A DNA stretch of 64,000 nucleotides from Magnetospirillum sp. 64-120 (GTDB taxonomy: Bacteria; Pseudomonadota; Alphaproteobacteria; Rhodospirillales; Magnetospirillaceae). The notes beneath the pieces were generated by a model that had not been told where the DNA came from, made no database searches, and saw only the letters and a list, made by a program, of their open reading frames with translations. The position numbers and the translations under genes are program-made. Where the stretch lies: the NCBI RefSeq assembly GCF_001898825.1, contig NZ_MKVK01000051.1; one strand, given 5' to 3'. How positions within the stretch are numbered: position 1 is the stretch's first letter; each line of letters opens with the position of its first letter. Below, piece by piece: positions 1-64,000 of the stretch.

Positions 1-753
1 CGGCAGCTGACGCACGGCCCAGGGCATCACGCCCACCACACCCATCAGCAACACGATCACCGGCAGGGCCGCCCGACGGCCGGCGAAATGAAACAGCAGG
101 AACATCGGCACCCCCGCCGCCAAGGCCAAGATGGCGGTGCTGGAATAACCAGCCAGGACGCAACCGCCAGTCATGATCAAAGCGATCACCGCGCTGCGGC
201 GACGCCCCGACGCCATCAGGGCGCCAACCAGCGGCCAGCACAGCACGGCGATGACCGAGGTCCCCCGCTTGGTCGAGGACTGGGCATAGATTTCCCAGCC
301 CTCAACGCTGAAATTCAGGCGGTGCACCCAGCCGATAAGCTGGTTGCCGAGAAGCCGATCCAACACCAGCAGCAACAGCGAGAACGCCAATCCGGCCAAG
401 ACGGCGGAAGCGGCCGGACGGAAATCGCGGCTGGTGGCGGCAACGCCCAGCATCAATGCGGCGGCGGCAATGGCGCCGACCTGTCCGGCCCCCTTGAGAC
501 TAAGAAACGGATCCAACGACCAGACGGCGCTGACGGCGGCCAGCAACGGCGTCAACGCCAGCAAAACCACCAGCCGCCGGGGCGGCGGCGTCCACGGACG
601 CGGCGCGGTGGCCAGCAGCAAGACAGCCGCCAGCAACCCCAGCGGCGCCAGCCCCAGCGGCACCAGCAAAGCCATCGGCGGCAACAGGAAATACGCCACC
701 CTGAGGATGCGGTCGGACAAGGAAATCGTGAAGGAAGGGAGCATGCTTGCCAT
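1..753 (-). CDS. O-antigen ligase / Wzy_C-like polytopic membrane protein (C-terminal part lies outside the window)
   Basis: Absent from the ORF track because it runs off the left edge. I read every minus-strand codon from 753 down to 1 and found no stop. Translation from the ATG (complement of 751-753) is MASMLPSFTISLSDRILRVAYFLLPPMALLVPLGLAPLGLLAAVLLLATAP..., strongly hydrophobic and multi-spanning. The listed + ORFs 88-831 and 344-799 are Arg/Gln/Gly-rich shadow frames. An in-frame alternative ATG lies at 789, and neither start has a clear SD. Confidence 0.55.
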   Translation of the reverse strand, partial: MASMLPSFTISLSDRILRVAYFLLPPMALLVPLGLAPLGLLAAVLLLATAPRPWTPPPRRLVVLLALTPLLAAVSAVWSLDPFLSLKGAGQVGAIAAAALMLGVAATSRDFRPAASAVLAGLAFSLLLLVLDRLLGNQLIGWVHRLNFSVEGWEIYAQSSTKRGTSVIAVLCWPLVGALMASGRRRSAVIALIMTGGCVLAGYSSTAILALAAGVPMFLLFHFAGRRAALPVIVLLMGVVGVMPWAVRQLP

Positions 754-885
754 AGTTTTGGCGGTGATCGAAGGTGGCTTATATCCCATCGGCGGCTGAA
801 CCGCCAGATTTGTGCTGCGCCTTGGATTTGACCGGGCTATATGTCGGCTCATCAACTCTGACCATCCGGGCAAGGGGTTTAGCGG

Positions 886-1764
886 ATGCATTTTTGCCTT
901 TCGTGCGCAACGGACCATGCGCAAGCGGACTGGGTCTGCCCGCATTGTGGCTTCACGCCCGAGGTCCGGTCGGGTTTCCGCTGTTTTTCCCCGACCCTGG
1001 CCGACCAGGGCGGCAGCTTCGACGTCGCCAGCTTCGAGGGATTGGCCAAGGCGGAAGATTCCAGTTTCTGGTTTCCGCCGCGCAACCGTCTGATCACTTG
1101 GGCGCTGGGCCATTATTTCCCGCAAGCCTCGTCCTTCCTGGAACTGGGCTGCGGCACCGGTTACGTGCTGTCGGGGGTCAAGCGGGCTTTTCCGCAGATG
1201 ACGGTGACCGGCGCCGACATTTATGTCGAGGGACTGGAACGGGCGCGCCGCCGCCTTCCTGACACGGAACTGATCCAGGTGGACGGTCTGGCCTTGCCAT
1301 ACCGGTCGCATTTCGACGTGGCCGGCGCTTTCGACGTGGTTGAACACATCGATGACGACGTGGGCGCGCTGGAACAGATGAAGCTGGCGGTCAAGCCCGG
1401 TGGCGGAGTGATGGTGGTGGTGCCGCAGCACAAGTTCCTGTGGAGCCGCATCGACGATCTGGCGGCCCATCGCCGCCGCTATTCCCGTGCCATGCTGGAA
1501 CGGGCGGCCACCGCCGCCGGCCTGGAAGTCGTGCGCATCATGTCCTTCGCGGCCTGGACGCTGCCGCTGCAGATGGTTTCACGCATGGTCAGCAAGCCCA
1601 AGGGCGACACCCTGGCCGAAGCCCTGGAACTGCACATGCCGGCAATGCTGCAGCGCTTTCTTGAAGCGGTTCTGGACATCGAACAGGCCACAATCCGTGC
1701 CGGCGTGAATTATCCGTTCGGTGCCTCTCTTCTGCTGATCGCCAAACGCCCGGAGGCAAAATGA
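886..1764 (+). CDS. Class I SAM-dependent methyltransferase with N-terminal Cys4 zinc ribbon
   Basis: 292 aa. The N-terminus has CLSC...CPHC. SAM motif I is LELGCGTGYV, followed by DVVEHIDDD and KPGGGVMVVVP. The stop overlaps the next start (ATGA at 1761-1764). Confidence 0.85.
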   Translation: MHFCLSCATDHAQADWVCPHCGFTPEVRSGFRCFSPTLADQGGSFDVASFEGLAKAEDSSFWFPPRNRLITWALGHYFPQASSFLELGCGTGYVLSGVKRAFPQMTVTGADIYVEGLERARRRLPDTELIQVDGLALPYRSHFDVAGAFDVVEHIDDDVGALEQMKLAVKPGGGVMVVVPQHKFLWSRIDDLAAHRRRYSRAMLERAATAAGLEVVRIMSFAAWTLPLQMVSRMVSKPKGDTLAEALELHMPAMLQRFLEAVLDIEQATIRAGVNYPFGASLLLIAKRPEAK

Positions 1765-2738
1765 GCCCGCGTAAATTCCTCGTCACCGGCGGAACCGGCT
1801 TTCTCGGCGCCGCCTTGGTCAAACATCTGGTGGCCCAGGGTCATCACGTTCGGGTCCTTGACGACAATTCGCGCGGCCGCGACCGCCGGCTGACCGACAT
1901 CGCCGGCCGCTTCGAAATGGTCGGCGGCGACATCCGCGATGCCGACGCCGTCCGCGACGCCATGCGCGGCATGGATTGCTGCTGCCATCTGGCCTATGTG
2001 AACGGCACCGAGTTCTTCTATTCCAAGCCGGAACTGGTGCTTGACGTCGCCGTCCGCGGCATGCTGAACGTCCTTGACGCCTGCCGGGCCGAAAATGTGC
2101 GCGACCTGGTCCTGGCCTCCAGTTCCGAGGTCTATCAGACCCCGCCCATGGTGCCGACGCCGGAAACCGTGCCGTGCTCGGTCCCCGATCCCCTGAACCC
2201 GCGTTATTCCTATGGCGGCGGCAAGCTGGCCTGCGAATTGATGGCCATCAACTGGGGCCGCACCGGCTTTGACCGCGTGGTCATTTTCCGCCCCCACAAC
2301 GTCTATGGTCCTGACATGGGCTGGGAACACGTGGCGCCGCAGTTGGCCTTGCGCCTGAAGCAGATGGCCGACGCCCAGCCCGAAGGCGTGATCACCTTCC
2401 CCATCCAAGGCGACGGTTCGGAAACCCGCGCTTTCGTCCATATCGACGACTTCACCCGGGCCTTGGGTCTGGTCATCGACAAGGGCGAACATCTGGGCAT
2501 CTACCACCTGGGTAACGACGAAGAGGTCTCCATCGCCGACTTCGCCCGCCAGGCCGCCCAGGCCCTGGGCCGCGAAATCATCCTTGCCCCCGGCCCACTG
2601 ATGCCCGGCGGCACCCCCCGTCGTTGTCCCGACATCTCGAAGATCAAGGCCTTGGGCTTCGTCCCGCAGATCCCGCTGGCCCAGGGATTGCCGCCGGTGG
2701 TCCAGTGGTACGCCGAGAACGCCCACCTCAAGGGCTGA
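1761..2738 (+). CDS. NAD-dependent NDP-sugar epimerase/dehydratase/decarboxylase (extended SDR)
   Basis: 325 aa. Rossmann motif VTGGTGFLGAALV and catalytic YxxxK (YGGGK). The C-terminal RRCPDISKIKALGF is paralogous to RRCPDMTKTVAATGL of the 7181-8173 protein. Confidence 0.9.
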   Translation: MSPRKFLVTGGTGFLGAALVKHLVAQGHHVRVLDDNSRGRDRRLTDIAGRFEMVGGDIRDADAVRDAMRGMDCCCHLAYVNGTEFFYSKPELVLDVAVRGMLNVLDACRAENVRDLVLASSSEVYQTPPMVPTPETVPCSVPDPLNPRYSYGGGKLACELMAINWGRTGFDRVVIFRPHNVYGPDMGWEHVAPQLALRLKQMADAQPEGVITFPIQGDGSETRAFVHIDDFTRALGLVIDKGEHLGIYHLGNDEEVSIADFARQAAQALGREIILAPGPLMPGGTPRRCPDISKIKALGFVPQIPLAQGLPPVVQWYAENAHLKG

Positions 2739-4200
2739 CGCGACGGTCCCAGATACCCATGTCGGCACAGGTCTCGGGCCGACGGACATAACCGTCCAGG
2801 CTGGCGCCGTCCACCTGGACGGCCTCGGTCGTGCCGGGCAGAACCACCGCCGTGAAATATCCTGCCGCCACCAGGCCGCCGATGCCGCCATCCGCGAAGG
2901 TGCGGCCACGCTGGCGGTCACGGTCGTAGACGAAGGACAGCACGAACGGCTCGTTGCCGGGGGTGATCCACGGCAACGAAAGATACTGGTTGGCGACATA
3001 GAAAGGACGGGTCAGCGGCTTTAGGCACTCGCGCATGGCGGCGAAGGCCACGTGCTGCTGGCGCAGGTCGGTCATTCCGCCCCGTCCGACAAGCGACATG
3101 CCGGCAAACACCGCCGTCGCCGCCAGTCCGGCCAACGCCGGCACCACCATCGGCCGCCATCCCGACAAAGGCCCGAAAACGGTTGCGCGCAGAACCAGCA
3201 AGGCTGCCGACACGGTGGGAACGAACAGATAGTTTTCCGCCGCGCCATCCTGGAAACTGGCCAGGAAGGCCAAACCAAGCCCGGAAAACGTGCAGCACGC
3301 AAGTATCACCAAAATGTCGTCGGCCCAGGCCCGAGCCAATTGCCGGGATCGGACCAAGGCAAACAACGCTCCCGCCGCGCCGCCCCAGACCGGTGCCCCC
3401 TTGGCCAGCCCCAGCCCCATGGTGAACAGCATGCTGCTGACGGCGAAGCGTAAGGGGATGTCGGCGAACAGCACGCTTGCCCGGTACTGCGCCCCACCCA
3501 TCCACAAGGTGCCGCCGAACAAGGCCACCATGACCGCCACCAGAACGGCAAGATCGGCGAAACGACGGCGCACCAGCAAGAACAGCCCGACACCGACCAG
3601 GCTGGTGATCGCGGCCTGCTTGAACGACCACGCCAACCAGACGAACAGGGCGAAACCCAGCAAAGCACCAATCGGACGGGCGGACCAACGCCGGCACAGC
3701 CAGGCCAGGCCGGCCAGCTCACAGGCCATGGCCCAAACGTCGGGGCGGACGGTCACCGGCCAGAATCCGAACAACGGGCCGCAAAAAACAGCAAGGACAG
3801 CCACAACCGGCCACGGACGGCCGACCTGCAGCCACCGCCCCAGACGATAAAATATAGTGGCGGCGACACCCATTGCGCACAAAGTGAACAACCGGCCGAT
3901 GGTCGGCAGCCAGTCATCCGCCAAACTCAACGCCGACCGCACCTCGGCCACCACCATTCCATAGGACTGGTAGAACAGCCAATTGAAGAAAACCGCGTTA
4001 TAGGGGCGCTGGAACCGGTCCGCATAGACGTCAAGACCGTTGACCGCCTTCCACACCGCGAACAGCGAGGCGGCTTCGTCGCCACTGGAAAACAATTGCA
4101 AGGCGACGTCCAGCGACACCGTTCCATGCAGGCGGGCCAACGCCAGTCCCACCACCGGCGTCAACAACAGGGCAACGGCAAAGGCGAGTGGTCGGTTCAT
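2728..4200 (-). CDS. Polytopic membrane protein, candidate GT-C (ArnT/PMT-like) glycosyltransferase
   Basis: 490 aa with many hydrophobic spans. It has an acidic SSGDEAASLF motif early in the protein, as in the first extracytoplasmic loop of GT-C enzymes. Its start overlaps the stop of the upstream dehydrogenase (ATGA on the minus strand, 4197-4200). The family assignment is tentative. Confidence 0.65.
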   Translation of the reverse strand: MNRPLAFAVALLLTPVVGLALARLHGTVSLDVALQLFSSGDEAASLFAVWKAVNGLDVYADRFQRPYNAVFFNWLFYQSYGMVVAEVRSALSLADDWLPTIGRLFTLCAMGVAATIFYRLGRWLQVGRPWPVVAVLAVFCGPLFGFWPVTVRPDVWAMACELAGLAWLCRRWSARPIGALLGFALFVWLAWSFKQAAITSLVGVGLFLLVRRRFADLAVLVAVMVALFGGTLWMGGAQYRASVLFADIPLRFAVSSMLFTMGLGLAKGAPVWGGAAGALFALVRSRQLARAWADDILVILACCTFSGLGLAFLASFQDGAAENYLFVPTVSAALLVLRATVFGPLSGWRPMVVPALAGLAATAVFAGMSLVGRGGMTDLRQQHVAFAAMRECLKPLTRPFYVANQYLSLPWITPGNEPFVLSFVYDRDRQRGRTFADGGIGGLVAAGYFTAVVLPGTTEAVQVDGASLDGYVRRPETCADMGIWDRRVSP

Positions 4201-5423
4201 ATGGGGGCGCGATTCAGCATTCCCCAGATGTCGATCAGCGGCTTATTCCCCACATCCAGGTCGCGGTAGGCCTGGTGGGGCGTACACAGGATCAGGATAT
4301 CGCTTTCCCGCACCACCTGGTCCAGCGGCAGCAAGGTCGGATCGTCCTTGGCGCTGACGAAGGGATCGGTGGCCAACACCTTGCCCGCATGCAGGGCCAG
4401 CATCTTGCGCATCTTGTAGCTGAGCGAGGCGCGGACGTCGTCCACTTCCGCCTTGAAGGCCATGCCCAACAGCCCGACCTTCATGCCCGCCAGATCGTAA
4501 CGCCGTTCCAACCGCTCGATCACGTACAGCACCAAGCCTTCGTTAACCAGCATGGCGGCATGGCCCAGGTTGAACTGGTTGCCCGCGAAGGACGACAACT
4601 GCATGGTGTCCTTGAACAGGCAGGGGCCGGCGGTAAGGCCGGGCTTGGGCATGTCCTTGGCCCGCGGATAATTGTGGGTCATCGCCTGGTGGATGTTGAA
4701 ATAGTCCACGCCGGCATTGTTGGCGATCATGTAGAACTGATTGGCGATGGCGAACTGGATGTAGCGGTAGGTGTTGTTGAACAGCTTGGCGAATTCCGCT
4801 TCCATCGGCTTGACCCGGACGATTTCCGGGGCCAGCTTGCCGAACAGGGCGGCGGCGGCATCCTCGGCCTCGGGGGTGGTGGCCGAGACGATCTGGGGCA
4901 TGTTGTGCAGTTCGCGGATGGCATAACCCTGAACCACCCGTTCCGGGCAAAAGGCGATCTTCAGGGACCGCCCGCTTTCCGCCACGTGGCGGTCCAGCCA
5001 TTGCGTTGTGCCGGGAAACACGGTCGAGCGCAGCACCAGCAACTGACCATCGGTCAAACGTGGCAACAGAGAATCGATGCAGCCCTGCACGGCCTTGTGC
5101 ACGGGGTTAAGAAATTCGTCCACCGGCGTGCCGATGGTCAGGATCACCGCCCCCGTAGAGGGGATGTCCTGATCCGACGAGGTCATGAACAACCGCCCCG
5201 AGGCCAAGGCACGGTCCAGATAAGGCTGGGCGTCGTATTCCACCGCCGGCAGGTTGCCGGCACGGATATCGGCCAAAGCCGCCGGATTGATGTCATAGAT
5301 CAGGACGTTCAGTCCCTGATCGCAGAATGACAGAGCCAGCGGCAACCCGACATGACCGGCACCGCCAACCACCGTCACATCAATCTCGACACCCTCGGCA
5401 CCACTGAAACGAATCGCGTCCAT
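4197..5423 (-). CDS. Nucleotide-sugar dehydrogenase (UDP-glucose/GDP-mannose dehydrogenase family)
   Basis: The ORF track gives 500 aa from 5699, but family-like sequence begins at MDAIRFSGAEGVEIDVTVVGGAGHVGLPLA (ATG = complement of 5421-5423). A GGAGAGG Shine-Dalgarno sits 7 nt upstream. NAD GxGxxG motif and catalytic-Cys motif GPCLFKDT are present. Confidence 0.9.
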   Translation of the reverse strand: MDAIRFSGAEGVEIDVTVVGGAGHVGLPLALSFCDQGLNVLIYDINPAALADIRAGNLPAVEYDAQPYLDRALASGRLFMTSSDQDIPSTGAVILTIGTPVDEFLNPVHKAVQGCIDSLLPRLTDGQLLVLRSTVFPGTTQWLDRHVAESGRSLKIAFCPERVVQGYAIRELHNMPQIVSATTPEAEDAAAALFGKLAPEIVRVKPMEAEFAKLFNNTYRYIQFAIANQFYMIANNAGVDYFNIHQAMTHNYPRAKDMPKPGLTAGPCLFKDTMQLSSFAGNQFNLGHAAMLVNEGLVLYVIERLERRYDLAGMKVGLLGMAFKAEVDDVRASLSYKMRKMLALHAGKVLATDPFVSAKDDPTLLPLDQVVRESDILILCTPHQAYRDLDVGNKPLIDIWGMLNRAPI

Positions 5424-5456
5424 GCCCCTGCCTCTCCAAATAAAGCAAGACCTTGT

Positions 5457-5462
5457 ATTATA
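5457..5462 (-). promoter_or_regulatory. Perfect TATAAT -10 hexamer upstream of the 4197-5423 dehydrogenase operon
   Basis: The minus strand reads cggTATAATacaaggtcttgctttatttGGAGAGGcaggggcATG. The hexamer starts 39 nt upstream of the ATG. No convincing -35 was found at 17-nt spacing (ACTTCT only). Confidence 0.3.
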
Positions 5463-5750
5463 CCGATCGGCCAGGGACAAGAAGTCTCGATCAGGCTCCG
5501 TACCCACGGGGCGGAACTGAACCTCGTCCGTCCAGATCTTTGGCCCGATAGGCGGGGGGCGAGCCGCCGGTTCCCGACACGGAAGCCGCAGACCAACGGC
5601 TTGACCGGCGCAAACACGGCCCCGCTCCATCCTGACCGGGCCAGCTTGGTCCGAAACACCCAATGGCCGGCAAGCGTGCGTGTAGACACGCAAGGGCAAG
5701 CAGGGCTACATTTCCGCCGTTTTCTCAGACTGAGGGCAGCCCGCTCCCCG

Positions 5751-7184
5751 ATGAATTCTCCGTCTTTCCCCCAGCCCCCCCGTTCCGGCGACCGCTCCAC
5801 TCGCCCGGTGGTGTGCATCCAAGGCCTGGGCTTCGTCGGCGCCGCCATGGCTGCCGCTGTCGCCATGGCCCGCACCCCCGACGGGGAACCGGCTTTCGAC
5901 GTCATCGGCGTCGACCTCCCCTCGGCCAAGGGCCGTGCCGCCATCGACGCCCTCAATGACGGGCGCTTCCCGTTCGAGACCCTGGACCCCAAGCTCGACG
6001 CCGCCATCGCCCAGGCCCGCGCCGTCGGCAACCTGTCGGCCACCGACGACGACAGTGTCTATGCCCATGCCGCGGTGGTCTGCGTCGATGTGCACCTTGA
6101 CGTGGTCCGCGATGACGACGGCAAGCCGGCCGCTGATCATTCCATCATCCGCAAGGCGGCCGAGATCCTGGGAGCGCGCATTCCTGCCGAATGTCTGGTG
6201 GTGGTCGAAACCACGGTGCCGCCGGGCACCTGCGACAAAGTGGTGCTGCCGGCGCTCCGCGACGGCTTCGCCGCTCGTGGGTTGGACCCCGATCAGGTGA
6301 TGCTGGCCCATTCCTACGAACGGGTGATGCCGGGCGAGAACTATCTGGATTCCATCGTCAATTTCTGGCGTGTCTTCGCCGCCAACGACGATCGTGCCGG
6401 CCGGGCCTGTGAAAAGTTCCTGTCCCAGGTCATCAACGTCAACCGGTTCCCGCTGACCCGGCTGGACCGCATCATCGCCTCGGAAACCGCCAAGGTTCTG
6501 GAAAACAGCTACCGCGCCACCACCATCGCTTTCATGGAGGAATGGGGCCGTTTCGCCGAGGCGGTGGGCATCGACATGTTCCAGATCGTCGATGCCATCC
6601 GTCAGCGGCCCACCCATTCCAACATGCGCACCCCCGGCTTCGGTGTGGGCGGGTATTGCCTGACCAAGGATCCGCTGTTGACCGCCATCGCCGCCCGTGA
6701 CCTGTTCGGGATCGAGCTGGATTTCCCGCTGTCGCGTCAGGCGGTAGAGATCAACGCCCGCATGCCGCTGGCCAGCCTGGACCTGTTGCAGGGACTGGTC
6801 GGTGACGTCGCCGGCAAGACCGTGCTGGTCTGCGGTGTCAGCTATCGCCCCGGCGTCGCCGACACCCGCTATGCCCCGGCGGAAATCCTGGTCCGCGAAC
6901 TGGAAAAGCGCGGCGCCAGCGTGTTGCTGACCGATCCACTGGTCGGCCACTGGGAAGAACTGGGCCGCAACGTTCCCCGATCCCCGCCGCCGGCGACGGG
7001 AGTCGACGGCGTGATCTTCGCCGTCGAGCATGGTCAATACCGCCAACTCGACGTGGCCGCTTGGTTGGGAACCGCCCGTCCGGCGGTGGTGGACGCGTCC
7101 AATGTTTTGACCGCCGCCCAGCGGCAGGCTTTCAAGCAAGCCGGATGTCGCGTCGCCGGCATCGGCAGGGGAGAACACAGTTGA
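5751..7184 (+). CDS. Nucleotide-sugar dehydrogenase (WecC/Cap5O-like, UDP-glucose/GDP-mannose dehydrogenase family)
   Basis: The tracked 610-aa ORF (from 5352) carries an implausible Arg/Pro-rich leader that covers the divergent intergenic region. Family-like sequence starts at the in-frame ATG 5751 (MNSPSF...VVCIQGLGFVGAAMA). Catalytic motif GVGGYCLTKDP. The stop overlaps the next start (TTGA at 7181-7184). Confidence 0.85.
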   Translation: MNSPSFPQPPRSGDRSTRPVVCIQGLGFVGAAMAAAVAMARTPDGEPAFDVIGVDLPSAKGRAAIDALNDGRFPFETLDPKLDAAIAQARAVGNLSATDDDSVYAHAAVVCVDVHLDVVRDDDGKPAADHSIIRKAAEILGARIPAECLVVVETTVPPGTCDKVVLPALRDGFAARGLDPDQVMLAHSYERVMPGENYLDSIVNFWRVFAANDDRAGRACEKFLSQVINVNRFPLTRLDRIIASETAKVLENSYRATTIAFMEEWGRFAEAVGIDMFQIVDAIRQRPTHSNMRTPGFGVGGYCLTKDPLLTAIAARDLFGIELDFPLSRQAVEINARMPLASLDLLQGLVGDVAGKTVLVCGVSYRPGVADTRYAPAEILVRELEKRGASVLLTDPLVGHWEELGRNVPRSPPPATGVDGVIFAVEHGQYRQLDVAAWLGTARPAVVDASNVLTAAQRQAFKQAGCRVAGIGRGEHS

Positions 7185-8173
7185 GCAAGGTCCTGATCAC
7201 CGGCGGCGCCGGCTTCATCGGTTTCCATCTGGCCACGGCGCTGGTCGCCGATGGTCATGCCGTCGACCTGCTTGACGACTTTTCCCGCGGTGTCGGCGAC
7301 GCCGAACTGAAGGCGTTGCTGGATCGCCCGTCGGTTCGCTGCCTGACCGTGGATCTGCGCGATCACGACAAGGTGGTGGCGCTGGATGACGATTACGACC
7401 ACATCTACCACCTGGCCGCCATCATCGGTGTCGCCCATGTGATGAGCCGTCCTTACGCGGTCCTGGCCGACAACGTGGCCATGCTGGCCAACGTCATCGA
7501 GTTGGCCCGCCGCCAAAAGCATCTGGCGCGTCTGCTGTTCACCTCGACCAGCGAGGTGATGGTGGGATCGCTGCAGCATCTGGACCTGCCGGTGCCAACG
7601 CCGGAAACCGCCGTGGTCGCCCTGCCCGACCTGGCCCATCCGCGCACCAGCTACATGCTGTCGAAGCTTTACGGCGAGGCCATGTGCCTGCAGTCTGGCC
7701 TGCCCGTCACCATCATCCGCCCACACAATTTCTATGGGCCGCGCATGGGCATGAGCCACGTGGTCCCCGAATTGCTGGCCAAGGCCCATGCCCTGCCGGC
7801 GGGCGGCGTGCTGCCGGTGGCCTCGGTCGAGCATCGCCGGGCGTTTTGCTATATCGACGACGCCGTCACCCTAATGCGGGCGTTGATGGACAAGCCAGCC
7901 GGCTTGGGCGGCGTCTTCAACATCGGCAACCAGGACCAGGAAATCAGCATCGGCGACTTGGCCCAGGTGCTGATCGACACCGTCGGCAAGGGCCTGTCCA
8001 TCCAGGCCGGGGAAGTGCACCCCGGATCGCCCAGCCGCCGTTGCCCCGACATGACCAAGACGGTGGCCGCCACCGGTTTGTCTCCGGTGGTCTCGCTGCA
8101 AGACGGCGTCGCCCGCACCTATGCCTGGTACCGGGCCAATGTCTTCGACGGAAAGGGACCCAGCGCCAAATGA
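7181..8173 (+). CDS. Extended-SDR NDP-sugar 4,6-dehydratase/epimerase (LegB/PseB-position enzyme)
   Basis: TTG start at 7181, in frame with tracked ORF 7061-8173, gives (M)SKVLITGGAGFIGFHLATAL. Motifs STSEV and YMLSK (YxxxK) are present. It lies directly upstream of, and overlapping, the aminotransferase (ATGA at 8170). Confidence 0.8.
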   Translation: MSKVLITGGAGFIGFHLATALVADGHAVDLLDDFSRGVGDAELKALLDRPSVRCLTVDLRDHDKVVALDDDYDHIYHLAAIIGVAHVMSRPYAVLADNVAMLANVIELARRQKHLARLLFTSTSEVMVGSLQHLDLPVPTPETAVVALPDLAHPRTSYMLSKLYGEAMCLQSGLPVTIIRPHNFYGPRMGMSHVVPELLAKAHALPAGGVLPVASVEHRRAFCYIDDAVTLMRALMDKPAGLGGVFNIGNQDQEISIGDLAQVLIDTVGKGLSIQAGEVHPGSPSRRCPDMTKTVAATGLSPVVSLQDGVARTYAWYRANVFDGKGPSAK

Positions 8174-9321
8174 TCCCCTTGGCCGTCCCCGACCTGTCGG
8201 GCAACGAAGCCCGCTATTTGCAGGAATGCGTCACCAGCACCTTCGTGTCGTCGGTGGGGCCGTTCGTCGATCGTTTCGAGACCATGGTCGCCCAGGCCGC
8301 CGGCGCCACCGGAGCCGTCGCCTGCGCCTCGGGCACCAGCGCGCTGCACGCCGCCTTGCTGGCGGTGGGGGTCGGACGCGACGATCTGGTCATCCTGCCC
8401 AGCTTCACCTTCATCGCCAGCGCCAACGCCGTTGCCCATTGCGGCGCCACGCCTTGGTTGTTCGACGTCGACGCGGCCAGCTGGACCCTGGACCCGGCTT
8501 TGGTCGCCGCCGAACTGGCCGCCCACTGCCACCGTGACGGCGACCGGGTGATCCACGGGCCGAGCGGACGCCGGGTCGCCGCCATGGTGCCCGTCCACGT
8601 CCTGGGCATGCCCGCCGACATGGACCCGCTGATCGAAGTGGCCCGCGCGTGGGGACTGAAAGTGGTGGCCGACGGCGCCGCCGCCCTTGGTGCAGCCTAC
8701 AAGGGCCGCCCCATCGGTCAACTGGGCGCCGATTTGACCATGGTGTCCTTCAACGGCAACAAGACGGTGACCGCCGGCGGCGGCGGCGCGGTGATCGGCA
8801 ACGACGCCGACCTGCTGAAGCTGGTCCGCCACCTGACCACCACCGCCCGGGTCGGCGCCGATTACGATCACGACCGCGTCGGCTATAACTACCGCATGAC
8901 CAATCTGCAGGCCGCCGTCGGCTGCGCCCAAATGGAACGGCTGGATCAATTGGTGGCGGCGAAGCGCCGTATCGCCGCCGGTTACGACGACGCCTTGGCC
9001 GACATCAAGGGAATCGGCCGTTTCCCGGTGCCCGATTACGCGCTTTCAGCCTGCTGGTTCTCGGGGGCCATCGTGCAGCCGCCCCTGCCGTCAGTGGCGG
9101 AAATCCGCCCCCGCTTGCGCCAGGCCGGCATCGACGCCCGTCCGTTCTGGAAACCCATGCATCTGCAGGCACCCTTCGCTGCCGCGCCGCGCACCAAGCA
9201 GGACGTGGCCGACGCGGTGTGGCCGACGGTGCTGACCCTGCCCTGTTCGACCCATCTGAGCGACGCCGAGCAAGCCCAGGTGATCGCCGCCTTGCGCTCG
9301 ATACTGGAAAATGCCCCATGA
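8170..9321 (+). CDS. DegT/DnrJ/EryC1-family PLP aminotransferase (LegC/PseC-like)
   Basis: In-frame ATG at 8170 gives MIPLAVPDLSGNEARYLQECV... Motifs ASGTSALHAALLA, VILPSFTFIASANA and the PLP-lysine region SFNGNKTVTAGGGG. The tracked 545-aa version (from 7684) is an overextension into the upstream gene. Confidence 0.9.
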   Translation: MIPLAVPDLSGNEARYLQECVTSTFVSSVGPFVDRFETMVAQAAGATGAVACASGTSALHAALLAVGVGRDDLVILPSFTFIASANAVAHCGATPWLFDVDAASWTLDPALVAAELAAHCHRDGDRVIHGPSGRRVAAMVPVHVLGMPADMDPLIEVARAWGLKVVADGAAALGAAYKGRPIGQLGADLTMVSFNGNKTVTAGGGGAVIGNDADLLKLVRHLTTTARVGADYDHDRVGYNYRMTNLQAAVGCAQMERLDQLVAAKRRIAAGYDDALADIKGIGRFPVPDYALSACWFSGAIVQPPLPSVAEIRPRLRQAGIDARPFWKPMHLQAPFAAAPRTKQDVADAVWPTVLTLPCSTHLSDAEQAQVIAALRSILENAP

Positions 9322-10499
9322 GCCGTCGCCGCATCTGCATCACCACCGGTTCCCGCGCCGAATATGGCCATATGCAATGGCTTGCCCGTGACATCGCCGA
9401 CGACACGGAGCTGGAACTGCAATTCATGGTCCTGGGCATGCATATGGCCCCCCAATACGGCATGACGGTGCGCGAGATCGAAGCGGACGGCTTTTTCGTC
9501 AACGAAAAGGTGGAAACCGCCCTGGCTTCGGACAGCCCGGTCTCCATCGCCAAGTCCATGGGCTTGGCGGTGTCCGGTTGTGCCGAGGCCTTGGCCCGGC
9601 TCCGCCCGGATGTCCTGGTGATCCTGGGCGACCGCTATGAAATGGTTTCGGCGGCGCTGGCGGCGTTGGTGCTGCGCATCCCCATCGCCCACATCCATGG
9701 CGGCGAAACCACCGAAGGGGCCTTCGACGAAGCGTTGCGCCATTCCATCACCAAGATGGCTCATTTGCACTTCACCGCCGCCGAGCCCTATCGCCGCCGT
9801 GTGATCCAATTGGGCGAGGCGCCCGAACGGGTGTTCAATTTCGGCGGTCCCGGTCTGGATACCTTGTTGCGCCAGAAGCTGATGACCATCCAGGAGCTGT
9901 CCGCCAGCACCGGTTTCGACCTGGACGGCGGTCCGTTGCTGTTGGTCACCTATCACCCCGTCACCTTGGCCGGCGGTGATCCTGCCGGAGGTATCGGCGC
10001 CCTGGTTGATGCCCTTGAGCGTTTCCCCGACACCCGCATCCTGATCACCGGGGTCAACGCCGACACCGGCAACAGCCGTATCACCACGGCCTTTCAAGCC
10101 CTGCGCCTGCGCCATCCGGCCAGAGTCTTCATGATCGACAGCCTGGGCCATCACCGTTATATCAGCGCCATGAGCCATGCTGCCGCCATGGTCGGCAATT
10201 CCTCGTCGGGCATCGGCGAGGCGCCGGCGTTGGGCCTGCCCACCGTCAATATCGGCGACCGTCAGAAAGGCCGCCTGCGAGCAGAGTCGATCATCGATTG
10301 TGCCGAAGACGCCGACGCCATCGCCACGGCATTGACCCAAGCGCTCAGCCCTGATTTCCGCCAAACCGCCCGTTCCTGTGAAGCCCCTTATGGTCGTGGC
10401 GGCGCCTCCTCGCGTATCAAAGACGTGCTGAAGACGGCTTCCTTGGACGGTATCTTGATGAAATCCTTTCACGATCTAGCGCCGGAGGTCATCCGGTGA
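9318..10499 (+). CDS. neuC: UDP/GDP-N-acetylglucosamine-type 2-epimerase (hydrolysing), NeuC/LegG family
   Basis: MSRRRICITTGSRAEYGHMQWL..., GDRYEMVSAALAA, IAHIHGGETTEGAFDE, VGNSSSGIGEAPALGLPTVNIGDRQKGR. ATGA overlap at 9318 and GTGA overlap at 10496. Confidence 0.9.
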   Translation: MSRRRICITTGSRAEYGHMQWLARDIADDTELELQFMVLGMHMAPQYGMTVREIEADGFFVNEKVETALASDSPVSIAKSMGLAVSGCAEALARLRPDVLVILGDRYEMVSAALAALVLRIPIAHIHGGETTEGAFDEALRHSITKMAHLHFTAAEPYRRRVIQLGEAPERVFNFGGPGLDTLLRQKLMTIQELSASTGFDLDGGPLLLVTYHPVTLAGGDPAGGIGALVDALERFPDTRILITGVNADTGNSRITTAFQALRLRHPARVFMIDSLGHHRYISAMSHAAAMVGNSSSGIGEAPALGLPTVNIGDRQKGRLRAESIIDCAEDADAIATALTQALSPDFRQTARSCEAPYGRGGASSRIKDVLKTASLDGILMKSFHDLAPEVIR

Positions 10500-11587
10500 A
10501 GGACTGGGCCAAAACCCTGGTCGCTCCCGAGACCACGATTCTGTCAGTGGTCCATGGCATCAACGAAGCCGATCTTCAGGTCGCACTGGTGGTGGACGAC
10601 CAGCGGCGATTGCTGGGCATCGTCACCGACGGCGACATTCGCCGCGCCATTCTCCGGCAGGTTTCTTTCGACAAACCGGTCAGCGAGATCATGAACCCGG
10701 CGCCCATCACCTGCCCGGCCGGTGAAAGCCGTGAACGGGTGCAGGCGACAATGACGGCCGCATCCTTGCGTTTCCTTCCGATGGTCGATGCCGAAGGCCG
10801 GGTCGTTTCCGTCTGTACCCTCGAAAATTTGCTGGCCTCGCCGCAACGGTCGAACACCGTGGTGTTAATGGCCGGCGGCATGGGTACCCGGCTGCGCCCG
10901 TTGACCAACGACATTCCCAAGCCGTTGTTGCGGGTAGGTGGCAAGCCGCTGCTGGAAATCATATTGGAAGGGTTCATCGCCCAGGGATTCCACAATTTTT
11001 ATCTGGCGGTCAATTACAAGGCCCAGATGATCAAGGACTACTTCCAGGATGGCGGCGCTTTCGGTGTTTCAATCCGCTACCTCGAGGAAAATCAGCGCCT
11101 GGGCACCTGCGGCGCCCTGACCTTGTTGCCCGAACGCCCGACCGAGTCGTTGATCGTGATGAATGGCGATCTGCTAACCACCGTAGATTTCGGCACCCTC
11201 TTGGACTTTCATGACGAGCACGGTGCGGTCGCCACCATGGCCGTTCGCGAATACGATTTCCAGGTTCCCTATGGTGTGGTGGAAACCGACGGTCATCGCA
11301 TCCTCAGGCTCGAAGAAAAACCGATACAACGTTTTTTCGTCAACGCTGGCATTTACGCCCTGTCGCCGCAAGTTCTGGATCGACTGGTGCCCGACCGTTA
11401 CATGGACATCACCGAATTGTTCCAGAACCTGTTGGACGACAACCACGAAACGGCCATGTTCCCCATACGCGAATACTGGCTGGACATCGGCCGTGTGGAC
11501 GATTTCGAACGGGCCAATCAGGAAGTCCACGACATCCTGGCTACCTCTCGTCGCCCCCAGGCTCAGAACGGCGGTGGGGAATGGTGA
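10496..11587 (+). CDS. CBS-pair + sugar-1-phosphate nucleotidyltransferase (PtmE-like)
   Basis: 363 aa. The N-terminal CBS pair includes LLGIVTDGDIRRAIL. It is followed by the NTP-transferase motif VVLMAGGMGTRLRPLTNDIPKPLL. This architecture matches the guanylyltransferase of the Campylobacter legionaminic acid locus. Confidence 0.85.
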   Translation: MKDWAKTLVAPETTILSVVHGINEADLQVALVVDDQRRLLGIVTDGDIRRAILRQVSFDKPVSEIMNPAPITCPAGESRERVQATMTAASLRFLPMVDAEGRVVSVCTLENLLASPQRSNTVVLMAGGMGTRLRPLTNDIPKPLLRVGGKPLLEIILEGFIAQGFHNFYLAVNYKAQMIKDYFQDGGAFGVSIRYLEENQRLGTCGALTLLPERPTESLIVMNGDLLTTVDFGTLLDFHDEHGAVATMAVREYDFQVPYGVVETDGHRILRLEEKPIQRFFVNAGIYALSPQVLDRLVPDRYMDITELFQNLLDDNHETAMFPIREYWLDIGRVDDFERANQEVHDILATSRRPQAQNGGGEW

Positions 11588-11627
11588 TGGCTGCCAATGA
11601 CTGCCGGGTGCACGTGAAGTCAACGCG

Positions 11628-12695
11628 ATGGTGCCGATGATCTTCTCCGTGGTCAGCCCCGACGATCCCGCCTGGACCGACGCCTTCATGCGCCTTAGTC
11701 CGACTGATCGTGATGTTTTTCACTCTCCGGCTTTCGCCCGGGCCACCCAGGCCACCTTGTACCGCCGCGACACCGTCCTGGCGGCCATCGGCGCGAAGGG
11801 TGAACAAAGGGTGCTGTACCCCTTTGTGCTGCGTGACCTTGAACGACTGACCGGTGCATGCGCGGCCCGGGGCTTGACCGACATGACCGGCCTTTACGGG
11901 CGCGGTGGCATCGCGCTGAGCTTGGATGGCGCCTCGCTGTTGCCGTCCTTTCATTCGGCCCTGAACGAATGGGCCCAAGGTGCCGGGGCCATCTGCACCT
12001 TTGATCGCTTCCACCCCGTCAGCGCCAACGAAGTCACGATAGCCCCGGGTGGGCGGGTCATCGATGTGGGGCTATTCGTGGTGATGGATTTGCGCGACGG
12101 TGCCGACGCCGCGCTGGCCCGCGCCAAGCCGGCCATCCGTCGGGCCATCCGCCGGGCCGAAAGCCTGGGCATCACCACCCGTCAGGTTCCCGCCGCGCAA
12201 GCCATCGATCCGTTCTTGGACCTTTATCACGAGACCATGGCCGCCAACGGCGCCGAGGATTTCTATTTCTTCGACCGCAGCTTTTTCCAAAGCCTGGCCG
12301 ACGCCTTGGGTGAAGGCGCCCAGTTTCATTTCGCCTTTGATGGCGACCAGCCGGTTTCCGCCGAACTTGTGCTGGCTGAAGGACGTTATTGCCATTACTT
12401 CCTAGGCGGCACCCGTCGCCAGGCCCTGGACAGCCGCGCCAACCAAAAGCTAAAATCCCACATCGTCGCCGATTGCGCCGCCCAGGGCCGGCACTTCTAT
12501 CTACTGGGCGGCGGCCACGACCCCGAGGATGGCTTAACCCGCTATAAACTGACCTTCGCCCCCGATGGCGGCTTACCGTCGAGGGTGGGCGGAACCATTT
12601 TCGATGCCGACGCCTACCAGAATCTGAAGGCGCGTTTGGCAGAAGACGGCACAGTCATCCGGCCCAACCGTTTCCAATTTTATGATCCGAACTAG
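11628..12695 (+). CDS. FemAB / Acetyltransf_6 (GNAT-fold) family acyl- or aminoacyl-transferase
   Basis: 355 aa. AIRRAIRRAESLGITTRQV..., YHETMAANGAEDFYFFDRSFF, AELVLAEGRYCHYFLGGT, LKSHIVADCAAQGRHFYLLGGG. This pattern is typical of FemAB-related GNAT proteins found in polysaccharide loci. Confidence 0.65.
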   Translation: MVPMIFSVVSPDDPAWTDAFMRLSPTDRDVFHSPAFARATQATLYRRDTVLAAIGAKGEQRVLYPFVLRDLERLTGACAARGLTDMTGLYGRGGIALSLDGASLLPSFHSALNEWAQGAGAICTFDRFHPVSANEVTIAPGGRVIDVGLFVVMDLRDGADAALARAKPAIRRAIRRAESLGITTRQVPAAQAIDPFLDLYHETMAANGAEDFYFFDRSFFQSLADALGEGAQFHFAFDGDQPVSAELVLAEGRYCHYFLGGTRRQALDSRANQKLKSHIVADCAAQGRHFYLLGGGHDPEDGLTRYKLTFAPDGGLPSRVGGTIFDADAYQNLKARLAEDGTVIRPNRFQFYDPN

Positions 12696-12704
12696 GGGGG
12701 AACC

Positions 12705-13397
12705 ATGGTTTCCGAAACCGCGATCGAGCAGAACCTGCGCCGCTGGGATGAACTGTTCCAGAGACGAAGCTGGGGCCGCTATCCCCCCGAGGAACTGATC
12801 CGATTCACGTCCCGCCGCTTCTCCCAGGTCGAGAACCGCCTTGCTGTTCGCATTCTCGAGATCGGGTGCGGCATGGGGGCCAATCTGTGGTTCTTCTCAC
12901 GTGAAGGCTTCTCGACCTATGGCATGGATTGTTCATCAACGGCCCTAGCCGAGGCTAAACGCCGGCTGGACGCCGAAAATCTGCCGATTGCAGAATTGGC
13001 GACCGGCAATTTCACCACTTTGCCCTGGCCTGACAACCATTTCGACATGGTCGCCGATATCGAGGCCGTGGTCGCTAACCCAACCGCCCAGGCACGGGCC
13101 ACCGTGGCCGAGGTGCTGCGGGTGCTACGCCCCGGCGGCGTGATGTTTTCCAAGCTGTTCGGGGTGCGGACCAATGGCTCCGGCACCGGCGAAATGGTTG
13201 AACCAGGCACCACCGCCAACCCCACCGAAGGCCCCTGCGCCGGTTTGGGCCTGACCCATTTCTATACCGAGGAAGACATCCGCGCCCTGTTCTCTGGCTT
13301 CGCCGAGGTTTCAGTGGACTACGTCGAACGTAGCGATGGCGGCGGTGCCGTACGTGTCCATGAGTGGGTGGTCGGCGCCACCAAGGCGACAGCATGA
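12705..13397 (+). CDS. Class I SAM-dependent methyltransferase
   Basis: 230 aa. Motif I is ILEIGCGMGANLWF, followed by DMVADIEAV and RPGGVMFSKLF. The stop overlaps the neuB-like start (ATGA at 13394). Confidence 0.85.
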   Translation: MVSETAIEQNLRRWDELFQRRSWGRYPPEELIRFTSRRFSQVENRLAVRILEIGCGMGANLWFFSREGFSTYGMDCSSTALAEAKRRLDAENLPIAELATGNFTTLPWPDNHFDMVADIEAVVANPTAQARATVAEVLRVLRPGGVMFSKLFGVRTNGSGTGEMVEPGTTANPTEGPCAGLGLTHFYTEEDIRALFSGFAEVSVDYVERSDGGGAVRVHEWVVGATKATA

Positions 13398-14449
13398 ACC
13401 GCGCCCTAACCGCCATCGCCAACCGGCCCATCGGGCCGGGGCACCCCTGTTTCGTCATCGCCGAGGCCGGAGTCAACCACAACGGCGACATGGACATGGC
13501 CTTGCGCCTGATCGACATCGCCGCCGATGCCGGCTGTGATGCCGTCAAGTTCCAGACCTTCATCACCGAAAAGGAAGTTTCTCCCTTCGCCCCCAAGGCC
13601 GATTACCAGATCGCCAACACCGGCGCCGACGAAAGCCAGTTGGAGATGCTCAAGGGCCTGGAACTGGACGAAGCGGCTCATCGGCGGCTGATGGAACATT
13701 GTGACCGTCGCGGCATCTTGTTCTTGTCCTCTCCCTTCGACATGGATTCGGTGGCGCTGCTGGGACGGCTTGAACTGGCCGCCATCAAGATTCCATCGGG
13801 CGAGATCACCAACATACCCTATCTACAGGCCATCGCCGCGCTGGGCCGTCCGATCATCCTGTCCACCGGCATGAGCACTTTGGCGGAAGTGGGTGAAGCA
13901 CTGGAACTTCTGCGTCGCGCCGGCGATCCCCCGGTGGCGCTCTTGCATTGCCTGTCGTGCTATCCCGCCGATCCGACCGAGGTCAATCTGCGGGCCATGG
14001 ATAGCATGGCCCACGCCTATCAAGTGACCGTCGGCTATTCCGACCACACTTTGGGAACCTCGGTGGCGGTCGCAGCGGTGGCGCGCGGCGCGGCCATCAT
14101 CGAAAAGCACATCACCCTGGATCACGACCTGCCAGGCCCGGACCATCGCGCCTCGCTGGAACCTGATGAATTGCAAAGCATGATGACGGCAATCCGGGTG
14201 GTCGAGCGCGCCTTGGGCGACGGTCTGAAACGGGTTCAGCCATCCGAGGCCAATACCCGCGATGTCGCCCGCAAAAGCGTGTGCACCAGCCGCGTCATCG
14301 CTGCCGGCCAGACCCTGCGCGACGACGATCTGATCATGCTGCGTCCCGGCACCGGCTTTCCCGCCCGCGACCTGCCCTTGTTGACGGGACGTCGATCCCG
14401 ACGCGACCTCCCTGCCGGATGGCCACTGACCGCCGAAGACTTGGAGTAG
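13394..14449 (+). CDS. neuB: Nonulosonic acid synthase, NeuB/LegI family (PEP-dependent), with C-terminal SAF domain
   Basis: In-frame ATG 13394 gives MNRALTAIANRPIGPGHPCFVIAEAGVNHNGDMDMALRLIDIAADAGCDAVKFQTF. Further motifs are IILSTGMSTLAEV, LLHCLSCYPADPTEVNLRAM, VGYSDHTLG, IIEKHITLD and the SAF-like tail RKSVCTSRVIAAGQTL. Confidence 0.92.
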   Translation: MNRALTAIANRPIGPGHPCFVIAEAGVNHNGDMDMALRLIDIAADAGCDAVKFQTFITEKEVSPFAPKADYQIANTGADESQLEMLKGLELDEAAHRRLMEHCDRRGILFLSSPFDMDSVALLGRLELAAIKIPSGEITNIPYLQAIAALGRPIILSTGMSTLAEVGEALELLRRAGDPPVALLHCLSCYPADPTEVNLRAMDSMAHAYQVTVGYSDHTLGTSVAVAAVARGAAIIEKHITLDHDLPGPDHRASLEPDELQSMMTAIRVVERALGDGLKRVQPSEANTRDVARKSVCTSRVIAAGQTLRDDDLIMLRPGTGFPARDLPLLTGRRSRRDLPAGWPLTAEDLE

Positions 14450-14455
14450 ACGTTA

Positions 14456-15661
14456 ATGCCGGGCCATGCTCTGATCTTGGTCAAAAACGCCATCAGCCCG
14501 CATGACCTGGAACGTCGGGGGATTAATGCGCTGACCGCCATGGGGTTCAGCGTCAACGTTCTCGATCTGGGCAATTTGCTGTCCCCCCAGATACAGCATA
14601 ACCGCAGTCATTATTCCAGCTTGGGGATTCCGATCACGGTGATTTCAAGCTGGCGGACCCTGCATCGGGCCTGGCCACTGTTTCAGCAGGCCGACCTGGC
14701 TTTTTGCTTTATCGCCACTCACCACATGCGCGCGGTAGATATTCCGCTATTTCGTCTTCTTGGACGCAGCCGTACGCCATACGTATTATTCATGAACAAT
14801 ACAGTGCCTGGAATTCTGCCCCATGAATGGCACCAGGGATGGTGGGGGCGCATGCGCGAACGGCTGAACAGGCTTAGGACGATTCGTCCACTGGACACCC
14901 TGGCCTCGCGCATTGCACCGGGCTGGGTCGGCGCGCCTCAAGCTGCCGCCGTGGTTTATGGTGGCGTGTCTTCCGTGGCTCCCAGCCAATTGGTCGGTCC
15001 CGACACCTTGCGCATCAATGCACACACCAACGATTACGACAGCTTGCGCACCCTGCGCGGCCAGCCGCTGGAAGACGACCACAGCGCCGTGTTCATCGAT
15101 CAGTACCTTCCTTTCCACCCTGATTGGGTGGAAAGGCCGGGCACCAACCGCATCGATCCTGATTCCTATTACACCAGCCTGCGTCGCCTGTTCGATCGCA
15201 TCGAGGCCGAATTGGGGCTAAGGGTCGTGATCGCCGCCCATCCCCGCGCCAATTACGCCGACAAGCCCGGCCTGTTCGGTGACCGTCTGGTTGCCAGCGG
15301 ACAAACCACCGAGTTGATACGCCGCAGTTCCCTGGTCATCGGCCATTACAGCTTGGCACTGGGGCAGGCGGTGATCTTCCACAAGCCGGTTCTATTGTTG
15401 CGTAGCGCCAGCTTTGGCGCCTCTTTGCTTTTGCTTGACCATATCACCGAGGCTTATGCCCGCGCATTGGGCACACAGCTAGAGAACATGGACACACCGC
15501 AAGCCATCCCACTGGCCGATCACACCAGCCCCAATGAACAAGCCTATGCTGGCTTTATCCACCAGTGGGTCAAACAGACGGGTAGCCCGGAAGCGCCTTT
15601 GCACGACATCGTCATCGCGGCGATGAGGCGGGCCGGACTGATCCCGGATCAGACGAAGTAA
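14456..15661 (+). CDS. Uncharacterised 401-aa protein; possible GT-B-like (capsule-synthesis / glycerophosphotransferase-like) sugar transferase
   Basis: No recognisable signature. The C-terminal half has VVIAAHPRANY...LVIGHYSLALGQAVIFHKPVLLL. This loosely resembles the HP...S/T-x-x-x-x-A...P pattern of KpsS/TagF-like GT-B proteins. The gene starts 7 nt after the neuB stop. GC is visibly lower than in the upstream operon. Confidence 0.6.
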   Translation: MPGHALILVKNAISPHDLERRGINALTAMGFSVNVLDLGNLLSPQIQHNRSHYSSLGIPITVISSWRTLHRAWPLFQQADLAFCFIATHHMRAVDIPLFRLLGRSRTPYVLFMNNTVPGILPHEWHQGWWGRMRERLNRLRTIRPLDTLASRIAPGWVGAPQAAAVVYGGVSSVAPSQLVGPDTLRINAHTNDYDSLRTLRGQPLEDDHSAVFIDQYLPFHPDWVERPGTNRIDPDSYYTSLRRLFDRIEAELGLRVVIAAHPRANYADKPGLFGDRLVASGQTTELIRRSSLVIGHYSLALGQAVIFHKPVLLLRSASFGASLLLLDHITEAYARALGTQLENMDTPQAIPLADHTSPNEQAYAGFIHQWVKQTGSPEAPLHDIVIAAMRRAGLIPDQTK

Positions 15662-16521
15662 CCGTATTTTTCCATCGGCAGACCATAAAGTTTTTGCAGC
15701 TTTCGGTTTCCGTATTCGTAGTCCCTTAGGACCTTGGCGGCGAATTCAGGCGACAAATCCATTCGCCGCCGCAATGCCTTGGCCGCCAGATCGGCCATCC
15801 CAAGCTTGCGCACCAGCGGTTTGAGGAACCCCAAAGACTGGGGATAGCGCGTCGCCTCGGCATGCGACTCGTTTACTTTTTTCTGGCTTTGGGCGAAGTG
15901 CCGCAGATCTTCACCCATGATGTCGCCAAGGCGCCGGAAATAGGTTTCCGGGTCGTCGCTTAATTCCTCAAGCAGCAATACATCAACCCGATCGGGACCC
16001 AAACGCTCGACAATGCGGAAAAAGTCCAGGGTCTCGAAATATATCATCCCGACCCGCTTGCGCAGTTTTACAGCGCCGGAACCCAAATTTTGAGCAGGAT
16101 AGTCAATAAAAATATCTTCGGGCCGATAAATGAAAGATGGCGCATTATGTTGAAAAATGCTTTGGACCATCAAATCTTGGCGCCGGATTTGCAAAAGAAA
16201 TCGGCCCTCTGTTTCAAATATGCGCCGCAAATTAGTCAAACAATTATGACGATGACTGTATTCAGTGAAGCGAATTTCAGGAGACATGACATAGTCGGAC
16301 AGCCCCTCATGGCTAAAGCAATATCGCTCGCCACGCTTTTGGAAAAAAACCAGATCCTGCGGTAGGTCGTCGAAGCTGTTTTTGGCCAGGATGTCCTCGG
16401 TGCCGTTATCCGCGACATAGGGCATGTTCTGGAGTTTGGGGAAAACGCGTTCCTGAAGAAACGTCGATCCGCATTTGGGTAAACCGATATGGATCACCGG
16501 ACCCCTATTCACACAGGACAT
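15649..16521 (-). CDS. Sulfotransferase-family protein (PAPS-dependent)
   Basis: 290 aa. The 5'-PSB-like motif is IHIGLPKCGSTFLQ and the 3'-PB-like motif is LLQIRRQDLMVQS. A GGAGAG SD lies 6 nt upstream of the ATG. The gene is markedly AT-rich (22/60 GC at 16081-16140). Confidence 0.75.
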   Translation of the reverse strand: MSCVNRGPVIHIGLPKCGSTFLQERVFPKLQNMPYVADNGTEDILAKNSFDDLPQDLVFFQKRGERYCFSHEGLSDYVMSPEIRFTEYSHRHNCLTNLRRIFETEGRFLLQIRRQDLMVQSIFQHNAPSFIYRPEDIFIDYPAQNLGSGAVKLRKRVGMIYFETLDFFRIVERLGPDRVDVLLLEELSDDPETYFRRLGDIMGEDLRHFAQSQKKVNESHAEATRYPQSLGFLKPLVRKLGMADLAAKALRRRMDLSPEFAAKVLRDYEYGNRKLQKLYGLPMEKYGYFV

Positions 16522-16622
16522 CTGAACTCTCCATATTGCCTAGTGGTCCGATCCTGACAGGAGGCTCATGGGCATGAACCTTCTGTCAGGCGAATCGGCC
16601 CACGAAATCAACGAATTATGCA

Positions 16623-16664
16623 CCAATCCATTCAGATGGTCTGTGTACCATCTGAATGGATTGG
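16623..16664. repeat. Perfect 18-bp inverted repeat (stem-loop) in the GT-C / sulfotransferase spacer
   Basis: ccaatccattcagatggt (16623-16640), 6-nt loop ctgtgt, accatctgaatggattgg (16647-16664). It extends to 22 bp with one mismatch. Flanking weaker hairpins are cctgacag/ctgtcagg (16553-16590) and cttgctt/aagcaag (16688-16708). Confidence 0.8.
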
Positions 16665-16800
16665 CGCACTAGTGGCCTGAGACGAAACTTGCTTTACAGC
16701 GAAGCAAGCAATGGCTTCAGCAGATTTTGGAATTGCAGCAACCATCCAACCAGGGCCAGAACCGCCCAAGACAAAGCCAACGCCACCCATTTTTTCCCGG

Positions 16801-25871: not shown

Positions 25872-26010
25872 CTGAATTCCTTGAGGTTGCCGGTCCTTTA
25901 TGCTAATCACCGCACGCGTTGGTGACGGGAGTACGAATGGCTGGGAACGTCTTAAAGTCGGCTCGCAACGCGCTCGTTTTCATCGTGGAAATCGACGGAA
26001 ATCACCTTGG
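25872..26010 (+). repeat. Direct repeat copy B, containing a 37-codon neuB-like 5' remnant ORF (25937-26050)
   Basis: The remnant reads MAGNVLKSARNALVFIVEIDGNHLGDFGQVRRDHHHP*. Copy A reads MAGNVFTSVRNAVFFIVEIGGNHEGDF. The remnant stops 4 nt before the acetyltransferase ATG at 26055. Confidence 0.8.
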
Positions 26011-26054
26011 CGATTTCGGACAAGTTCGCCGTGACCATCACCACCCCTGATTCC

Positions 26055-26609
26055 ATGAAACTCCAAAGCGGTGTCCGCAAATACGCACCGTTCACCTTGG
26101 GGCACGCATTGCGCCGCTGGTGGACCTTGCGTGGTATCGGTGCGCGGGGAGACCGGGTCTATGTGGACAGGAATGTCCAACTGATGCGTCACCCGGAAAA
26201 GATCGCCCTCGGCAACAACGTGATGCTCAAGGAAGGGGTGCGGCTGTGCCCGACCAACCCTGACGCCTCCATCATTGTCGGCGACTGGACCACGCTGGGC
26301 TACCACTGCTTCCTGTTTGCCAGCACCCGTATCGAAATCGGCGCCAACTGCCTGATTGCGCCGTTCTGCTACTTCGTCGATTCCGACCACGGCATCGCCG
26401 CTGATAGCTTAATTCGCGAGCAAGACATGAACGCACGTCCCATTCGCATCGGTTCCGACGTGTGGCTGGGCACCGGCGTGGTCGTGACCAAAGGTGTTAC
26501 CATTGGCGATGGCGCTGTCATCGGCGCCCGCTCGGTGGTGACCGAGGACGTGGCCGCCGGTGCAGTAGTCGCCGGCGTTCCAGCCCGGTTCATCCGGTAC
26601 CGCCAATGA
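26055..26609 (+). CDS. Hexapeptide-repeat (LbH) acetyltransferase, WbbJ/LacA/WcaF-like
   Basis: In-frame ATG 26055 gives MKLQSG... Left-handed beta-helix repeats are IGANCLIAPFCYFVDSDHG, IRIGSDVWLGTGVVVTKGVTIGDGAVIGARSVV and AGAVVAGVPARFI. The tracked start (TTG 26007) lies inside the neuB-like repeat. Confidence 0.8.
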   Translation: MKLQSGVRKYAPFTLGHALRRWWTLRGIGARGDRVYVDRNVQLMRHPEKIALGNNVMLKEGVRLCPTNPDASIIVGDWTTLGYHCFLFASTRIEIGANCLIAPFCYFVDSDHGIAADSLIREQDMNARPIRIGSDVWLGTGVVVTKGVTIGDGAVIGARSVVTEDVAAGAVVAGVPARFIRYRQ

Positions 26610-27295
26610 AAATCGGCGCCGTGATCTTGGCCCGACTGGATTCCCGCCGCCTGCCCGGCAAGGCGCTGATCCAGGTTGCCGGCCGTCCACTGCTTGGCCA
26701 TGTCATCGACATCTGTCGGCACGTCGTCGGCCTGGACGCCATTGCCCTGGCCACCTCTGATCGCCCCGAAGACGATGTATTGGAAACCTTCGCTCACGCC
26801 GAAGGCATCGCTTGCGTGCGCGGGTCATTGGATGATGTGGCGGGCCGCTTCCTCACCGCCATGCGCCAGTTAAATCTAGACGGAGCATTGCGGCTGAACG
26901 GCGACAGCCCGCTCAACCGCCCTGCCCTACTTAGCCAGGCGGTCGAACGATTCCGACGAGGCGGATGGGATTTGGTGACCAACGTGGTCGGCCGCAGCTA
27001 TCCGTTTGGCGTCAGCGCCGAAGTCATTGGCTACGCGGCGATGGAACGGGCCTGTACGGCGATGCATATCCCCGAGCACCGTGAGCACGTCACCAAGGTG
27101 TTCTATGACAATCCCGAGCAGGTACGTATGGATGTGCTGCTCAATGTCGAACCGGGCATGAACGGAGTGCAGCTGGCTGTGGACGACCAAACCGACTTGG
27201 AGCGTTTCCGCTGGATTGCCGCCCGCCGACCCGATTTCATCACGGCGCCGTTGTCTGATCTGGTCGCCCTGGCCCGCACCTTCGAAATCGAGTAG
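26606..27295 (+). CDS. Cytidylyltransferase-family protein (SpsF/PseF-like)
   Basis: ATGA overlap at 26606 gives MKIGAVILARLDSRRLPGKALIQVAGRPLLGHVIDI... (the A-x-x-x-AR-x-x-S-x-RLPGK signature of SpsF-like nucleotidyltransferases). 229 aa. Confidence 0.8.
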   Translation: MKIGAVILARLDSRRLPGKALIQVAGRPLLGHVIDICRHVVGLDAIALATSDRPEDDVLETFAHAEGIACVRGSLDDVAGRFLTAMRQLNLDGALRLNGDSPLNRPALLSQAVERFRRGGWDLVTNVVGRSYPFGVSAEVIGYAAMERACTAMHIPEHREHVTKVFYDNPEQVRMDVLLNVEPGMNGVQLAVDDQTDLERFRWIAARRPDFITAPLSDLVALARTFEIE

Positions 27296-27299
27296 ACAA

Positions 27300-28688
27300 A
27301 TGTCCGCCAATCCCCTGGTTACCGTCTACATCACCAATTACAATTACGGTCGCTATCTGCGCCAAGCGGTGGACAGCGTTCTGGCCCAGCAATTCACCGA
27401 CTACGAGCTGATCATCGTCGACGACGGTTCGACCGATAATTCCAGCGACATCATCCGCGAATACGAAGGCCGTCCTGGTATCAGGATCATCTTGCAGAAC
27501 AACAAAGGCCTGAACGCCACCAATAATATTTGTGTTCGCGCGGCCCGCGGCAAATACATCATGCGCCTGGATGCCGACGATTTCCTTGATGAAAATGCCC
27601 TGTTGATCATGGCCAACCTCTTGGAAGCCGAACCCAAATTGGCCCTGGTGTTTCCCGACTGGTACTATGTCGATGCTGAAGGCCAGATAACCGGCCAAGA
27701 ACGACGCAACAATTTCCAGAGCGAGGTCACCTTACTGGATCAGCCGGCTCATGGCGCCTGCACCATGATCCGACGCGAATGCCTGCTCGAGGTCGGCGCT
27801 TACAGCTCGGGCTTCCGTTGCCAAGACGGCTACGACCTGTGGCTGAAGATCATCGACCGCTATCCCGTACGCAACATCAACCTGCCACTGTTTTATTATC
27901 GTCGGCACGGCAACAACCTGACGGAGAAGAACGAGTTAATCCTGAAGACCCGTTCGGAAATCCTCAAGGCCCACGCCGACCGGGTCAACCGCCCCGAACT
28001 GGCCACTTTGGCGGTTTTGCCCGTGCGCGGCCCCAGCATCGATCCAAAATGCTTGTCACGCGCGACACTGGACGGTCTCCCGTTGATCGACTGGACCATT
28101 GCCAGCGCTCTGGAAGCTGAAACCCTGGGCGGTCTGGTCGTCTCGTCACCCGATCAGGCATTGTTGGAGGCGGTCGCCGCCACCTGGGGCGAGCGGGTAA
28201 TCTTGCACCATCGTTCCCGCGATCAGGCGCTGGAGAACGTTTCCTATAGCCAGACGATTTTGGAAGCCATGGAAATGGCTACTTTCAGCCCGGATGCCCT
28301 GCTGCTACTCAACGTCGAGTATCCGCTACGGACCTCGTTCTATCTAGACAAGGCGGTCAACGTCATGCGGGTGTTCGACGACATCGACCTAGTCCTTGGC
28401 GTACTACCCGAGGACGACCTGTTCTTCCAGCACGCCGGCAGCGGCTTGCGCCCGGTGGGCACGAATTCCATGCTGACCAAGATGCGGTTCGAACGCGACT
28501 ACCTATACCGCCATGCCGGCGGTGCCGTCCTGGCGCGGGCATCCTTCTATCGCCAAACCCGAGGTGACCTGACCCGGGCTCGGATTGGTCATTACGTCCT
28601 TAGCCGTAAAGCTGCCACGGCAGTTCGCAATCCTCTTGATCTCGCCATTGCCGAAGCGGTCCTGGCAACGACACGGCAGGAAACATGA
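27300..28688 (+). CDS. Fusion protein: N-terminal GT2 glycosyltransferase + C-terminal CMP-NeuAc-synthetase-like (CTP_transf_3-like) domain
   Basis: In-frame ATG 27300. The GT2 part has VTVYITNYNYGRYLRQAVDSVLAQQFTDYELIIVDDGSTDNS and the RLDADD (DxD) motif. From about residue 250 it reads LAVLPVRGPSIDPKCLSRATLDGLPLIDWTIASALEA...LLLLNVEYPLRT..., which follows the NeuA-like layout but lacks the canonical R-GGSKG loop. Confidence 0.75.
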   Translation: MSANPLVTVYITNYNYGRYLRQAVDSVLAQQFTDYELIIVDDGSTDNSSDIIREYEGRPGIRIILQNNKGLNATNNICVRAARGKYIMRLDADDFLDENALLIMANLLEAEPKLALVFPDWYYVDAEGQITGQERRNNFQSEVTLLDQPAHGACTMIRRECLLEVGAYSSGFRCQDGYDLWLKIIDRYPVRNINLPLFYYRRHGNNLTEKNELILKTRSEILKAHADRVNRPELATLAVLPVRGPSIDPKCLSRATLDGLPLIDWTIASALEAETLGGLVVSSPDQALLEAVAATWGERVILHHRSRDQALENVSYSQTILEAMEMATFSPDALLLLNVEYPLRTSFYLDKAVNVMRVFDDIDLVLGVLPEDDLFFQHAGSGLRPVGTNSMLTKMRFERDYLYRHAGGAVLARASFYRQTRGDLTRARIGHYVLSRKAATAVRNPLDLAIAEAVLATTRQET

Positions 28689-29521
28689 GTACCGTGGTCC
28701 AATCCCATTTCACCTGTCCCCCCTGCCCCTTGTGTCTAAGTGCGTCGCAGGAATTAATCGCCGTCTACGACCATCTGGGCCCAGGGGAAAAAGATCTCAA
28801 GGTTGGCAGCTATTATCGTGAGTTGTGGCGTTGCCCGGTATGCGGCCACCTGCGCAATTTACACGACCACGACCTGGACAGCCTGTACCAGGGAGGCTAC
28901 AACGCCGCCGCCTTCACCGATGGCCTAAAACGGCAGTTCGAGCGTGTGATGTCCTTGCCCAGGGAGCAATCGGACAATTGGAAGCGGGTCGACCGTATCC
29001 TTGATTACCTGGGTGCACCCGGTGACCGCACCGCCCTGGATATCGGTTCGGGTTCGGCGGTATTTCCGGCGGCCATGCGCCAAGTCGGTTGGAACATCAG
29101 CGCCATGGATCCCGACACGGCCGCAGTCGCCCATGCTAAAAGCGCCGCTGGCGTTGATGCTTTTGTCGGCGACGCCATGACCAGCAGCTTTCCCAGCCGC
29201 TATGACTTGATCACCTTCAACAAGGTGCTTGAACACATCAAACATCCCGTCAAGGCGCTGACACGGGCCAAGGCGGCTCTGAAGCCTGGTGGCTGGCTTT
29301 ATGTCGAACTACCCGACGGCGAGGAAGCCCTGCATGACGGCCTTCATCGCCAAGAATTCTTCCTTGAACACTGGCATGCCTTCAGTGTTCCCTCCATCGC
29401 GCTGCTGGCCCGGCGCGCCGGCCTACGGGCGGAAAGTATCGGCCGCACCCGCTGTCCCTCGGGTAAGTATACCTTGCACGCCTTCATGATCGAACGAACG
29501 GATTATAGCCCAAATGAATGA
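28685..29521 (+). CDS. SAM-dependent methyltransferase with N-terminal Cys-rich zinc-binding module
   Basis: 278 aa. CPPCPLC...CPVCGH at the N-terminus. Motif I is ALDIGSGSAVFPAAM, followed by FNKVLEHIKHP and KPGGWLYVELP. ATGA overlap at 28685. Confidence 0.85.
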   Translation: MSTVVQSHFTCPPCPLCLSASQELIAVYDHLGPGEKDLKVGSYYRELWRCPVCGHLRNLHDHDLDSLYQGGYNAAAFTDGLKRQFERVMSLPREQSDNWKRVDRILDYLGAPGDRTALDIGSGSAVFPAAMRQVGWNISAMDPDTAAVAHAKSAAGVDAFVGDAMTSSFPSRYDLITFNKVLEHIKHPVKALTRAKAALKPGGWLYVELPDGEEALHDGLHRQEFFLEHWHAFSVPSIALLARRAGLRAESIGRTRCPSGKYTLHAFMIERTDYSPNE

Positions 29522-30392
29522 GAAGACCCGGAACTACTGGAACGAAGAAGCCAGCAAGGGCCATCGCCAGAAGGCTTATGGCTACGGCACCAATCCTTCT
29601 GTTCGTTATCCGACCTACGAAGTCCGCCGCGAGCGCATCCTGGAATTGCTGCAGGACCGGCCTCGCGGGCGATTGCTCGACGCCGGCTGCGGCAGCGCCG
29701 ACGTTCTGACGCATTTGCTGGACCAGGGGTGGGACGGTGAAGGCATCGACTTCGCTCCTAACATGGTGACGGCGGCGCAGGCCTTGCTCGTCGAGCATGG
29801 CCATGACCCCCAGCGGGTCCGCGAGGGTTCGATCACCGATTTGTCCGCATGGGCCGACAAATCCATGGATGTGGTCGTCTGCCTGGGGGTCATGGGCTAT
29901 CTGTCGCCCGCCAATCAGGAAAAGACCTATGCCGAAATCCATCGTGTGCTGAAGGACGACGGAGTATTGCTGCTCCAGCACATCAACGGATTGTTCGACC
30001 TTTTCACCATGAACCGCTTCACCGTGGAATTTTACAATCGCGAGCTGTTGCCTCATTTCTTCTCCGGCCAAGCGCTGACGGATGCCACCGCCATGGTCGC
30101 CGCTTTGCTGACCAACGCCGAGCTGCCCGAAAAAGGCACCAAGTTCGCCTCGATTCGGGACACCTTGGAAATGACCACGGAAATCCCATTCGCTTATGCC
30201 GAAAAGGCACGGGGTTTCGGCTTCCGGGAAATCGACCAGATATTCCTGCGCATGCACACTTTGCCGCCGATGCTGTTCGCCGAACACCCCGAGTTGGAAC
30301 AGCTGAGCATCGATAAGGAAAAAGAACTGTGCCGCCATTGGTCGGCGCGTTTGTTTGCCGCCGGTTTTATTTCAGTTCTTGAAAAGATGTAG
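29514..30392 (+). CDS. Class I SAM-dependent methyltransferase
   Basis: 292 aa. Motif I is RLLDAGCGSADVL, followed by DVVVCLGVMGYL and LKDDGVLLLQHIN. It overlaps the previous gene by 8 nt. Confidence 0.85.
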   Translation: MNEKTRNYWNEEASKGHRQKAYGYGTNPSVRYPTYEVRRERILELLQDRPRGRLLDAGCGSADVLTHLLDQGWDGEGIDFAPNMVTAAQALLVEHGHDPQRVREGSITDLSAWADKSMDVVVCLGVMGYLSPANQEKTYAEIHRVLKDDGVLLLQHINGLFDLFTMNRFTVEFYNRELLPHFFSGQALTDATAMVAALLTNAELPEKGTKFASIRDTLEMTTEIPFAYAEKARGFGFREIDQIFLRMHTLPPMLFAEHPELEQLSIDKEKELCRHWSARLFAAGFISVLEKM

Positions 30393-30435
30393 GGATATGA
30401 ATTTTCCCATCCACGCCTGAATCGACGGCAAAACA

Positions 30436-31353
30436 TTGAAAAATTATACGCCTATATTTTTGTTCATCGCGTTGATGCTCGTCGCAGATCGGGTGTTGTT
30501 GAGTTTTGTTCCCGACACTTCCCTGAGCTTCCCGAATTATGAAAACTTTGTCCGCACTGCCGACCCGAAACGGCCCTGGTTGATCGTGATCGGGTCATCC
30601 CGCGGCCGCGATGGGGTGGATGAAGCCCTTTTGAACCAAAATTTGCGGGACGCCGGGCTGCCCCATCAAGGTTTCAACCTGTCCTTGGGTGGGGGCGGAA
30701 CCCCATCGCTGATCTATGCCGCCATGAAGAACGCCAGTCCGGTGTTCGAACAGTTCCCCCCAGGCAGCAAGATTGTTTATGTGTTCTCCAACTTCGAGAT
30801 GAATTTCGTCCGCATCGAGGCGCTTGAGCAGTTTCCCGTCGGTGCGGAATTGATCCGGCAAAATGGTTACGAGCCGCCTCAATCGTGGATCAGCCGATTT
30901 GCCCATGTCTCGGGTTTCGCCGCTTTCGCGCAGGCCCGTGGCTGGAAAGACTTCCCCCAGCCAATGACCAAGGTGCTTCAGCAATCGTCGGAACGGCTGT
31001 TGATCGGGCGGCGCCTGGCCTCGTGCAACGATGCCGGCCAGTACGATTACCGCATCCTGCCCATCAATGCCCAAGCCATGGACGCCTTGGCCGCGCGATT
31101 CGGTAAGGACCTGTTGGTGGTCAAAGCCCCGGTAGGGGACATCCAGCAGCAAGACGACCAGAGAAACGGTGTCGAGGAGATCGGCAACGCCTATTTGCGC
31201 AAATGGGGCCAGGAGAATGCGATTGAAGTGATGCTGGATTTTCCCGAGCGCTTGGCCCTGTCCCCCCTTAGCTTCGCTACCAATTGCGATCACATTCGAC
31301 GGGAAGAAGATAAAGTCGTGCTCGCCAAGGCCATTGTGGGTTTGTTGAAATGA
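30436..31353 (+). CDS. Signal-anchored periplasmic protein, DltD/AlgJ/AlgX-like partner of the MBOAT O-acyltransferase
   Basis: TTG start. N-terminal TM is KNYTPIFLFIALMLVADRVLL. The LIVIGSSRGRDG segment is GDS(L)-like. The stop overlaps the MBOAT start (ATGA at 31350). The assignment rests mainly on context and topology. Confidence 0.55.
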   Translation: MKNYTPIFLFIALMLVADRVLLSFVPDTSLSFPNYENFVRTADPKRPWLIVIGSSRGRDGVDEALLNQNLRDAGLPHQGFNLSLGGGGTPSLIYAAMKNASPVFEQFPPGSKIVYVFSNFEMNFVRIEALEQFPVGAELIRQNGYEPPQSWISRFAHVSGFAAFAQARGWKDFPQPMTKVLQQSSERLLIGRRLASCNDAGQYDYRILPINAQAMDALAARFGKDLLVVKAPVGDIQQQDDQRNGVEEIGNAYLRKWGQENAIEVMLDFPERLALSPLSFATNCDHIRREEDKVVLAKAIVGLLK

Positions 31354-32741
31354 CTTTTAATTCAATCGACTATATAGTCTTTCTATTGATTGCTATTTTC
31401 TTTATCCGCGTTATTCCCGGGGATCAATGGAAGCATAGATTCATTCTGGTGATGTCTTTTGTTTTTTATGCTTGGTGGGACTATCGATTTTTGTCCCTGA
31501 TCATTGCCGTGGCCAGCATAGCCTATATGGGCGGTTTATTTGTAAGCGACAAAAATAAATATAATAGAAAATTGATTCTTCTCTTAAGCATATCCATGCT
31601 TCTTGGCATTCTGTTTGTGTTCAAGTATTTTAACTTTTTTATTGATTCAATAAAGACCATGGGCGTCGATGCCGGATGGTCCAGCCTTAATATTATTCTT
31701 CCTGTCGGCATATCTTTTTTTATTTTTCACGCCATCAGCTACGTCGCCGATGTCCATCGCGGCAAACAAGCCCCAGAGCAATCCTTCGTCGCTTTGGCGC
31801 TCTATATCTGCTTCTTCCCCCACATGGTCGCCGGCCCCATTGTCCGCGCCACTGACTTTCTGCCCCAACTGCATGCCCGTTGGCATCCCCCGGGACGACA
31901 AGAAACAGCGGAACTGTTGTTACGCTTCTGCTGGGGCATGGCCAAGAAGGTGTTTATCGCCGATCGCCTGGCCGGTTCGCTGGTTGATCCTGTTTTCAGC
32001 AATCCGGGATCGGTTTCGCCTGAATTGGTCGTGCTGGCCGTGCTGGCCTTCGGCATTCAGATTTATGCTGATTTTTCCGGTTACAGCGACATGGCCATCG
32101 CCAGCGCCGGCCTGCTGGGCATCAAGTTCCGCGAAAACTTCCTCGCCCCTTATTCGGCCACGTCGCTACGAGAATTCTGGCAACGCTGGCATGTGTCTTT
32201 GTCCAGTTGGATCCGGGATTATCTTTATATCCCGCTGGGCGGGGGGCGCCGGTCCGAGCCGCGGGTCGCGCTGAACGTCTTTTCATCCATGGCCTTGTCC
32301 GGTTTATGGCACGGCGCGGCCTGGAATTACATGTTGTGGGGCGCCTTCCACGGCCTTGCCCTGGTGGTCGAGCAATTGTTCCGCAAGCATGTTCCCTGGA
32401 CCGCCCCGGGGGTCCTGCGCGGCGGCGTTACGTTGCTTTTCGTTTTTCTTGCCTGGTGGGTTTTCCGGGTCGCCGACATAAGCGCGCTGCAGGCCATGGC
32501 GGCGGGCTTCATCGAGCCACGCCCCTTTACCTATGTTCCCTTGTCCTTGCTGGCTTTCCTGATCATCTGCACGATTGTGATCGGAGCCGAGCATTGGGGA
32601 CTGAGGGTTCTGGAAAAACGCGGTCCCGTCGTTGTGCCGTGGTGGCTTTCGGTGACCGCTTCAGCGGTGATCTCCACGTTCTTGCTGATGACGGCCGTAC
32701 CCAGCCTGGGAATACGGAATTTCGTCTATTTCCAGTTTTGA
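31350..32741 (+). CDS. MBOAT-family membrane O-acyltransferase (AlgI/DltB/PatA-like)
   Basis: 463 aa, polytopic. Motifs VGISFFIFHAISYVADV, FWQRWHVSLSSWIRDYLYIPLGG and the conserved His in SGLWHGAAWNYMLWG. Confidence 0.9.
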   Translation: MTFNSIDYIVFLLIAIFFIRVIPGDQWKHRFILVMSFVFYAWWDYRFLSLIIAVASIAYMGGLFVSDKNKYNRKLILLLSISMLLGILFVFKYFNFFIDSIKTMGVDAGWSSLNIILPVGISFFIFHAISYVADVHRGKQAPEQSFVALALYICFFPHMVAGPIVRATDFLPQLHARWHPPGRQETAELLLRFCWGMAKKVFIADRLAGSLVDPVFSNPGSVSPELVVLAVLAFGIQIYADFSGYSDMAIASAGLLGIKFRENFLAPYSATSLREFWQRWHVSLSSWIRDYLYIPLGGGRRSEPRVALNVFSSMALSGLWHGAAWNYMLWGAFHGLALVVEQLFRKHVPWTAPGVLRGGVTLLFVFLAWWVFRVADISALQAMAAGFIEPRPFTYVPLSLLAFLIICTIVIGAEHWGLRVLEKRGPVVVPWWLSVTASAVISTFLLMTAVPSLGIRNFVYFQF

Positions 32742-32832
32742 GACCGCCGTCACGTGTGATCAGCCGCGCAAGATGGGGTACAATCCGTTTCGCAGGTGCG
32801 AAGATCGTTCCGACACAAGTGGTGGCTTGACC

Positions 32833-33516
32833 ATGATCGATTCTCTTAGCGTGGTGGCGGTGATCACCGCCCGCGGCGGTTCCAAGGGATTGCCGCGCAA
32901 GAATGTGCTGCCCGCCGCCGGCAAGCCGCTGATTGCCTGGACCATCGAGGCAGCCCATCAGGCCATCCACGTGGATCGCACCATCTTGTCGTCGGATGAC
33001 GACGAAATCATCTCCGTCGCCCGTCAATGGGGCTGCGAGGTACCTTTCATCCGCCCCCCCGAACTGTCCGGCGACACCGCCCGCAGCGAGGACGCCGTCC
33101 TTGACGCCCTGGACCGCCTGGATCGCCCCTATGACGTGGTGGTGCTGCTGCAGCCCACGTCGCCGCAACGGCTGGCCGTCGACATTGATCAATGCCTGAA
33201 ACAGCTGGTGGACAGCGGGGCCCCGTCCTGCGTCAGCATCTGCCCGGTATCCAAGCCGCCGGAATGGATGTTTCGACTGGCCGCGGGCGGCGTGCTCTCC
33301 CCCATTCTGGGTGATGCCGGCCGTGGCAAGCGCCGCCAGGATCTGCCGCCCTGCTACACGGTGAACGGTGCCGTCTACGCCGCCCATGTCGACTGGCTGC
33401 GCCGGACCCGCTGTTTCTTCACCGACGAAACCGTGGGCAGCATCATGCCGGCGGAACGTTCGCTCGACATCGACACCGCCCAAGACCTCAGGATTTTCGA
33501 GGCGCTGCACCCATGA
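32833..33516 (+). CDS. neuA: Acylneuraminate (nonulosonate) cytidylyltransferase, NeuA/LegF family
   Basis: In-frame ATG 32833 gives MIDSLSVVAVITARGGSKGLPRKNVLPAAGKPLIAWTI... Further motifs are VVLLQPTSPQR, RRQDLPPCYTVNGAVY and SLDIDTAQDL. Confidence 0.9.
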   Translation: MIDSLSVVAVITARGGSKGLPRKNVLPAAGKPLIAWTIEAAHQAIHVDRTILSSDDDEIISVARQWGCEVPFIRPPELSGDTARSEDAVLDALDRLDRPYDVVVLLQPTSPQRLAVDIDQCLKQLVDSGAPSCVSICPVSKPPEWMFRLAAGGVLSPILGDAGRGKRRQDLPPCYTVNGAVYAAHVDWLRRTRCFFTDETVGSIMPAERSLDIDTAQDLRIFEALHP

Positions 33517-33707
33517 CGGCGCCAGGCTTCCGTCCCCGTGGTTGCATAGCCCTTGATATTCTGCCAAAACAGCTTGATATCGCGGTCGCCGATGCCGAAG
33601 GTTTGACGGCGGCCCTGGCCACATTGCCCGTGCCCGCCACCATCGGTCGCGACAGCGTTTTCGGCTTGGTCGATTTGGCCGTGTGGAAGGATTTGCTGAG
33701 GCAATGA
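33513..33707 (+). pseudogene. 64-codon ORF homologous only to the C-terminal ~60 aa of the 18809-20407 protein (truncated paralog fragment)
   Basis: FRPRGCIALDILPKQLDIAVADAEGL...DLAVWKDLL vs FLPRGCIALDILPKEISVPSVDAERL...DLAIWRGLL, with 29/59 identical residues by hand alignment. ATGA overlaps occur at both ends (33513 and 33704). It could still be translated as a micro-ORF. Confidence 0.6.
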
Positions 33708-34465
33708 AACAACTTCGTGAACGTCTGGCCTCCGGCCTGCCCTGCGTCGGGGGGTGGCTGGGCACGTCGTCACCGTTGATCGCCGAGGCCATGGCCAGCT
33801 GCGGTTTTCATTGGGTCGCCGCCGACATGGAACACGGCCAGATCGGTGTCGCCGACCTACCCGCCTTGTTCGCCGCCTGCCAGTTGCGCGGTGCGGCACC
33901 GCTGGTCCGCCTGCCGGGCCACGACCCCATCCTGGCGCGGCGCTGTCTGGACGCAGGAGCCCTGGGACTGATTGTTCCGGTTGTGCAATCAGCTTCGGCC
34001 TTTGCCGATTTCGCCACCCATTGCCTGTATCCCCCCGCCGGCCGCCGCGGCGTGTCGCTGTGCCGGGCCAATGGCTGGGGCGACAGCTTCCAGGACTATC
34101 TGGGATTCCGCCCGCTGTTGGTGCCGCAAATCGAAACCGCCGCCGGTGCCGCCGCCGCCCAGGACATCGCCCGCCTCGACGTGGTGGACGCCCTGTTCCT
34201 GGGGCCTTACGACTTGTCCGCCGATCTGGGCCATCCCGGGGATTTCAATCATTCGGACGTGGTCGTCGCCATGGATCGGGTGCGTTCGGCCTGTCTTCAG
34301 GCCGGCAAGCCGTCCGGCATCCACCAGGTGGCGCCCGACCCGGCCCAGTTGCAGGCCCGCATCGCCGAAGGCTATCGCTTCGTCGCCTATTCCACCGACA
34401 TCGTCGCCCTAAGGGCGGCCTTGGGCAATCCCACAACCATCGTCGAGAGCGCATTATCGTCATGA
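33704..34465 (+). CDS. HpcH/HpaI-family class II (pyruvate) aldolase
   Basis: In-frame ATG 33704 gives MKQLRERLASGLPCVGGWLGTSSPLIAEAMASCGFHWVAADMEHG. Metal and substrate motifs are ADMEHG, LLVPQIETAAG and LFLGPYDLSADLG. Confidence 0.8.
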   Translation: MKQLRERLASGLPCVGGWLGTSSPLIAEAMASCGFHWVAADMEHGQIGVADLPALFAACQLRGAAPLVRLPGHDPILARRCLDAGALGLIVPVVQSASAFADFATHCLYPPAGRRGVSLCRANGWGDSFQDYLGFRPLLVPQIETAAGAAAAQDIARLDVVDALFLGPYDLSADLGHPGDFNHSDVVVAMDRVRSACLQAGKPSGIHQVAPDPAQLQARIAEGYRFVAYSTDIVALRAALGNPTTIVESALSS

Positions 34466-35229
34466 CCCGCCGCGTCTGTGTCATCCCGGCCCGCATGGGG
34501 TCCAGCCGGTTTCCCGGCAAGCCGCTGATTCCGCTGCTGGGACTGCCCCTGGTCATTCACGTGGCCCAGCGCTGCCGTCTTTATGGCGGCTTCGAACGGG
34601 TGATCCTGGCCACCTGCGACCAAGAAATCGTCGATGCCGCCCAGGCGCACGGATTCGAGGCGGTGATGACCTCGGACCGCCACGAACGCTGCACCGACCG
34701 GGTCGAAGAGGCGGTGGCCGCCCTTGACCTGGGTCTGGACGACGACGACGTGGTGGTGATGGTGCAGGGCGACGAGGTTCTGGTCAGCCCGCAGATGATC
34801 GCCGAGGTGGTCGAAGCCCTGGAAACCCGCCGCGAGCCGGTGGTCAACCTGGCCAGTCGGCTGTATCGGCCCCAGGACATGGAGGACATCAACGCCGTCA
34901 AGGTGGTCGCCGCCCCCGACGGGCGGGCGCTGTATTTCTCGCGCGCCGCCATCCCGTCGCGCGGCCGCGCCCCTGACGCGGCCTGCTATCAGCAGACCGG
35001 GGTGATGGCCTTCGCCCCCTCCTTCCTGGCCCGCTTCGCCCAATTGCCGCCGACGCCGTTGGAAATCATCGAATCCTGCGACATGTTGCGTCTGGTCGAA
35101 CACGGCCTGACCGTACGGATGATTTTCACGCAAACCGAAACGATCGGCATCGACACCCCCGCCGACCGTGACCGTGGCGAACAGATGCTGCGCGACGACC
35201 CCACCACCTCGCTTTATCTCAAGGTCTGA
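34462..35229 (+). CDS. KdsB-family cytidylyltransferase (CMP-ulosonic acid synthetase-like)
   Basis: ATGA overlap at 34462 gives MTRRVCVIPARMGSSRFPGKPLIPLLGLPLVIHV... Further motifs are VVVMVQGDEVLVSP, VKVVAAPDGRALYFSRAAIP and GIDTPADRD, which follow the KdsB layout. Confidence 0.8.
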   Translation: MTRRVCVIPARMGSSRFPGKPLIPLLGLPLVIHVAQRCRLYGGFERVILATCDQEIVDAAQAHGFEAVMTSDRHERCTDRVEEAVAALDLGLDDDDVVVMVQGDEVLVSPQMIAEVVEALETRREPVVNLASRLYRPQDMEDINAVKVVAAPDGRALYFSRAAIPSRGRAPDAACYQQTGVMAFAPSFLARFAQLPPTPLEIIESCDMLRLVEHGLTVRMIFTQTETIGIDTPADRDRGEQMLRDDPTTSLYLKV

Positions 35230-35230
35230 C

Positions 35231-36271
35231 ATGAACACGCTTAGGGTCGGTATCGCCGGCTATGGCATCGTCGGCAAACGGCGCCGCCACTTCATCGACG
35301 CCCATCCCGCCTTCACCACCGTGGCGGTGTGCGACCGCACCTTCACCAAAGAAGGGACCATGGCTGACGGCGTGCGCTATTATCGCGACTCCCATCGCCT
35401 GCTCGACGCCGAAAAGCTGGACGTGCTGTTCGTCTGCCTGACCAACGACGTCGCCGCCGAGGTCACCATGGCCGGCCTGCGCCAGGGACTACATGTCTTC
35501 TGCGAAAAGCCGCCGGGACGGGACGTCGCCGATATCCGCGCGGTCATCGACGTGGAAAGCCAACACCCTGGGCTGCGCCTGAAATACGGGTTCAACCACC
35601 GCTACCACGATTCGGTGCGCGACGCCCTGGCCCTGGTGCGCTCGGGCAACATGGGCGGCCTGATCGACATGAAGGGGGTCTATGGCAAGTCGGCCATCAT
35701 TTCCTTCGGCCAAAGCGATTGGCGGTCAAAGCGCGCCATCGCCGGCGGCGGCATCTTGCTGGACCAGGGCATTCACATGGTCGACCTGATGCGCCTGTTC
35801 GGTGGCGAGTTCGTCGACGTGCACGCCTTCGTCTCGAACCGCGCCTGGGGCCACGACATCGAAGACAACGCCTATGCGCTGATGCGCACCAAGGATGGCG
35901 CTGTCGCCATGCTGCATTCTTCCGCCACCCAGTGGCGTCACCGTTTCCAGTTGGACATCACCCTGGAAAAGGGGTCGCTGATCCTGTCGGGCATCCTGTC
36001 CGGGTCGAAAAGTTACGGGGCCGAAACGCTGACCGTGGCCTGGGCCTGCGACAATGGCGCCGGCGACCCGCGCGAACAGACCACCCGCTACAACAACGAT
36101 CCGTCCTGGGCCGACGAAATCGCTGATTTCGCCGATGCCATCGCCCGTGACCGCCCAATCAGCGAGGGGTCGTCCGACGACGCGCTGAAGACCATGGCCC
36201 TGGTCTACAAGATCTATTGCGCCGACCCGGAATGGAAACAGAAATGGGGGTTGCGGGATGCCGAAGGCTGA
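35231..36271 (+). CDS. Gfo/Idh/MocA-family NAD(P)-dependent oxidoreductase
   Basis: ATG 35231 gives MNTLRVGIAGYGIVGKRRRHFIDAHP..., with VFCEKPPGRD (the EKP motif). 346 aa. Confidence 0.85.
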   Translation: MNTLRVGIAGYGIVGKRRRHFIDAHPAFTTVAVCDRTFTKEGTMADGVRYYRDSHRLLDAEKLDVLFVCLTNDVAAEVTMAGLRQGLHVFCEKPPGRDVADIRAVIDVESQHPGLRLKYGFNHRYHDSVRDALALVRSGNMGGLIDMKGVYGKSAIISFGQSDWRSKRAIAGGGILLDQGIHMVDLMRLFGGEFVDVHAFVSNRAWGHDIEDNAYALMRTKDGAVAMLHSSATQWRHRFQLDITLEKGSLILSGILSGSKSYGAETLTVAWACDNGAGDPREQTTRYNNDPSWADEIADFADAIARDRPISEGSSDDALKTMALVYKIYCADPEWKQKWGLRDAEG

Positions 36272-36995
36272 ATCCGCGCCGCTGGCCGGCCGTTGCGCCG
36301 TGGTCACCGGCGGCACCCGCGGCATCGGCGCCGCCATCGCCCGTCATCTGCTGGCCGACGGTGCCGCCGTCACCGTGACCGGCACCAGTGCCGAGGGTGC
36401 GGCCCAGGCGCCCGAGGGCTGTGGCTATGTGGCCGCCGACTTCACCGATCCGCGCTCTCTTGACGAATGCGCCGCCCGGTTGACGGAACTGGCTCCCGAC
36501 ATCCTGATCAACAATGCCGGCATCAACAAGGTCGGCCCCTTCGCAGAGATTGACCCCGCTGATTTCACCCGCATCCAGGCGGTGAACGTCACCGCGCCGT
36601 TTCGCCTGATCCAGGCGGTTTTGCCGGCCATGAAGCAGCGCCAATGGGGACGTATCGTCACCATCAGCTCGATCTGGGGCAAAATCAGCAAGGAAGGCCG
36701 CGCCCCCTATTCAGCGTCGAAATTCGCCGTCGACGGCATGACCGCCGCCCTGTCGGCCGAGGTGGCGCAGTTCGGCATCCTGGCCAATTGCGTGGCACCC
36801 GGCTTCATCGACACGGAACTGACCCGTCGGGTCTTGGGCCAGGCCGGAATCGACGAGATGGCCGCAAAGGTCCCTGCCCGCCGCCTGGGACGGCCCGAAG
36901 AAGTGGCCGCCTTCGTCGCTTGGCTGGCCGGTCCGCAAAACACCTATGTCAGCGGCCAGAACATCGCCGTGGACGGAGGCTTCACCCGTGTCTGA
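36258..36995 (+). CDS. Classical short-chain dehydrogenase/reductase (SDR)
   Basis: 245 aa. AVVTGGTRGIGAAIA, NNAGI and the catalytic YSASK. It overlaps the upstream gene by 14 nt. Confidence 0.88.
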   Translation: MPKAESAPLAGRCAVVTGGTRGIGAAIARHLLADGAAVTVTGTSAEGAAQAPEGCGYVAADFTDPRSLDECAARLTELAPDILINNAGINKVGPFAEIDPADFTRIQAVNVTAPFRLIQAVLPAMKQRQWGRIVTISSIWGKISKEGRAPYSASKFAVDGMTAALSAEVAQFGILANCVAPGFIDTELTRRVLGQAGIDEMAAKVPARRLGRPEEVAAFVAWLAGPQNTYVSGQNIAVDGGFTRV

Positions 36996-38058
36996 ATCCC
37001 TGGTCATCGCCTCTCATTGCGGTCCGTACCGCGTCGACTTCGACCGCGTTCCCGAGGCTTTGGCCGCAGACGGCAAGCCCTGTCACGTCATCGTCGATTC
37101 CCGCGTCGCCGACTTGCATGGCCAACGGCTGGCGTCCATCCTCGACAGTGCCGCCAGCGTGCTGCGCGTCGAGGCGACCGAGGACAACAAGTCGCTGGAC
37201 GCCTTCCCGCCCTATGTGGAACAGCTAGTCGCCCATGGCCTGCGCCGCGACCACGTGCTGTTGGCCATCGGCGGCGGCATCATCCAAGACATCACCTGTT
37301 TCCTGGCCTCGACCATGCTGCGCGGGGTGGACTGGCATTTCATTCCCACCACTTTGCTGGCCCAGGCGGATTCCTGCATCGGCTCGAAAAGCTCGGTCAA
37401 TTGCGGCGCCGCCAAGAACATTCTGGGTACCTTCAAGCCGCCACGCCGCATCGTGCTGGACACCCGGTTCCTGGAAACCCTGGACCGCCGGGAAATTCAT
37501 TCCGGTGTCGGTGAGATCCTTAAGGTGCACGCCATCGCCGGCGCCCACGCCTTCGACACCCTGGCCGCCGAGTTCGACGCGCTGTTCACCGACGACGCTG
37601 TCTTGAACCGGGCGATCCGCCGCGCCCTGGAAATCAAGAAGGGCTATATCGAAACGGACGAATTCGACACCGGTCCGCGTCTGGTGTTCAATTTCGGCCA
37701 TTCCTTCGGCCATGCCATCGAGGCGGCCACCCATTTCGCCATTCCCCACGGCATCGCCGTCACCATCGGCATGGACATGGCCGCCGCCATCGCCGCCGGA
37801 CTGGGGTTGGAAGACGGATCGGCTCAACACCGCATGCATGCGGTGCTGGCCGCCAACTACCAAGGCTTCGAGGATGTGCCGATCCCGTTGGACCCGTTCA
37901 TGGCGGCGCTGTCCAAAGACAAGAAGAACACCGGCGCCGGCCAGGTCACCGTCATCCTGCCCCAGCCCGACGGCGGCGTCGCCCGCGTGGTGGTGGCGGC
38001 CGACCAGCGCTTCCGCGACCTGTGCGTCGACTATCTGAACCATGGACGGCGGGCATGA
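36988..38058 (+). CDS. 3-dehydroquinate-synthase-like protein (sugar-phosphate cyclase / DHQS superfamily)
   Basis: GTG 36988 overlaps the SDR stop. Motifs are AIGGGIIQDITCFLAS, QADSCIGSKSSVN, GVGEILKVHAI, NFGHSFGHAIE and IPHGIAVTIGM, matching the NAD and metal-binding His motifs of the DHQS fold. Confidence 0.8.
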   Translation: MSESLVIASHCGPYRVDFDRVPEALAADGKPCHVIVDSRVADLHGQRLASILDSAASVLRVEATEDNKSLDAFPPYVEQLVAHGLRRDHVLLAIGGGIIQDITCFLASTMLRGVDWHFIPTTLLAQADSCIGSKSSVNCGAAKNILGTFKPPRRIVLDTRFLETLDRREIHSGVGEILKVHAIAGAHAFDTLAAEFDALFTDDAVLNRAIRRALEIKKGYIETDEFDTGPRLVFNFGHSFGHAIEAATHFAIPHGIAVTIGMDMAAAIAAGLGLEDGSAQHRMHAVLAANYQGFEDVPIPLDPFMAALSKDKKNTGAGQVTVILPQPDGGVARVVVAADQRFRDLCVDYLNHGRRA

Positions 38059-38999
38059 GCGCGCCGCGCCGTATCGCCGTCGCCTCGCGGTCGTTTTCCC
38101 GCCATCCGCTGCTGCGGGCCGAGCTGATCGCCGCCCACCCCCAGGCCCAGATCACCTTCAACGATGCCGGAAAGTCCCTGGCCGGGGCCGAACTGATCGC
38201 TTTTCTTGCCGGTCATGACCATGCCATCACCGCGCTGGAACGCCTTGATGCCGACACCCTGGCCGCCCTGCCCGAGCTGGAAGCCATCGGCAAATACGGC
38301 GTCGGCCTGGACATGATCGACCTGGACAGCATGCGCCGGTTGGGCAAGCGCCTGGGCTGGACCGGCGGCGTCAACCGCCGTTCGGTCACCGAACTGGTTC
38401 TGTCCGCCGCCATCGCCCTGTTACGCCGCGTGCCCGAAGCCAATCTGGAAGTGCGCAGCGGCACCTTCCGCCAACTCATGGGCCGCCACCTGTCGGACCG
38501 CGTCGTCGGCATCGTCGGCTGCGGCCATATCGGCAAGGATTTGGCGGCCATTCTGGTGCAAGCCTTTAACTGTACCGTGCTGGCTCACGACATCTTGGAC
38601 TTCCCCGAATTCTACGCCCGCCACGGTATCGTCAAAAGCGGCCTGGACGACCTGTTGCGCCAGGCTGACGTAGTTACCTTGCACTTGCCCCTGGATTCCT
38701 CGACCCGTCTTATTTTGAATGCAGAACGTCTGGCGCTGATGCGCCCGGACGCCATCTTGATCAATGCCGCGCGAGGTGGATTGGTGGACGAGGCGGCGCT
38801 GAAGGCCATGCTGAAGGACGGGCGGCTGGCCGGGGCCGCCTTCGACGTGTTCGACCCCGAACCGCCGCTGGATGCCGAGCTTCTGAACCTGCCCAATTTC
38901 CTGGCCACCCCCCATATCGGCGGCAGCGCCGAGGAAGCGGTCATCCTGATGGGCCGGGCCGCCATCCGCGGACTGACCGACAACCGGGTGCCCGACTGA
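38055..38999 (+). CDS. D-isomer-specific 2-hydroxyacid dehydrogenase (PGDH/GyaR-like)
   Basis: ATGA overlap at 38055. Motifs are VGIVGCGHIGKDLA, LINAARGGLVDEAAL and TPHIGGSAEEA (catalytic His). Confidence 0.88.
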   Translation: MSAPRRIAVASRSFSRHPLLRAELIAAHPQAQITFNDAGKSLAGAELIAFLAGHDHAITALERLDADTLAALPELEAIGKYGVGLDMIDLDSMRRLGKRLGWTGGVNRRSVTELVLSAAIALLRRVPEANLEVRSGTFRQLMGRHLSDRVVGIVGCGHIGKDLAAILVQAFNCTVLAHDILDFPEFYARHGIVKSGLDDLLRQADVVTLHLPLDSSTRLILNAERLALMRPDAILINAARGGLVDEAALKAMLKDGRLAGAAFDVFDPEPPLDAELLNLPNFLATPHIGGSAEEAVILMGRAAIRGLTDNRVPD

Positions 39000-39027
39000 T
39001 CGTCGCCGCGACAGGAGAAATACCGCC

Positions 39028-40722
39028 ATGCGATCGGTATTGCGCAAGCTGGAGCAAGTAGCCCGCGATCCGGTGCTGCGGCGCTATTTGGGTCGCCGGC
39101 TGCTGGGTCGGGTGACGGCGCCACCCATGCTGGCCGCCGGCAGCCACCCGGCTTATCTGTCCGTTCCCGTGTCTTTTTCCGCCGCCTGCGCACCCTGGCT
39201 GCGGCCGGCCGCCGCCCCGGCCGAGCCGGATGCCCCTCTGCGCCTGGATCTGCCGGGCGAAACCGTGGTGCTGAGCCAGCCGTCGCAAGCCTTCGGCCGG
39301 ACTTTTGCCGACATCGAGACCGAAGCGGCCTTGCACCGCTTCGCCTGGCTGCCGCTTAATCCTGACGTTTCACCGGATTGGCTTTGGGCATTGTGGCACC
39401 AGTGGTGCCAGCGCCACGCGGACGGCTGGGACGGGCTGGCATGGGAGGCCTATACCGCCGCCGAACGGGTGTGCATCCTGTTGGATTACGCCCGCCGCCA
39501 CGGCGTGCCGGCACCGCAGGACGATTTTCTGACCGTTCTGGCCGGTCATGCCCCGCGCATCCTGGCGCGGCTGGAATACCAAGGCGAATCCGCCACCCAC
39601 AACCATCTGGCCAATAACGGTCGCGGATTGTACCGGCTGGGGGTGGAACTGGGCATCGATGAGGCCGCCCAGGCCGGTCTCGCCATCCTGGAAGCCGAGG
39701 CCGACAGGCTGCTGCTGCCCTCGGGCCTGCTGCGCGAGGGATCAAGCCATTACCACTTCCTTTATCTGCGCAATTACGCCGACGTCTGGTTTTGCGCCCG
39801 CCGCCACGCCCGCCCCGAAACCGACAGGCTGGAAGCGCTGACCCGACGGCTGGCCACCCCCGCTCGGTCTTTGGTTCTGCCCGGCGGCATGCCGTTGATC
39901 GGCGACATTTCCCCCGATTCGCCCCCCGATCATCTGGCGGGATTGTGGACCGGACAGTTCGGCCAAGGCTGGACCGCCGGCTTGGCCGACGACGAAATCA
40001 AAAGCCTGGAAGGTCTTCTGGGCACATTGCCGGCTTCCGACCCCGCCTTGGCGGCAGCCGACGGCTTCCTGCGGCTACAGGACGGCGACTGGGCCCTGCT
40101 GGCCCGCGCCGAACCGGGCGGATGGCCGTTCTATCCGGGGCACGCTCATCAGGATATGGGCAGTTTCGAACTGCATCACGGCACGTTGCCGGTGATCGTC
40201 GATCCTGGTCGTGGCGGCTATGGTGAAAGCGGCGATGCCGCCTTCTATCGCTCAGCCGCCGCCCACAATGGCATCACCCTGGCGGATGCCGACCCTTATC
40301 CGGCGAACAAGCCTTATTTCGACGACCGCTTCCGCCATGACGTCGCCGGCCCGGCACCTGAAGTCAGGCTTTGCTCCCAATCGACCACCATCGCCTTTAC
40401 CGGATATTGTCGTTTTGGGATCGGAACAGTGTCCCGGACCCTGACCCTGGACCAGGATCGCCTGATCATCACCGACCATGTGGACGGGAAAGGACGCCAC
40501 CCCCTGGTCCGGCGGTTTCATACCCCGCTCGACATCCGTCTCGAATCCGGCGGTGTGATCCTTGGACAGCGGTTCCGCTTGAGCGCGACGGGGACGACGA
40601 TCACAATCGAGCCGAGAACCCTGTGGACCTCGTATGGCCGTGGCCGCCCCGGCCATGCGGTCGTACTGACCCAGAACGCCGCCCTGCCCTGGAGCGGCCA
40701 AACCATCATCGAGGTCATCTGA
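39028..40722 (+). CDS. Heparinase II/III-family protein
   Basis: 564 aa. The N-terminal region is alpha-rich. The C-terminal part has GHAHQDMGSFELHHGTLPVIVDPGRGGY...YRSAAAHNGITL, typical of the Hepar_II_III domain. Confidence 0.75.
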   Translation: MRSVLRKLEQVARDPVLRRYLGRRLLGRVTAPPMLAAGSHPAYLSVPVSFSAACAPWLRPAAAPAEPDAPLRLDLPGETVVLSQPSQAFGRTFADIETEAALHRFAWLPLNPDVSPDWLWALWHQWCQRHADGWDGLAWEAYTAAERVCILLDYARRHGVPAPQDDFLTVLAGHAPRILARLEYQGESATHNHLANNGRGLYRLGVELGIDEAAQAGLAILEAEADRLLLPSGLLREGSSHYHFLYLRNYADVWFCARRHARPETDRLEALTRRLATPARSLVLPGGMPLIGDISPDSPPDHLAGLWTGQFGQGWTAGLADDEIKSLEGLLGTLPASDPALAAADGFLRLQDGDWALLARAEPGGWPFYPGHAHQDMGSFELHHGTLPVIVDPGRGGYGESGDAAFYRSAAAHNGITLADADPYPANKPYFDDRFRHDVAGPAPEVRLCSQSTTIAFTGYCRFGIGTVSRTLTLDQDRLIITDHVDGKGRHPLVRRFHTPLDIRLESGGVILGQRFRLSATGTTITIEPRTLWTSYGRGRPGHAVVLTQNAALPWSGQTIIEVI

Positions 40723-42603
40723 ATGTGCGGTCTGGTCGGTATTTTCCATCCCCACGGCACCCAGCCGATGGCGGCGGACGTGAACGCCATGCTGGCGGTG
40801 ATCCGCCATCGCGGCCCCGACGGCACCGGCATCCATGTTTCCGACGACCGGCGCTTTGTCGGCGGATTCAGCCGCTTGGCCATCATCGACCTGGCCACCA
40901 GCAACCAGCCGCTGGTCCAACAGGGTGGACAGCGGGTGCTGCTGGGCAATGGGGAAATCTATAATTTCCTGGAATTGCGGGCCGAGCTGGAAACCCTGGG
41001 CTATGTCTTTTCCACCCACGGCGACATGGAACCGGCGCTGAACGCCGAAGCGCAATGGGGACCGGACTTCCTGGAGCGGCTGAACGGCATGTTCGCCCTG
41101 GCGGTTTACCGCCGCGACAGCCATTCGTTGCTGCTGGCCCGCGACCGGTTGGGCATCAAGCCGCTTTACTGGGCTCGGACGGACAGCGGCGCCTTATTGT
41201 TCGCCAGCGAAATCAAGGCGCTGTTCGCGTCGGGCCTGATCCGCCCGGCCATTGACGAAAGCGTCCTGGACAGTTGGCTGCTGCATGGCTATGTGCCCGG
41301 CGAGCGCTGCCTTTATGCCGGTGTGCACAAGCTGCCGCCCGGCCACCGGCTTGACATCGACGCCACCGGCACCGTGACCGTCACCCGCTGGTGGCAGCCG
41401 CACGCCGCCGCCATCACCTATGAAAGCGACGACCACGCCCGTGATTCCCTGCTGGCGCTTTTGGAAGATTCCGTCCGCCTGCAATTGCAAAGCGACGTCC
41501 CGCTGGGGGTGCTGCTGTCGGGTGGCCTTGATTCCGGCCTGATCACCGCCCTGGCGGCCAAGAACAGTTCCCGCCCGCTGCATACCTACACCGTCCGCTT
41601 CACCGGGGCATCCCGCGACGAATCACCGCTGGCAGCCCTGGTGGCAAAACGTTACGGTGCCGTACACACCTGTTTCGACCTGGGGCTGGAACAGGTGACC
41701 GAGCACTTGACCGCCTTGGCCTGGCATTGCGAGGAACCGCTGTCCGACGCCAGCCTGTTGCCCAACCATTTGATCAACCATGTCTTGGGACGCGACATCC
41801 GCGTGGTGCTGAACGGAACCGGCGGCGACGAATTGTTCGCCGGCTATGGCCGCTATTTTTCCCTGCCGCAAGAGACGGCCTGGCGGCGTTTGCCCCGCTC
41901 CCTGCGCCGCTCGGCCCTGCCGCTGATCGGCCTGCTGGCGCCGTCCCGCCGCTGGCAATTGCAGCGGGCCGAGTCCTGGGACGACGATCCCGGTGCCTAT
42001 CTGGCCGGACACAGCACCCAATTTCCGACGCCGTGGGTCCGCCGATTGGGCCGGCAGCCGGCGGCCGCGGCCCAAAGTGCCGCCTTCGACCTTTGGCAGG
42101 GCGACCGCCAGGGCGGCCTGCTGGCCGCCGACATCCAGACCTATTTGCCCGAGGATCTGCTGCTTTTGCTGGATCGCACCACCATGGCGGCCAGCGTCGA
42201 AGGCCGGGTTCCCTTCCTTGATCACCGGCTGGTGGAAGCCGCCTTGGCCTTGCCCGCCGCCTTGCGCACCCCCGGCAACCGGCAAAAGGGGCTGCAACGG
42301 CGGATGGCCGCAACCATGCTGCCCGCCGAAGTGCTGAACGCCCCCAAGCAGGGCTTCGCCTCGCCGGTCCCCAATTGGATGGGTGGCAGCCTGCTGCCCG
42401 TTGCCCGACGCCTGCTGACCAGCCGTCGGAGCCGCCAACGCGGCTGGTTCCGGGCTGAGGGCATCGATGCGCTGTTGGCGGATCCGGTGACTAATGCTTT
42501 CCGCCTTTACGCCCTGACCATGTTGGAACTCAGCGTGCGCATCCACGTGGACGCCCAGGCCCGCTCGGTCCCCAGCCTAACGGACATCCTTGACGATGAA
42601 TGA
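40723..42603 (+). CDS. Asparagine synthase (glutamine-hydrolysing)-family amidotransferase, AsnB/WbpS-like
   Basis: MCGLVGIF has the Ntn Cys2. GNGEIYNF is present, and the PP-loop is LLSGGLDSGLITAL. 626 aa. The start immediately follows the upstream stop. Confidence 0.9.
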   Translation: MCGLVGIFHPHGTQPMAADVNAMLAVIRHRGPDGTGIHVSDDRRFVGGFSRLAIIDLATSNQPLVQQGGQRVLLGNGEIYNFLELRAELETLGYVFSTHGDMEPALNAEAQWGPDFLERLNGMFALAVYRRDSHSLLLARDRLGIKPLYWARTDSGALLFASEIKALFASGLIRPAIDESVLDSWLLHGYVPGERCLYAGVHKLPPGHRLDIDATGTVTVTRWWQPHAAAITYESDDHARDSLLALLEDSVRLQLQSDVPLGVLLSGGLDSGLITALAAKNSSRPLHTYTVRFTGASRDESPLAALVAKRYGAVHTCFDLGLEQVTEHLTALAWHCEEPLSDASLLPNHLINHVLGRDIRVVLNGTGGDELFAGYGRYFSLPQETAWRRLPRSLRRSALPLIGLLAPSRRWQLQRAESWDDDPGAYLAGHSTQFPTPWVRRLGRQPAAAAQSAAFDLWQGDRQGGLLAADIQTYLPEDLLLLLDRTTMAASVEGRVPFLDHRLVEAALALPAALRTPGNRQKGLQRRMAATMLPAEVLNAPKQGFASPVPNWMGGSLLPVARRLLTSRRSRQRGWFRAEGIDALLADPVTNAFRLYALTMLELSVRIHVDAQARSVPSLTDILDDE

Positions 42604-43567
42604 CGACAGCCGTCCCCGCGCCGATGTCAGCGTCATCATGCCGGCCTACAACAACCAGGACAGCATCGTCGCCGCCCTGACCAGCATCGCCGCCCAGACC
42701 ACCCTGCCGCACGAGGTGATCGTCGTCGATGACGGATCCACCGACGGTACCATCGCCGCTGTCCGATCCATGCATGGACGCATGAACGGTGTCCGCCTAA
42801 GACTGTTCCGGCAGCAAAACAACGGCGCGGGGGCGGCGCGCAACCGGGCCATCTGGGCGTCCACCGGAACTTGGCTGGCCTTCCTGGACGCCGACGACCA
42901 ATGGCTGCCGACCAAGCTTGAACGGTCCATGGCCGTCAACTTCGCCCAAGACCTGCTGATGAGCTGCCACAATCTTTACGGGGTCGGCAAGAACGGCGAA
43001 CACGTCATCGACAGCCGATCCCGGTGGGCCAGCAATCCCGGCGACCCTTACGGGACTTTGTTTCTGCGCGGCTTCATCTCGTCTTCCACCGTGGTGGTGC
43101 GCCGCGACGTGACCGTCGCCGTCGGCGGTTTCGACACCGGCCTGCGCTCGGCCCAGGATTACGAATTGTGGCTGGCGATCCTGGACCGGGCCGGAACCCG
43201 CTTCGTCTGCTTCGACGAACCCTTGCTGCGCTACACCCTGGCCGAGGACGGCATCACCAGCAAGGTCGGGCGCAAGATCGCCTGTTCATTGGCCATTTTG
43301 CGCCGTCACATGGGAATATTGAAGCGCCACGGCGGTGCGGTGATCGTTCCGGTGCTGACCCGCACCGCCATCATCCAGGTCGAAGCATGGCGCAATTACC
43401 GGGCCCAAGGCCGCTTCCTGGCCGCCCTGGCACAACTGGCCTTGCTGCCCTGGCGTCTGCTGGAAATGTTGGTCCGCCTGCCCTTCGCCGATGGTCGGCG
43501 CCCCGACTTCCTGTCCCGATTGATCCCAGCCGAAGAGGTGGACCTGACCGCGGATCCGACGCCATGA
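42596..43567 (+). CDS. GT2-family glycosyltransferase
   Basis: VSVIMPAYNNQDSIVAALTSIAAQTTLPHEVIVVDDGSTDGT and FLDADD. The start may be TTG 42590 or ATG 42596. Confidence 0.88.
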   Translation: MNDDSRPRADVSVIMPAYNNQDSIVAALTSIAAQTTLPHEVIVVDDGSTDGTIAAVRSMHGRMNGVRLRLFRQQNNGAGAARNRAIWASTGTWLAFLDADDQWLPTKLERSMAVNFAQDLLMSCHNLYGVGKNGEHVIDSRSRWASNPGDPYGTLFLRGFISSSTVVVRRDVTVAVGGFDTGLRSAQDYELWLAILDRAGTRFVCFDEPLLRYTLAEDGITSKVGRKIACSLAILRRHMGILKRHGGAVIVPVLTRTAIIQVEAWRNYRAQGRFLAALAQLALLPWRLLEMLVRLPFADGRRPDFLSRLIPAEEVDLTADPTP

Positions 43568-44679
43568 TCCAGACTGTTCCCCTGCCCACATGGCGACAAT
43601 TGCTGAGTCTGCCCAAGGGCGTCAGCCGCATTGACGCGCAACCCGACCGCTGGCTGACCGATCCCGGCGATACCGCCTTGTGGCTGTCACGCAGCGCTTG
43701 GTCCCTGGCGTTGCTGGCCCGGGCGATGATGGTCGAACGGGGCCGTACGATCCGGGTCGCCGTGCCGGAATACATTTGCAACCAGTCGCTTTGGCCATTG
43801 CGGCAGACCGGGGCCGAGCTGGACTTTTATGCCCTTGACCCACAACGCTTGACACCACTTTGGCCGGACGACCGCCAGGGCGCCCCCCCCGACCTGGTCT
43901 TGCTGGTCCATTATTTCGGCTGGGCCAATGCCGGGGACGAGGCCCTGGCTTACTGCCGTCGCCATGATGCCCTGCTGGTCGAGGACTGCGCCCACGTGCT
44001 GCGCCCCACCCCGGAAATCGGACGATTGGGCGACGTGGTGCTGTACAGCCAGCACAAGGTTCTGGCGTGTCCGGACGGTGCCCTGTGCCTTTTGCGCCGG
44101 CAAGCGACGGCGCTGGGTCCGGCGATGCGCGCCGATTTGAACGCCATGGCTTCGGATCACCCCCCTGTCACCGCCTGGGCCTGGCGGCGCATGGTGCAAA
44201 AAACCCCGATAGCGGGATTGCGGGCCAGATTGCGCCCGCCCGGCCAAAGCGATTTCACGGCCGATCCGTCAACCACCCCCATGCCGTGCCAGCCCCGCGC
44301 CAGTGCCGCCGCCCTCAGCCTGATCGATGCCGCCGACCTTGAGCTCGTCGCCCGCCGGCGCCGCGTCAACGCCGCGGCCTTGCTTGAGGTCGTCGGCACT
44401 GTTCCCGGGCTTCGTCCGTTGTTCGACGGGATTCTGGCCGAGGCTCCCTATCGTCTGCCGCTGCTTTGCGCCAATCAACAGCAGGCGGAAAGATTGTTCC
44501 AGGCCTGTCGGGCCGAACGCCTGCCGGCGGAATCATGGCCCGACCTGCCCCCCGAGATCACCTCGGGAACCGCAACCATGTTACGCAGCCGCGTGCTGTT
44601 GCTGCCCTGCCACCAAGACCTTCAGCCGGCCCAACTGCAACAAGCCTTCACCCGCGTCTTACGGCGTCTGTCCGTCTGA
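43564..44679 (+). CDS. DegT/DnrJ/EryC1-like (aminotransferase-fold) protein, divergent
   Basis: ATGA overlap at 43564. RVAVPEYICNQSLWPLRQTGAELDFYALD, LLVEDCAHV and YSQHKVLACPDG (putative PLP Lys) follow the fold-type I sugar aminotransferase layout, but with low similarity. Confidence 0.6.
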   Translation: MIQTVPLPTWRQLLSLPKGVSRIDAQPDRWLTDPGDTALWLSRSAWSLALLARAMMVERGRTIRVAVPEYICNQSLWPLRQTGAELDFYALDPQRLTPLWPDDRQGAPPDLVLLVHYFGWANAGDEALAYCRRHDALLVEDCAHVLRPTPEIGRLGDVVLYSQHKVLACPDGALCLLRRQATALGPAMRADLNAMASDHPPVTAWAWRRMVQKTPIAGLRARLRPPGQSDFTADPSTTPMPCQPRASAAALSLIDAADLELVARRRRVNAAALLEVVGTVPGLRPLFDGILAEAPYRLPLLCANQQQAERLFQACRAERLPAESWPDLPPEITSGTATMLRSRVLLLPCHQDLQPAQLQQAFTRVLRRLSV

Positions 44680-44759
44680 CCGCCACCCCGGCCAGCGCGA
44701 CAACACCGCACCGGCGACGGCCGACGCGAAAGCCAGCCGTGTCCCCGCCGTCAGCATCG

Positions 44760-46340
44760 TCAATGACGGAAATGGCGCATGCCGGTGAACACCATGGCCA
44801 GTCCCTTTTCGTTGGCGGCGTCGATCACTTCCTGATCACGCATGGAGCCGCCGGGCTGGATGATGGCGGTGGCGCCAGCCGCCGCCGCCGCCAACAGGCC
44901 ATCGGCGAAGGGGAAGAAGGCGTCGGAGGCGACGACCGAACCCACGGTGCCCGGCTGCGACAGACCGGCGGCGTCGGCCGCTTCCTTGGACTTCCAGGCG
45001 GCGATGCGCGAGGAATCGACGCGGCTCATCTGACCGGCGCCGATGCCTACGGTGCAGCCGTCCTTGACATAGATGATGGCATTGGACTTGACGTGCTTGC
45101 AGACACGGAAGGCGAACAGCATGTCCTTCAGTTCCTGCTGGGTCGGCGCCCGCTTGGTCACCACCTTCAGTTCGTCCAGCATGACCCGGCCGTTATCCTT
45201 GGTCTGCAGCAGATAGCCGCCCGAGACGTTGCGCAGCGTCATGGACGCCTGGGACGGGTCGGGCATGCCGCCGGTGACCAGCAGGCGCAGGTTCTTCTTG
45301 GCGGCGAAAGCGGCGACAGCCGCCTCGTCGGCCTCGGGAGCGATCACCACTTCGGTGAACAGCTTGCAGATTTCCTCGGCGGTGGCGCCGTCCAGCTTGC
45401 GGTTGATGGCGATGATGCCGCCGAAGGCCGACACCGGATCACAGGCCAAGGCGGCCTTGTAGGCGGTGACGATGTCGGGGCCCGAGGCCACGCCGCAGGG
45501 ATTGGCGTGCTTGATGATGGCTACCGTCGGTTCGTCGAACTCGGCCGCCAGTTCATAGGCGGCGTCGGTGTCGTTCAGGTTGTTGTAGGACAGTTCCTTG
45601 CCCTGCAGCTGACGCGCGGTGGCGATGCCCGGGCGCTGGACGCCGTTGACATAGAAAGCCGCCTGCTGGTGCGGGTTTTCACCGTAACGCAAGGATTGCT
45701 TCAATTCGCCGGCGACGACGACGCGACGCGGGAAGGTGTCGCCCAGTTCCTTGGCGAACCACTGGGAAATAGCGGCGTCATAAGCGCCGGTCCGGGCATA
45801 GGCGGTCGCCGCCAGATGCTTGCGCAAGGCGAGCGTGGTGGCGCCGGCATGGGCTTTCATCTCGTCCATGACACGAGCGTAGTCTTCCACGTCCACCACC
45901 ACGGTCACCGCGTCGTGGTTCTTGGAAGCGGCGCGAATCATGGCCGGACCACCGATGTCGATGTTTTCGACGCAATCGTCGTATTCGGCGCCCTTGGCCA
46001 CGGTGGCTTCGAACGGATAAAGATTCACCACCAGCAAGTCGATGGGCGAAATGCCGTGTTCAGCCATGGAAGCTTCGTGTTCGGCATTGCCACGAATGCC
46101 CAGCAGACCGCCATGCACCTTGGGATGCAGTGTCTTGACGCGGCCATCCAGCATTTCCGGAAAGCCGGTATGATCGGCCACTTCCACCACCGGGATTCCG
46201 GCATCGCGGATCGCCTTGCAGGTGCCGCCGGTGGACAGCAGTTCCACCTTGTTGTCAGCCAGGAAGCGGGCGAATTCGATCAGGCCGGTTTTGTCGGACA
46301 CCGACAGAAGGGCACGACGGATGGGGCGAAGGTCGGACAT
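44760..46340 (-). CDS. purH: Bifunctional AICAR formyltransferase / IMP cyclohydrolase
   Basis: 526 aa. [40 protein letters not shown]..., [30 protein letters not shown], and it ends GMRHFRH. Confidence 0.97.
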
Positions 46341-46402
46341 GGGTTAACCTCTGGTGGGCAAGAAGATTTGCGCGGGTCTATAGCACAACCCACCGCCCAA
46401 GG

Positions 46403-47446
46403 TCACATTTTCAACGCAGCGATACGCTCGAATTCCGCCGCCGCCTGATCCCACCCCCAAGATCGCTGCTGTTGCAGGCAGGCGCGATGCATCCGCAACC
46501 ACAGCACGTCGTCGGACAGTACGGACACCGAGCGTCGGACGAACTCGTCCTCGTCCTTGGCGGCCCAGCCGGTCTGGCCCTCGACCACCCGTTCCTTCAT
46601 GCAGGCGATGTCTTGAAGCACGGCCGGCAATCCCATGGCCTGGGCCTCGGCCACCGCCGAGCAAAAAGTTTCGCCGATGTCGCCGCGGTACAGCAAGGCA
46701 CGCGCTGCCGCCAATTCGTTCACCAACTGGGCCTTGGGCACCGGTCCACGCAGCACCACCCCCTTGCCGGCCAAGGCGGCGGCACGATCGAGAACCGGTC
46801 CCATCTTGCCGGCCTTGGCAGCCCCTGCGGCGCCATAGGTGGCCATGCCGGCGAACACGTGCAATTCGGCATCGGGGACGGCAGGACGGATGCGGCCTTC
46901 CCACAAATCCAGCAGCCAATCCAGCGACCGCATGGGATTGGAGGTGAACACCACCCGGGGCGGCGGCGCTTGATCGCGCGGATTGGCGTGGCAAAAGATG
47001 TCGGTCACGCCGTAAGGGACGATCTCACGACCGCCGGCAAAGCCCCAGCCGGGATAGGTGCCGGCATGGCTGGCGCCCGAGAACACGATGGTCGGACGGC
47101 GCCACGCCAGTTTCCACTGATAGCGCCACTTCAACAAATAGCCGGCCGGGTTGTGAATCCAGAAAATGACCTTGCGGGCATTTCGGCACAGCGCCAGCAG
47201 CTTGTCGCCGCGATTGGGGATGTAAAGGTCGGCATCATTGGGCACACCTTGGGCAAGCGGCCGCCACGTCACACCTTTGTGGACGATCTCGGCGTCACAC
47301 TTGTTGCACACCAGAACCTCGTGGCCGCGCCGCGCCAAGGCGTTGGCCATCTCGATGAACGAGGTTTCGGCACCGCCCAGGGGACGGTCCTCGAGCGTGC
47401 GGCCATCAAAGGAAATGCCGTCGTCGGTCATGACGATGCGGGCCAT
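46403..47446 (-). CDS. GT4-family (GT-B) glycosyltransferase
   Basis: 347 aa. GGAETSFIEMANALARRGHEV at the N-terminus and ETFCSAVAEAQAMGLPAV (the E-x7-E region). Confidence 0.85.
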   Translation of the reverse strand: MARIVMTDDGISFDGRTLEDRPLGGAETSFIEMANALARRGHEVLVCNKCDAEIVHKGVTWRPLAQGVPNDADLYIPNRGDKLLALCRNARKVIFWIHNPAGYLLKWRYQWKLAWRRPTIVFSGASHAGTYPGWGFAGGREIVPYGVTDIFCHANPRDQAPPPRVVFTSNPMRSLDWLLDLWEGRIRPAVPDAELHVFAGMATYGAAGAAKAGKMGPVLDRAAALAGKGVVLRGPVPKAQLVNELAAARALLYRGDIGETFCSAVAEAQAMGLPAVLQDIACMKERVVEGQTGWAAKDEDEFVRRSVSVLSDDVLWLRMHRACLQQQRSWGWDQAAAEFERIAALKM

Positions 47447-47449
47447 GGA

Positions 47450-48202
47450 TCAGTCCTTTTCGTACTTGGCCTTGAAATGCGACAGCAGCGGATAAAGCCC
47501 GGCGCAGACGGCGATGATGAAGCCATAGCCGCCTTCGCGCCAGCCGCCACGCCGCACATAGCATTTGAAGAAACGGGAAAACAGCCGTCGCACATTGGCC
47601 GCCGTCGAGCCCCAGGTCTGCCCCTTGTCCCGCAAGTCGCGGGCCTTGGCGGTGGAATAGGAATCCAGGCGCCGGATCATGTCCGAGATGTTGCGATCGA
47701 CGTAATGGTCGATGCGGTGAGCCAGCATCGGGCCTTTCGTGCCTCGCCACGTCAAACTGGGATGGACGCGGTCGCGGCCCCAGACCTTGGCCCCCTTCCT
47801 GAACAATCCCGGATAGGCCGCTTTGCCGTAGGACGCACCCCAGCCATGACGGACCAGACGGTCACCGACGTAATTGTCCACCAGGATTTCATGCCAGTCA
47901 TATTTGGTGACCTCGATCACCTTGCGGATCTCGGCCGCCAGATCGGCGGGGACGTGTTCGTCGGCATCCACTTCCAAGATCCAATCGCCGGAACAGGCGT
48001 CGATCCCCTGGTTGCGACGATCACCTTCGATGTCCCAAGATCCTTCCACCACCACCGCGCCGAAGCTTTCAGCGATGGTCTTGGTGGCGTCGGTGCATTT
48101 GTCGCACACCACCACGATCTCGTCGGCGAAACGCAGACGCTCCAGACAGGACGGCAGACGCTTTTCTTCGTTGTGGGCGACCACCAGGGCGGACAACTTC
48201 AT
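47450..48202 (-). CDS. GT2-family glycosyltransferase (LPS-core WaaE/KdtX-like size and layout)
   Basis: 250 aa. MKLSALVVAHNEEKRLPSCLERL...VVVCDKCTDAT...ILEVDADEH (DxD). Confidence 0.85.
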   Translation of the reverse strand: MKLSALVVAHNEEKRLPSCLERLRFADEIVVVCDKCTDATKTIAESFGAVVVEGSWDIEGDRRNQGIDACSGDWILEVDADEHVPADLAAEIRKVIEVTKYDWHEILVDNYVGDRLVRHGWGASYGKAAYPGLFRKGAKVWGRDRVHPSLTWRGTKGPMLAHRIDHYVDRNISDMIRRLDSYSTAKARDLRDKGQTWGSTAANVRRLFSRFFKCYVRRGGWREGGYGFIIAVCAGLYPLLSHFKAKYEKD

Positions 48203-49332
48203 GGCCGCACCCGCAGGAAGGCCCGGGACCTGGCCCGACGAATGGCTGTTTCATAGGTTGCCAGGGTCTGGGCCATGCGATGGTCGAAGCGCATGGTCTG
48301 CTCGGCCAGGGCGCGGGCTGCCGCGGCGACCTTGGCCACGTCCTCGCCTTGCGTCATCACTTTGGCGATGGCGGCGGCCAGGGCGGCGGGATCGGCCGGC
48401 GGCACCAACCAGCCGGTTTGCCCGTGCCTGACGATTTCCGGCACACCCCCCACCGCGCTGGCGACCACCGGCCGACCGGTGGCGAAGGCCTGCACGCCGA
48501 CACGCGGCTGGGCCTCGGTCAGGGACGGGATGACCACCGTGTCGGCCATCTGCATCAGTTCGGAAATATCGTCGCGATAGCCCAGGAAACGTACGTCGAC
48601 AGCCTGTTCAGCGACCATCCGATGCAGGCCGGCCTGGTATTCGGCGCTTTCGGCGGTGGGCGAACCGGCCAGCACGGCGACCGGATGCAATCCGCGGTCC
48701 CTTAGCAGGCCCAGGGCATGGATCAAATGGTCTTGCCCCTTGTCGGGACGCAGCATGGCGACGCAAACCAGGACGAAAGCATCAGCGGACAGGTTCAGTT
48801 CGGCCCGCAATCGGGACCGGGTCGCCACCGGGTCAGCCAGCTGGAAAAACCGTTCGTCCGCCCAGCCACCGATCGCGGTGGTCCGCGCCGGGTCGGCCAG
48901 ACCGATTTCCAGCAGGTGGTCCCGGGTACAATCGGCGACAGTGATAACGTGGTCGGCAGCCCGCCATTGCAGCCGTCGCGCGAAGGACGACTTCATCGGC
49001 TGGTTGACGTGGCGCGAGCGCACCACCGCACACAGTCCCAGGCAGGACAACGCCGATTTGGCATCACGGGTATAATGGCTGTCGATCACATCGACATGGT
49101 TGTCGCGGACGAAACGGCGCAATCGGCGCAACGTCGCCAGATTCCACGGCGGGTCGAAGCTCATGGCCACCATGGGCAGGCCCAGCTCCACACCACGGCG
49201 ATAGGGCTCGCCATCGGCGGGGGCCGCCAGCCAGACGTCATGACCATGAGCCATCAGCCAGCGCACCTGTTCGATGGTGCGATGCTCCATGCCGCCCCAG
49301 TTTCGGCCGGGAATGGTGTGCAAGATACGCAT
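48199..49332 (-). CDS. GT4-family glycosyltransferase
   Basis: In-frame ATG 49332 gives MRILHTIPGRNWGGMEHRTIEQVRWLMAHGHDV. The C-terminal motif is IPSLTEAQPRVGVQAFATGRPVVAS. The stop overlaps the downstream start (ATGA, 48199-48202). Confidence 0.85.
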   Translation of the reverse strand: MRILHTIPGRNWGGMEHRTIEQVRWLMAHGHDVWLAAPADGEPYRRGVELGLPMVAMSFDPPWNLATLRRLRRFVRDNHVDVIDSHYTRDAKSALSCLGLCAVVRSRHVNQPMKSSFARRLQWRAADHVITVADCTRDHLLEIGLADPARTTAIGGWADERFFQLADPVATRSRLRAELNLSADAFVLVCVAMLRPDKGQDHLIHALGLLRDRGLHPVAVLAGSPTAESAEYQAGLHRMVAEQAVDVRFLGYRDDISELMQMADTVVIPSLTEAQPRVGVQAFATGRPVVASAVGGVPEIVRHGQTGWLVPPADPAALAAAIAKVMTQGEDVAKVAAAARALAEQTMRFDHRMAQTLATYETAIRRARSRAFLRVRP

Positions 49333-49337
49333 GTGGA

Positions 49338-50114
49338 TCAAACCAAGGCGAAACGCGACCACCAGCTTTGCCCGGTGGCGGCGGTCAGGGGAACAGTTTT
49401 CAGCCCCCGCTGATCCAGCGCTTCCAGCAACTGGGTCAGCAAGGTGACGGTGACGGCGGGCTTGAACTGCGCGCCGGGACGTTCGTTGATGGGCTGGTCA
49501 TGCATCAGCAGGATCGATCCCGGCAAGCGCGGATCCTCCATCAGGCGTTTGACCTCACGCGCGCATTGCACCGCTACGTGCTCGGGTTCGGTGCAATACG
49601 TGGAAATCAAATGATCCTCGGTCGAGCTTCCCCAGTGAGCGAACTGGCAACCGGGCATCCAGCGGGCCAGGGTCCGGTGCACCGTGGCATTGCGGTAACC
49701 ACCGTTTTGCGGCAGCCGCACCAGATAGGGGTAAGGCGTCGGACGGAAACGAGCCAGCAATTCCTCGCAGGCGGTCATATCGGCCAGAAGGCGGTCGGGA
49801 CCGGCCTTGTCCAAGCGGACATGATCCCAGCCATGGGCATAAACGGCATGACCGCGGGCGACGATTTCGGCGACGATGTCCTGATGCGGTTCCGCCCGGC
49901 ACCCCGACAGGAAGAAGGTCGCCACGGCTTTGTGCCGATCCAACAAATCCAGCAATGCCGGCGTGGTGTCAGGCAAGGGGGCGTCGTCGATCGTCAATCC
50001 CACCGCCCCGGAATCCGACACGCGACGCAATACCGGAAGCCAGTGCCCCAATGACCAGGAAATGCCCAATCCGAAACCCTTTGCCCTAAAACGGCGGCAT
50101 GGTGCCACGGCCAA
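49338..50114 (-). CDS. Polysaccharide deacetylase (CE4 / NodB-homology domain)
   Basis: LTIDDAPLPD (the TFDDGP-type motif), ATFFLSG and YAHGWDHVRL (His-His metal motif). The tracked start is TTG at 50114, and the true start is uncertain. Confidence 0.8.
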   Translation of the reverse strand: MAVAPCRRFRAKGFGLGISWSLGHWLPVLRRVSDSGAVGLTIDDAPLPDTTPALLDLLDRHKAVATFFLSGCRAEPHQDIVAEIVARGHAVYAHGWDHVRLDKAGPDRLLADMTACEELLARFRPTPYPYLVRLPQNGGYRNATVHRTLARWMPGCQFAHWGSSTEDHLISTYCTEPEHVAVQCAREVKRLMEDPRLPGSILLMHDQPINERPGAQFKPAVTVTLLTQLLEALDQRGLKTVPLTAATGQSWWSRFALV

Positions 50115-50275
50115 CGGCGTCAGGGCAAGCAGTTCGCCCCTGGGCAGAAGGTAAGCACTTGGCTATAACCTCGTGATGCGACGCTTTGACCGGAATCGTG
50201 GATTTGTCCTTCTTCAGCCACTTGTTGGGCCAGCGTAGCCCGCACTCGCTCGACAGCTATCTCCGGAGCAAGAAA

Positions 50276-51373
50276 TTGCGGCTGGTCGTCAACGCCTTGC
50301 ATGCCAAAAGCGGCGGCGGCGTGACGTATCTGCGCAACATGCTGCCGCTGCTGGCCGAAGACGAGCGGCTGGAAACCCACATATTCCTGCACCGCACCCA
50401 GTTGGAATTGTTCCATCCCCTGGATGAACGCATCTTCGTCCACGTCTTCGAATTTCCCTTGGGCTTGGCGCGGCTGACCATTTGGGAACAGTTCGTCTTG
50501 CCGATCATGGCCAAGATCATGTCCGCCGACCTGATTTTTTCTCCGGCCAATTTCGGCAGCCTGTTCTTGGGCAATCAGGTCATCTTGTTGCGCAACGCCC
50601 TTGCCGTCGCCCGCACGGAAACCCGGTGGAGCAAACGTCTTTATTGGGTCGCCTTGGGGATCATCACCTTCCTCTCCCTGCTGCGGGCCAAACGGGCCAT
50701 CGCCGTTTCGCGCTATGCCGCCCAATCCTTGTCCTTGGGTTTCGACCATTGGTTCGAGGACAAGGTGCGGATCGTCCATCACGGCATCAACCCAACCTTC
50801 AACCCTGAACCGGTTGCCGAAAGGGGTGACTTCATCCTGGCGGTGTCGGACATCTATGTGCAAAAGAACCTGCACACCTTGTTTCAGGCCCTTGGCCCAG
50901 TTTTTCAGCGCCATCCCAGGCTGGAACTGCGCATCGCCGGACAAAAAATCGACGACTGGTATTATTCCCGTCTGGTCGCCGAAGCCGAATCGTTGGGCAT
51001 CGCCGACCGCATCCGATTCCTGGGTCGTCTGGACGGACGGGAATTGCCCGACCTCTATCGCCGCTGTCGGGTCTTCGTGTTCCCCTCGACCGCCGAAACC
51101 TTCGGAAACCCCCTGGTCGAGGCCATGGCCTGCGGCGCCCCCGTCGTCAGCTCGTCTTCTGCGGCCATGCCGGAAATCGTCGGAGACGCCGCCTTGCTGT
51201 GCAACCCGCTGGACCACGAAGACATGTCGCGGGCTTTGCTGAACGTCCTTGAAGACCCCGAGTTGGCAGCCCGGCTCAGCCGAAAGGGCCTTGAACGGGC
51301 TCAGTCCTTTTCGTGGAAAAAAACTGCCCGCCAAACCGCCGATGTCTTACTGGAAGCGGCCGGCAGCTGCTAA
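50276..51373 (+). CDS. GT4-family glycosyltransferase (tandem paralog 1)
   Basis: The tracked ORF starts at TTG 50186. I prefer the in-frame TTG at 50276, which has GGAG 7 nt upstream. It gives (M)RLVVNALHAKSGGGVTYLRNMLPLL, parallel to MRILINAISAKTGGIVAYTSNLIDAL of the next gene. The C-terminal motif is VFVFPSTAETFGNPLVEAMACGAPVV. Confidence 0.8.
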   Translation: MRLVVNALHAKSGGGVTYLRNMLPLLAEDERLETHIFLHRTQLELFHPLDERIFVHVFEFPLGLARLTIWEQFVLPIMAKIMSADLIFSPANFGSLFLGNQVILLRNALAVARTETRWSKRLYWVALGIITFLSLLRAKRAIAVSRYAAQSLSLGFDHWFEDKVRIVHHGINPTFNPEPVAERGDFILAVSDIYVQKNLHTLFQALGPVFQRHPRLELRIAGQKIDDWYYSRLVAEAESLGIADRIRFLGRLDGRELPDLYRRCRVFVFPSTAETFGNPLVEAMACGAPVVSSSSAAMPEIVGDAALLCNPLDHEDMSRALLNVLEDPELAARLSRKGLERAQSFSWKKTARQTADVLLEAAGSC

Positions 51374-51450
51374 GCGCTTTCGGTGAACTTCCCGACCATG
51401 CCGCGGGCCAGCAGCGTGGCGACAGATTCTAGCTCAAGCCTGGATGTTCC

Positions 51451-52572
51451 ATGCGTATCCTGATCAATGCCATCTCAGCCAAAACCGGCGGCATCGTCGC
51501 CTACACCAGCAACCTGATCGACGCCCTGCAGAAACGCGGCATCGACTTCCGCGTGGCGGTCCCCGACACTTTCCCCGACAACCCGAACGTTATCAAAGTG
51601 GCGGCCAACAACTACAGCCCGTTGCGCCAGCTGATGTGGGAACAAACCATCTGGCGTGCGTTGATTTACAAGTATCGGGCGGACGTCTTGTTCTCGTCGG
51701 CTAATTTCGGCCTGCTGAATTCTCCCGTGCCGCAATTGCTGCTAATGCACGAAGGCGGATTGTTCGATTCCCTCTACCTGTCCACGGTGGCGCCTGAACA
51801 AGGCCTCAACGCCGCCATACAGCGCCACTTGCGGCGGCGGCTGATGTTGATTTCAGCACGCCACAACGACCACGTCATCACCCCGACCGAAGCCATGCGT
51901 TCCATGCTGCTGAACTGGGCGCCGGACCTTGAAAACCATTGTTCGGTGAATTCGTATGGCACCTTGCTCGACACCTTCAATGTCGGCAAGCAACGTCCCT
52001 GGCGACAGGACGGGACCCTGAAGTTGCTTTACGTCAGCACCTACTACCCGCACAAGAACCCCTCGGACGGGGTGTTGGCCTGTGAGATCCTGAGCCAGCA
52101 AGGATTGCCAGCGACATTGCGGCTAACCATGGAGATGGACCATATCCGCAAGGTCCGCGGTTCTGCCCGGGACCTGTTCCACCTTGAACGCGGCATCAGC
52201 GAGAACCTGGTGGAGACCGGCAGTGTCCCCTATGCCAAGCTGCCTGACATCCATGCCAACCACGACGTCTTCATCTTCCCTTCCATATCCGAAACTTTCG
52301 GCCACCCCATGACCGAAGCCATGGCCAGCGGCATTCCCATCGTCGCCGTGGACGTGGCCGTCAACCGCGAAATTCTGGGGGACGCCGCCCTTTATTATTC
52401 CCCCTTCCGCCCCCAAGAACTGGCCCAACGGCTGCGCCAGCTTGACGAAAGCCCGGATTTACGGGCCGAGCTGACCGCCCAAGGCCGGCGTCGGGTGGTC
52501 AGCCAGTTCGACTGGAACGACCATGTCAGCCGTCTGATCGAGCTGTTTGACCAAGTGGCCCGGCAACGCTGA
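51451..52572 (+). CDS. GT4-family glycosyltransferase (tandem paralog 2)
   Basis: 373 aa. MRILINAISAKTGG... and VFIFPSISETFGHPMTEAMASGIPIV. Confidence 0.88.
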   Translation: MRILINAISAKTGGIVAYTSNLIDALQKRGIDFRVAVPDTFPDNPNVIKVAANNYSPLRQLMWEQTIWRALIYKYRADVLFSSANFGLLNSPVPQLLLMHEGGLFDSLYLSTVAPEQGLNAAIQRHLRRRLMLISARHNDHVITPTEAMRSMLLNWAPDLENHCSVNSYGTLLDTFNVGKQRPWRQDGTLKLLYVSTYYPHKNPSDGVLACEILSQQGLPATLRLTMEMDHIRKVRGSARDLFHLERGISENLVETGSVPYAKLPDIHANHDVFIFPSISETFGHPMTEAMASGIPIVAVDVAVNREILGDAALYYSPFRPQELAQRLRQLDESPDLRAELTAQGRRRVVSQFDWNDHVSRLIELFDQVARQR

Positions 52573-52770
52573 AATAAACCCGATCCACGTCAATTCCTGT
52601 CGCCGGCGATATCACGCGGATCGGTGCTGCGAGGTTCGGGGCGGGAAGACATAAACTTGGTTTGCCACCCCACAAGGTTCCCAATCATTGATCGGGCTCC
52701 ACCCTTGTTGCTGGCCCGTGCTTGCGGTACACCCTTTGACAAACCCTTCGGAATCGTGGATTTCCAGACC

Positions 52771-54618
52771 TTGTGCGGTATCGCCGGCATTTTGTCGTCC
52801 CAACGAGCTGTCAATCCCGCGGCGGTCCAGGCCATGATCGGCTCCATGGCCCACCGCGGCCCCGATGGTTCGGAAGTGTGGGCCGGCGCCGAGGGGCGGC
52901 TGGTGCTGGGACACCGCCGTCTGGCGATCATCGATCCCACTCCCGCCAGCGCCCAGCCTTTCATCGCCCACGGCGTGACGCTGACCTATAATGGCGAAAT
53001 CTACAATTACCGGGAAATCCGTCAGGAACTGCTGTCACGCGGCCATGTCTTCGCCACCGAAGGCGATGCCGAGGTCATCGTCGCCGCTTGGCGGCAATGG
53101 GGCGAAGCCTGCGTCGAATTCTTCAACGGCATGTTCGCCTTCGCCCTGTGGGACCAAGCCAAGGGCCAGCTGTTCTGCGCGCGGGACCGTTTCGGCGAGA
53201 AGCCGTTTCTTTACACTCTGGGCGGCGGCTATTTCGCTTTCGCCTCTGAATACCGGGCCTTGCTGTCCCTACAACAGGTCGACGGCGACGTGGACCATGC
53301 CCGGCTGGCCCGCTTCCTGGTCTCACCCGCCGACGGCCTGGACCGAGGCGACGCCACCTTGTTCCCCGCCATCCGGCAGTTGCCACCCGCCCATGTCATG
53401 GTGCTGGACCAACACGACCTGACATCACGGCCTCGTTGTTACTGGCTGGGCAGATCCATCCGGCTGAACCGACGCCTGACCCCACAGGCCGCCGCTGATG
53501 CCTTCCGCGACCTTCTGGCCGATTCCGTCCGATTGCGCCTGCGCAGCGACGTTCCCGTCGGCTCGTGCCTGTCAGGTGGACTGGATTCCAGCGCCATCGT
53601 CTGTCTGGCGCGACGCGAACTGGGTCCCGACACCCCCTATCACACCTTTTCCGGCCGCTTCCCCGGCACCAGCGCCGACGAAGGCCCGTATATGGAATCG
53701 GTGGCTGCCTTGGCCCATCCAGTCCGTCACGATGTCGAGCCCAAGCCCGAAACCTTGCTGGCGGAATTGGGACGTTTCGCCGAAGCCAACGAACTGCCGG
53801 TGGATTCGGCCAGTCAATACGCCCAGTACTGCGTGTTCCGCCTGGCCCGTCAGAACGGTGTCAAAGTGTTGCTGGACGGTCAGGGCGCCGACGAGATCCT
53901 GGGCGGCTACGAACAATATTTCGCGGCCTACCTGCGTGGCGGCGGCGCCGATTCGCCTTTGCTGCACAGCCGTTATGGCGACGCCCTGACCCAGGTCCAG
54001 CCCTGGCATGCGCGCCTGCCCGCCGGTTTGCGCCGCTTGCTGGCGCACAATTTGGGCAAGGGCAGCGACCTGGCCTTCGGCTTGGCCGCAGACGTCCCCG
54101 TCGAACGTCGTCCCCCCGCCGCCAACCTGCACGAAGCCTTGCGGCGTGATGCCTTGGACGGCTTCCTGGGAACGTTGTTGCGGTATGGCGACCGTAATTC
54201 CATGGCCCATTCCGTCGAAGCCCGCCTGCCCTTCACCGACCACCGCATTTACGAGCTGATCCAGTCCCTACCCGTCGAATATCTGATGGGGGAAGGCGAA
54301 ACCAAGCGCCTGTTGCGTGCCGCCATGGCCGGAATCCTGCCCGACATGGTGCGGCTGCGCTGGCGCAAGCACGGCTTTGTCCCCCCCCAAGTGACCTGGC
54401 TGCACCAAGCCCTGTTGCCGGCGGTCGAGGCGGCGGTGGAAGACGGCGGCTTGTCGTCCCTGTGGGACCGCAAATGGTGGCGCGGCGCCATCCGCCGTTT
54501 CCGGGCCGGCGACACCAGCCAAGCCCCCCCCTTGTGGAAGGTGCTGGCCACCGAATCCTGGCGTGTGCATTTCCTGGGCGGTGTCGCCAGCCGTCCCAAA
54601 TTCCAGCCGCTGCTGTGA
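52771..54618 (+). CDS. Asparagine synthase-family amidotransferase (second copy, WbpS-like)
   Basis: An Ntn amidotransferase needs Cys directly after the initiator. TTG 52771 (in frame with tracked ORF 52624) gives (M)CGIAGILSS.... Further motifs are NGEIYNY and the PP-loop CLSGGLDSSAIVCL. Confidence 0.85.
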   Translation: MCGIAGILSSQRAVNPAAVQAMIGSMAHRGPDGSEVWAGAEGRLVLGHRRLAIIDPTPASAQPFIAHGVTLTYNGEIYNYREIRQELLSRGHVFATEGDAEVIVAAWRQWGEACVEFFNGMFAFALWDQAKGQLFCARDRFGEKPFLYTLGGGYFAFASEYRALLSLQQVDGDVDHARLARFLVSPADGLDRGDATLFPAIRQLPPAHVMVLDQHDLTSRPRCYWLGRSIRLNRRLTPQAAADAFRDLLADSVRLRLRSDVPVGSCLSGGLDSSAIVCLARRELGPDTPYHTFSGRFPGTSADEGPYMESVAALAHPVRHDVEPKPETLLAELGRFAEANELPVDSASQYAQYCVFRLARQNGVKVLLDGQGADEILGGYEQYFAAYLRGGGADSPLLHSRYGDALTQVQPWHARLPAGLRRLLAHNLGKGSDLAFGLAADVPVERRPPAANLHEALRRDALDGFLGTLLRYGDRNSMAHSVEARLPFTDHRIYELIQSLPVEYLMGEGETKRLLRAAMAGILPDMVRLRWRKHGFVPPQVTWLHQALLPAVEAAVEDGGLSSLWDRKWWRGAIRRFRAGDTSQAPPLWKVLATESWRVHFLGGVASRPKFQPLL

Positions 54619-54620
54619 CC

Positions 54621-54776
54621 ATGCGGCTGGTCTTCGCCAACCACTGCCGCCCCGACACCCCGCATGTCTGCGCCCGTGCCGGCCACCGTGTGACGGACGG
54701 CTTTTCGTGGAACGATTACGGCCAACGAGCCATACAATTGTACCAAATGTTGACGAACCCGAAGCCGGTATGTTGA
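54621..54776 (+). pseudogene. Collapsed GT4 glycosyltransferase remnant (N-terminus fused to C-terminus, 51 codons)
   Basis: MRLVFANHCRPDTPHVCARAGHRVT looks like a GT4 N-terminus. It is joined to DGFSWNDYGQRAIQLYQMLT, which looks like a GT4 C-terminal FSW...LY tail. Confidence 0.5.
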
Positions 54777-54815
54777 AACTGCCGGCCATCGCTTGACGAA
54801 AGAAGTGTTTCAGCC

Positions 54816-56084
54816 ATGAACAAGACTCCGAAGATCGCCGTCATCGGCCTGGGTTATGTGGGCCTGCCCTTGGCTATCGGCATCGCCCGCCACTTCCCTA
54901 CGGTGGGTTTCGATATCTCGGAGCCGCGCGTCGCCGAACTGCATCAGGGCTTCGACCGTACCGGCGAGGTGGACCGCGCCAACCTGCGGGCCAGCACCAT
55001 CAAGCTGTCGGCCAAGATCGACGACATCAAGGGCTGCGACGTCTTCATCGTCACCGTGCCCACCCCGGTCACCGACGACAACCGCCCCGACTTGGGCCCG
55101 GTGATGAGCGCGTGCAAAAGCGTCGGCGCGGTCATGGGCAAGGGCGCGGTGGTGGTGTTCGAAAGCACCGTCTATCCCGGCGTCACCGAAGACCTTTGCG
55201 GCCCGGCCCTGGAACAGGTGTCGGGGCTGAAATGCGGCACCGACTTCTTCCTGGGCTACAGCCCGGAACGCATCAATCCCGGCGACCGCGAGCACACCGT
55301 GGACCGCATCACCAAGGTGATTGCCGGCCAGACCCCCGAAATCACTGAATTGCTGGCTCGTGTCTATGGGGTGGTGACCAGCGGCGGCGTGTTCCGCGCC
55401 GCCTCGATCCGCGTCGCCGAAGCCGCCAAGGTCATCGAGAACGCCCAGCGCGACATCAACATCGCCTTCATCAACGAAATCACCCAGATCTTCCAAAAGC
55501 TGGACATCTCGGTCTATGACGTTCTGGACGCGTCCGCCACGAAGTGGAACTTCCTGAACTTCAAGCCCGGTCTGGTGGGTGGCCACTGCATCGGCGTCGA
55601 TCCGTTCTATCTGGCGCAATGCGCGCTCGACAACGGCCACCATCCGGAAGTCATCCTGGCCGGGCGCCGTATCAACGACGGCATGGGCCCGTGGATCGCC
55701 GACAAGATTTCCGATCTGCTGGCCGGTCCGTCGCGGGTGCTGATGCTGGGCCTGACCTTCAAGGAAAACGTCCCCGACCTGCGCAATTCCAAGGTCATCG
55801 ACGTCATCCGCGGCCTGCGTGCCAAGGGCCACAGCGTCGACGTGCACGATCCCTATGCCGATCCGGTCGAGGCAAAGCACGAATATGACGAGACGCTGAT
55901 CCCGGCTCTTGACGGCCTTTCCGACTATGACTGCGTGGTCGGCGCCGTTCCCCACGATTCTTATTGCGCTTTCACCCCGGAAAACTTCGACGCACTGCTG
56001 AAGCAAGGTGGCTTGATCGCCGACGTCAAGGCGCTGTGGCGTGGCAAGGAACTGCCCGCCAACATGCGTTTGTGGAGGCTTTAG
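54816..56084 (+). CDS. UDP-N-acetyl-hexosamine 6-dehydrogenase-like nucleotide-sugar dehydrogenase (TviB/WbpO/WecC-like)
   Basis: 422 aa. KIAVIGLGYVGLPLAIGIA, ESTVYPGVTE and the catalytic GGHCIGVDP. Confidence 0.88.
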   Translation: MNKTPKIAVIGLGYVGLPLAIGIARHFPTVGFDISEPRVAELHQGFDRTGEVDRANLRASTIKLSAKIDDIKGCDVFIVTVPTPVTDDNRPDLGPVMSACKSVGAVMGKGAVVVFESTVYPGVTEDLCGPALEQVSGLKCGTDFFLGYSPERINPGDREHTVDRITKVIAGQTPEITELLARVYGVVTSGGVFRAASIRVAEAAKVIENAQRDINIAFINEITQIFQKLDISVYDVLDASATKWNFLNFKPGLVGGHCIGVDPFYLAQCALDNGHHPEVILAGRRINDGMGPWIADKISDLLAGPSRVLMLGLTFKENVPDLRNSKVIDVIRGLRAKGHSVDVHDPYADPVEAKHEYDETLIPALDGLSDYDCVVGAVPHDSYCAFTPENFDALLKQGGLIADVKALWRGKELPANMRLWRL

Positions 56085-56088
56085 GCCC

Positions 56089-57030
56089 TTGCGCATCCTG
56101 TTCGTCACCGCCAGCCGCATCGGTGACGCCGTCCTATCCACCGGCTTGCTGGCGCATTTAGCCGCAACCTACCCCCAGGCCCGCTTCACCGTGGCCTGCG
56201 GGGCGCCGGCGGCACCGCTGTTCGCCGCCGCCCCCTTCGTGGAAAAAGTCATTCCCATGGTCAAGCGCAAGCGCGCCGGCCACTGGCGAGATCTTTGGAT
56301 GCAAACCGTGGGGAACTGGTGGTCATTGGTGGTCGACCTGCGCGGATCGGCTTTGGGCTACCTGGTCCCGGCTCGGCGCCGATTAGTGCTGAAATCGTCG
56401 TGGGAACCCAAGCACCGGCTTTATCACTTGACCTCGGTTCTGGGTGAAAACCAAGCCTTTGCCCCCGTCCTGTGGAACAGCCCCGACCAGATGGCCGCTG
56501 CCGTACGGCTGATCCCTGCAGGCCCCTTCACCCTGGCCCTGGGCCCCACCGCCAATTGGGGCGCCAAGCAATGGCCGGCCGACCGCTTCGCCCAAGTGGC
56601 GCAGGAACTGACCCGGGACAATCAGGGCCGCGTGGTGGTGTTCGGGGCCGAAAGCGAAAGAGCCTCGGTCCAGGGGCTGTTGCAGGCCCTGCCGCCCGAC
56701 CGCACCATCGACCTGATCGGCAAGGTCGACCTGCCCACCGTCCATGCCTGTCTGAAGCGCTGCGACCTTTATGTCGGCAACGATTCCGGGCTGATGCACA
56801 TGGCGGTGGCCGCCGGCATTCCCACCATCGGCCTGTTCGGCCCGTCCTCAGAAGTGTTTTATGGCCCCTTCGGTCCCCATTGCGTCAGCGTGCGCGGCCC
56901 CCGAAGCTTCGAGGACATCTGCCATGCCCCCGATTACGATTACCGCAGCCAGGATTGCCTGATGCTGGATCTGGAGGTGGACAAAGTGGTCACCACGGCC
57001 CACGCCCTGATCGGCACGACAGAAGGCTAG
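56089..57030 (+). CDS. GT9-family glycosyltransferase (LPS heptosyltransferase-like)
   Basis: TTG 56089, in frame and 2 nt after the upstream stop, gives (M)RILFVTASRIGDAVLSTGLLAHL. Further motifs are KQWPADRFAQVA and YVGNDSGLMHMAVAAGIPTIGLFGPS. Confidence 0.85.
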   Translation: MRILFVTASRIGDAVLSTGLLAHLAATYPQARFTVACGAPAAPLFAAAPFVEKVIPMVKRKRAGHWRDLWMQTVGNWWSLVVDLRGSALGYLVPARRRLVLKSSWEPKHRLYHLTSVLGENQAFAPVLWNSPDQMAAAVRLIPAGPFTLALGPTANWGAKQWPADRFAQVAQELTRDNQGRVVVFGAESERASVQGLLQALPPDRTIDLIGKVDLPTVHACLKRCDLYVGNDSGLMHMAVAAGIPTIGLFGPSSEVFYGPFGPHCVSVRGPRSFEDICHAPDYDYRSQDCLMLDLEVDKVVTTAHALIGTTEG

Positions 57031-57163
57031 CGGCTGTCCCCGTCCTTCAGAGGAACAACCGACAATCGTACCGACGATATCGCCTATGCCGAAGACGACC
57101 ATTACAATCCACGCGGGGCGTAGGTGATCGCCCAGTGGCTAGCGCCATGAACCTTGGGCATGG

Positions 57164-57192
57164 CTTGAACTCGGCCTTGACCCAACTTATTC
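57164..57192 (+). promoter_or_regulatory. Candidate RpoH (sigma-32)-type promoter upstream of htpX
   Basis: CTTGAA (57164-57169), then a 16-nt spacer, then CTTATTC (57186-57192). This is close to my recollection of the alphaproteobacterial sigma-32 pattern CTTGAA-N16/17-CYTATNT. GAGG SD at 57221-57224 and ATG at 57231. Confidence 0.35.
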
Positions 57193-57230
57193 CTTATTGC
57201 TGAACGTTTGGCCCGCTTCGAGGTTAAGCC

Positions 57231-58184
57231 ATGTCCTATGCCCGCACCGCACTTTTGCTTGCCGCCATGACTGGCCTGTTCCTGGCCATCGGCGCCCTGA
57301 TCGGCGGTCAAAGCGGCATGATGATCGCGCTGGTCATGGCCCTGGCCATGAACGCCTTCGCCTATTGGAATTCCGACAAGATGGTGCTGTCCATGTACGG
57401 CGCCCAACAGGTGGACCGTCACGCGGCCCCCGGTCTTGTCGCCATCGTCGAACGTCTGGCCGGCCGCGCCGGCATGCCCATGCCCAAGGTCTTCATCATC
57501 CAGTCGGACCAACCCAACGCCTTCGCCACCGGGCGTGATCCCGAGCACGCCTCGGTGGCCGCCACCACCGGCCTGCTGGACCGCCTGAGCGCCGAGGAAG
57601 TGGAAGGGGTGATGGCCCACGAACTGGCCCATGTGAAGAACCGCGACACCCTGATCATGACGATTACCGCCACCATCGCCGGCGCCATCGGCATGATCGC
57701 CAATTTTGGCATGTTCTTCGGCGGCAGCCATCGCAACGACGAGGAAGGCGGCGGCAACGGCCTGGGCATGCTGGGCGGAATCCTGATCGCGATCATAGCG
57801 CCCATGGCCGCCATGGTGGTGCAAATGGCCATTTCGCGCACCCGCGAATATGCCGCCGACGCCGAAGGCGCGCGCATCTGCGGTAACCCGCTGTGGCTGG
57901 CCAACGCCTTGGAACGCCTGGAACAGGCGGCTCATGCCATTCCCAATCCCCGGGCCGAGCACAGCCCGGCCACCGCCCATCTGTTCATCGTCAACCCACT
58001 GTCGGGCAAAGGCATGGACAACCTGTTTTCCACCCATCCCAACATGGCCAACCGGGTCGCCGCCCTGCGGGCCATGGCCGCCGAGGCCGGCATGACCTGG
58101 GACAACCGCGGTCCGGCCAGCCCGCCGCCGCAATCAGGGCCGTGGGGACGACAGCCGCCGTCCCGCAAAGGTCCTTGGGGATAA
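57231..58184 (+). CDS. htpX: Zinc metalloprotease HtpX
   Basis: 317 aa. N-terminal TM helices, [10 protein letters not shown] (HExxH) and a second TM pair. The Pro/Gly-rich tail is unusual but in frame. Confidence 0.95.
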
Positions 58185-58220
58185 TGGATTCTTTGTCGGC
58201 AATGATGTAAGGGAGGGGGC

Positions 58221-59558
58221 ATGACTCGCACGCCCTCTCCCTCGTCCCGCCCCGCCGACCCCCGGGCGCCCCGCCCCGCCGACCCACGGGTCATCGTCCT
58301 TGACCTGCTTGAAGCCGTGCTCGGCCACAAGAAGCTGTTGGACGAAGTGCTGGACTCCGACCAGCGCCTGCCCAAGCTGAGCGAGCGCGACCGCGGTTTC
58401 GCCCGCCTGCTGGTAGCCACTACCTTGCGGCGTCTGGGACAACTTGACACCCTGGTCGACCGCTGCCTGGAACGCCCCTTGCCGGCCAAGGCGGTGCGCG
58501 TGCGCAACATGCTGCGCATCGGCGCGGCGCAATTGCTGATTCTGCAAACCCCGCCCCACGCCGCCATCTCCACCACCGTCGACTTGGCCAAGAATTCGTC
58601 TTTGGCCGGTTTCTCCAAGCTGATCAACGCCGTTCTGCGTCGCCTGGACCGCGAAGGCCGCGCCTGGATGGCCGAACAGGACGCAGCACAGCTGAACACC
58701 CCGGCCTGGCTGTGGGAATCCTGGCTGCAGGCCTATGGGGTGGAAACCGCCACCGCCATCGCCGGCGCCCACCTGCTGGAAGCCCCGGTGGACATCACCG
58801 TCGCCGGCGACCCGGCCTTGTGGGCGGAACGCCTGCAGGCGGAGATCATGCCCACCGGCACGCTTCGCCGCTTTGGCGGCGGCGACATCACCCAGTTGCC
58901 CGGCTTCGCCGAAGGCGCCTGGTGGGTGCAGGATCTGGCGGCGTCGCTGCCGGCCAAGCTGATGGGACCGGTCAAGGGCAAGCGCGTCGCCGACCTGTGT
59001 GCCGCCCCTGGCGGCAAGGCGCTGCAGCTGGCGGTGGCCGGTGCCGACGTGACCGCCGTGGACCGCTCGGCCAAGCGCATGATTCGCTTCCGCCGCAACC
59101 TGGAACGGCTGAAACTGGCCGCCACCATCGTCGAAACCGACGTCGCCGGCTGGACCCCGCCCGCCCCCTTCGACGCGGTACTGCTGGACGCTCCCTGCAC
59201 CGCCACCGGCACCTTCCGCCGCCATCCCGACGGGCCGCACCAGAAAGGCCCGGGTGACGTCGCCTATCTGGCCGACCAGCAGCACATGTTGCTGAAGGCC
59301 GCCGCCGACATGCTCAAACCCGGCGGTATCCTGGTTTACTGCGTCTGTTCGCTGGAGCCCCAGGAAGGCGAAGGCCAGATCGACCGATTGCTGGCCAGCG
59401 GCGTCACCTTGGTCCGCGACCCCATCACCGCAGCCGAAGTGCCAGGCTTGGAACAGGTGCTGACGGCGCAAGGCGAAATCCGCACCCTGCCCCATTATCT
59501 GGGGGACAAAGGCGGTATGGACGCCTTTTTCATCGCCCGGCTGCGGCGTCCGGCATGA
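58221..59558 (+). CDS. rsmB: 16S rRNA (cytosine-C5)-methyltransferase, RsmB/Sun family
   Basis: 445 aa. An N-terminal NusB-like domain, then DLCAAPGGKALQLA, LLDAPCTATGTFRRHPD and YCVCSLEPQEGE. Confidence 0.9.
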   Translation: MTRTPSPSSRPADPRAPRPADPRVIVLDLLEAVLGHKKLLDEVLDSDQRLPKLSERDRGFARLLVATTLRRLGQLDTLVDRCLERPLPAKAVRVRNMLRIGAAQLLILQTPPHAAISTTVDLAKNSSLAGFSKLINAVLRRLDREGRAWMAEQDAAQLNTPAWLWESWLQAYGVETATAIAGAHLLEAPVDITVAGDPALWAERLQAEIMPTGTLRRFGGGDITQLPGFAEGAWWVQDLAASLPAKLMGPVKGKRVADLCAAPGGKALQLAVAGADVTAVDRSAKRMIRFRRNLERLKLAATIVETDVAGWTPPAPFDAVLLDAPCTATGTFRRHPDGPHQKGPGDVAYLADQQHMLLKAAADMLKPGGILVYCVCSLEPQEGEGQIDRLLASGVTLVRDPITAAEVPGLEQVLTAQGEIRTLPHYLGDKGGMDAFFIARLRRPA

Positions 59559-60790
59559 ATTGGAATACCAAGTTCTCGTGGTCGGGACTGGTGGCTATTC
59601 CGGCCTGGTTCCTGATCCCTGGATTTGGGTGCTACCTTCCCAACGCCTTGATCGTCGTCCTCAGCATCTGCGCAGCGGTCGGTCTGGCCGAGATGATCTG
59701 GCGGCGTGATCGCCCTTGCTCTCCCACACCTGTCATCTGGACCATCCTTGCCCTGGCCGGCTGGGCGGCGCTCTCGGCGTCTTGGGCCCTGGATGGCGGA
59801 GCCGCGGCCAGAGGTGCTGCCGGACTGTTGGGAGTGGCCGTCATCCTGATCATGCTGTGGCAGGCGAACAGCTATCTTTCCGCACAAGAAAAGCGCTGGA
59901 TGTCCACCGCCTATTTGATCGGCACTTTTGTCGCCGTCGCCATGCTAACCGTCGACATCTTTTCCAACGCCCAACTGGCGGCATGGTTTCGCGACTACGA
60001 CAACACCGACGTTCTTCAAAACGAACTGGCGCACCGATCCCTCAATCGCGGCATCACCCTGCTGGCTTTCTACATGCCGGTTTACATCCTGGTGGCTTGG
60101 CGCTGCACCATCCCCTATCTGCGGCCGATTGCCCTGGCGGTGGCCGCCATCGCGCTGGTCTATTGTCTGAACTCGGGCAAGGACGCCATCATCCTGGCCG
60201 GCGCGGCGGCCATCCTCTTCGCTTTCCTCCCCTTCCGTCCCTGGCGGGCGACCCGCTGGCTGTTGATCATGGGCTTTTGCACCTATGTGGCCGCCATCCC
60301 CTTTGTCACCCGTCTCATTCCGCCGCCGCAAGTCATCTGGGAGGAATTTCGACATTTTCCGCCCTCGCTGCAGCACCGTCTGTTCATCTGGAGCTTCACC
60401 AACCAGCGTATCGCCGAGAAGCCCCTTTTGGGGTGGGGCATGAACTCGGCCAAGATCATTCCGGGCGGAGACCGGGACGTGACCGTCGGCTGGGGGACGG
60501 GAGAACTGCAATGGAGGGCTCTGCCGTTGCACCCCCACAACGCCGTCCTTCAATGGTGGCTTGAACTGGGCCTGGTGGGGGCGCTGATCGCCACCGGCGG
60601 GGTGGCCGCCCTGATATCGGCCTTGTGGCGACAGTCGGACCCGGGCAAACGCATGGCCAGCGCCGCTTGTCTGGGGGCGGCCCTGATCGTTTCCCTGCTC
60701 AGCTTCGGGGCCTGGCAAAGCTGGTGGCTGGCCGGCATGATCATCGTCGCCTGGATGTTCAAAATCCTCGACCCACTTGACCAAGCTTAA
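59555..60790 (+). CDS. O-antigen ligase / Wzy_C-domain membrane protein (WaaL- or PglL-like)
   Basis: 411 aa, polytopic. The periplasmic loop has LPLHPHNAVLQWWLELGLVGAL (the H..N..L....E.G..G signature of the Wzy_C domain). ATGA overlap with rsmB. Confidence 0.8.
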   Translation: MNWNTKFSWSGLVAIPAWFLIPGFGCYLPNALIVVLSICAAVGLAEMIWRRDRPCSPTPVIWTILALAGWAALSASWALDGGAAARGAAGLLGVAVILIMLWQANSYLSAQEKRWMSTAYLIGTFVAVAMLTVDIFSNAQLAAWFRDYDNTDVLQNELAHRSLNRGITLLAFYMPVYILVAWRCTIPYLRPIALAVAAIALVYCLNSGKDAIILAGAAAILFAFLPFRPWRATRWLLIMGFCTYVAAIPFVTRLIPPPQVIWEEFRHFPPSLQHRLFIWSFTNQRIAEKPLLGWGMNSAKIIPGGDRDVTVGWGTGELQWRALPLHPHNAVLQWWLELGLVGALIATGGVAALISALWRQSDPGKRMASAACLGAALIVSLLSFGAWQSWWLAGMIIVAWMFKILDPLDQA

Positions 60791-60850
60791 TTCTGGCTGC
60801 TGCGCCGCACCCTATACTAGGATCGTTCCAGTTTCCTTCTGGGGTTCGCC

Positions 60851-61837
60851 ATGATCGATCCGTTCGGTCGTTCTGTCAGTTATCTGCGGGTTTCGGTCAC
60901 CGACCGTTGTGATCTTCGCTGTGTCTACTGCATGGCCGAAGACATGAGCTTTCTGCCCAAATCCGACGTGCTGAGCCTGGAAGAGCTGGAGCGTCTGTGC
61001 ACCGCCTTCGTGCGCAAAGGCGTCCGGCGCATCCGCCTGACCGGCGGCGAGCCTTTGGTTCGCCGCAACATCATGACCCTGATCGCCAATATCGGGGAAC
61101 TGGTCAAGGCGGGCGCCATGGACGAGTTGACCCTGACCACCAACGGTACCCAATTGTCCAAATACGCCGAAGGACTGGCCAGCGCCGGAATCCGGCGCAT
61201 CAACGTGTCGCTGGATACCCTGGACGCCGACAAGTTCGCCGCCGTCACCCGCTGGGGCAAGCTGGATCAGGTGCTGGAGGGCATCATGGCCGCCAAGCAG
61301 GCGGGGCTGGCCATCAAGATCAACACGGTGGCGCTGAAAGGCGTCAATGACGGCGAATACGACCGTTTGGTGGAATGGTGCGGCCGGCACGGCTTTGATC
61401 TGTGCCTGATCGAGACCATGCCCATGGGCGAGGTTCACAGCGATCGCATGGAGCAATACCTGCCCCTGTCGCAGATTCGCGAATCCCTGTCGCGGAATTG
61501 GACGCTGACCGACAGCGATTACCGCACCGGCGGCCCCGCCCGCTATGTGCAGGTGGCGCAAACCGGACGGCGGGTCGGCTTCATCACCCCGATGACCCAT
61601 AATTTCTGCGAATCGTGCAACCGGGTGCGCATCACCTGCACCGGCACCCTTTACATGTGCCTGGGCCAGGACGACGCCGTCGACCTGCGCGCCCCCTTGC
61701 GCGGCAGCGAAGGCGACGAAGCGTTGGGACGCGCCATCGACGACGCCATCGCCAAAAAACCCAAGGGCCACGATTTCGTCATCGAGCGCGGCGGCGTTCC
61801 CGCGGTCGGCCGCCATATGAGCGTGACGGGCGGCTGA
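60851..61837 (+). CDS. moaA: GTP 3',8-cyclase (molybdenum cofactor biosynthesis protein A)
   Basis: 328 aa. [18 protein letters not shown] (radical-SAM CxxxCxxC), the C-terminal cluster region [14 protein letters not shown], and it ends in GG. Confidence 0.95.
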
Positions 61838-61885
61838 TCCCTTCCTATACTGGGGGCCGTCCCGCAGCCACGTCGCGCCGCCGCC

Positions 61886-62653
61886 ATGTATTACAACAAG
61901 ATCGCCTTCGTCGCCGCCGACACTCCTGCGGCCCAGGTCGCCTTGACGCGGTTGTTGAACAATTACCCCCATGTTCCGCCGGAACAGGCCGAGGTGATCG
62001 TCGCCCTGGGCGGTGACGGCTTCGTCCTGGAAACCCTGCACCGCTGGATCGACCGCCAAGTGCCCATTTATGGCATGAACCGGGGAACCGTCGGCTTCTT
62101 GATGAATTCCTTCCGCGAGCACGGTCTGGTGGACCGCCTGCACAAAGCCCAACCGGTGGTGCTGCACCCGCTGCGCATGAAGGCCCGGCTGGCCGACGGC
62201 TCGGAAGTGGAGGCCCTGGCCATCAACGAAGTGTCGCTGTTCCGCCAAACGCGTCAAGCGGCCAAGATCCGCATCCGCATCGACGGCAAGGAACGCATGG
62301 ACGAACTGATCTGCGACGGCGTCATGGTGGCCACCGCCGCCGGCTCCACCGCCTACAACCTGTCGGCCCACGGCCCGATCATCCCCATGGGCTCCGACAT
62401 TCTGGCCCTGACCCCCATTTCCGCCTTCCGCCCCCGGCGCTGGCGCGGCGCGCTGTTGCCCCGGCACGCCCGGGTCAACTTCCAGGTGCTGGAAACCGCC
62501 AAGCGTCCGGTTTCCGCCGTCGCCGACTACACCGAGGCCCGCGATGTGGTGGAAGTGGACGTACGCGAGGACCGATCCGTCGGCCTGACCCTGTTGTTCG
62601 ACCCCGAACACAATCTGGAAGAACGCATCCTGGCCGAGCAGTTCCAGTCGTGA
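61886..62653 (+). CDS. nadK: NAD kinase
   Basis: 255 aa. The GGDG motif ([15 protein letters not shown]), GTVGFLMN and [17 protein letters not shown]. Confidence 0.92.
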
Positions 62654-63690
62654 CCTGGAAAGCCGTCCTGCTGGCGCTGGCGCTGGGTTCGGTGGGCGGT
62701 ACGGTGTTCTTCATGGCCGACCTGCCGCTGCCTTGGATGTTGGGATCCATGAGCACCTGCATCCTGGCTGCCCTGGCCGGGGCCAAGCCCGCCATGTCGT
62801 CCTCTCTGCGCTCGGTGATGCTGGCGGTGCTGGGGGTGATGTTGGGCAGTGCCTTCACCCCCGATCTGATCCGCCAGGCCGGGCAATGGGCGCCATCCCT
62901 GATGGCGCTGTTCGTCGCCATGGTCGTGGCCACCGTCCTGGTCATGGCTTATTTGCGCCGCGTCGGCGGTATGAACGTGCCCACCGCCTATTTTTCCGCC
63001 GCTCCCGGTGGCGTCAACGAGATGGTGATCACCGGTGGCGCCTTGGGCGGCGACGAACGCACCATCGCCATGATCCATTTCCTGCGCATCTTGCTGATCG
63101 TCTTCACCATCCCCTTCGGTTTCCGCGTGATGACCGGAATTCACGGCGTGCCCATGAGTTCTTCCATGGGATCGTTGATGGACATCCCGCTGCTGGATGC
63201 CGCCATGCTGTTGGCCTGCGCCGCTGGCGGCGCCCTGGCGGCCCGTCTGGCCCGCTTCCCCGCCGCCACCCTGACCGGCCCCATGGCCGCGTCATCAGTG
63301 GTCCACATCCTGGGGCTGACCGCATCCCACCCGCCGGCCGAACTGGTCATCGCCGCCCAGGTGGTCACCGGGGCCGGACTGGGCTGTCGCATGGTGGGGC
63401 TAAGCTGGCGCCATCTGCTGCAGGCCGTTCGCATCGCCCTGGGATCAACCATGATCCTGATCATTATCAGCACCGGTTTGGCCGGACTTTTGGCCTGGTT
63501 GACGTCCTTGCCGTTTTCCATGCTGCTGCTGGCCTTCGTTCCCGGCGGCATCGCCGAGATGTGTCTGATCGCCCTGGCCCTGGGGCAGGACGTGGCCTTT
63601 GTCTCGACACATCACGTGCTGCGCGTCATCCTGGTGATCGCCTGCGCCCCCATGGCATTCCGACTGTTCAAACCATGGTTCGAACGATGA
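62650..63690 (+). CDS. AbrB-family (duplicated AbrB-like domain, 'putative ammonia monooxygenase') membrane protein
   Basis: 346 aa with about 10 TM spans. It has an internal duplication (…[10 protein letters not shown]… / …[11 protein letters not shown]…). The GTG start overlaps the nadK stop (GTGA). Confidence 0.75.
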
Positions 63691-64000
63691 AATCCATTTC
63701 CGCCAAAGACTTGCTTGATCTTAGCGTCCAAGCCCGGGCCGCCCCGCGTCTGCGTCGGAACCTGAACCTGCATGACCGGCTTGACGACCCGGTGCAACGC
63801 CTGTGCAACGCCCTGGAACCGCGCAGCTATGTGCGTCCCCACCGCCATCCCGACGGGGTGTGGGAATGTTTCGTCCTGCTGCACGGCGCCTGCGTCATCC
63901 TGGTGTTCGACGACCAGGGTCGGGTCAGCGACCGGCTGGAACTGTCGCCAGAGGGCGCCACCATCGCCGAAATCCCCGCCGGGTCCTGGCATGGCGTAGT
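63687..64000 (+). CDS. WbuC-family cupin-fold protein (3' end outside window)
   Basis: Not in the ORF track because there is no stop in the window. My own translation from ATG 63687 (ATGA overlap) is [80 protein letters not shown].... Confidence 0.7.
   Translation, partial: MKSISAKDLLDLSVQARAAPRLRRNLNLHDRLDDPVQRLCNALEPRSYVRPHRHPDGVWECFVLLHGACVILVFDDQGRVSDRLELSPEGATIAEIPAGSWHGV

Follow-up and report, generated by a model that had tools for sequence, protein, structure and literature searches.

A FemX-fold transferase with a partner methyltransferase as a candidate N-acylation enzyme in a legionaminic acid-type gene cluster of Magnetospirillum

Gene content of the locus

The window analyzed here is a 64,000-nucleotide stretch of DNA from Magnetospirillum sp. 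64-120. It contains a translationally coupled operon that, according to the gene map, runs in the order LegB-LegC-NeuC-PtmE-Fem-MT-NeuB, where Fem and MT denote a transferase and a methyltransferase that are the focus of this study. The features of the window that bear on the analysis are as follows.

7181..8173, + strand: LegB-like NAD-dependent 4,6-dehydratase (SDR); Pfam Epimerase, 145 bits
8170..9321, + strand: LegC-family aminotransferase; DegT_DnrJ_EryC1, 304.7 bits
9318..10499, + strand: NeuC/LegG-type hydrolysing 2-epimerase; TIGR03568 NeuC_NnaA, 449 bits (cut-off 235.9)
10496..11587, + strand: PtmE-like protein with CBS and nucleotidyltransferase domains; Pfam NTP_transferase, 148.6 bits, and CBS, 54.5 bits
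11628..12695, + strand: Fem, 355 aa, a FemX-fold protein with tandem GNAT domains; candidate N-aminoacyl transferase at the LegH position
12705..13397, + strand: MT, 230 aa, a class I SAM methyltransferase and conserved partner of Fem; Pfam Methyltransf_25/11
13394..14449, + strand: NeuB/LegI-type nonulosonate synthase; TIGR03569, 444.1 bits (cut-off 399.65)
14456..15661, + strand: 401-aa protein, a candidate transferase, 7 bases 3' of neuB on the same strand
26055..26609 (scanned as 26007-26609), + strand: left-handed beta-helix (LbH) acetyltransferase of the WcaF/WbbJ/Maa/LacA type; context only
26606..27295, + strand: cytidylyltransferase; Pfam CTP_transf_3, 68.9 bits; one candidate for CMP activation
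32833..33516, + strand: PseF/NeuA-like cytidylyltransferase; TIGR03584 PseF, 145.4 bits, under the cut-off; second candidate for CMP activation

The genes of the operon are tightly packed. The LegB start is taken as the TTG at 7181, which follows GGGGAG within a frame open from 7061, and the ATG codons of LegC (8170) and NeuC (9318) overlap the stop codons of LegB and LegC, respectively. The MT ATG lies 9 bases past the Fem stop, after a GGGGG Shine-Dalgarno-like run, and the neuB ATG at 13394 shares the sequence ATGA with the MT stop. A FemAB/Acetyltransf_6 protein and a SAM methyltransferase had been placed between the nucleotidyltransferase and neuB by a first-pass annotation made from the sequence, and both open reading frames are indeed found there.

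The top NCBIfam model for the dehydratase is LegB (TIGR04180; 120.7 bits, under the model cut-off), and the aminotransferase scores 397.6 bits against the LegC family model TIGR04181, slightly below its cut-off of 420. The LegC-family enzyme is predicted to yield a 4-amino sugar that requires N-acylation, while the PtmE-like protein is the predicted GDP-sugar entry point of the pathway; genes of the PtmE-like type are found in nearly all Fem-bearing clusters. The 401-aa protein downstream of neuB matches no Pfam or NCBIfam family and has weak homologues downstream of two other clusters, L026 and L028. As a tblastn query for the cytidylyltransferase gene of other Fem clusters, the 32833..33516 protein performs better than the other cytidylyltransferase of the window. 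The window is free of tRNA genes, so that the idea of a dedicated tRNA near Fem was dropped; nor is there an aminoacyl-tRNA synthetase paralogue among the window open reading frames run against Pfam and NCBIfam.

Fem resembles the aminoacyl-tRNA-dependent transferase FemX

Fem matches the Pfam families Acetyltransf_6 (PF13480; 64.7 bits, cut-off 22) and FemAB (PF02388; 38.1 bits, cut-off 24). Its nearest database relative, which is 99% identical, begins at Fem residue 4, so translation may start at the ATG at 11637. A single-sequence search of the PDB gave chance matches to RecD alone (E 0.57), and a profile search was required. A profile built from 40 homologues retrieves FemX (E 1e-15), FmhB, the aminoacyl-tRNA-dependent, amino-sugar-acylating peptide synthases Sbb17/Sba18, and FemA, the remaining matches being two de novo designed proteins with weak scores (E 0.18 and 0.74).

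The AF2 model of Fem (pLDDT 96.6) consists of two GNAT domains in tandem. Foldseek aligns it full-length with FemX from Weissella viridescens (TM 0.72/0.76), with which it shares a tandem-GNAT fold without the FemA coiled coil at a sequence identity of 16–17%, and then with Sbb17/Sba18, FmhB, FemA, and MprF. All structures at ranks 1–16 are aminoacyl-tRNA-dependent enzymes, and two of them were solved with the amino-sugar substrate streptothrisamine. Solved complexes of the group include Sbb17 with streptothrisamine (9WQX) and FemX with a peptidyl-RNA (4II9). The choice between a FemX-like enzyme and a plain GNAT, posed by the first-pass annotation, thus falls on the FemX-like side by both profile and structure.

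Enzymes of the FemABX group, which includes FmhB, FemA, MurM, VlmA, PacB, DhpH-C, and Orf11/Sbb17, are characterized by an aromatic-lysine pair (F304-K305 in FemX, F328-K329 in DhpH-C) and by a positively charged helix in GNAT domain 2 that is proposed to contact the tRNA acceptor stem. Profile alignment places Fem Y306-K307 on FemX F304-K305 and Fem D301 on D299. K307 is invariant in the 40 homologues, and D301 and an aromatic residue at 306 are also kept. A Lys/Arg-rich helix at the start of domain 2 (residues 167–176) is retained in 16 orthologues and aligns, by sequence only, with a Lys/Arg-rich stretch of FemX. FemX K305 has been described as a catalytic residue, and Orf11/Sbb17 aminoacylates an amino-sugar amine (PMC12945691). 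The acceptors of FemABX enzymes are peptidoglycan precursors or antibiotic intermediates, whereas the predicted Fem acceptor is a GDP-linked 4-amino-6-deoxy sugar.

An alternative explanation is that Fem is an acyl-CoA-dependent GNAT, a non-LbH analogue of LegH comparable to PseH, which places acetyl or another acyl group such as hydroxybutyryl on N7, with MT acting elsewhere, for example on a hydroxyl. The top Pfam match of Fem is named for an acetyltransferase (GNAT) domain, and acetyl-CoA-binding tandem GNATs do exist, although these rank lower in the Foldseek search (2wpw, with a TM of ~0.5, and 2i00). Against this, the CoA-pyrophosphate motif [QR]xxGx[GA], sought as a regular expression over all 355 residues, is absent from both GNAT halves, as it is from FemX-type enzymes, and its nearest functionally characterized relatives, in sequence as in structure, all use aminoacyl-tRNA. 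Together with the evidence from E. coli O161 and from MT presented below, these observations make an acyl-CoA-dependent Fem improbable.

N-acetyltransferases in the window and in the host genome

In canonical pathways, LegC makes a nucleotide-linked 4-amino-4,6-dideoxy-GlcNAc that LegH (Cj1298), PglD, or NeuD N-acetylates ahead of the NeuC/LegG and NeuB/LegI steps. Fem is proposed to occupy the same pathway position with an unrelated fold: LegH/PglD enzymes combine PglD_N with a left-handed beta-helix, use acetyl-CoA as donor, and give an acetyl product, whereas Pfam detects neither the PglD_N Rossmann-like domain nor the left-handed beta-helix in Fem.

A whole-genome scan with TIGR03570 finds no PglD/LegH-type gene in the window, in agreement with the first-pass annotation. 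The scan detects there just the LbH half of the 26007-26609 protein, which aligns through its C-terminal half alone (model positions 91–202; 60.5 bits, cut-off 160.8). This sole LbH protein of the window had been described as WbbJ/LacA-type, and its best NCBIfam models bear this out (WcaF family 85.9 bits, WbbJ 76.3, Maa 74.4, LacA 73.3). It was ruled out as a hidden LegH, as it lacks PglD_N and scores best on O-acetyltransferase models. A search for PseH-type GNATs (TIGR03585) gave three weak matches genome-wide, none of them on contig C51 or in the window.

The first-pass annotation had itself noted that a PglD/LegH-type enzyme elsewhere in the genome, if it served the pathway and the native sugar were plain Leg5Ac7Ac, would undo the proposal. 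That objection is partly live, as other contigs of the host genome carry two full-length PglD-like genes (C43:46679-47275, 178 bits, and C26:69372-69977, 143 bits). One of these enzymes could N-acetylate the sugar while Fem and MT decorate another amine or act later, with CMP-Leg and the finished glycan as possible substrates. The C43 and C26 genes each lie within a separate glycan cluster, which speaks against this arrangement, as does the lack of a deacetylase able to free a second amine among the open reading frames of window positions 1–34.5 kb that were run against Pfam and NCBIfam. The comparative evidence on this point is taken up below.

A counterpart in Escherichia coli O161

The E. 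coli O161 O antigen contains Leg5Ac7Ala, for which Lea3 has been proposed as the alanyltransferase (PMC7685785, summarizing Li et al. 2010). The O161 cluster has the order dehydratase, LegC, FemA/FemB-family protein, neuB, neuC, nucleotidyltransferase, and cytidylyltransferase. In two further E. coli Leg clusters, a gene for a PglD_N+Hexapep acetyltransferase takes the place of the FemA/FemB-family gene, which agrees with the earlier claim that Fem sits in the LegH slot. The complete O161 chromosome has no full-length PglD-type gene; the in-cluster gene of a control strain scores 189 bits.

Lea3 (330 aa) and Fem are FemA/FemB-family Acetyltransf_6 proteins of similar length, and each is the sole acyltransferase-type gene in a PtmE-containing Leg cluster without a PglD-type acetyltransferase. 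BLASTP aligns them over their full length (334 columns, E 9e-19, 22% identity), and they share the motifs YG(R/Y)GG, F(D/I)RFHP, LGGG...DGL..(Y/F)K, and FQ(F/L)Y. A Fem HMM scores Lea3 at 217 bits, compared with 27.7 bits for the other Acetyltransf_6 paralogue of the Magnetospirillum genome. Lea3 is the closest known, though putative, counterpart of Fem. That the O161 homologue accompanies an alanyl and not an acetyl group argues against an acyl-CoA donor for Fem.

The two systems also differ. The well-supported core clade containing Fem does not include Lea3, and the O161 cluster has no methyltransferase. The O161 cluster also encodes a 263-aa relative of a divergent DegT-like protein, for which the window operon has no equivalent. 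The activity of Lea3 is itself a proposal of the published work.

Distribution of Fem across bacterial phyla

Fem homologues occur within Leg-type clusters at 25 other loci in many phyla, including Alpha-, Beta-, and Gammaproteobacteria, Elusimicrobiota, Planctomycetota, Chloroflexota, Thermodesulfobacteriota, Bdellovibrionota, and Bacillota. A word-indexed search recovered 10 relatives and made the family seem rare, while an exhaustive search recovered 3329; orthologues of 37–43% identity missed by the former were regained by synteny mapping. In a class-level sample, 4 of 400 other genomes matched Fem at E <= 1e-30, with no close orthologue among them, and the gene is patchy across Alphaproteobacteria.

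An LbH open reading frame is present in 2 of the 26 Fem loci, and neither is PglD-type. A full-length PglD-type (TIGR03570) gene is absent from 8 of the 10 other genomes with both Fem and MT, most of the comparison genomes being MAGs of unknown completeness. The placement of Fem in the LegH slot is thus supported beyond the window by Fem-bearing Leg clusters devoid of PglD genes. The absence of the gene from these genomes and from the complete O161 chromosome also weighs against N-acetylation by a PglD/LegH-type enzyme encoded elsewhere.

Other loci point to closer ties between the two enzyme types. In a Polaromonas MAG, a PglD-like gene directly adjoins the Fem+MT cluster, and the protein P0112 is a fusion of PglD_N, Hexapep, and Acetyltransf_6. 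Both cases favor a PglD-type acetylation alongside Fem, and they indicate that the enzymes cooperate, and do not substitute for each other, in some lineages. ESM Atlas clusters contain DegT+FemAB fusions and fusions of a formyltransferase with the Fem fold. A targeted search for longer fused relatives of Fem found none, which is weak evidence, since fusions are known from P0112 and the ESM Atlas. The ESM Atlas fusions link the Fem family with amine-capping enzymes and with the amines of amino sugars, and the DegT+FemAB type puts Fem straight after the aminotransferase. On balance, it is unlikely that a distant PglD/LegH-type enzyme acetylates the sugar and leaves Fem and MT to another amine or a later step; direct acylation of the LegC product by Fem is the preferred reading.

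The methyltransferase MT is a conserved partner of Fem

MT matches Methyltransf_25 (66.2 bits, cut-off 27) and Methyltransf_11 (58.4 bits), and its glycine-rich SAM motif, LE.GCG.G.N, is invariant. Its AF2 model (pLDDT 89.8) has only class I methyltransferases as top Foldseek matches. Searches of the PDB by sequence and by fold return generic class I methyltransferases, the best being the uncharacterized 2p8j. These relatives are silent on the substrate and on N- versus O-methylation.

The genomic context of MT is more informative. MT orthologues of 34–52% identity lie within Leg clusters, and a Fem gene is present at all ten MT-orthologue loci with sufficient flanking sequence. The pair is found again and again in Leg-type clusters from many phyla, and its adjacency is not a matter of chance. 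Fem occurs without MT at loci L011, L020, L022, and O161, while none of those ten loci has MT without Fem, a pattern that fits optional tailoring of the Fem product. The restriction of MT to Fem loci among those sampled would be unexpected if the sugar itself were methylated, as the acyl-CoA reading of Fem supposes. That reading gains from a second, TylF-like O-methyltransferase-type gene present in many related clusters. Reference PtmH-type N-methyltransferases of Leg pathways are Cj1325/6 and CLI_2776; no Campylobacter or Clostridium locus is among the best 80 MT relatives in species-representative genomes, in a scan reliant on exact peptide patterns.

Proposed pathway

On present evidence, we give roughly even weight to the proposal as a whole, in which the operon directs synthesis of a legionaminic acid-type nonulosonate whose 4-amino intermediate is N-acylated by the FemX-fold protein Fem and not by a LegH/PglD enzyme, with MT tailoring the added residue. 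The PtmE-like enzyme would supply GDP-GlcNAc, which LegB would dehydrate and LegC would aminate at C4. Fem would then place an amino acid, most likely from aminoacyl-tRNA, on the C4 amine by means of Tyr306-Lys307, and the acylated nitrogen would become N7 of the finished sugar after NeuC and NeuB assemble the nine-carbon acid. MT would use SAM to modify the added residue, most simply by N-methylation of its free alpha-amine. The predicted product, Leg5Ac7(N-methyl-aminoacyl), would finally undergo CMP activation and transfer. Compared with Leg5Ac7Ac, a sugar with alanyl in place of acetyl would be heavier by 29.03 Da, and one with N-methyl-alanyl by 43.04 Da.

The individual steps differ in strength. 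That the LegC product is the acceptor of Fem is likely, and transfer of an amino acid is favored by a smaller but clear measure. The identity of the donor as aminoacyl-tRNA is evenly balanced, and placement of the methyl group on the aminoacyl amine is plausible but somewhat doubtful. A methylated amino acid is thus the probable substituent of the sugar; the first-pass annotation had offered aminoacyl and hydroxyacyl substituents side by side, and hydroxyacyl is the less likely of the two.

With respect to the donor, Fem may instead aminoacylate the LegC product with a residue, perhaps a D-amino acid, that is activated on a carrier protein or in some other way. In the O161 sugar, the alanine has the D configuration, for which an L-aminoacyl-tRNA donor would be insufficient without an extra epimerization step. 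At L022, a 105-aa protein and an AMP-binding enzyme are encoded two and three genes downstream of Fem, and a divergent DegT-like PLP protein lies beside Fem in many clusters. Beside Fem in the window operon, however, there is neither an adenylating enzyme nor a carrier protein or PLP partner, and Fem keeps the aromatic-lysine motif and has a conserved basic helix that may correspond to the one proposed to contact tRNA in FemX. A non-tRNA donor is accordingly given a low probability, and aminoacyl-tRNA is retained as the donor in the preferred pathway.

Comparison with other N-methylated legionaminic acids

An N-methylated amino acid on legionaminic acid has a precedent in Leg5GluNMe7Ac of C. 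botulinum, where a PtmH-like methyltransferase gene adjoins legI (FGI-II), and C. jejuni and C. coli produce Leg5AmNMe7Ac by a route involving PtmG and PtmH (PMC13317340). As in the window, the methyltransferase gene lies beside legI/neuB, and in those species N-methylation of a non-acetyl N-acyl group at its nitrogen is ascribed to the enzyme. Unlike the group predicted here, theirs is on N5, where either an ATP-grasp 'CarB' adds it once the sugar has been deacetylated or an amidino synthase does so; a Fem-type enzyme has no part in either the C. botulinum or the Campylobacter route. Apart from the proposal for Lea3, literature searches brought up no description of a Fem-type enzyme in a legionaminic, pseudaminic, or other nonulosonic acid pathway, and no assay of any nonulosonate-associated member of the Fem group, including Lea3, was found in the literature.

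Biological implications

Nonulosonic acids decorate flagella, LPS, and capsules, and their N-acyl groups set charge, serotype, and phage and host recognition. Comparative data suggest a simple rule: a Leg cluster has one enzyme of either the PglD or the Fem type, the latter often accompanied by a dedicated methyltransferase. Cultured organisms for which this rule is relevant are Magnetospirillum, Brevibacillus fortis, Ca. Ferrigenium straubiae, and E. coli O161.

More tentatively, and with less confidence than in the pathway itself, Fem and MT may represent a cross-phylum two-gene module for an undescribed class of legionaminic acids whose N7 bears an amino acid that is derived from tRNA and N-methylated. 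In that case, the surface sugar would be zwitterionic owing to its free or methylated amine. Action of a FemX-type enzyme on a nucleotide sugar, for which Lea3 of E. coli O161 is the one published hint found, would extend tRNA-dependent non-ribosomal aminoacylation to surface-glycan precursors. Environmental bacteria would then routinely draw on charged tRNA as a building block when they tailor nucleotide sugars, beyond its uses in peptidoglycan, lipids, and a few antibiotics.

Gene organization of the Leg operon

The window corresponds to positions 162456-226455 of contig C51, one of 58 contigs in the 4.27-Mb source genome. Between ~7.2 and 15.7 kb, eight plus-strand genes have ends that overlap or almost abut. 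They include Fem, an Acetyltransf_6/FemAB protein, and MT, a SAM methyltransferase, whose coordinates and domain calls in the first-pass annotation proved exact against the gene map, Pfam matches and junction sequences.

Genes of the operon (window positions, strand, product, evidence)
7181-8173, +, LegB-like SDR; family-model matches
8170-9321, +, LegC-family aminotransferase; TIGR04181, 397.6 bits
9318-10499, +, NeuC-type hydrolysing 2-epimerase; 449 bits
10496-11587, +, CBS + nucleotidyltransferase of PtmE type; domain matches
11628-12695, +, Fem, 355-aa Acetyltransf_6/FemAB protein; 64.7 and 38.1 bits, each exceeding its Pfam cut-off
12705-13397, +, MT, 230-aa class I SAM methyltransferase; domain matches
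13394-14449, +, NeuB-type synthase; 444 bits
14456-15661, +, 401-aa protein; no family assigned

MT starts 9 bases past the Fem stop, preceded by a G-rich ribosome-binding site, and its own stop overlaps the neuB start codon as ATGA. Overlaps of the same style occur at the LegB/LegC, LegC/NeuC and NeuC/PtmE junctions. The tight translational coupling of Fem, MT and NeuB is specific to this window. Further downstream (16000-32000), GC content falls to 0.52-0.57 in places vs ~0.65 in the flanks, in keeping with a mosaic glycan region acquired horizontally.

Fem is predicted to be FemX-like

A PDB search with the single Fem sequence found nothing. A profile of 40 homologues matches Weissella FemX (E 1e-15), S. 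aureus FmhB, the aminoacyl-tRNA-dependent peptide synthases Sbb17/Sba18, and FemA; its only other PDB matches are two de novo designed proteins with non-significant E-values (0.18 and 0.74). AlphaFold2 modeling from the 40-homologue alignment yields a pLDDT of 96.6 and a pTM of 0.93. Foldseek ranks FemX first against this model (TM 0.72/0.76), then Sbb17/Sba18, followed by FmhB, FemA and the MprF aminoacyl-phosphatidylglycerol synthase domains, and no acetyl-CoA-binding tandem GNAT exceeds the ~0.5 TM scored by 2wpw. Two of the matched Sbb17/Sba18 structures contain the amino-sugar compound streptothrisamine.

In the profile alignment, invariant K307, aromatic Y306 and invariant D301 of Fem correspond to K305, F304 and D299 of FemX. 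K305 is the sole reactive active-site residue of FemX, its equivalent in DhpH-C, Lys329, is essential, and a basic helix in domain 2 is the proposed tRNA contact (PMC12945691). A K/R-rich helix at residues 167-176 is conserved in Fem and its orthologues. A motif scan found no Q/R-x-x-G-x-G/A CoA-pyrophosphate motif anywhere in Fem. The first-pass annotation had called for separating FemX-like enzymes from plain GNATs; by profile and modeled structure alike, and on all tests run, Fem is predicted to be FemX-like and not a plain acetyl-CoA GNAT.

Canonical acetyltransferases in the source genome

The NeuD/PglD/LegH model TIGR03570 (cut-off 160.8) was run in six frames across the entire source genome. 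Within the whole window it matches only the 26007-26609 protein, and there just the C-terminal beta-helix half, at 60 bits, consistent with the earlier claim that the window holds no PglD-like enzyme. As a PglD-type candidate this protein was rejected: it has no PglD_N domain and scores best with WcaF, WbbJ, and maltose and galactoside O-acetyltransferase models, as anticipated when it was described as the only left-handed beta-helix (LbH) protein present and of WbbJ/LacA type. The PseH model has no match on contig C51.

Two full-length PglD-like genes exist outside the window, at C43:46679-47275 (178 bits, above the cut-off) and C26:69372-69977 (143 bits), and leave room for a LegH or helper acting in trans. 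Both are embedded in other glycan clusters. The C26 gene is accompanied by an ABC exporter, a GDSL esterase, a methyltransferase and an SDR. The C43 gene lies ~10 kb from a second NeuB paralogue, among radical-SAM/SPASM, cytidylyltransferase, PhyH, HAD, RmlA-like and SDR genes, and this region looks like a second, distinct ulosonic-acid cluster.

The additional NeuB paralogues are at C43:36059-37066, C52:28315-29361 and C26:2215-2907 (40%, 38% and 29% identity); the open frame of the C43 copy also matches AP_endonuc_2, a xylose-isomerase-like TIM barrel. The genome has two more Acetyltransf_6 genes, one at C51:151751-152143, which is ~10.7 kb upstream of the window, the other at C27:54730-55140. 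The former scores just 27.7 bits on the Fem HMM and is therefore placed in a different subfamily.

Comparison with E. coli O161

In 2010 a Fem-type enzyme was already proposed to fill the LegH slot, the N-acylation of the LegC product, in E. coli O161 (PMC7685785). The O161 pathway to CMP-Leg5Ac7Ala, listed in a review of E. coli O-antigens, comprises Lea1 (dehydratase), Lea2 (aminotransferase), Lea3 ("alanyltransferase"), Lea4 (NeuB), Lea5 (NeuC), Lea6 (nucleotidyltransferase) and Lea7 (cytidylyltransferase) (PMC7685785).

A weak neuB DNA match led to this locus in complete E. coli genomes. Strain 22AR0750 has wzx and wzy genes with O161-family annotation; there, a FemA/FemB-family gene directly follows the LegC-family aminotransferase, and the Leg cluster has no acetyltransferase. 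Two other E. coli Leg clusters share the backbone and carry a 215-aa PglD_N+Hexapep acetyltransferase after neuB. TIGR03570 recovers the in-cluster gene of a control chromosome at 189 bits and, in the O161 chromosome, only housekeeping LbH proteins common to the control strain, which validates the screen; this paired positive and negative control is specific to the present analysis. E. coli shows a natural swap from a PglD-type to a Fem-type enzyme, going with alanyl instead of acetyl on N7.

Lea3 aligns with Fem over its full length (22% identity, E 9e-19) with family motifs in register, and its Fem HMM score is 217 bits vs the 27.7 bits of the C51 paralogue. In a maximum-likelihood tree, Lea3 falls outside the well-supported core clade (95/100) containing Fem and groups loosely with more divergent MT-linked members. 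The alanine of the O161 sugar is D-alanine, which an L-aminoacyl-tRNA donor by itself does not explain.

Fem and MT in other genomes

An exhaustive protein search returned 3329 Fem relatives, 77 with E < 1e-30, and gene maps around homologues were built by tblastn and an HMM from the 40-sequence alignment. Orthologues close to Fem (37-44% identity) occur in Leg-type clusters of Alpha-, Beta- and Gammaproteobacteria and Elusimicrobiota, on metagenome contigs and in MAGs, usually in the order LegB, LegC, NeuC, divergent DegT-like, NeuB, Fem, MT, TylF-like second methyltransferase, PtmE-like, cytidylyltransferase. An LbH ORF appears in only 2 of 26 loci, PglD-type in neither. Whole-genome TIGR03570 scans gave no full-length match in eight of ten host genomes, an absence that is provisional as most are MAGs. 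The matches lie 144 kb from the Fem+MT cluster in Ferrigenium and directly beside it in a Polaromonas MAG.

Starting from MT, a search of species-representative genomes gave 13 full-length orthologues. Ten of their loci have enough flanking DNA, and in each the Leg cluster also encodes a Fem-family ORF; Brevibacillus fortis and Ca. Ferrigenium straubiae, both with complete genomes, are among them. MT is absent beside Fem in L011, L020, L022 and E. coli O161, and never occurs without Fem in the loci sampled. This strict linkage is specific to the present analysis, and the one-sided pattern is the one expected if MT modifies the group that Fem installs. B. fortis, a cultured member of Bacillota, has a complete Leg cluster whose divergent Fem (187 bits) stands next to two tandem copies of the Fem-linked methyltransferase (L042:6001-6642 and 6698-7339).

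A divergent DegT-like PLP-fold protein (~330-375 aa) adjoins NeuB-Fem in most other clusters. In many, MT is followed by a second methyltransferase of TylF-like type (Pfam TylF, E 7e-5) that keeps 72-75% identity across distant taxa.

Accessory genes by comparison locus
L023: TylF-like, 1344-2111
L024: DegT-like, 5726-6850; TylF-like, 9696-10466
L025: DegT-like, 5762-6877; TylF-like, 9656-10498
L026: DegT-like, 7788-8906; TylF-like, 11798-12559
L027: DegT-like, 7812-8930; TylF-like, 11950-12690
L028: DegT-like, 7853-8902
L032: DegT-like, 7801-8910; TylF-like, 11828-12592
L114 (E. coli O161): 263-aa 'hypothetical protein' related to DegT-like, 11338-12129

The O161 protein and the Fem-adjacent ORFs of L011, L021, L040 and L043 are DegT-like kin through a chain of weak similarities, and this DegT-like protein, present in many Fem clusters including that of O161, might be involved. 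Its absence from the operon is specific to this window, where the sole weak look-alike is an ORF at ~43.6-44.7 kb (43024-44679; 29% identity over 146 aa). The TylF-like enzyme is likewise absent from the window; a weak homologue lies at C43:35100-35651, just upstream of the C43 NeuB paralogue.

Proposed route and family context

The most likely route begins with a PtmE-like enzyme, LegB and LegC, which would supply GDP-4-amino-4,6-dideoxy-GlcNAc. Fem would add an amino acid to its 4-amine, NeuC and NeuB would convert the aminoacylated sugar to Leg5Ac7(aminoacyl), MT would methylate the aminoacyl residue, and one of the window's cytidylyltransferases would provide CMP activation. In some lineages the acyl or aminoacyl donor is possibly held on a carrier protein, because the L022 Leg cluster encodes a 105-aa protein (12560-12877) two genes and an AMP-binding adenylate-forming enzyme (12920-14398) three genes downstream of Fem. 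Since the relatives and fold of MT are generic, we only infer its target, with N-methylation of the aminoacyl alpha-amine as the preferred reading. The N-methyl of Leg5GluNMe7Ac in C. botulinum is attributed to a PtmH-like methyltransferase whose gene adjoins legI (PMC13317340).

Four relatives (P0024, P0044, P0048 and P0085; 626-1060 aa) carry two Fem-type modules in tandem. The P0013 contig bears a Fem+MT Leg cluster with additional genes (581-1858 and 19033-21020 of its listing): one for a DUF2172/DUF4910 protein, one for a Formyl_trans_C protein, and a second FemAB gene that adjoins both another DegT gene and one resembling asparagine synthase. Its glycan may therefore contain more than one aminoacylated amino sugar.

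P0112 is a 937-aa PglD_N+Hexapep+Acetyltransf_6 fusion, and such PglD-Fem fusions, with the Polaromonas cluster, show that PglD-type and Fem-type acyltransferases are able to coexist. In ESM Atlas clusters the Fem fold is fused to DegT aminotransferases or formyltransferases. Together with the C. botulinum methyltransferase, these fusions tie Fem to amino-sugar amines and amine-capping enzymes.

Follow-up and report, generated by a model that had tools for sequence, protein, structure and literature searches.

Many bacteria and archaea carry legionaminic and pseudaminic acids on their LPS, capsules, S-layers and flagella. To our knowledge, only a few enzymes that attach them have been reported, namely the Maf proteins, FlmG, the TagB-like enzymes of Tannerella and KpsS1. 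It is common for a sialyltransferase gene to lie within a neu operon, as exemplified by neuS of E. coli K1, siaD of Neisseria and cst of Campylobacter. In the retaining ulosonic-acid transferases of families GT99, GT107 and GT140, a QXXXD motif in the C-terminal domain provides the nucleophilic Asp and a carboxylate-binding Gln, and a (K/R)XHP motif after the next strand binds CMP, with its Pro stacking on the cytosine (PMC12887879). Between these retaining GT-B families, sequence similarity is described as ‘negligible’ (PMC12887879). For the inverting GT-B sialyltransferases, D/E-D/E-G and HP motifs have been described (Freiberger et al. 2007, cited in PMC5420450). The Tannerella forsythia proteins Tanf_01245 and TFUB4_00887, which belong to the TagB-like GT-B family BFO_1060, are soluble, have about 440 residues and are encoded directly 3′ of the CMP-Pse/CMP-Leg locus; their C-terminal half is conserved, their N-terminal half is divergent, and they carry an HP motif (PMC5420450). 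In archaea, a study of N-glycans from 2018 listed the legionaminic acid transferase for protein glycosylation as still to be identified (PMC6137143).

The window analysed here, a stretch of 64,000 nucleotides from Magnetospirillum sp. 64-120, contains an operon at 7190–14449 (+) that, as judged from its domain assignments, directs the synthesis of a legionaminic-acid-type nonulosonate. It is followed directly by a gene for a protein of 401 amino acids, the subject of this analysis. The genes and signals of this region, assigned with Pfam and NCBIfam unless stated otherwise, are:

7190–8173 (+), 4,6-dehydratase
8170–9321 (+), DegT aminotransferase
9315–10499 (+), NeuC-type hydrolysing 2-epimerase
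10496–11587 (+), PtmE-like CBS-nucleotidyltransferase
11628–12695 (+), FemAB-family GNAT
12705–13397 (+), SAM methyltransferase
13394–14449 (+), NeuB-type synthase (Pfam NeuB, E = 2.4e-94; TIGR03569, 444 bits against a cutoff of 399.65)
14443–14446 (+), GGAG, a Shine-Dalgarno-like sequence 9 nt 5′ of the following ATG and within the final neuB codons (from the sequence)
14456–15661 (+), the gene under study, 401 amino acids with an ATG start (from the open reading frame listing)

The original prediction had placed this reading frame directly behind neuB on the same strand, and it is found exactly so. The TAG stop codon of neuB (14447–14449) is followed by the six nucleotides ACGTTA and then by the ATG at 14456. 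A search of this gap for promoter-like or terminator-like sites returned none, and because the GGAG sits within the final neuB codons, the arrangement suggests translational coupling; the two genes are probably co-transcribed in the window. The gene is real and goes much beyond a chance reading frame, since it has 59 full-length homologs, belongs to a large family, yields a confident fold and has a GC3 of 0.69. When sequencing runs were searched, its sequence was found only in DNA metagenome runs, and a plasmid collection returned no match. A drop in composition relative to the upstream operon had been taken as a sign of independent acquisition. This argument is weak, as the drop is small: the GC content is 0.589, compared with 0.634 for neuB and 0.584 for the PtmE-like gene of the same operon, and it is the following gene, on the opposite strand, that dips sharply (0.503). 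Horizontal acquisition of the gene alone, argued from composition, was therefore rejected. In other genomes, the family gene lies inside the legionaminic-acid operon and is not appended at its end.

Further genes of the window bear on the pathway:

32773–33516 (+), candidate CMP-nonulosonate synthetase, CTP_transf_3 (Pfam; cluster ‘CMPb’)
26462–27295 and 33754–35229, two more CTP_transf_3 genes (Pfam)
15649–24654 (−), convergent operon, five products listed (open reading frames, Pfam/NCBIfam)
18809–20407 (−), TIGR04326-like protein (NCBIfam)

The product of 32773–33516 clusters with the cytidylyltransferases that adjoin the family of the 401-residue protein in 44 other loci. The convergent operon encodes a 290-residue protein without assignment, a GT-C-like membrane protein (PMT_2), the TIGR04326-like protein, an MsbA-type ABC exporter and a 608-residue protein without assignment. 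It may provide export and a periplasmic step for the pathway, a link to which the recurrence of ABC and GT-C genes near the family in related Magnetospirillum-type loci is relevant. Kinship of the 401-residue protein with the window's other two large proteins that lack an assignment was considered and rejected (hhalign probabilities of 5% and 0.3%).

Searches against Pfam, NCBIfam and PHROGs (E ≤ 0.1 to 1) returned no match for the protein, and PDB sequences gave chance-level matches only, both with the protein alone and with the family profile. When 44 aligned members were compared with Pfam and NCBIfam, only scattered matches (E ≥ 0.008) to no consistent family were obtained. The statement that the sequence cannot be placed in a known family thus holds for all these collections. 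The family profile retrieved at least 4,705 representative clusters (50% identity level, E ≤ 1e-3) from bacteria and archaea, all of the best 150 matches being strong family members, and every publicly named member is called ‘hypothetical protein’. By these searches, the family is large and has no name in any library searched.

A model of the protein calculated with AF2 (pLDDT 93.9, pTM 0.91) comprises two Rossmann-like domains with seven and six β-strands, and these two α/β domains use all 401 residues. No membrane segment was predicted when the protein was scanned for them, the most hydrophobic 19-residue stretch containing only 12 hydrophobic residues, and we therefore predict a soluble protein. 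A Foldseek search of an AlphaFold model had been proposed as a check on the original prediction; it returned 250 PDB matches at E ≤ 1e-3, dominated by GT-B enzymes. By the criterion of two such domains with a cleft between them and C-terminal helices that cross back to the first, the modelled fold is GT-B. The matches include GT1 glycosyltransferases, MurG, a polysialyltransferase and UDP-GlcNAc 2-epimerases of GT-B fold, but none is near, the closest structures being generic GT-B enzymes with TM-scores of ~0.5–0.56. With a separate model of the C-terminal domain, the matches were weaker and still generic GT-B. Among these, KpsC (8fuw, E = 1.3e-3, TM 0.36–0.43) scored no better than GT1 enzymes or 2-epimerases.

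The conservation pattern was derived from an alignment of 191 family members and read together with the model. The following elements can be located:

14456–15055 (+), N-terminal Rossmann-like domain (about residues 1–200), presumed acceptor side (AF2 secondary structure, conservation)
15056–15661 (+), C-terminal Rossmann-like domain (about residues 201–401), presumed nucleotide-sugar donor side (AF2 model, conservation)
15023–15040 (+), H190-x-x-D193-Y-(D/E)195, end of the N-terminal domain (alignment)
15086–15103 (+), A-V-F-I-D215-Q, end of the first strand of the C-terminal domain (alignment)
15239–15247 (+), H262-P263-R264, directly after the second strand of the C-terminal domain (alignment)
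15350–15355 (+), S299 and the following residue (L300 here), at a helix N-terminus after the fourth strand of the C-terminal domain (alignment)

The N-terminal domain is poorly conserved, with only six positions at ≥90% identity, among them R20, G30, H190 and D193. The core of the C-terminal domain (residues 201–320) is the most conserved part, with 16 such positions. A conserved C-terminal and a variable N-terminal domain would be expected of enzymes that use a common donor with different acceptors. At the end of the N-terminal domain, H190 (94%), D193 (98%) and Y194 (86%) precede a position that is D or E in 180 of the 191 members, and H190 and D193 are a candidate acid/base pair on the interdomain cleft. 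D215 occurs in 190/191 sequences (99%); the position four residues before it is Ala in 172/191, and Gln or Glu follows it directly. P263 is kept equally well (190/191, 99%) and R264 in 86%, whereas H262 is found in only 79% and is otherwise N, C, S or M. S299 is conserved in 186/191 sequences (97%), with T in the other five, and the next position is T in 140/191. Its location is that of the usual phosphate-binding site of GT-B enzymes, for which it is a candidate. The HP...(S/T)xxxxA...P pattern noticed at the outset is therefore real and conserved (P263 99%, S299 97%, A305 93%, P311 98%). In the model, H262-P263-R264 takes the topological place of the CMP-binding HP motif, and the layout of D215, P263 and S299 resembles that of CMP-sugar sialyl and Kdo transferases, with residue roles assigned from topology. 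A Gly-rich diphosphate loop and an EX7E-type motif are typical of NDP-sugar GT-B enzymes; neither occurs among the conserved positions of the family.

Compared with the retaining enzymes that use CMP-activated ulosonic acids, i.e. KpsC/KpsS (GT107), WbbB (GT99), KrkA (GT140) and the Acinetobacter pseudaminyltransferase KpsS1, the protein shares the GT-B fold, a conserved donor domain with variable remainder, an invariant Asp that closes the first C-domain strand and an HP after the next one. The details differ. In place of QXXXD the family has A211-V-F-I-D215-Q, with no Gln at D−4. The (K/R)XHP motif corresponds to A260-A261-H262-P263-R264, in which Pro is kept in 99% and His in 79%, and the K/R position is Ala (Ser in KrkA). 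The spacing from Asp to Pro is 48 residues rather than ~35. The KpsC/KpsS-type model Capsule_synth (PF05159) matched only 1 of 44 family members (E = 0.12). The resemblance to KpsS and TagF that had been suggested was thus found not to be specific, as KpsC appears in Foldseek at E ~ 1e-3 alongside GT1 enzymes and 2-epimerases, Capsule_synth matches a single member, and the motifs do not occur as written.

The inverting GT38 polysialyltransferase, GT52 Lst/NST and GT80 PmST1 also share with the protein the GT-B fold, an HP and a Ser/Thr at the N-terminus of a donor-side helix, and their genes likewise lie within operons for nonulosonate synthesis. Foldseek matched the polysialyltransferase 5wcn (E = 1.5e-6, rank 50). 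Their D/E-D/E-G motif, however, is not conserved in the family, where D193-Y-(D/E)195 comes nearest; the HP His is variable, and the Pfam models gave no match. The Tannerella transferases of Pse and Leg derivatives agree with the protein in fold, gene placement, conservation of one half and the HP, but show no significant similarity to it: the model for their family (NF046086, BFO_1060_trans) matched 1 of 44 members (E = 0.11), PF04464 (Glyphos_transf/TagB) none, and no DXD motif is conserved in the family studied here. Maf (MptE-like) proteins and FlmG use CMP-Pse or CMP-Leg and adjoin the same biosynthetic genes, yet Maf has a different fold family (PF01973), to which the protein has no match, and is not a recurrent neighbour, while FlmG joins an N-terminal flagellin-binding TPR domain, also without a match in the protein, to its GT-B part. 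The uncharacterised TIGR04326 family (O_ant_LIC13510, ‘surface carbohydrate biosynthesis protein’) occurs in the same kind of loci and shares several contigs with the family. Its members have ~530 residues and other conserved residues; with an hhalign probability of 2%, a relationship was rejected. Of the models for such Leptospira-type proteins, TIGR04331 matched 2 of 44 members (E ≥ 0.043) and TIGR04326 one (0.069), and membership in either was not found. For UDP-GlcNAc 2-epimerase, NeuC and PseG, the models PF02350, TIGR03568 and PseG gave no match, and the likeness is one of fold only (TM 0.5–0.56).

Co-occurrence with neuB and neuA had been named as a further check, and it is strongly positive. 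NeuB and CTP_transf_3 were present in all eight metagenome contexts. A genome scan, performed with a nine-sequence sub-alignment of the family, yielded loci from ~10 phyla including archaea; within 10 kb, a CMP-type cytidylyltransferase was found in 52 of 65 loci, NeuB in 45 and PtmE in 37, many of the contigs being incomplete. Unbiased clustering of neighbours over 69 loci returned NeuB (48), LegB (46), CMP-synthetase (44), DegT (42), PtmE (42) and NeuC (34), and the recurrent partners were exclusively genes of the legionaminic-acid pathway and its tailoring. Neither a conserved acceptor-side gene nor a second recurring sugar pathway was found among the neighbours in the 69 loci. The commonest immediate upstream neighbour is the CMP-synthetase gene, and a frequent order is PtmE, CMP-synthetase, the family gene, LegB. 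Some loci, for example L046 and L063, have no nonulosonate genes close by. Since NeuC occurs in ~70% of the NeuB-positive loci, the family does not replace this epimerase of GT-B fold; with both also present in the window, a role as NeuC/LegG replacement was rejected. One locus (L003) combines all genes for legionaminic acid with a family gene, located between legC-like and legG-like genes, and a gene for a flagellin transferase of the Maf type in the same operon, an arrangement that would also suit an extra biosynthetic step.

We consider it fairly probable that the protein acts in the cytoplasm as a CMP-legionaminate-type transferase and belongs to a new sequence family, with acceptors that differ between organisms. 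What the original prediction described as a candidate nonulosonate transferase of an undescribed family has gained a modelled GT-B fold, the lack of any family name and a clear genomic association, and the protein is a good candidate for the enzyme that attaches the legionaminic-acid-type sugar; its activity and donor are the parts that we infer. It would take the CMP-activated nonulosonate made by the products of the surrounding genes and attach the sugar to an acceptor, either a glycan or a lipid-linked one. Binding of the CMP-sugar would fall to the conserved C-terminal Rossmann domain, with P263, together with H262 and R264, contacting the cytidine after the second strand, and S299 and the next residue contacting the phosphate from the helix N-terminus. 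The conserved arginines R264 and R277, as well as R20 and R152 of the N-terminal domain, could contact the phosphate and the C1 carboxylate. D215, possibly with H190 and D193, might act as general base in an inverting reaction, as in GT52-type sialyltransferases, or as nucleophile in a retaining one, as in KpsC, WbbB and KrkA, and the variable N-terminal domain would recognise the organism-specific acceptor. Several observations speak against a CMP-legionaminate-type transferase: sequence and profile searches did not connect the family with any CMP-sugar transferase that has been characterised, the nearest structures are generic GT-B enzymes, UDP/TDP-dependent GT1 enzymes or 2-epimerases rank at least as high as KpsC and the polysialyltransferase, 21% of members have another residue for the HP His, which matters in sialyltransferases, and QXXXD and D/E-D/E-G are absent as written.

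A rival reading is a GT-B glycosyltransferase with another donor (a UDP-, GDP- or TDP-sugar) that builds the acceptor sugar of the nonulosonate or adds a sugar onto it, and whose coupling to the nonulosonate step would keep its gene with the pathway. The top Foldseek matches are NDP-sugar GT1 enzymes (GtfA, 4e-10; YojK), the HP His is not strictly kept, the sialyl- and Kdo-transferase motifs do not occur as written, and other possible nonulosonate transferases, namely TIGR04326-like proteins and the Maf of L003, occur in the window and in related loci. We nevertheless regard such a donor as unlikely. The partners shared across phyla are only nonulosonate synthesis genes, with no second sugar pathway recurring; conservation falls on the donor half, so it is the donor that members should have in common; no gene adjoins the family more often than that for CMP-synthetase; and the diphosphate loop and EX7E-type motif of such enzymes are not among the conserved positions. 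Transfer of the nonulosonate from its CMP form to undecaprenyl phosphate or a lipid-linked glycan at the cytoplasmic face is a special case of the CMP-legionaminate-type transferase and is counted within it. Here the adjacent MsbA-type ABC transporter would export the product and a GT-C-like membrane enzyme would pass it on in the periplasm, in keeping with the ABC exporter and PMT_2/GT-C-like protein of the convergent operon, a trio that recurs in three loci (L001, L018, L022). With ABC genes in only 7–9 and GT-C genes in only 2 of 65–69 loci, the family cannot have this as its general role, and no membrane-association element is predicted in the protein; we judge this special case very improbable.

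A GT-B enzyme that is no transferase, but serves precursor supply or tailoring by acting on a nucleotide-sugar as a hydrolase, epimerase or phosphorylase like PseG or NeuC, and that would be an eighth ‘core’ gene of the GDP-GlcNAc-dependent legionaminic-acid pathway, appears rather unlikely. Such an enzyme would account for the UDP-GlcNAc 2-epimerases having the highest TM-scores (0.54–0.56), for the frequent position of the gene between biosynthetic genes (PtmE, CMP-synthetase, the family gene, LegB), for PtmE in 42/69 loci and for the presence of a family gene even beside the Maf transferase of L003. The Campylobacter CMP-Leg pathway, however, was reportedly established by Schoenhofen et al. 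in 2009 with all of its ten steps assigned to other families, and most of these families adjoin genes of the family described here. NeuC coexists in ~70% of NeuB-positive loci, the Epimerase_2 and PseG models of Pfam and NCBIfam gave no match, and an enzyme with one small substrate should keep the two sides of its cleft conserved, whereas the N-terminal domain is highly variable.

Returning to the CMP-legionaminate-type transferase, a more far-reaching version, which we hold to be doubtful, would make this the principal family of non-flagellar legionaminic-acid transferases and the founder of a new CAZy GT family, with D215 as covalent nucleophile of a retaining double displacement and a degenerate HP in which only the Pro is essential. 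If true, the retaining mechanism of KpsC, WbbB and KrkA would be extended from Kdo to nine-carbon diamino sugars. What is familiar here is the fold and the general logic, the function being a prediction. A GT-B family that spans phyla and occurs almost exclusively with the legionaminic-acid pathway would offer a directly testable candidate for the missing attachment step. It would allow thousands of ‘hypothetical proteins’ in glycan loci to be better annotated and would add an enzyme scaffold for the chemoenzymatic synthesis of Leg-glycosides.

Two minor observations were made on individual family members. The label PF27859.1, seen on one sequence (P0004), is carried by 1 of ~60 members, and the family profile search retrieved one member that is fused to a SAM methyltransferase.

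The open reading frame lies where the original prediction placed it, directly behind a gene for a NeuB-family synthase.

13394-14449, plus strand: NeuB-family synthase (Pfam NeuB, 2.4e-94; TIGR03569, 444 bits against a cutoff of 399.65)
14456-15661, plus strand: the 401-aa protein under study, with an ATG start

Six nucleotides separate the neuB stop codon (TAG, 14447-14449) from this ATG, and a GGAG sequence is located 9 nt 5′ of it. As neither a promoter-like nor a terminator-like site was found between the two genes, co-transcription would be the simplest reading. The protein returned no match in Pfam, NCBIfam or PHROGs, and none among PDB sequences, either as a single sequence or as a 44-sequence profile. 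Despite the absence of library matches, the gene is clearly real, since it has 59 full-length homologs (25-52% identity), a GC3 of 0.69, a start that matches the homologous N-termini in the alignment, and a wide family. When 1.84 billion representatives were searched with the family profile, 4,705 clusters matched at E ≤ 1e-3, of which 2,870 reached E ≤ 1e-30; nearly all consist of a single domain and are about 400 aa long. All members with a public name are labelled ‘hypothetical protein’. One homolog, P0004, bears the precomputed Pfam accession PF27859.1, which is not seen on the other members; a very recent Pfam entry may cover part of the family. The nearest named relatives of the protein and its neighbours are found in Magnetospirillum, Paramagnetospirillum and Phaeospirillum (35-50% identity), and the exact sequence is present in wastewater, bioreactor and soil metagenome runs. 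The host would thus probably belong to the Rhodospirillales and be uncultured. The sole multi-domain member among the best 150 of the 4,705 profile matches is P0067, a metagenome protein of 714 aa and a natural fusion in which the family (residues 3-384) is followed by a C-terminal SAM-dependent methyltransferase domain (Methyltransf_23, 3.7e-17).

An AlphaFold2 model based on the family alignment (pLDDT 93.9, pTM 0.91) comprises two Rossmann-like domains, approximately residues 1-200 and 201-401, plus C-terminal helices; no membrane segment is predicted. A Foldseek search of the PDB returned 250 matches at E ≤ 1e-3, mostly enzymes with a GT-B fold, among them GT1 glycosyltransferases (GtfA, 4e-10; YojK), UDP-GlcNAc 2-epimerases and MurG, with a polysialyltransferase at rank 50. 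The C-terminal domain modelled alone (pLDDT 93.6) gave no sharper picture (GtfA, 1.8e-4; 2-epimerases; KpsC, 1.3e-3). The predicted fold is thus GT-B, and the family is, on these models, an outlier within it; no TM-score of the full-length model exceeds about 0.56.

In an alignment of 191 members, R20, G30, H190, D193, E250, R277, S299, P311 and Y364 are near-invariant, and D215 and P263 are each present in 190. W383 is also near-invariant and is replaced by H383 in the window protein. Residues 201-320 contain 16 positions with at least 90% identity, compared with six in the entire N-terminal domain. GT-B transferase families whose members have the donor in common but differ in their acceptors usually show this pattern, in which the donor side is conserved and the acceptor side varies. 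In the predicted secondary structure, D215 ends the first strand of the C-terminal domain (A-V-F-I-D-Q), H262-P263-R264 directly follows the second, and S299, usually followed by T, caps a helix after the fourth. The putative roles of all these residues are deduced from topology. The HP...(S/T)...A...P pattern of the original prediction is real and conserved; the specific relationship to KpsS/TagF proteins suggested along with it is not supported.

The strongest evidence for the role of the protein is its genomic association. Upstream of it, the window operon encodes the NeuB synthase and the following genes.

Upstream operon: NeuC-type hydrolysing 2-epimerase (TIGR03568, 449 bits)
Upstream operon: 4,6-dehydratase
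Upstream operon: DegT aminotransferase
Upstream operon: PtmE-like CBS-nucleotidyltransferase
11628-12695, plus strand: FemAB-family GNAT
12705-13397, plus strand: SAM methyltransferase

Judged from its gene content, this operon encodes a pathway of the legionaminic-acid type that begins with a GDP-sugar, and its product is probably an unusual N-acyl derivative. The GNAT and the methyltransferase occupy the place expected in a nonulosonate operon for a PglD-type N-acetyltransferase, which suggests that the N-acyl group of the sugar is aminoacyl or unusual in some other way, and that it may be methylated.

All eight homolog contexts retrieved contain NeuB and CTP_transf_3 within 10 kb, and usually PtmE, DegT and a dehydratase too. 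Scanning of species-representative genomes recovered 65 loci, spread over Rhodospirillales, Desulfovibrionaceae, Actinomycetota, Nitrospirae, Elusimicrobia, Omnitrophota, Bacteroidota, Firmicutes and three archaeal lineages. Within 10 kb on either side, with many contigs truncated, we found a CMP-type cytidylyltransferase in 52 of the 65, NeuB in 45, PtmE and DegT in 37 each and NeuC in 32. When every ORF of 69 loci was clustered without bias, the partners listed below recurred.

Recurrent partners of the family (number of the 69 loci)
NeuB: 48
LegB-type dehydratase: 46
CMP-synthetase: 44
DegT: 42
PtmE: 42
NeuC: 34
PglD-like acetyltransferase: 26
WbuX amidotransferase: 18
PtmA-like SDR: 18

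By annotation, all of these make or tailor nonulosonate. The co-occurrence with neuB and neuA, proposed as a check on the idea of a nonulosonate transferase, is therefore borne out, and a CMP-synthetase gene is the most frequent immediate upstream neighbour. No consistent acceptor-side gene (Maf, GT2/GT4, Wzy or ABC exporter) was found across the 69 loci.

The enzymes that the protein most resembles, by analogy, are CMP-sugar GT-B transferases, namely the GT38/52/80 sialyltransferases, the GT99/107/140 Kdo transferases, the pseudaminyltransferase KpsS1 and the TagB-like Pse/Leg transferases of Tannerella (PMC5420450); by the sequence and motif tests, it falls into none of these families. The CMP-ulosonic-acid GT-B transferases share a (K/R)XHP motif, the proline of which stacks on cytosine, and a QXXXD motif with the catalytic Asp (PMC12887879, the GT140 paper). 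The layout of our protein is the same, but its motifs depart from the written forms: Ala replaces both the K/R (a position that is Ser in KrkA itself) and, at D-4, the Gln, and 21% of family members have N, C, S or M in place of the ‘HP’ His. The D/E-D/E-G motif of inverting sialyltransferases is likewise missing (nearest, D193-Y-D/E), as are the MptE-like domain of Maf and the TPR domain of FlmG. The family is GT-B glycosyltransferase-like, probably CMP-nonulosonate-using, and lies outside existing models.

A CMP-activated legionaminic-acid-type donor is the most economical reading, because the donor-side domain is conserved and the loci share only the pathway of that sugar. We favour it with some confidence: the conserved C-terminal domain would bind this donor, while the variable N-terminal domain would recognise acceptors that differ between members. 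The degenerate CMP-transferase motifs, and closest structures that use NDP-sugars, would also suit a GT-B transferase with another donor, which we consider unlikely given the shared pathway. It is about as unlikely that the protein is a non-transferase GT-B enzyme of precursor supply or tailoring. Biosynthetic genes often surround the gene, the best TM-scores come from 2-epimerases, and in locus L003, a complete operon, it lies between legC-like and legG-like genes and coexists with a Maf transferase. However, other genes in the same loci already cover the known pathway steps, with NeuC beside the family in about 70% of NeuB-positive loci, and the N-terminal domain varies more than it should if the enzyme had just one small substrate.

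The drop in composition noted in the original prediction is marginal (GC 0.589, against 0.634 for neuB and 0.584 for the in-operon PtmE-like gene). The entire region from 14 to 33 kb has a somewhat lower GC content than the sequence on either side, which is common for variable glycan loci. The actual dip (0.503, the lowest of the region; GC3 0.58) belongs to a neighbouring 290-aa ORF on the opposite strand.

Essentially the whole window is one very large surface-carbohydrate region, with further genes downstream.

26462-27295, plus strand: CTP_transf_3 cytidylyltransferase
32773-33516, plus strand: CTP_transf_3 cytidylyltransferase
33754-35229, plus strand: CTP_transf_3 cytidylyltransferase (491 aa, of which about 240 aa form an N-terminal extension that is unassigned)
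36258-54618: continuation of the glycan locus, at least 20 kb

These three cytidylyltransferase genes, together with a KdsB-like second cytidylyltransferase in related loci, suggest the synthesis of more than one CMP-activated sugar. The continuation includes an SDR, a 3-dehydroquinate-synthase-like enzyme, a 2-hydroxyacid dehydrogenase, a heparinase II/III-like protein, two asparagine-synthase-like amidotransferases, one GT2 and two GT4 genes.

Convergent to the gene runs a second operon (15649-24654, minus strand).

15649-16521, minus strand: the 290-aa ORF, its 3′ end overlapping that of our gene by 13 nt
16801-18759, minus strand: GT-C-like membrane protein (PMT_2, 27 bits)
18809-20407, minus strand: TIGR04326-like protein, 532 aa (weak partial match, O_ant_LIC13510, 46 bits against a cutoff of 250)
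20404-22446, minus strand: MsbA-type fused ABC exporter
22828-24654, minus strand: 608-aa protein (low GC, 0.548)

The 290-aa ORF has no match in Pfam, NCBIfam, PHROG or PDB; its N-terminus (IHIGLPKCGSTFLQ) looks by eye like the PAPS-binding loop of sulfotransferases. The GT-C-like and exporter genes, on either side of the TIGR04326-like gene, also adjoin the family as a pair in the Magnetospirillum-type loci L001, L018 and L022. This pairing hints at a lipid-linked glycan, exported by the ABC protein and transferred in the periplasm, and suggests that the window product may be assembled in this way; the idea is local, because these partners and the TIGR04326-like protein recur in a minority of loci. 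For the latter there are at least 441 homologs, hardly any of them named; it is rich in invariant Trp, His and Pro, among them a second ‘HP’ (H422-P423). Kinship with our protein was rejected, the two being unrelated at profile level (hhalign). Its relatives appear to share contigs with the family in several genomes (protein pairs P0303/P0016 and P0235/P0005; locus L017), and it may represent a further nonulosonate-locus enzyme that has yet to be characterised. The 608-aa protein has no family match at all; in some 4-6 other loci, its relatives lie no more than 10 kb from a member of the family.

What the first reader, a model, noticed from the sequence alone, without database searches (positions are those of the whole stretch)
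33704..38999. Aldolase - KdsB-like - oxidoreductases - DHQS-like - 2-hydroxyacid dehydrogenase block: possible non-canonical activated keto-deoxy acid or cyclitol pathway
Six tightly coupled genes (ATGA at 33704, 34462 and 38055; 14-nt and 8-nt overlaps at 36258 and 36988). The block combines three things. First, an HpcH/HpaI class II aldolase, which condenses pyruvate with aldehydes to give 4-hydroxy-2-keto (3-deoxy-2-ulosonic) acids. Second, a KdsB-family enzyme, which makes CMP-activated 3-deoxy-2-ulosonic acids. Third, a DHQS-superfamily enzyme, whose canonical substrates are 3-deoxy-ulosonate phosphates or sugar phosphates that it cyclises. A Gfo/Idh/MocA enzyme, an SDR and a D-2-hydroxyacid dehydrogenase are also present. 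Known ulosonic acid routes (KdsA, NeuB) are PEP-dependent. A pyruvate-aldolase entry followed by CMP activation would be unconventional, and I do not recognise it as a described glycan pathway. Part of the block may have other roles. The Gfo/Idh/MocA + SDR pair may belong to the Leg pathway (ptmF/ptmA-like) or epimerise C4/C8 of the nonulosonate. The 2-HADH/DHQS-like pair could build a glycerate- or hydroxyacid-type N-acyl side chain that the methyltransferases then methylate.
Basis: inference. Interest (0 to 1): 0.8.

Follow-up and report, generated by a model that had tools for sequence, protein, structure and literature searches.

The report
Orphan CMP-sugar-acid cassette, AroB-like enzyme
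Six tightly packed genes in a Magnetospirillum surface-sugar island belong to a widespread gene set with no described function that probably builds and CMP-activates an unusual acidic sugar, using a pyruvate aldolase, a re-tooled Kdo-type activating enzyme and a look-alike of the shikimate enzyme dehydroquinate synthase.

Summary
The six genes exist as described, and four of the five stated start/stop junctions are real. 33704 is not a junction. The tight coupling continues through three more genes to 43567.

The window is Magnetospirillum sp. 64-120. The block lies in a legionaminic-acid-type glycan island.

The DHQS-like protein belongs to NCBIfam TIGR04425, still named "putative". It has over 6000 homologues and is found in at least 585 species across many phyla.

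In 49 species-level loci it is flanked by:
- an SDR (96%)
- a Gfo/Idh/MocA enzyme (86%)
- a PGDH-like 2-HADH (82%)
- a KdsB-like enzyme (65%)
- a GmhA-like isomerase (63%)
- an HpcH aldolase (41%)

The block is composite. HpcH–KdsB-like–Gfo and SDR–DHQS-like–2-HADH also occur apart.

The DHQS-like enzyme keeps all 13 DHQS active-site residues checked, including the arginine that a DOIS-annotated homologue lacks. This points to a DAHP-like C7 2-ulosonate 7-phosphate as substrate.

The KdsB-like enzyme keeps its catalytic residues but has lost the tyrosine that binds Kdo C5-OH. It is accessory, not housekeeping.

I found no published description of the cassette. The likely role is synthesis of a novel CMP-activated, non-Kdo acid sugar. 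The order of steps and the product are inferred.

The parts
33704..34465 (+). HpcH/HpaI-family class II pyruvate aldolase (253 aa)
   Evidence: PF03328, 96.9 bits. HpaI/GarL/RhmA models score 100-136 bits, far below their equivalog cutoffs. The HpaI catalytic residues H45, R70, E149 and D175 are conserved in the alignment to 4b5s/2v5j. It has a 4-nt overlap with the next gene. Among annotated genes it is next to the KdsB-like gene for 23 of 24 HpcH ORFs in other species.
34462..35229 (+). KdsB-family cytidylyltransferase with a re-modelled sugar pocket (clade 'V1', 255 aa)
   Evidence: NF009905 265 bits (cutoff 255); TIGR00466 165 bits (cutoff 155). R10, R15, K19, Q98, D100, E101, K143, R157, E207, R213 and D235 (E. 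coli numbering) are invariant. H181>Q, Y185>I/M, E210>D and Q211>M in 120 of 120 close homologues. Y185 binds Kdo C5-OH in E. coli KdsB (PMC12199768).
35231..36271 (+). Gfo/Idh/MocA oxidoreductase (346 aa)
   Evidence: Pfam. Closest solved relatives are inositol 2-dehydrogenase-like proteins, glucose-fructose oxidoreductase and aldose-aldose oxidoreductase. Present in 86% of DHQS-like loci. It also travels with HpcH-KdsB-like when the DHQS-like gene is absent.
36258..36995 (+). Classical SDR, FabG-like (245 aa)
   Evidence: Pfam and NCBIfam. An SDR lies beside the DHQS-like gene in 96% of 49 loci. It overlaps the DHQS-like start by 8 nt.
36988..38058 (+). AroB-related enzyme, family TIGR04425 (356 aa, GTG start)
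   Evidence: TIGR04425 447.6 bits (cutoff 400); aroB 257.6 bits (below cutoff 305). Best solved relatives are true DHQS (176 bits), then DOIS 112, EEVS 105 and DDGS 87. All 13 A. nidulans DHQS active-site residues checked are invariant in 20 family members. A DOIS-annotated homologue has R264>G, N268>E and K356>N instead.
38055..38999 (+). D-isomer 2-hydroxyacid dehydrogenase, phosphoglycerate-dehydrogenase-like (314 aa)
   Evidence: Pfam. Best NCBIfam hit is PGDH at 195.8 bits, below cutoff. Best solved relatives are D-3-phosphoglycerate dehydrogenases at 149 bits. Present in 82% of loci, usually directly after the DHQS-like gene.
39028..40722 (+). Heparinase II/III-like protein, same coupled gene run
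   Evidence: PF07940. The gap to the 2-HADH gene is 28 nt, and to the next gene 0 nt. The Hepar-AsnB-GT2 trio follows the cassette in several other loci.
40723..42603 (+). Asparagine-synthase-type glutamine amidotransferase, same coupled gene run
   Evidence: Pfam and NCBIfam; junctions.
42590..43567 (+). Family 2 glycosyltransferase, same coupled gene run
   Evidence: PF00535; 14-nt overlap with the AsnB-like gene.
18809..20407 (-). 532-aa protein with no Pfam match; candidate transferase associated with the cassette
   Evidence: 40-45% identical to the ~530-aa protein that sits directly upstream of HpcH-KdsB-like in L088 and L093, and near the cassette in L001, L014, L016, L021, L026, L030 and L091. 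Weak C-terminal hit to TIGR04326 'surface carbohydrate biosynthesis protein'. The role is inferred.
33517..33703 (.). 187-nt intergenic gap that separates the block from the upstream PseF/NeuA-like cytidylyltransferase gene
   Evidence: Sequence. No promoter-like site, no Rfam match and no convincing terminator.

Best explanation
The block is the first six genes of a nine-gene, translationally coupled run (33704-43567). It lies inside a legionaminic-acid-type surface-glycan island of Magnetospirillum sp. 64-120. It is one version ('V1') of a widespread accessory cassette with no described function. I read the cassette as a pathway to a CMP-activated acidic sugar that is not Kdo.

Proposed steps; only the family and site assignments are shown, the chemistry is inferred:
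1. A C7 2-keto acid 7-phosphate resembling DAHP is made. One route starts from sedoheptulose 7-phosphate: GmhA-type isomerase (housekeeping copy here, cassette-encoded elsewhere), then Gfo as aldose-1-dehydrogenase, then a lactonase in some loci, then the PGDH-like 2-HADH oxidising C2. The other route is aldol condensation of pyruvate or hydroxypyruvate with erythrose 4-phosphate by HpcH.
2. The AroB-like enzyme applies dehydroquinate-synthase chemistry to this acid: NAD+/metal-dependent oxidation, beta-elimination of the 7-phosphate, and re-reduction.
3. The adjacent SDR reduces the resulting ketone. The product is either a 7-deoxy-heptulosonic acid or, if ring closure occurs as in DHQS, a hydroxylated quinate-like carbocyclic acid.
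4. The KdsB-family enzyme, whose catalytic core is intact but whose Kdo-specific pocket is changed, couples an alpha-hydroxy or 2-ulosonic acid to CMP.
5. Neighbouring transferases add it to the glycan.

Rough likelihoods:
- A dedicated, non-housekeeping pathway to a new CMP-activated acid: about 0.75.
- The AroB-like enzyme acts on a carboxylate-bearing C7 7-phosphate: about 0.6.
- The sedoheptulose-7-P route: about 0.35.
- All six enzymes work on one product: about 0.4.
For: Shown:
- Family assignments and coupling.
- The cassette recurs in at least 585 species across many phyla.
- Neighbour frequencies around the DHQS-like gene: SDR 96%, Gfo 86%, 2-HADH 82%, KdsB-like 65%, GmhA-like SIS 63%, HpcH 41%.
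- HpcH pairs with the V1 KdsB-like clade in 20 of 21 loci. The HisC-like aminotransferase plus a second Gfo pairs with the V2 clade: all 13 V2 loci carry it, out of 16 loci with the aminotransferase.
- All 13 DHQS ligand and catalytic residues checked are invariant, including R264. A DOIS-annotated homologue has lost R264, N268 and K356.
- The GmhA-like gene scores 122-130 bits against GmhA models.
- A gene above the 6-phosphogluconolactonase cutoff (TIGR01198 129.5 bits, cutoff 124.45) lies beside the cassette in 9 loci, twice together with the SIS gene.
- The 2-HADH is closest to phosphoglycerate dehydrogenases. The Gfo enzyme is related to enzymes that oxidise the anomeric carbon or cyclitols.
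- The HpcH catalytic residues are intact.
- The KdsB-like catalytic residues are intact but Y185, H181 and Q211 are replaced in clade-specific ways. Y185 and Q98 bind Kdo C5-OH, and 5-deoxy-Kdo is not a substrate for E. coli KdsB (PMC12199768).
- The cassette is accessory. It occurs in Actinomycetota MAGs (L023, L074). Its 90%-identity clusters hold 3-4 members with no M. gryphiswaldense protein, whereas PurH clusters with strain MSR-1. MSR-1 carries a different island at purH.
- The window has a GT9 heptosyltransferase, which implies a housekeeping heptose pathway that could supply GmhA.
Against: - No biochemical data exist for any member.
- The two halves occur apart.
- The V1 KdsB-like pocket is the same whether or not a DHQS-like gene lies within 9-10 kb. 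This argues that DHQS-like/SDR do not shape the cytidylyltransferase substrate, unless they are encoded elsewhere in those genomes.
- If the AroB-like product is carbocyclic, its CMP ester would be a poor glycosyl donor, because there is no ring oxygen. This is chemical reasoning, not a test.
- The window has no SIS or lactonase gene, so the sedoheptulose route rests on housekeeping enzymes here.
- The Ilumatobacteraceae loci also show no SIS gene within the sequence fetched.
- The role of HpcH in loci that already have SIS, Gfo and 2-HADH is unexplained.
- The assignment of R264/K250 as carboxylate ligands and the A. nidulans sequence come from my memory. Only the residue numbering was self-checked.
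Confidence: 0.45

Rival explanations
1. Two independent pathways lie side by side. HpcH-KdsB-like-Gfo makes and CMP-activates a 3-deoxy-2-ulosonic acid from pyruvate plus an aldose, a PEP-independent route. SDR-DHQS-like-2-HADH separately turns DAHP or an analogue into a quinate-like carbocyclic acid. That acid is attached as a non-glycosidic substituent, for example an O-acyl group, to the same glycan.
For: - The modules are separable.
- The KdsB-like pocket does not depend on the DHQS-like gene.
- L032 has MBOAT, an AMP-binding ligase, methyltransferases, an HMGL-like aldolase, then SDR-DHQS-like. L024 and L026 place an MBOAT gene upstream of SDR-DHQS-like.
- The window itself has a DltB-like MBOAT and two methyltransferases just upstream.
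- The full DHQS site fits true cyclisation.
Against: - 84% of DHQS-like loci carry some cytidylyltransferase within 9 kb; 8 of 49 carry none.
- An MBOAT was detected near only 2 of 49 loci with my query.
- There is no adenylating enzyme in the window.
- The GmhA-like, lactonase and 2-HADH partners are not needed if ordinary DAHP is the substrate.
Confidence: 0.3
2. The block tailors the legionaminic acid made by the upstream genes. Gfo and SDR would act as PtmF/PtmA-type enzymes or as C4/C8 epimerising oxidoreductases. The KdsB-like enzyme would be a variant CMP-nonulosonate synthetase. 2-HADH/DHQS-like would build a hydroxy-acid N-acyl group that the methyltransferases then modify.
For: - The block sits in an island with LegB-like, LegC-like, NeuC, PtmE-like and NeuB genes, and with two more CTP_transf_3 genes.
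- The cassette is often next to NeuB and PseF-like genes elsewhere.
- Loss of the C5-OH-binding tyrosine would suit a 5-acylamido sugar.
Against: - L044 and L066 have a separate PtmE-Gfo-PseF-like-SDR set as well as the cassette's own Gfo and SDR.
- Only 20% of DHQS-like loci have a NeuB gene, and 24% a PseF-like gene, within 9 kb.
- A complete DHQS phosphate and carboxylate site spaced for a C7 acid does not fit a C9 nonulosonate or a C3 acyl precursor.
- The window already has a PseF/NeuA-like enzyme at 32833-33516.
Confidence: 0.12
3. These are ordinary primary-metabolism genes (kdsB for LPS Kdo, aroB for shikimate, serA-like) that happen to lie together.
For: The KdsB-like protein passes the TIGR00466 kdsB cutoff. 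Public annotation calls it 3-deoxy-manno-octulosonate cytidylyltransferase and calls the 2-HADH phosphoglycerate dehydrogenase.
Against: - The DHQS-like protein fails the aroB cutoff and passes TIGR04425.
- The cassette is present in Actinomycetota.
- No orthologue appears in the closely related M. gryphiswaldense MSR-1 among the top hits, although PurH is at least 90% identical.
- The Kdo C5-OH ligand Y185 is lost.
- The genes are embedded and translationally coupled in a glycan island.
Confidence: 0.03

Closest known systems
CMP-Kdo pathway (KdsD/KpsF isomerase, KdsA synthase, KdsC phosphatase, KdsB/KpsU cytidylyltransferase)
   Same: - A KdsB-family enzyme with all nucleotide- and metal-binding residues conserved.
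- In many loci a sugar-phosphate isomerase with a SIS domain is encoded alongside, as KpsF is with KpsU.
- The product is presumably a CMP-linked alpha-keto or alpha-hydroxy acid.
   Different: - No KdsA or KdsC is present. A class II pyruvate aldolase takes the place of a PEP-dependent synthase.
- The isomerase is GmhA-like, not KdsD-like.
- Kdo-contacting Y185 (and H181, Q211) are replaced.
- The cassette occurs in bacteria without LPS.
Kdo8N pathway of Shewanella (KdnB oxidase + KdnA aminotransferase acting before KdsB); recalled from memory, not tested here
   Same: The V2 form of the cassette pairs a dehydrogenase (Gfo) and an aminotransferase with its own KdsB-like clade. This is the same logic of aminating an ulosonic acid before CMP activation.
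   Different: - The enzyme families differ: Gfo/Idh/MocA and HisC-like here.
- This window carries the HpcH form, not the aminotransferase form.
- The DHQS-like/SDR/2-HADH genes have no counterpart in that pathway.
3-dehydroquinate synthase (AroB) and the sugar-phosphate cyclases (DOIS, EEVS, DDGS)
   Same: - Same fold and domains.
- Closest to true DHQS by score.
- All 13 DHQS active-site residues checked are kept.
   Different: - It is a separate NCBIfam family (TIGR04425) that fails the aroB cutoff.
- It is never seen here with shikimate genes, but with SDR, Gfo, 2-HADH, a SIS isomerase and a cytidylyltransferase in glycan islands.
- Unlike the DOIS-annotated homologue, it keeps R264, N268 and K356.
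- Whether it cyclises is unknown.
Validamycin-type C7-cyclitol pathways (EEVS, then nucleotidylation and pseudo-glycosyl transfer); recalled from memory
   Same: A DHQS-superfamily enzyme is combined with a nucleotidyltransferase and redox tailoring, starting from a C7 sugar phosphate.
   Different: - The active-site signature here is of the DHQS type, not the DOIS type.
- Activation is by a CMP-forming KdsB-type enzyme, not an NDP-forming enzyme.
- The context is cell-surface glycan, not secondary metabolite.
CMP-legionaminic acid locus ptmE-ptmF-ptmB-ptmA of Campylobacter; gene order recalled from memory
   Same: A Gfo-type gene, a cytidylyltransferase gene and an SDR gene lie together next to nonulosonate genes. 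The window has a Leg-type pathway upstream.
   Different: - Loci L044 and L066 carry both a ptmEFBA-like set and the cassette.
- The cytidylyltransferase here is KdsB-type, not NeuA/PseF-type.
HpaI/GarL/RhmA class II pyruvate aldolases
   Same: Same family and same catalytic residues.
   Different: - It scores far below every equivalog cutoff.
- It is fixed next to a cytidylyltransferase, often with a 4-nt overlap. This implies a biosynthetic role, not a catabolic one.

Membership tests
KdsB (CMP-Kdo synthetase) family | Sequence membership in curated models | tested here: met
   TIGR00466 165 bits (cutoff 155.2); NF009905 265.2 bits (cutoff 255).
KdsB (CMP-Kdo synthetase) family | Nucleotide- and metal-binding catalytic residues (R10, R15, K19, Q98, D100, D235 in E. 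coli numbering) | tested here: met
   Invariant in 24 V1 sequences and in 21-22 of 22 V2 sequences.
KdsB (CMP-Kdo synthetase) family | Kdo-specific sugar contacts (Y185 to C5-OH; H181 in the active site) | tested here: not met
   Y185>I/M and H181>Q in 120 of 120 V1 homologues; F/L and I in V2. The role of Y185 comes from PMC12199768.
KdsB (CMP-Kdo synthetase) family | Housekeeping role in LPS core synthesis (conserved orthologue, LPS gene context) | tested here: not met
   - The gene sits in a glycan island.
- Its 90% cluster holds only 4 members, with no MSR-1 protein.
- The cassette is present in Actinomycetota.
- The rest of the source genome could not be searched.
KdsB (CMP-Kdo synthetase) family | CTP + Kdo -> CMP-Kdo activity | not testable with these tools
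   Needs an enzyme assay.
3-dehydroquinate synthase (AroB) | Passes the aroB equivalog model | tested here: not met
   TIGR01357 257.6 bits, below the cutoff of 305.
3-dehydroquinate synthase (AroB) | Metal, phosphate and carboxylate ligands (R130, D146, K152, N162, E194, K197, K250, R264, N268, H271, H275, H287, K356) | tested here: met
   All are invariant in 20 family members. The reference sequence was recalled from memory, and its numbering was self-checked.
3-dehydroquinate synthase (AroB) | Shikimate-pathway context and role | tested here: not met
   No aro genes were detected among the annotated or de novo clustered neighbours of the DHQS-like gene in the fetched loci. The recurring partners are glycan genes.
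TIGR04425 (AroB-related putative sugar phosphate phospholyase, cyclizing) | Score above the curated cutoff over the full length | tested here: met
   447.6 bits (cutoff 400), covering residues 7-351 of 356.
Carboxylate-free sugar-phosphate cyclases (DOIS type) | Loss of the DHQS residues R264, N268 and K356 | tested here: not met
   A DOIS-annotated protein (L089) has G, E and N at these positions. This family has R, N and K.
HpcH/HpaI class II aldolase | Family membership plus catalytic H45, R70, E149 and D175 | tested here: met
   PF03328 96.9 bits; the residues are seen in the alignment to HpaI structures.
HpcH/HpaI class II aldolase | Identity with a characterised specificity (HpaI, GarL, RhmA) | tested here: not met
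   102-136 bits against cutoffs of 369-441.
Legionaminic acid pathway helpers PtmF/PtmA | The cassette's Gfo and SDR are the only such pair associated with the PtmE/NeuA-type genes | tested here: not met
   L044 and L066 hold both a PtmE-Gfo-PseF-like-SDR set and the cassette's own pair. No direct comparison with the Campylobacter proteins was possible.

The most novel reading that the evidence does not exclude
The cassette makes a previously unknown class of nucleotide-activated building block: a C7 acid derived from sedoheptulose 7-phosphate. The route oxidises C1 and C2 to a 2-ulosonate 7-phosphate, then applies dehydroquinate-synthase chemistry. The product would be either a 7-deoxy-heptulosonic acid or a carbocyclic, hydroxy-quinate-like 'carba-ulosonic' acid, CMP-activated by a re-tooled KdsB and placed on cell surfaces. 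Carriers would span hundreds of bacterial species, including Prochlorococcus, SAR116, SAR86, Nitrospirota, Acidobacteriota and Leptospirales genomes. It would also be the first biosynthetic use of a class II pyruvate aldolase in place of a PEP-dependent synthase for a CMP-sugar.
Probability: 0.2. Interest if true: 0.9.

Novelty: new variant of a known kind. Interest (0 to 1): 0.62.

Why it matters
CMP-activated acidic sugars (Kdo, sialic, legionaminic and pseudaminic acids) cap bacterial surfaces. They govern immune recognition, phage attachment and motility.

To my knowledge, all described routes to them use PEP-dependent synthases. This cassette combines three things not described together:
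- a pyruvate aldolase
- a KdsB-type enzyme that has lost a Kdo-specific contact
- an AroB look-alike with an intact DAHP-type site

It is common in environmental and marine bacteria, yet databases annotate its genes as kdsB, aroB and serA. That mis-assigns the genes to primary metabolism in genome-scale models.

Untargeted nucleotide-sugar profiling has recently found unassigned CMP-linked species in a related Magnetospirillum (bioRxiv 10.64898/2026.04.20.719630). That strain does not appear to carry this cassette. Even so, the work shows that such orphan CMP-sugars exist and can now be measured.

The cassette offers a defined gene set, and culturable carriers in which to look for one: M. moscoviense, Paramagnetospirillum caucaseum, Devosia subaequoris and Hyphobacterium lacteum.

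Tried and rejected
- Literature. Seven full-text searches found no description of the cassette. They covered TIGR04425; dehydroquinate synthase with cytidylyltransferase, nonulosonic, legionaminic, KdsB, HpcH, MocA or phosphoheptose isomerase; Leptospira rfb; and bradyrhizose/caryose. The Leptospira comparative paper only notes a second kdsB in some serovars.
[quoted passage not shown] I rejected this as evidence. The MSR-1 purH locus holds a different island. No hit on an MSR-1-sized contig appears among the top 120 homologues of the window DHQS-like protein, the window KdsB-like protein or the M. moscoviense DHQS-like protein.
- Plasmid collection. No cassette member was found there; the best match was 36.6% identical and was an ordinary aroB. 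The search did yield a DOIS-annotated sequence that I used as an outgroup.
- RNA and signal scans. There is no Rfam family in the window, and no promoter-like site and no convincing terminator in 32700-39200.
- Housekeeping kdsB/aroB reading: rejected (see rival explanations).
- ptmF/ptmA reading: considered unlikely.
- A C10 acid from heptose 7-phosphate plus pyruvate as the DHQS-like substrate: rejected. The conserved phosphate and carboxylate sites imply DAHP-like spacing. This is inference.
- I did not run structure prediction. It would only have recovered the known folds.

Full report
**1. What is in the sequence**

The window is high-GC, about 0.52-0.67 in 2-kb windows.

| Gene | Coordinates | Key scores |
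|---|---|---|
| HpcH/HpaI aldolase | 33704-34465 | PF03328, 96.9 bits |
| KdsB-family cytidylyltransferase | 34462-35229 | NF009905 265 (cutoff 255); TIGR00466 165 (cutoff 155) |
| Gfo/Idh/MocA oxidoreductase | 35231-36271 | Pfam |
| FabG-like SDR | 36258-36995 | Pfam |
| DHQS-fold protein | 36988-38058 | TIGR04425 447.6 (cutoff 400); aroB 257.6 (cutoff 305, fails) |
| PGDH-like D-2-hydroxyacid dehydrogenase | 38055-38999 | PGDH 195.8, below cutoff |

TIGR04425 is named 'AroB-related putative sugar phosphate phospholyase (cyclizing)'.

The junctions, read directly from the sequence, are -4, +1, -14, -8 and -4 nt.

The 'ATGA at 33704' is not a junction. The upstream gene, a PseF/NeuA-like cytidylyltransferase, ends at 33516, leaving a 187-nt gap.

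The coupling does not stop at 38999. A heparinase II/III-like gene (+28), an asparagine-synthase-type amidotransferase (0) and a GT2 (-14) follow.

No Rfam family, promoter-like site or convincing terminator was found in or around the block.

**2. Where it sits**

Exact-sequence look-ups identify the source as Magnetospirillum sp. 64-120 (proteins OJX68200-OJX68206, contig of 382,750 bp).

The block lies in a ~55-kb surface-glycan island that holds:
- a legionaminic-acid-type set: a LegB-like dehydratase, a LegC-family aminotransferase, NeuC, a PtmE-like CBS-nucleotidyltransferase and NeuB
- two further CTP_transf_3 genes
- methyltransferases
- a DltB-like MBOAT
- an ABC exporter
- many glycosyltransferases, including a GT9 heptosyltransferase

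purH splits the island.

**3. The block is a conserved, accessory cassette**

The DHQS-like protein has more than 6000 homologues at E<=1e-20, typically about 60% identical.

The best 80 come from Alphaproteobacteria, Beta-, Gamma-, Delta- and Zetaproteobacteria, Acidobacteriota, Actinomycetota, Nitrospirota, Planctomycetota, Verrucomicrobiota, Elusimicrobiota, Bdellovibrionota, Leptospirales, Coxiellaceae, Prochlorococcus, SAR116 and SAR86.

I searched the ORFs of these loci with the window's proteins and with proteins from a Sulfotelmatobacter locus. In the 49 loci with at least 7 kb on both sides, the neighbours within 9 kb were:

| Neighbour | Share of loci |
|---|---|
| SDR | 96% |
| Gfo/Idh/MocA | 86% |
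| 2-HADH | 82% |
| KdsB-like | 65% |
| GmhA-like SIS isomerase | 63% |
| HpcH | 41% |

Three forms appear:
- **V1** (18 loci; the form in this window): HpcH next to one KdsB-like clade. They co-occur in 20 of 21 loci, and among annotated genes HpcH is adjacent to the KdsB-like gene for 23 of 24 HpcH ORFs.
- **V2** (13 loci; for example M. moscoviense): a HisC-like aminotransferase plus a second Gfo with a second KdsB-like clade. All 13 V2 loci carry the aminotransferase.
- **A third form** (9 loci): a NeuA/PseF-type or other CTP_transf_3 enzyme, often next to NeuB.

De novo clustering of all neighbouring ORFs added further recurrent partners:
- a protein above the 6-phosphogluconolactonase cutoff (TIGR01198 129.5 bits, cutoff 124.45) in 9 loci
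- TIGR04326 'surface carbohydrate biosynthesis' proteins in 17 loci
- LIC12162-family transferases in 10 loci
- B12-radical-SAM enzymes in 9 loci
- several methyltransferase families

**4. The block is composite**

I started from homologues of the KdsB-like protein and inspected six loci.
- Four have SDR-DHQS-like nearby.
- Two have HpcH-KdsB-like-Gfo without it. One of these reads HpcH-KdsB-like-Gfo-heparinase-like-AsnB-GT2, which is the window's order minus SDR-DHQS-like-2-HADH.
- L091 has KdsB-like-Gfo-SDR-DHQS-like without HpcH or a 2-HADH.

Conversely, SDR-DHQS-like occurs without any detected cytidylyltransferase in 8 of 49 loci. L032 is one example: MBOAT, AMP-binding ligase, methyltransferase, HMGL-like aldolase, cyclase, methyltransferase, SDR, DHQS-like.

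The sugar-pocket signature of the V1 KdsB-like clade is the same in loci with and without the DHQS-like gene.

**5. What the active sites say**

*DHQS-like protein.* I aligned it to A. nidulans DHQS. I recalled that sequence from memory, and its numbering reproduced all 13 expected residues. All of R130, D146, K152, N162, E194, K197, K250, R264, N268, H271, H275, H287 and K356 are invariant in 20 family members.

A plasmid-borne protein that PGAP annotates as 2-deoxy-scyllo-inosose synthase has R264>G, N268>E and K356>N. N268>E matches the known DOIS glutamate (from memory), which supports the alignment.

Solved-structure searches rank true DHQS first (176 bits), then DOIS (112), EEVS ValA (105) and DDGS (87).

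I infer a substrate with DAHP-like spacing between carboxylate and phosphate, that is, a C7 2-ulosonate 7-phosphate.

*KdsB-like protein.* All nucleotide- and metal-binding residues are kept. H181 is replaced by Q (V1) or I (V2), Y185 by I/M or F/L, E210 by D, and Q211 by M/L or S.

In E. coli KdsB, Q98 and Y185 hydrogen-bond the Kdo C5-OH, and 5-deoxy-Kdo is not accepted (PMC12199768). The enzyme is therefore very unlikely to be Kdo-specific, and V1 and V2 probably take different substrates.

*HpcH.* It keeps the HpaI residues H45, R70, E149 and D175.

*Other enzymes.* The 2-HADH is closest to phosphoglycerate dehydrogenases. The Gfo enzyme is closest to inositol-dehydrogenase-like proteins, glucose-fructose oxidoreductase and aldose-aldose oxidoreductase. 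The SIS protein found elsewhere is GmhA-like (122-130 bits).

**6. The genes are not housekeeping**

- The cassette occurs in Actinomycetota MAGs (L023, L074).
- The 90%-identity clusters of the six proteins have 3-4 members, with no M. gryphiswaldense protein. PurH clusters with M. gryphiswaldense MSR-1 and M. sulfuroxidans.
- MSR-1 has a different island at purH.
- MSR-1 does not appear among the best homologues.

**7. Most likely mechanism (inference)**

The recurring partners form a chemically complete chain:
1. A GmhA-like isomerase converts sedoheptulose 7-P to heptose 7-P.
2. Gfo oxidises C1 to the lactone.
3. A Pgl-type lactonase opens it.
4. The PGDH-like 2-HADH oxidises C2, giving a hept-2-ulosonate 7-phosphate, a 3-hydroxy analogue of DAHP.
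5. The AroB-like enzyme carries out NAD+/metal-dependent oxidation, phosphate elimination and re-reduction.
6. The SDR reduces the ketone.

The same acid, or the 3-deoxy acid, could also be made by HpcH from hydroxypyruvate or pyruvate plus erythrose 4-phosphate.

The KdsB-like enzyme then forms a CMP ester of the product or of the aldol product. TIGR04326-type or GT2 transferases would install it. The window encodes a distant TIGR04326 relative at 18809-20407 (-), whose homologues sit directly upstream of HpcH-KdsB-like in other loci.

In this window the SIS and lactonase genes are absent. A housekeeping GmhA is plausible because the island encodes a heptosyltransferase.

Weak points:
- The modules are separable, and the KdsB-like pocket does not change with DHQS-like presence (section 4).
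- A fully carbocyclic product would be a poor glycosyl donor.
- HpcH looks redundant in loci that also have SIS, Gfo and 2-HADH.

The main rival is therefore two parallel pathways: a CMP-3-deoxy-ulosonic acid made through the aldolase, and a quinate-like acid used as a substituent.

**8. Comparison with what is known**

The closest systems are:
- the CMP-Kdo pathway and its capsule paralogues KpsF/KpsU
- the Shewanella Kdo8N branch
- AroB and the sugar-phosphate cyclases
- cyclitol pathways that nucleotidylate their product
- the Campylobacter ptmEFBA genes

The cassette shares enzyme families and logic with each, and fails a defining feature of each (see the membership table).

I found no paper that describes it. 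NCBIfam release 20.0 still labels the central enzyme 'putative'.

**9. Verdict**

The one-pathway reading and the ptmF/ptmA reading are not established.

It is best filed as a new variant of CMP-sugar-acid biosynthesis, built from known enzyme families. It is widespread and uncharacterised, and the product is unknown.

Noticed in passing
window 27300-28688 (+): This is a GT2 glycosyltransferase fused to a C-terminal domain homologous to NeuA/PseF-type cytidylyltransferases (24% identity to the protein at 32833-33516, pairwise E 6e-10). Pfam does not detect the C-terminal domain. Homologues ('GT2ct') lie beside the cassette in about a quarter of other loci.
   Followed up: partly
window 18809-20407 (-): This 532-aa protein has no Pfam match. 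It is 40-45% identical to the ~530-aa protein found directly upstream of HpcH-KdsB-like in unrelated loci (L088, L093, L091, L001), and has a weak TIGR04326 hit. It is a candidate transferase for the cassette product. Here it lies next to an ABC exporter (20404-22446) and a PMT_2-like membrane protein (16801-18759).
   Followed up: partly
window 30436-32741 (+): A DltB-like MBOAT (31350-32741; TIGR04091 142 bits, below cutoff) is preceded by a 305-aa protein with no family match. This stretch has the lowest GC in the window (0.52 for 30001-32000). That suggests a separately acquired O-acylation module. In L032 an MBOAT and an AMP-binding ligase lie in the same gene run, about 4-6 kb upstream of SDR-DHQS-like.
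   Followed up: partly
window 26603-27295, 32833-33516 and 34462-35229 (+): Three separate CTP_transf_3 cytidylyltransferase genes, plus the degenerate domain at 28017-28688, lie within 9 kb, against a single NeuB (13364-14449). This implies more than one CMP-activated product from this island.
   Followed up: no
window 44760-46340 (-) and locus L086 (M. gryphiswaldense MSR-1, HG794546.1 3438736-3460316): purH sits in the middle of the glycan island. MSR-1 has a PurH at least 90% identical, but flanked by a different gene set: a sugar C-methyltransferase, a cupin, a Gfo enzyme and a GmhA-like SIS gene. The island is hypervariable between close relatives.
   Followed up: partly
loci L088, L091, L092, L093 and 9 of the species loci: B12-binding radical SAM enzymes and several methyltransferase families recur next to HpcH-KdsB-like. 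They could C- or O-methylate the product. None of the radical SAM genes is in this window.
   Followed up: no
window 4197-5699 (-) and 5352-7184 (+): Two divergently oriented UDP-glucose/GDP-mannose dehydrogenase-family ORFs overlap at their 5' ends as listed. The + strand ORF has a roughly 150-aa N-terminal extension, so its true start is probably further downstream.
   Followed up: no
bioRxiv 10.64898/2026.04.20.719630: The preprint reports M. gryphiswaldense CMP-linked species of low mass (203 and 217) that are not alpha-keto acids, plus C10-marker ulosonic acids, with no genes assigned. A mono- or di-methylated amino-hydroxyquinate would have the same elemental composition as HexNAc and methyl-HexNAc. 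This is arithmetic only, and that strain appears to lack the cassette.
   Followed up: partly
window 43549-44679 (+): The last ORF of the + strand run gives only a weak DegT hit (23.6 bits). It has relatives downstream of the cassette in Ilumatobacteraceae loci (26-27% identity). Its function is unclear.
   Followed up: no
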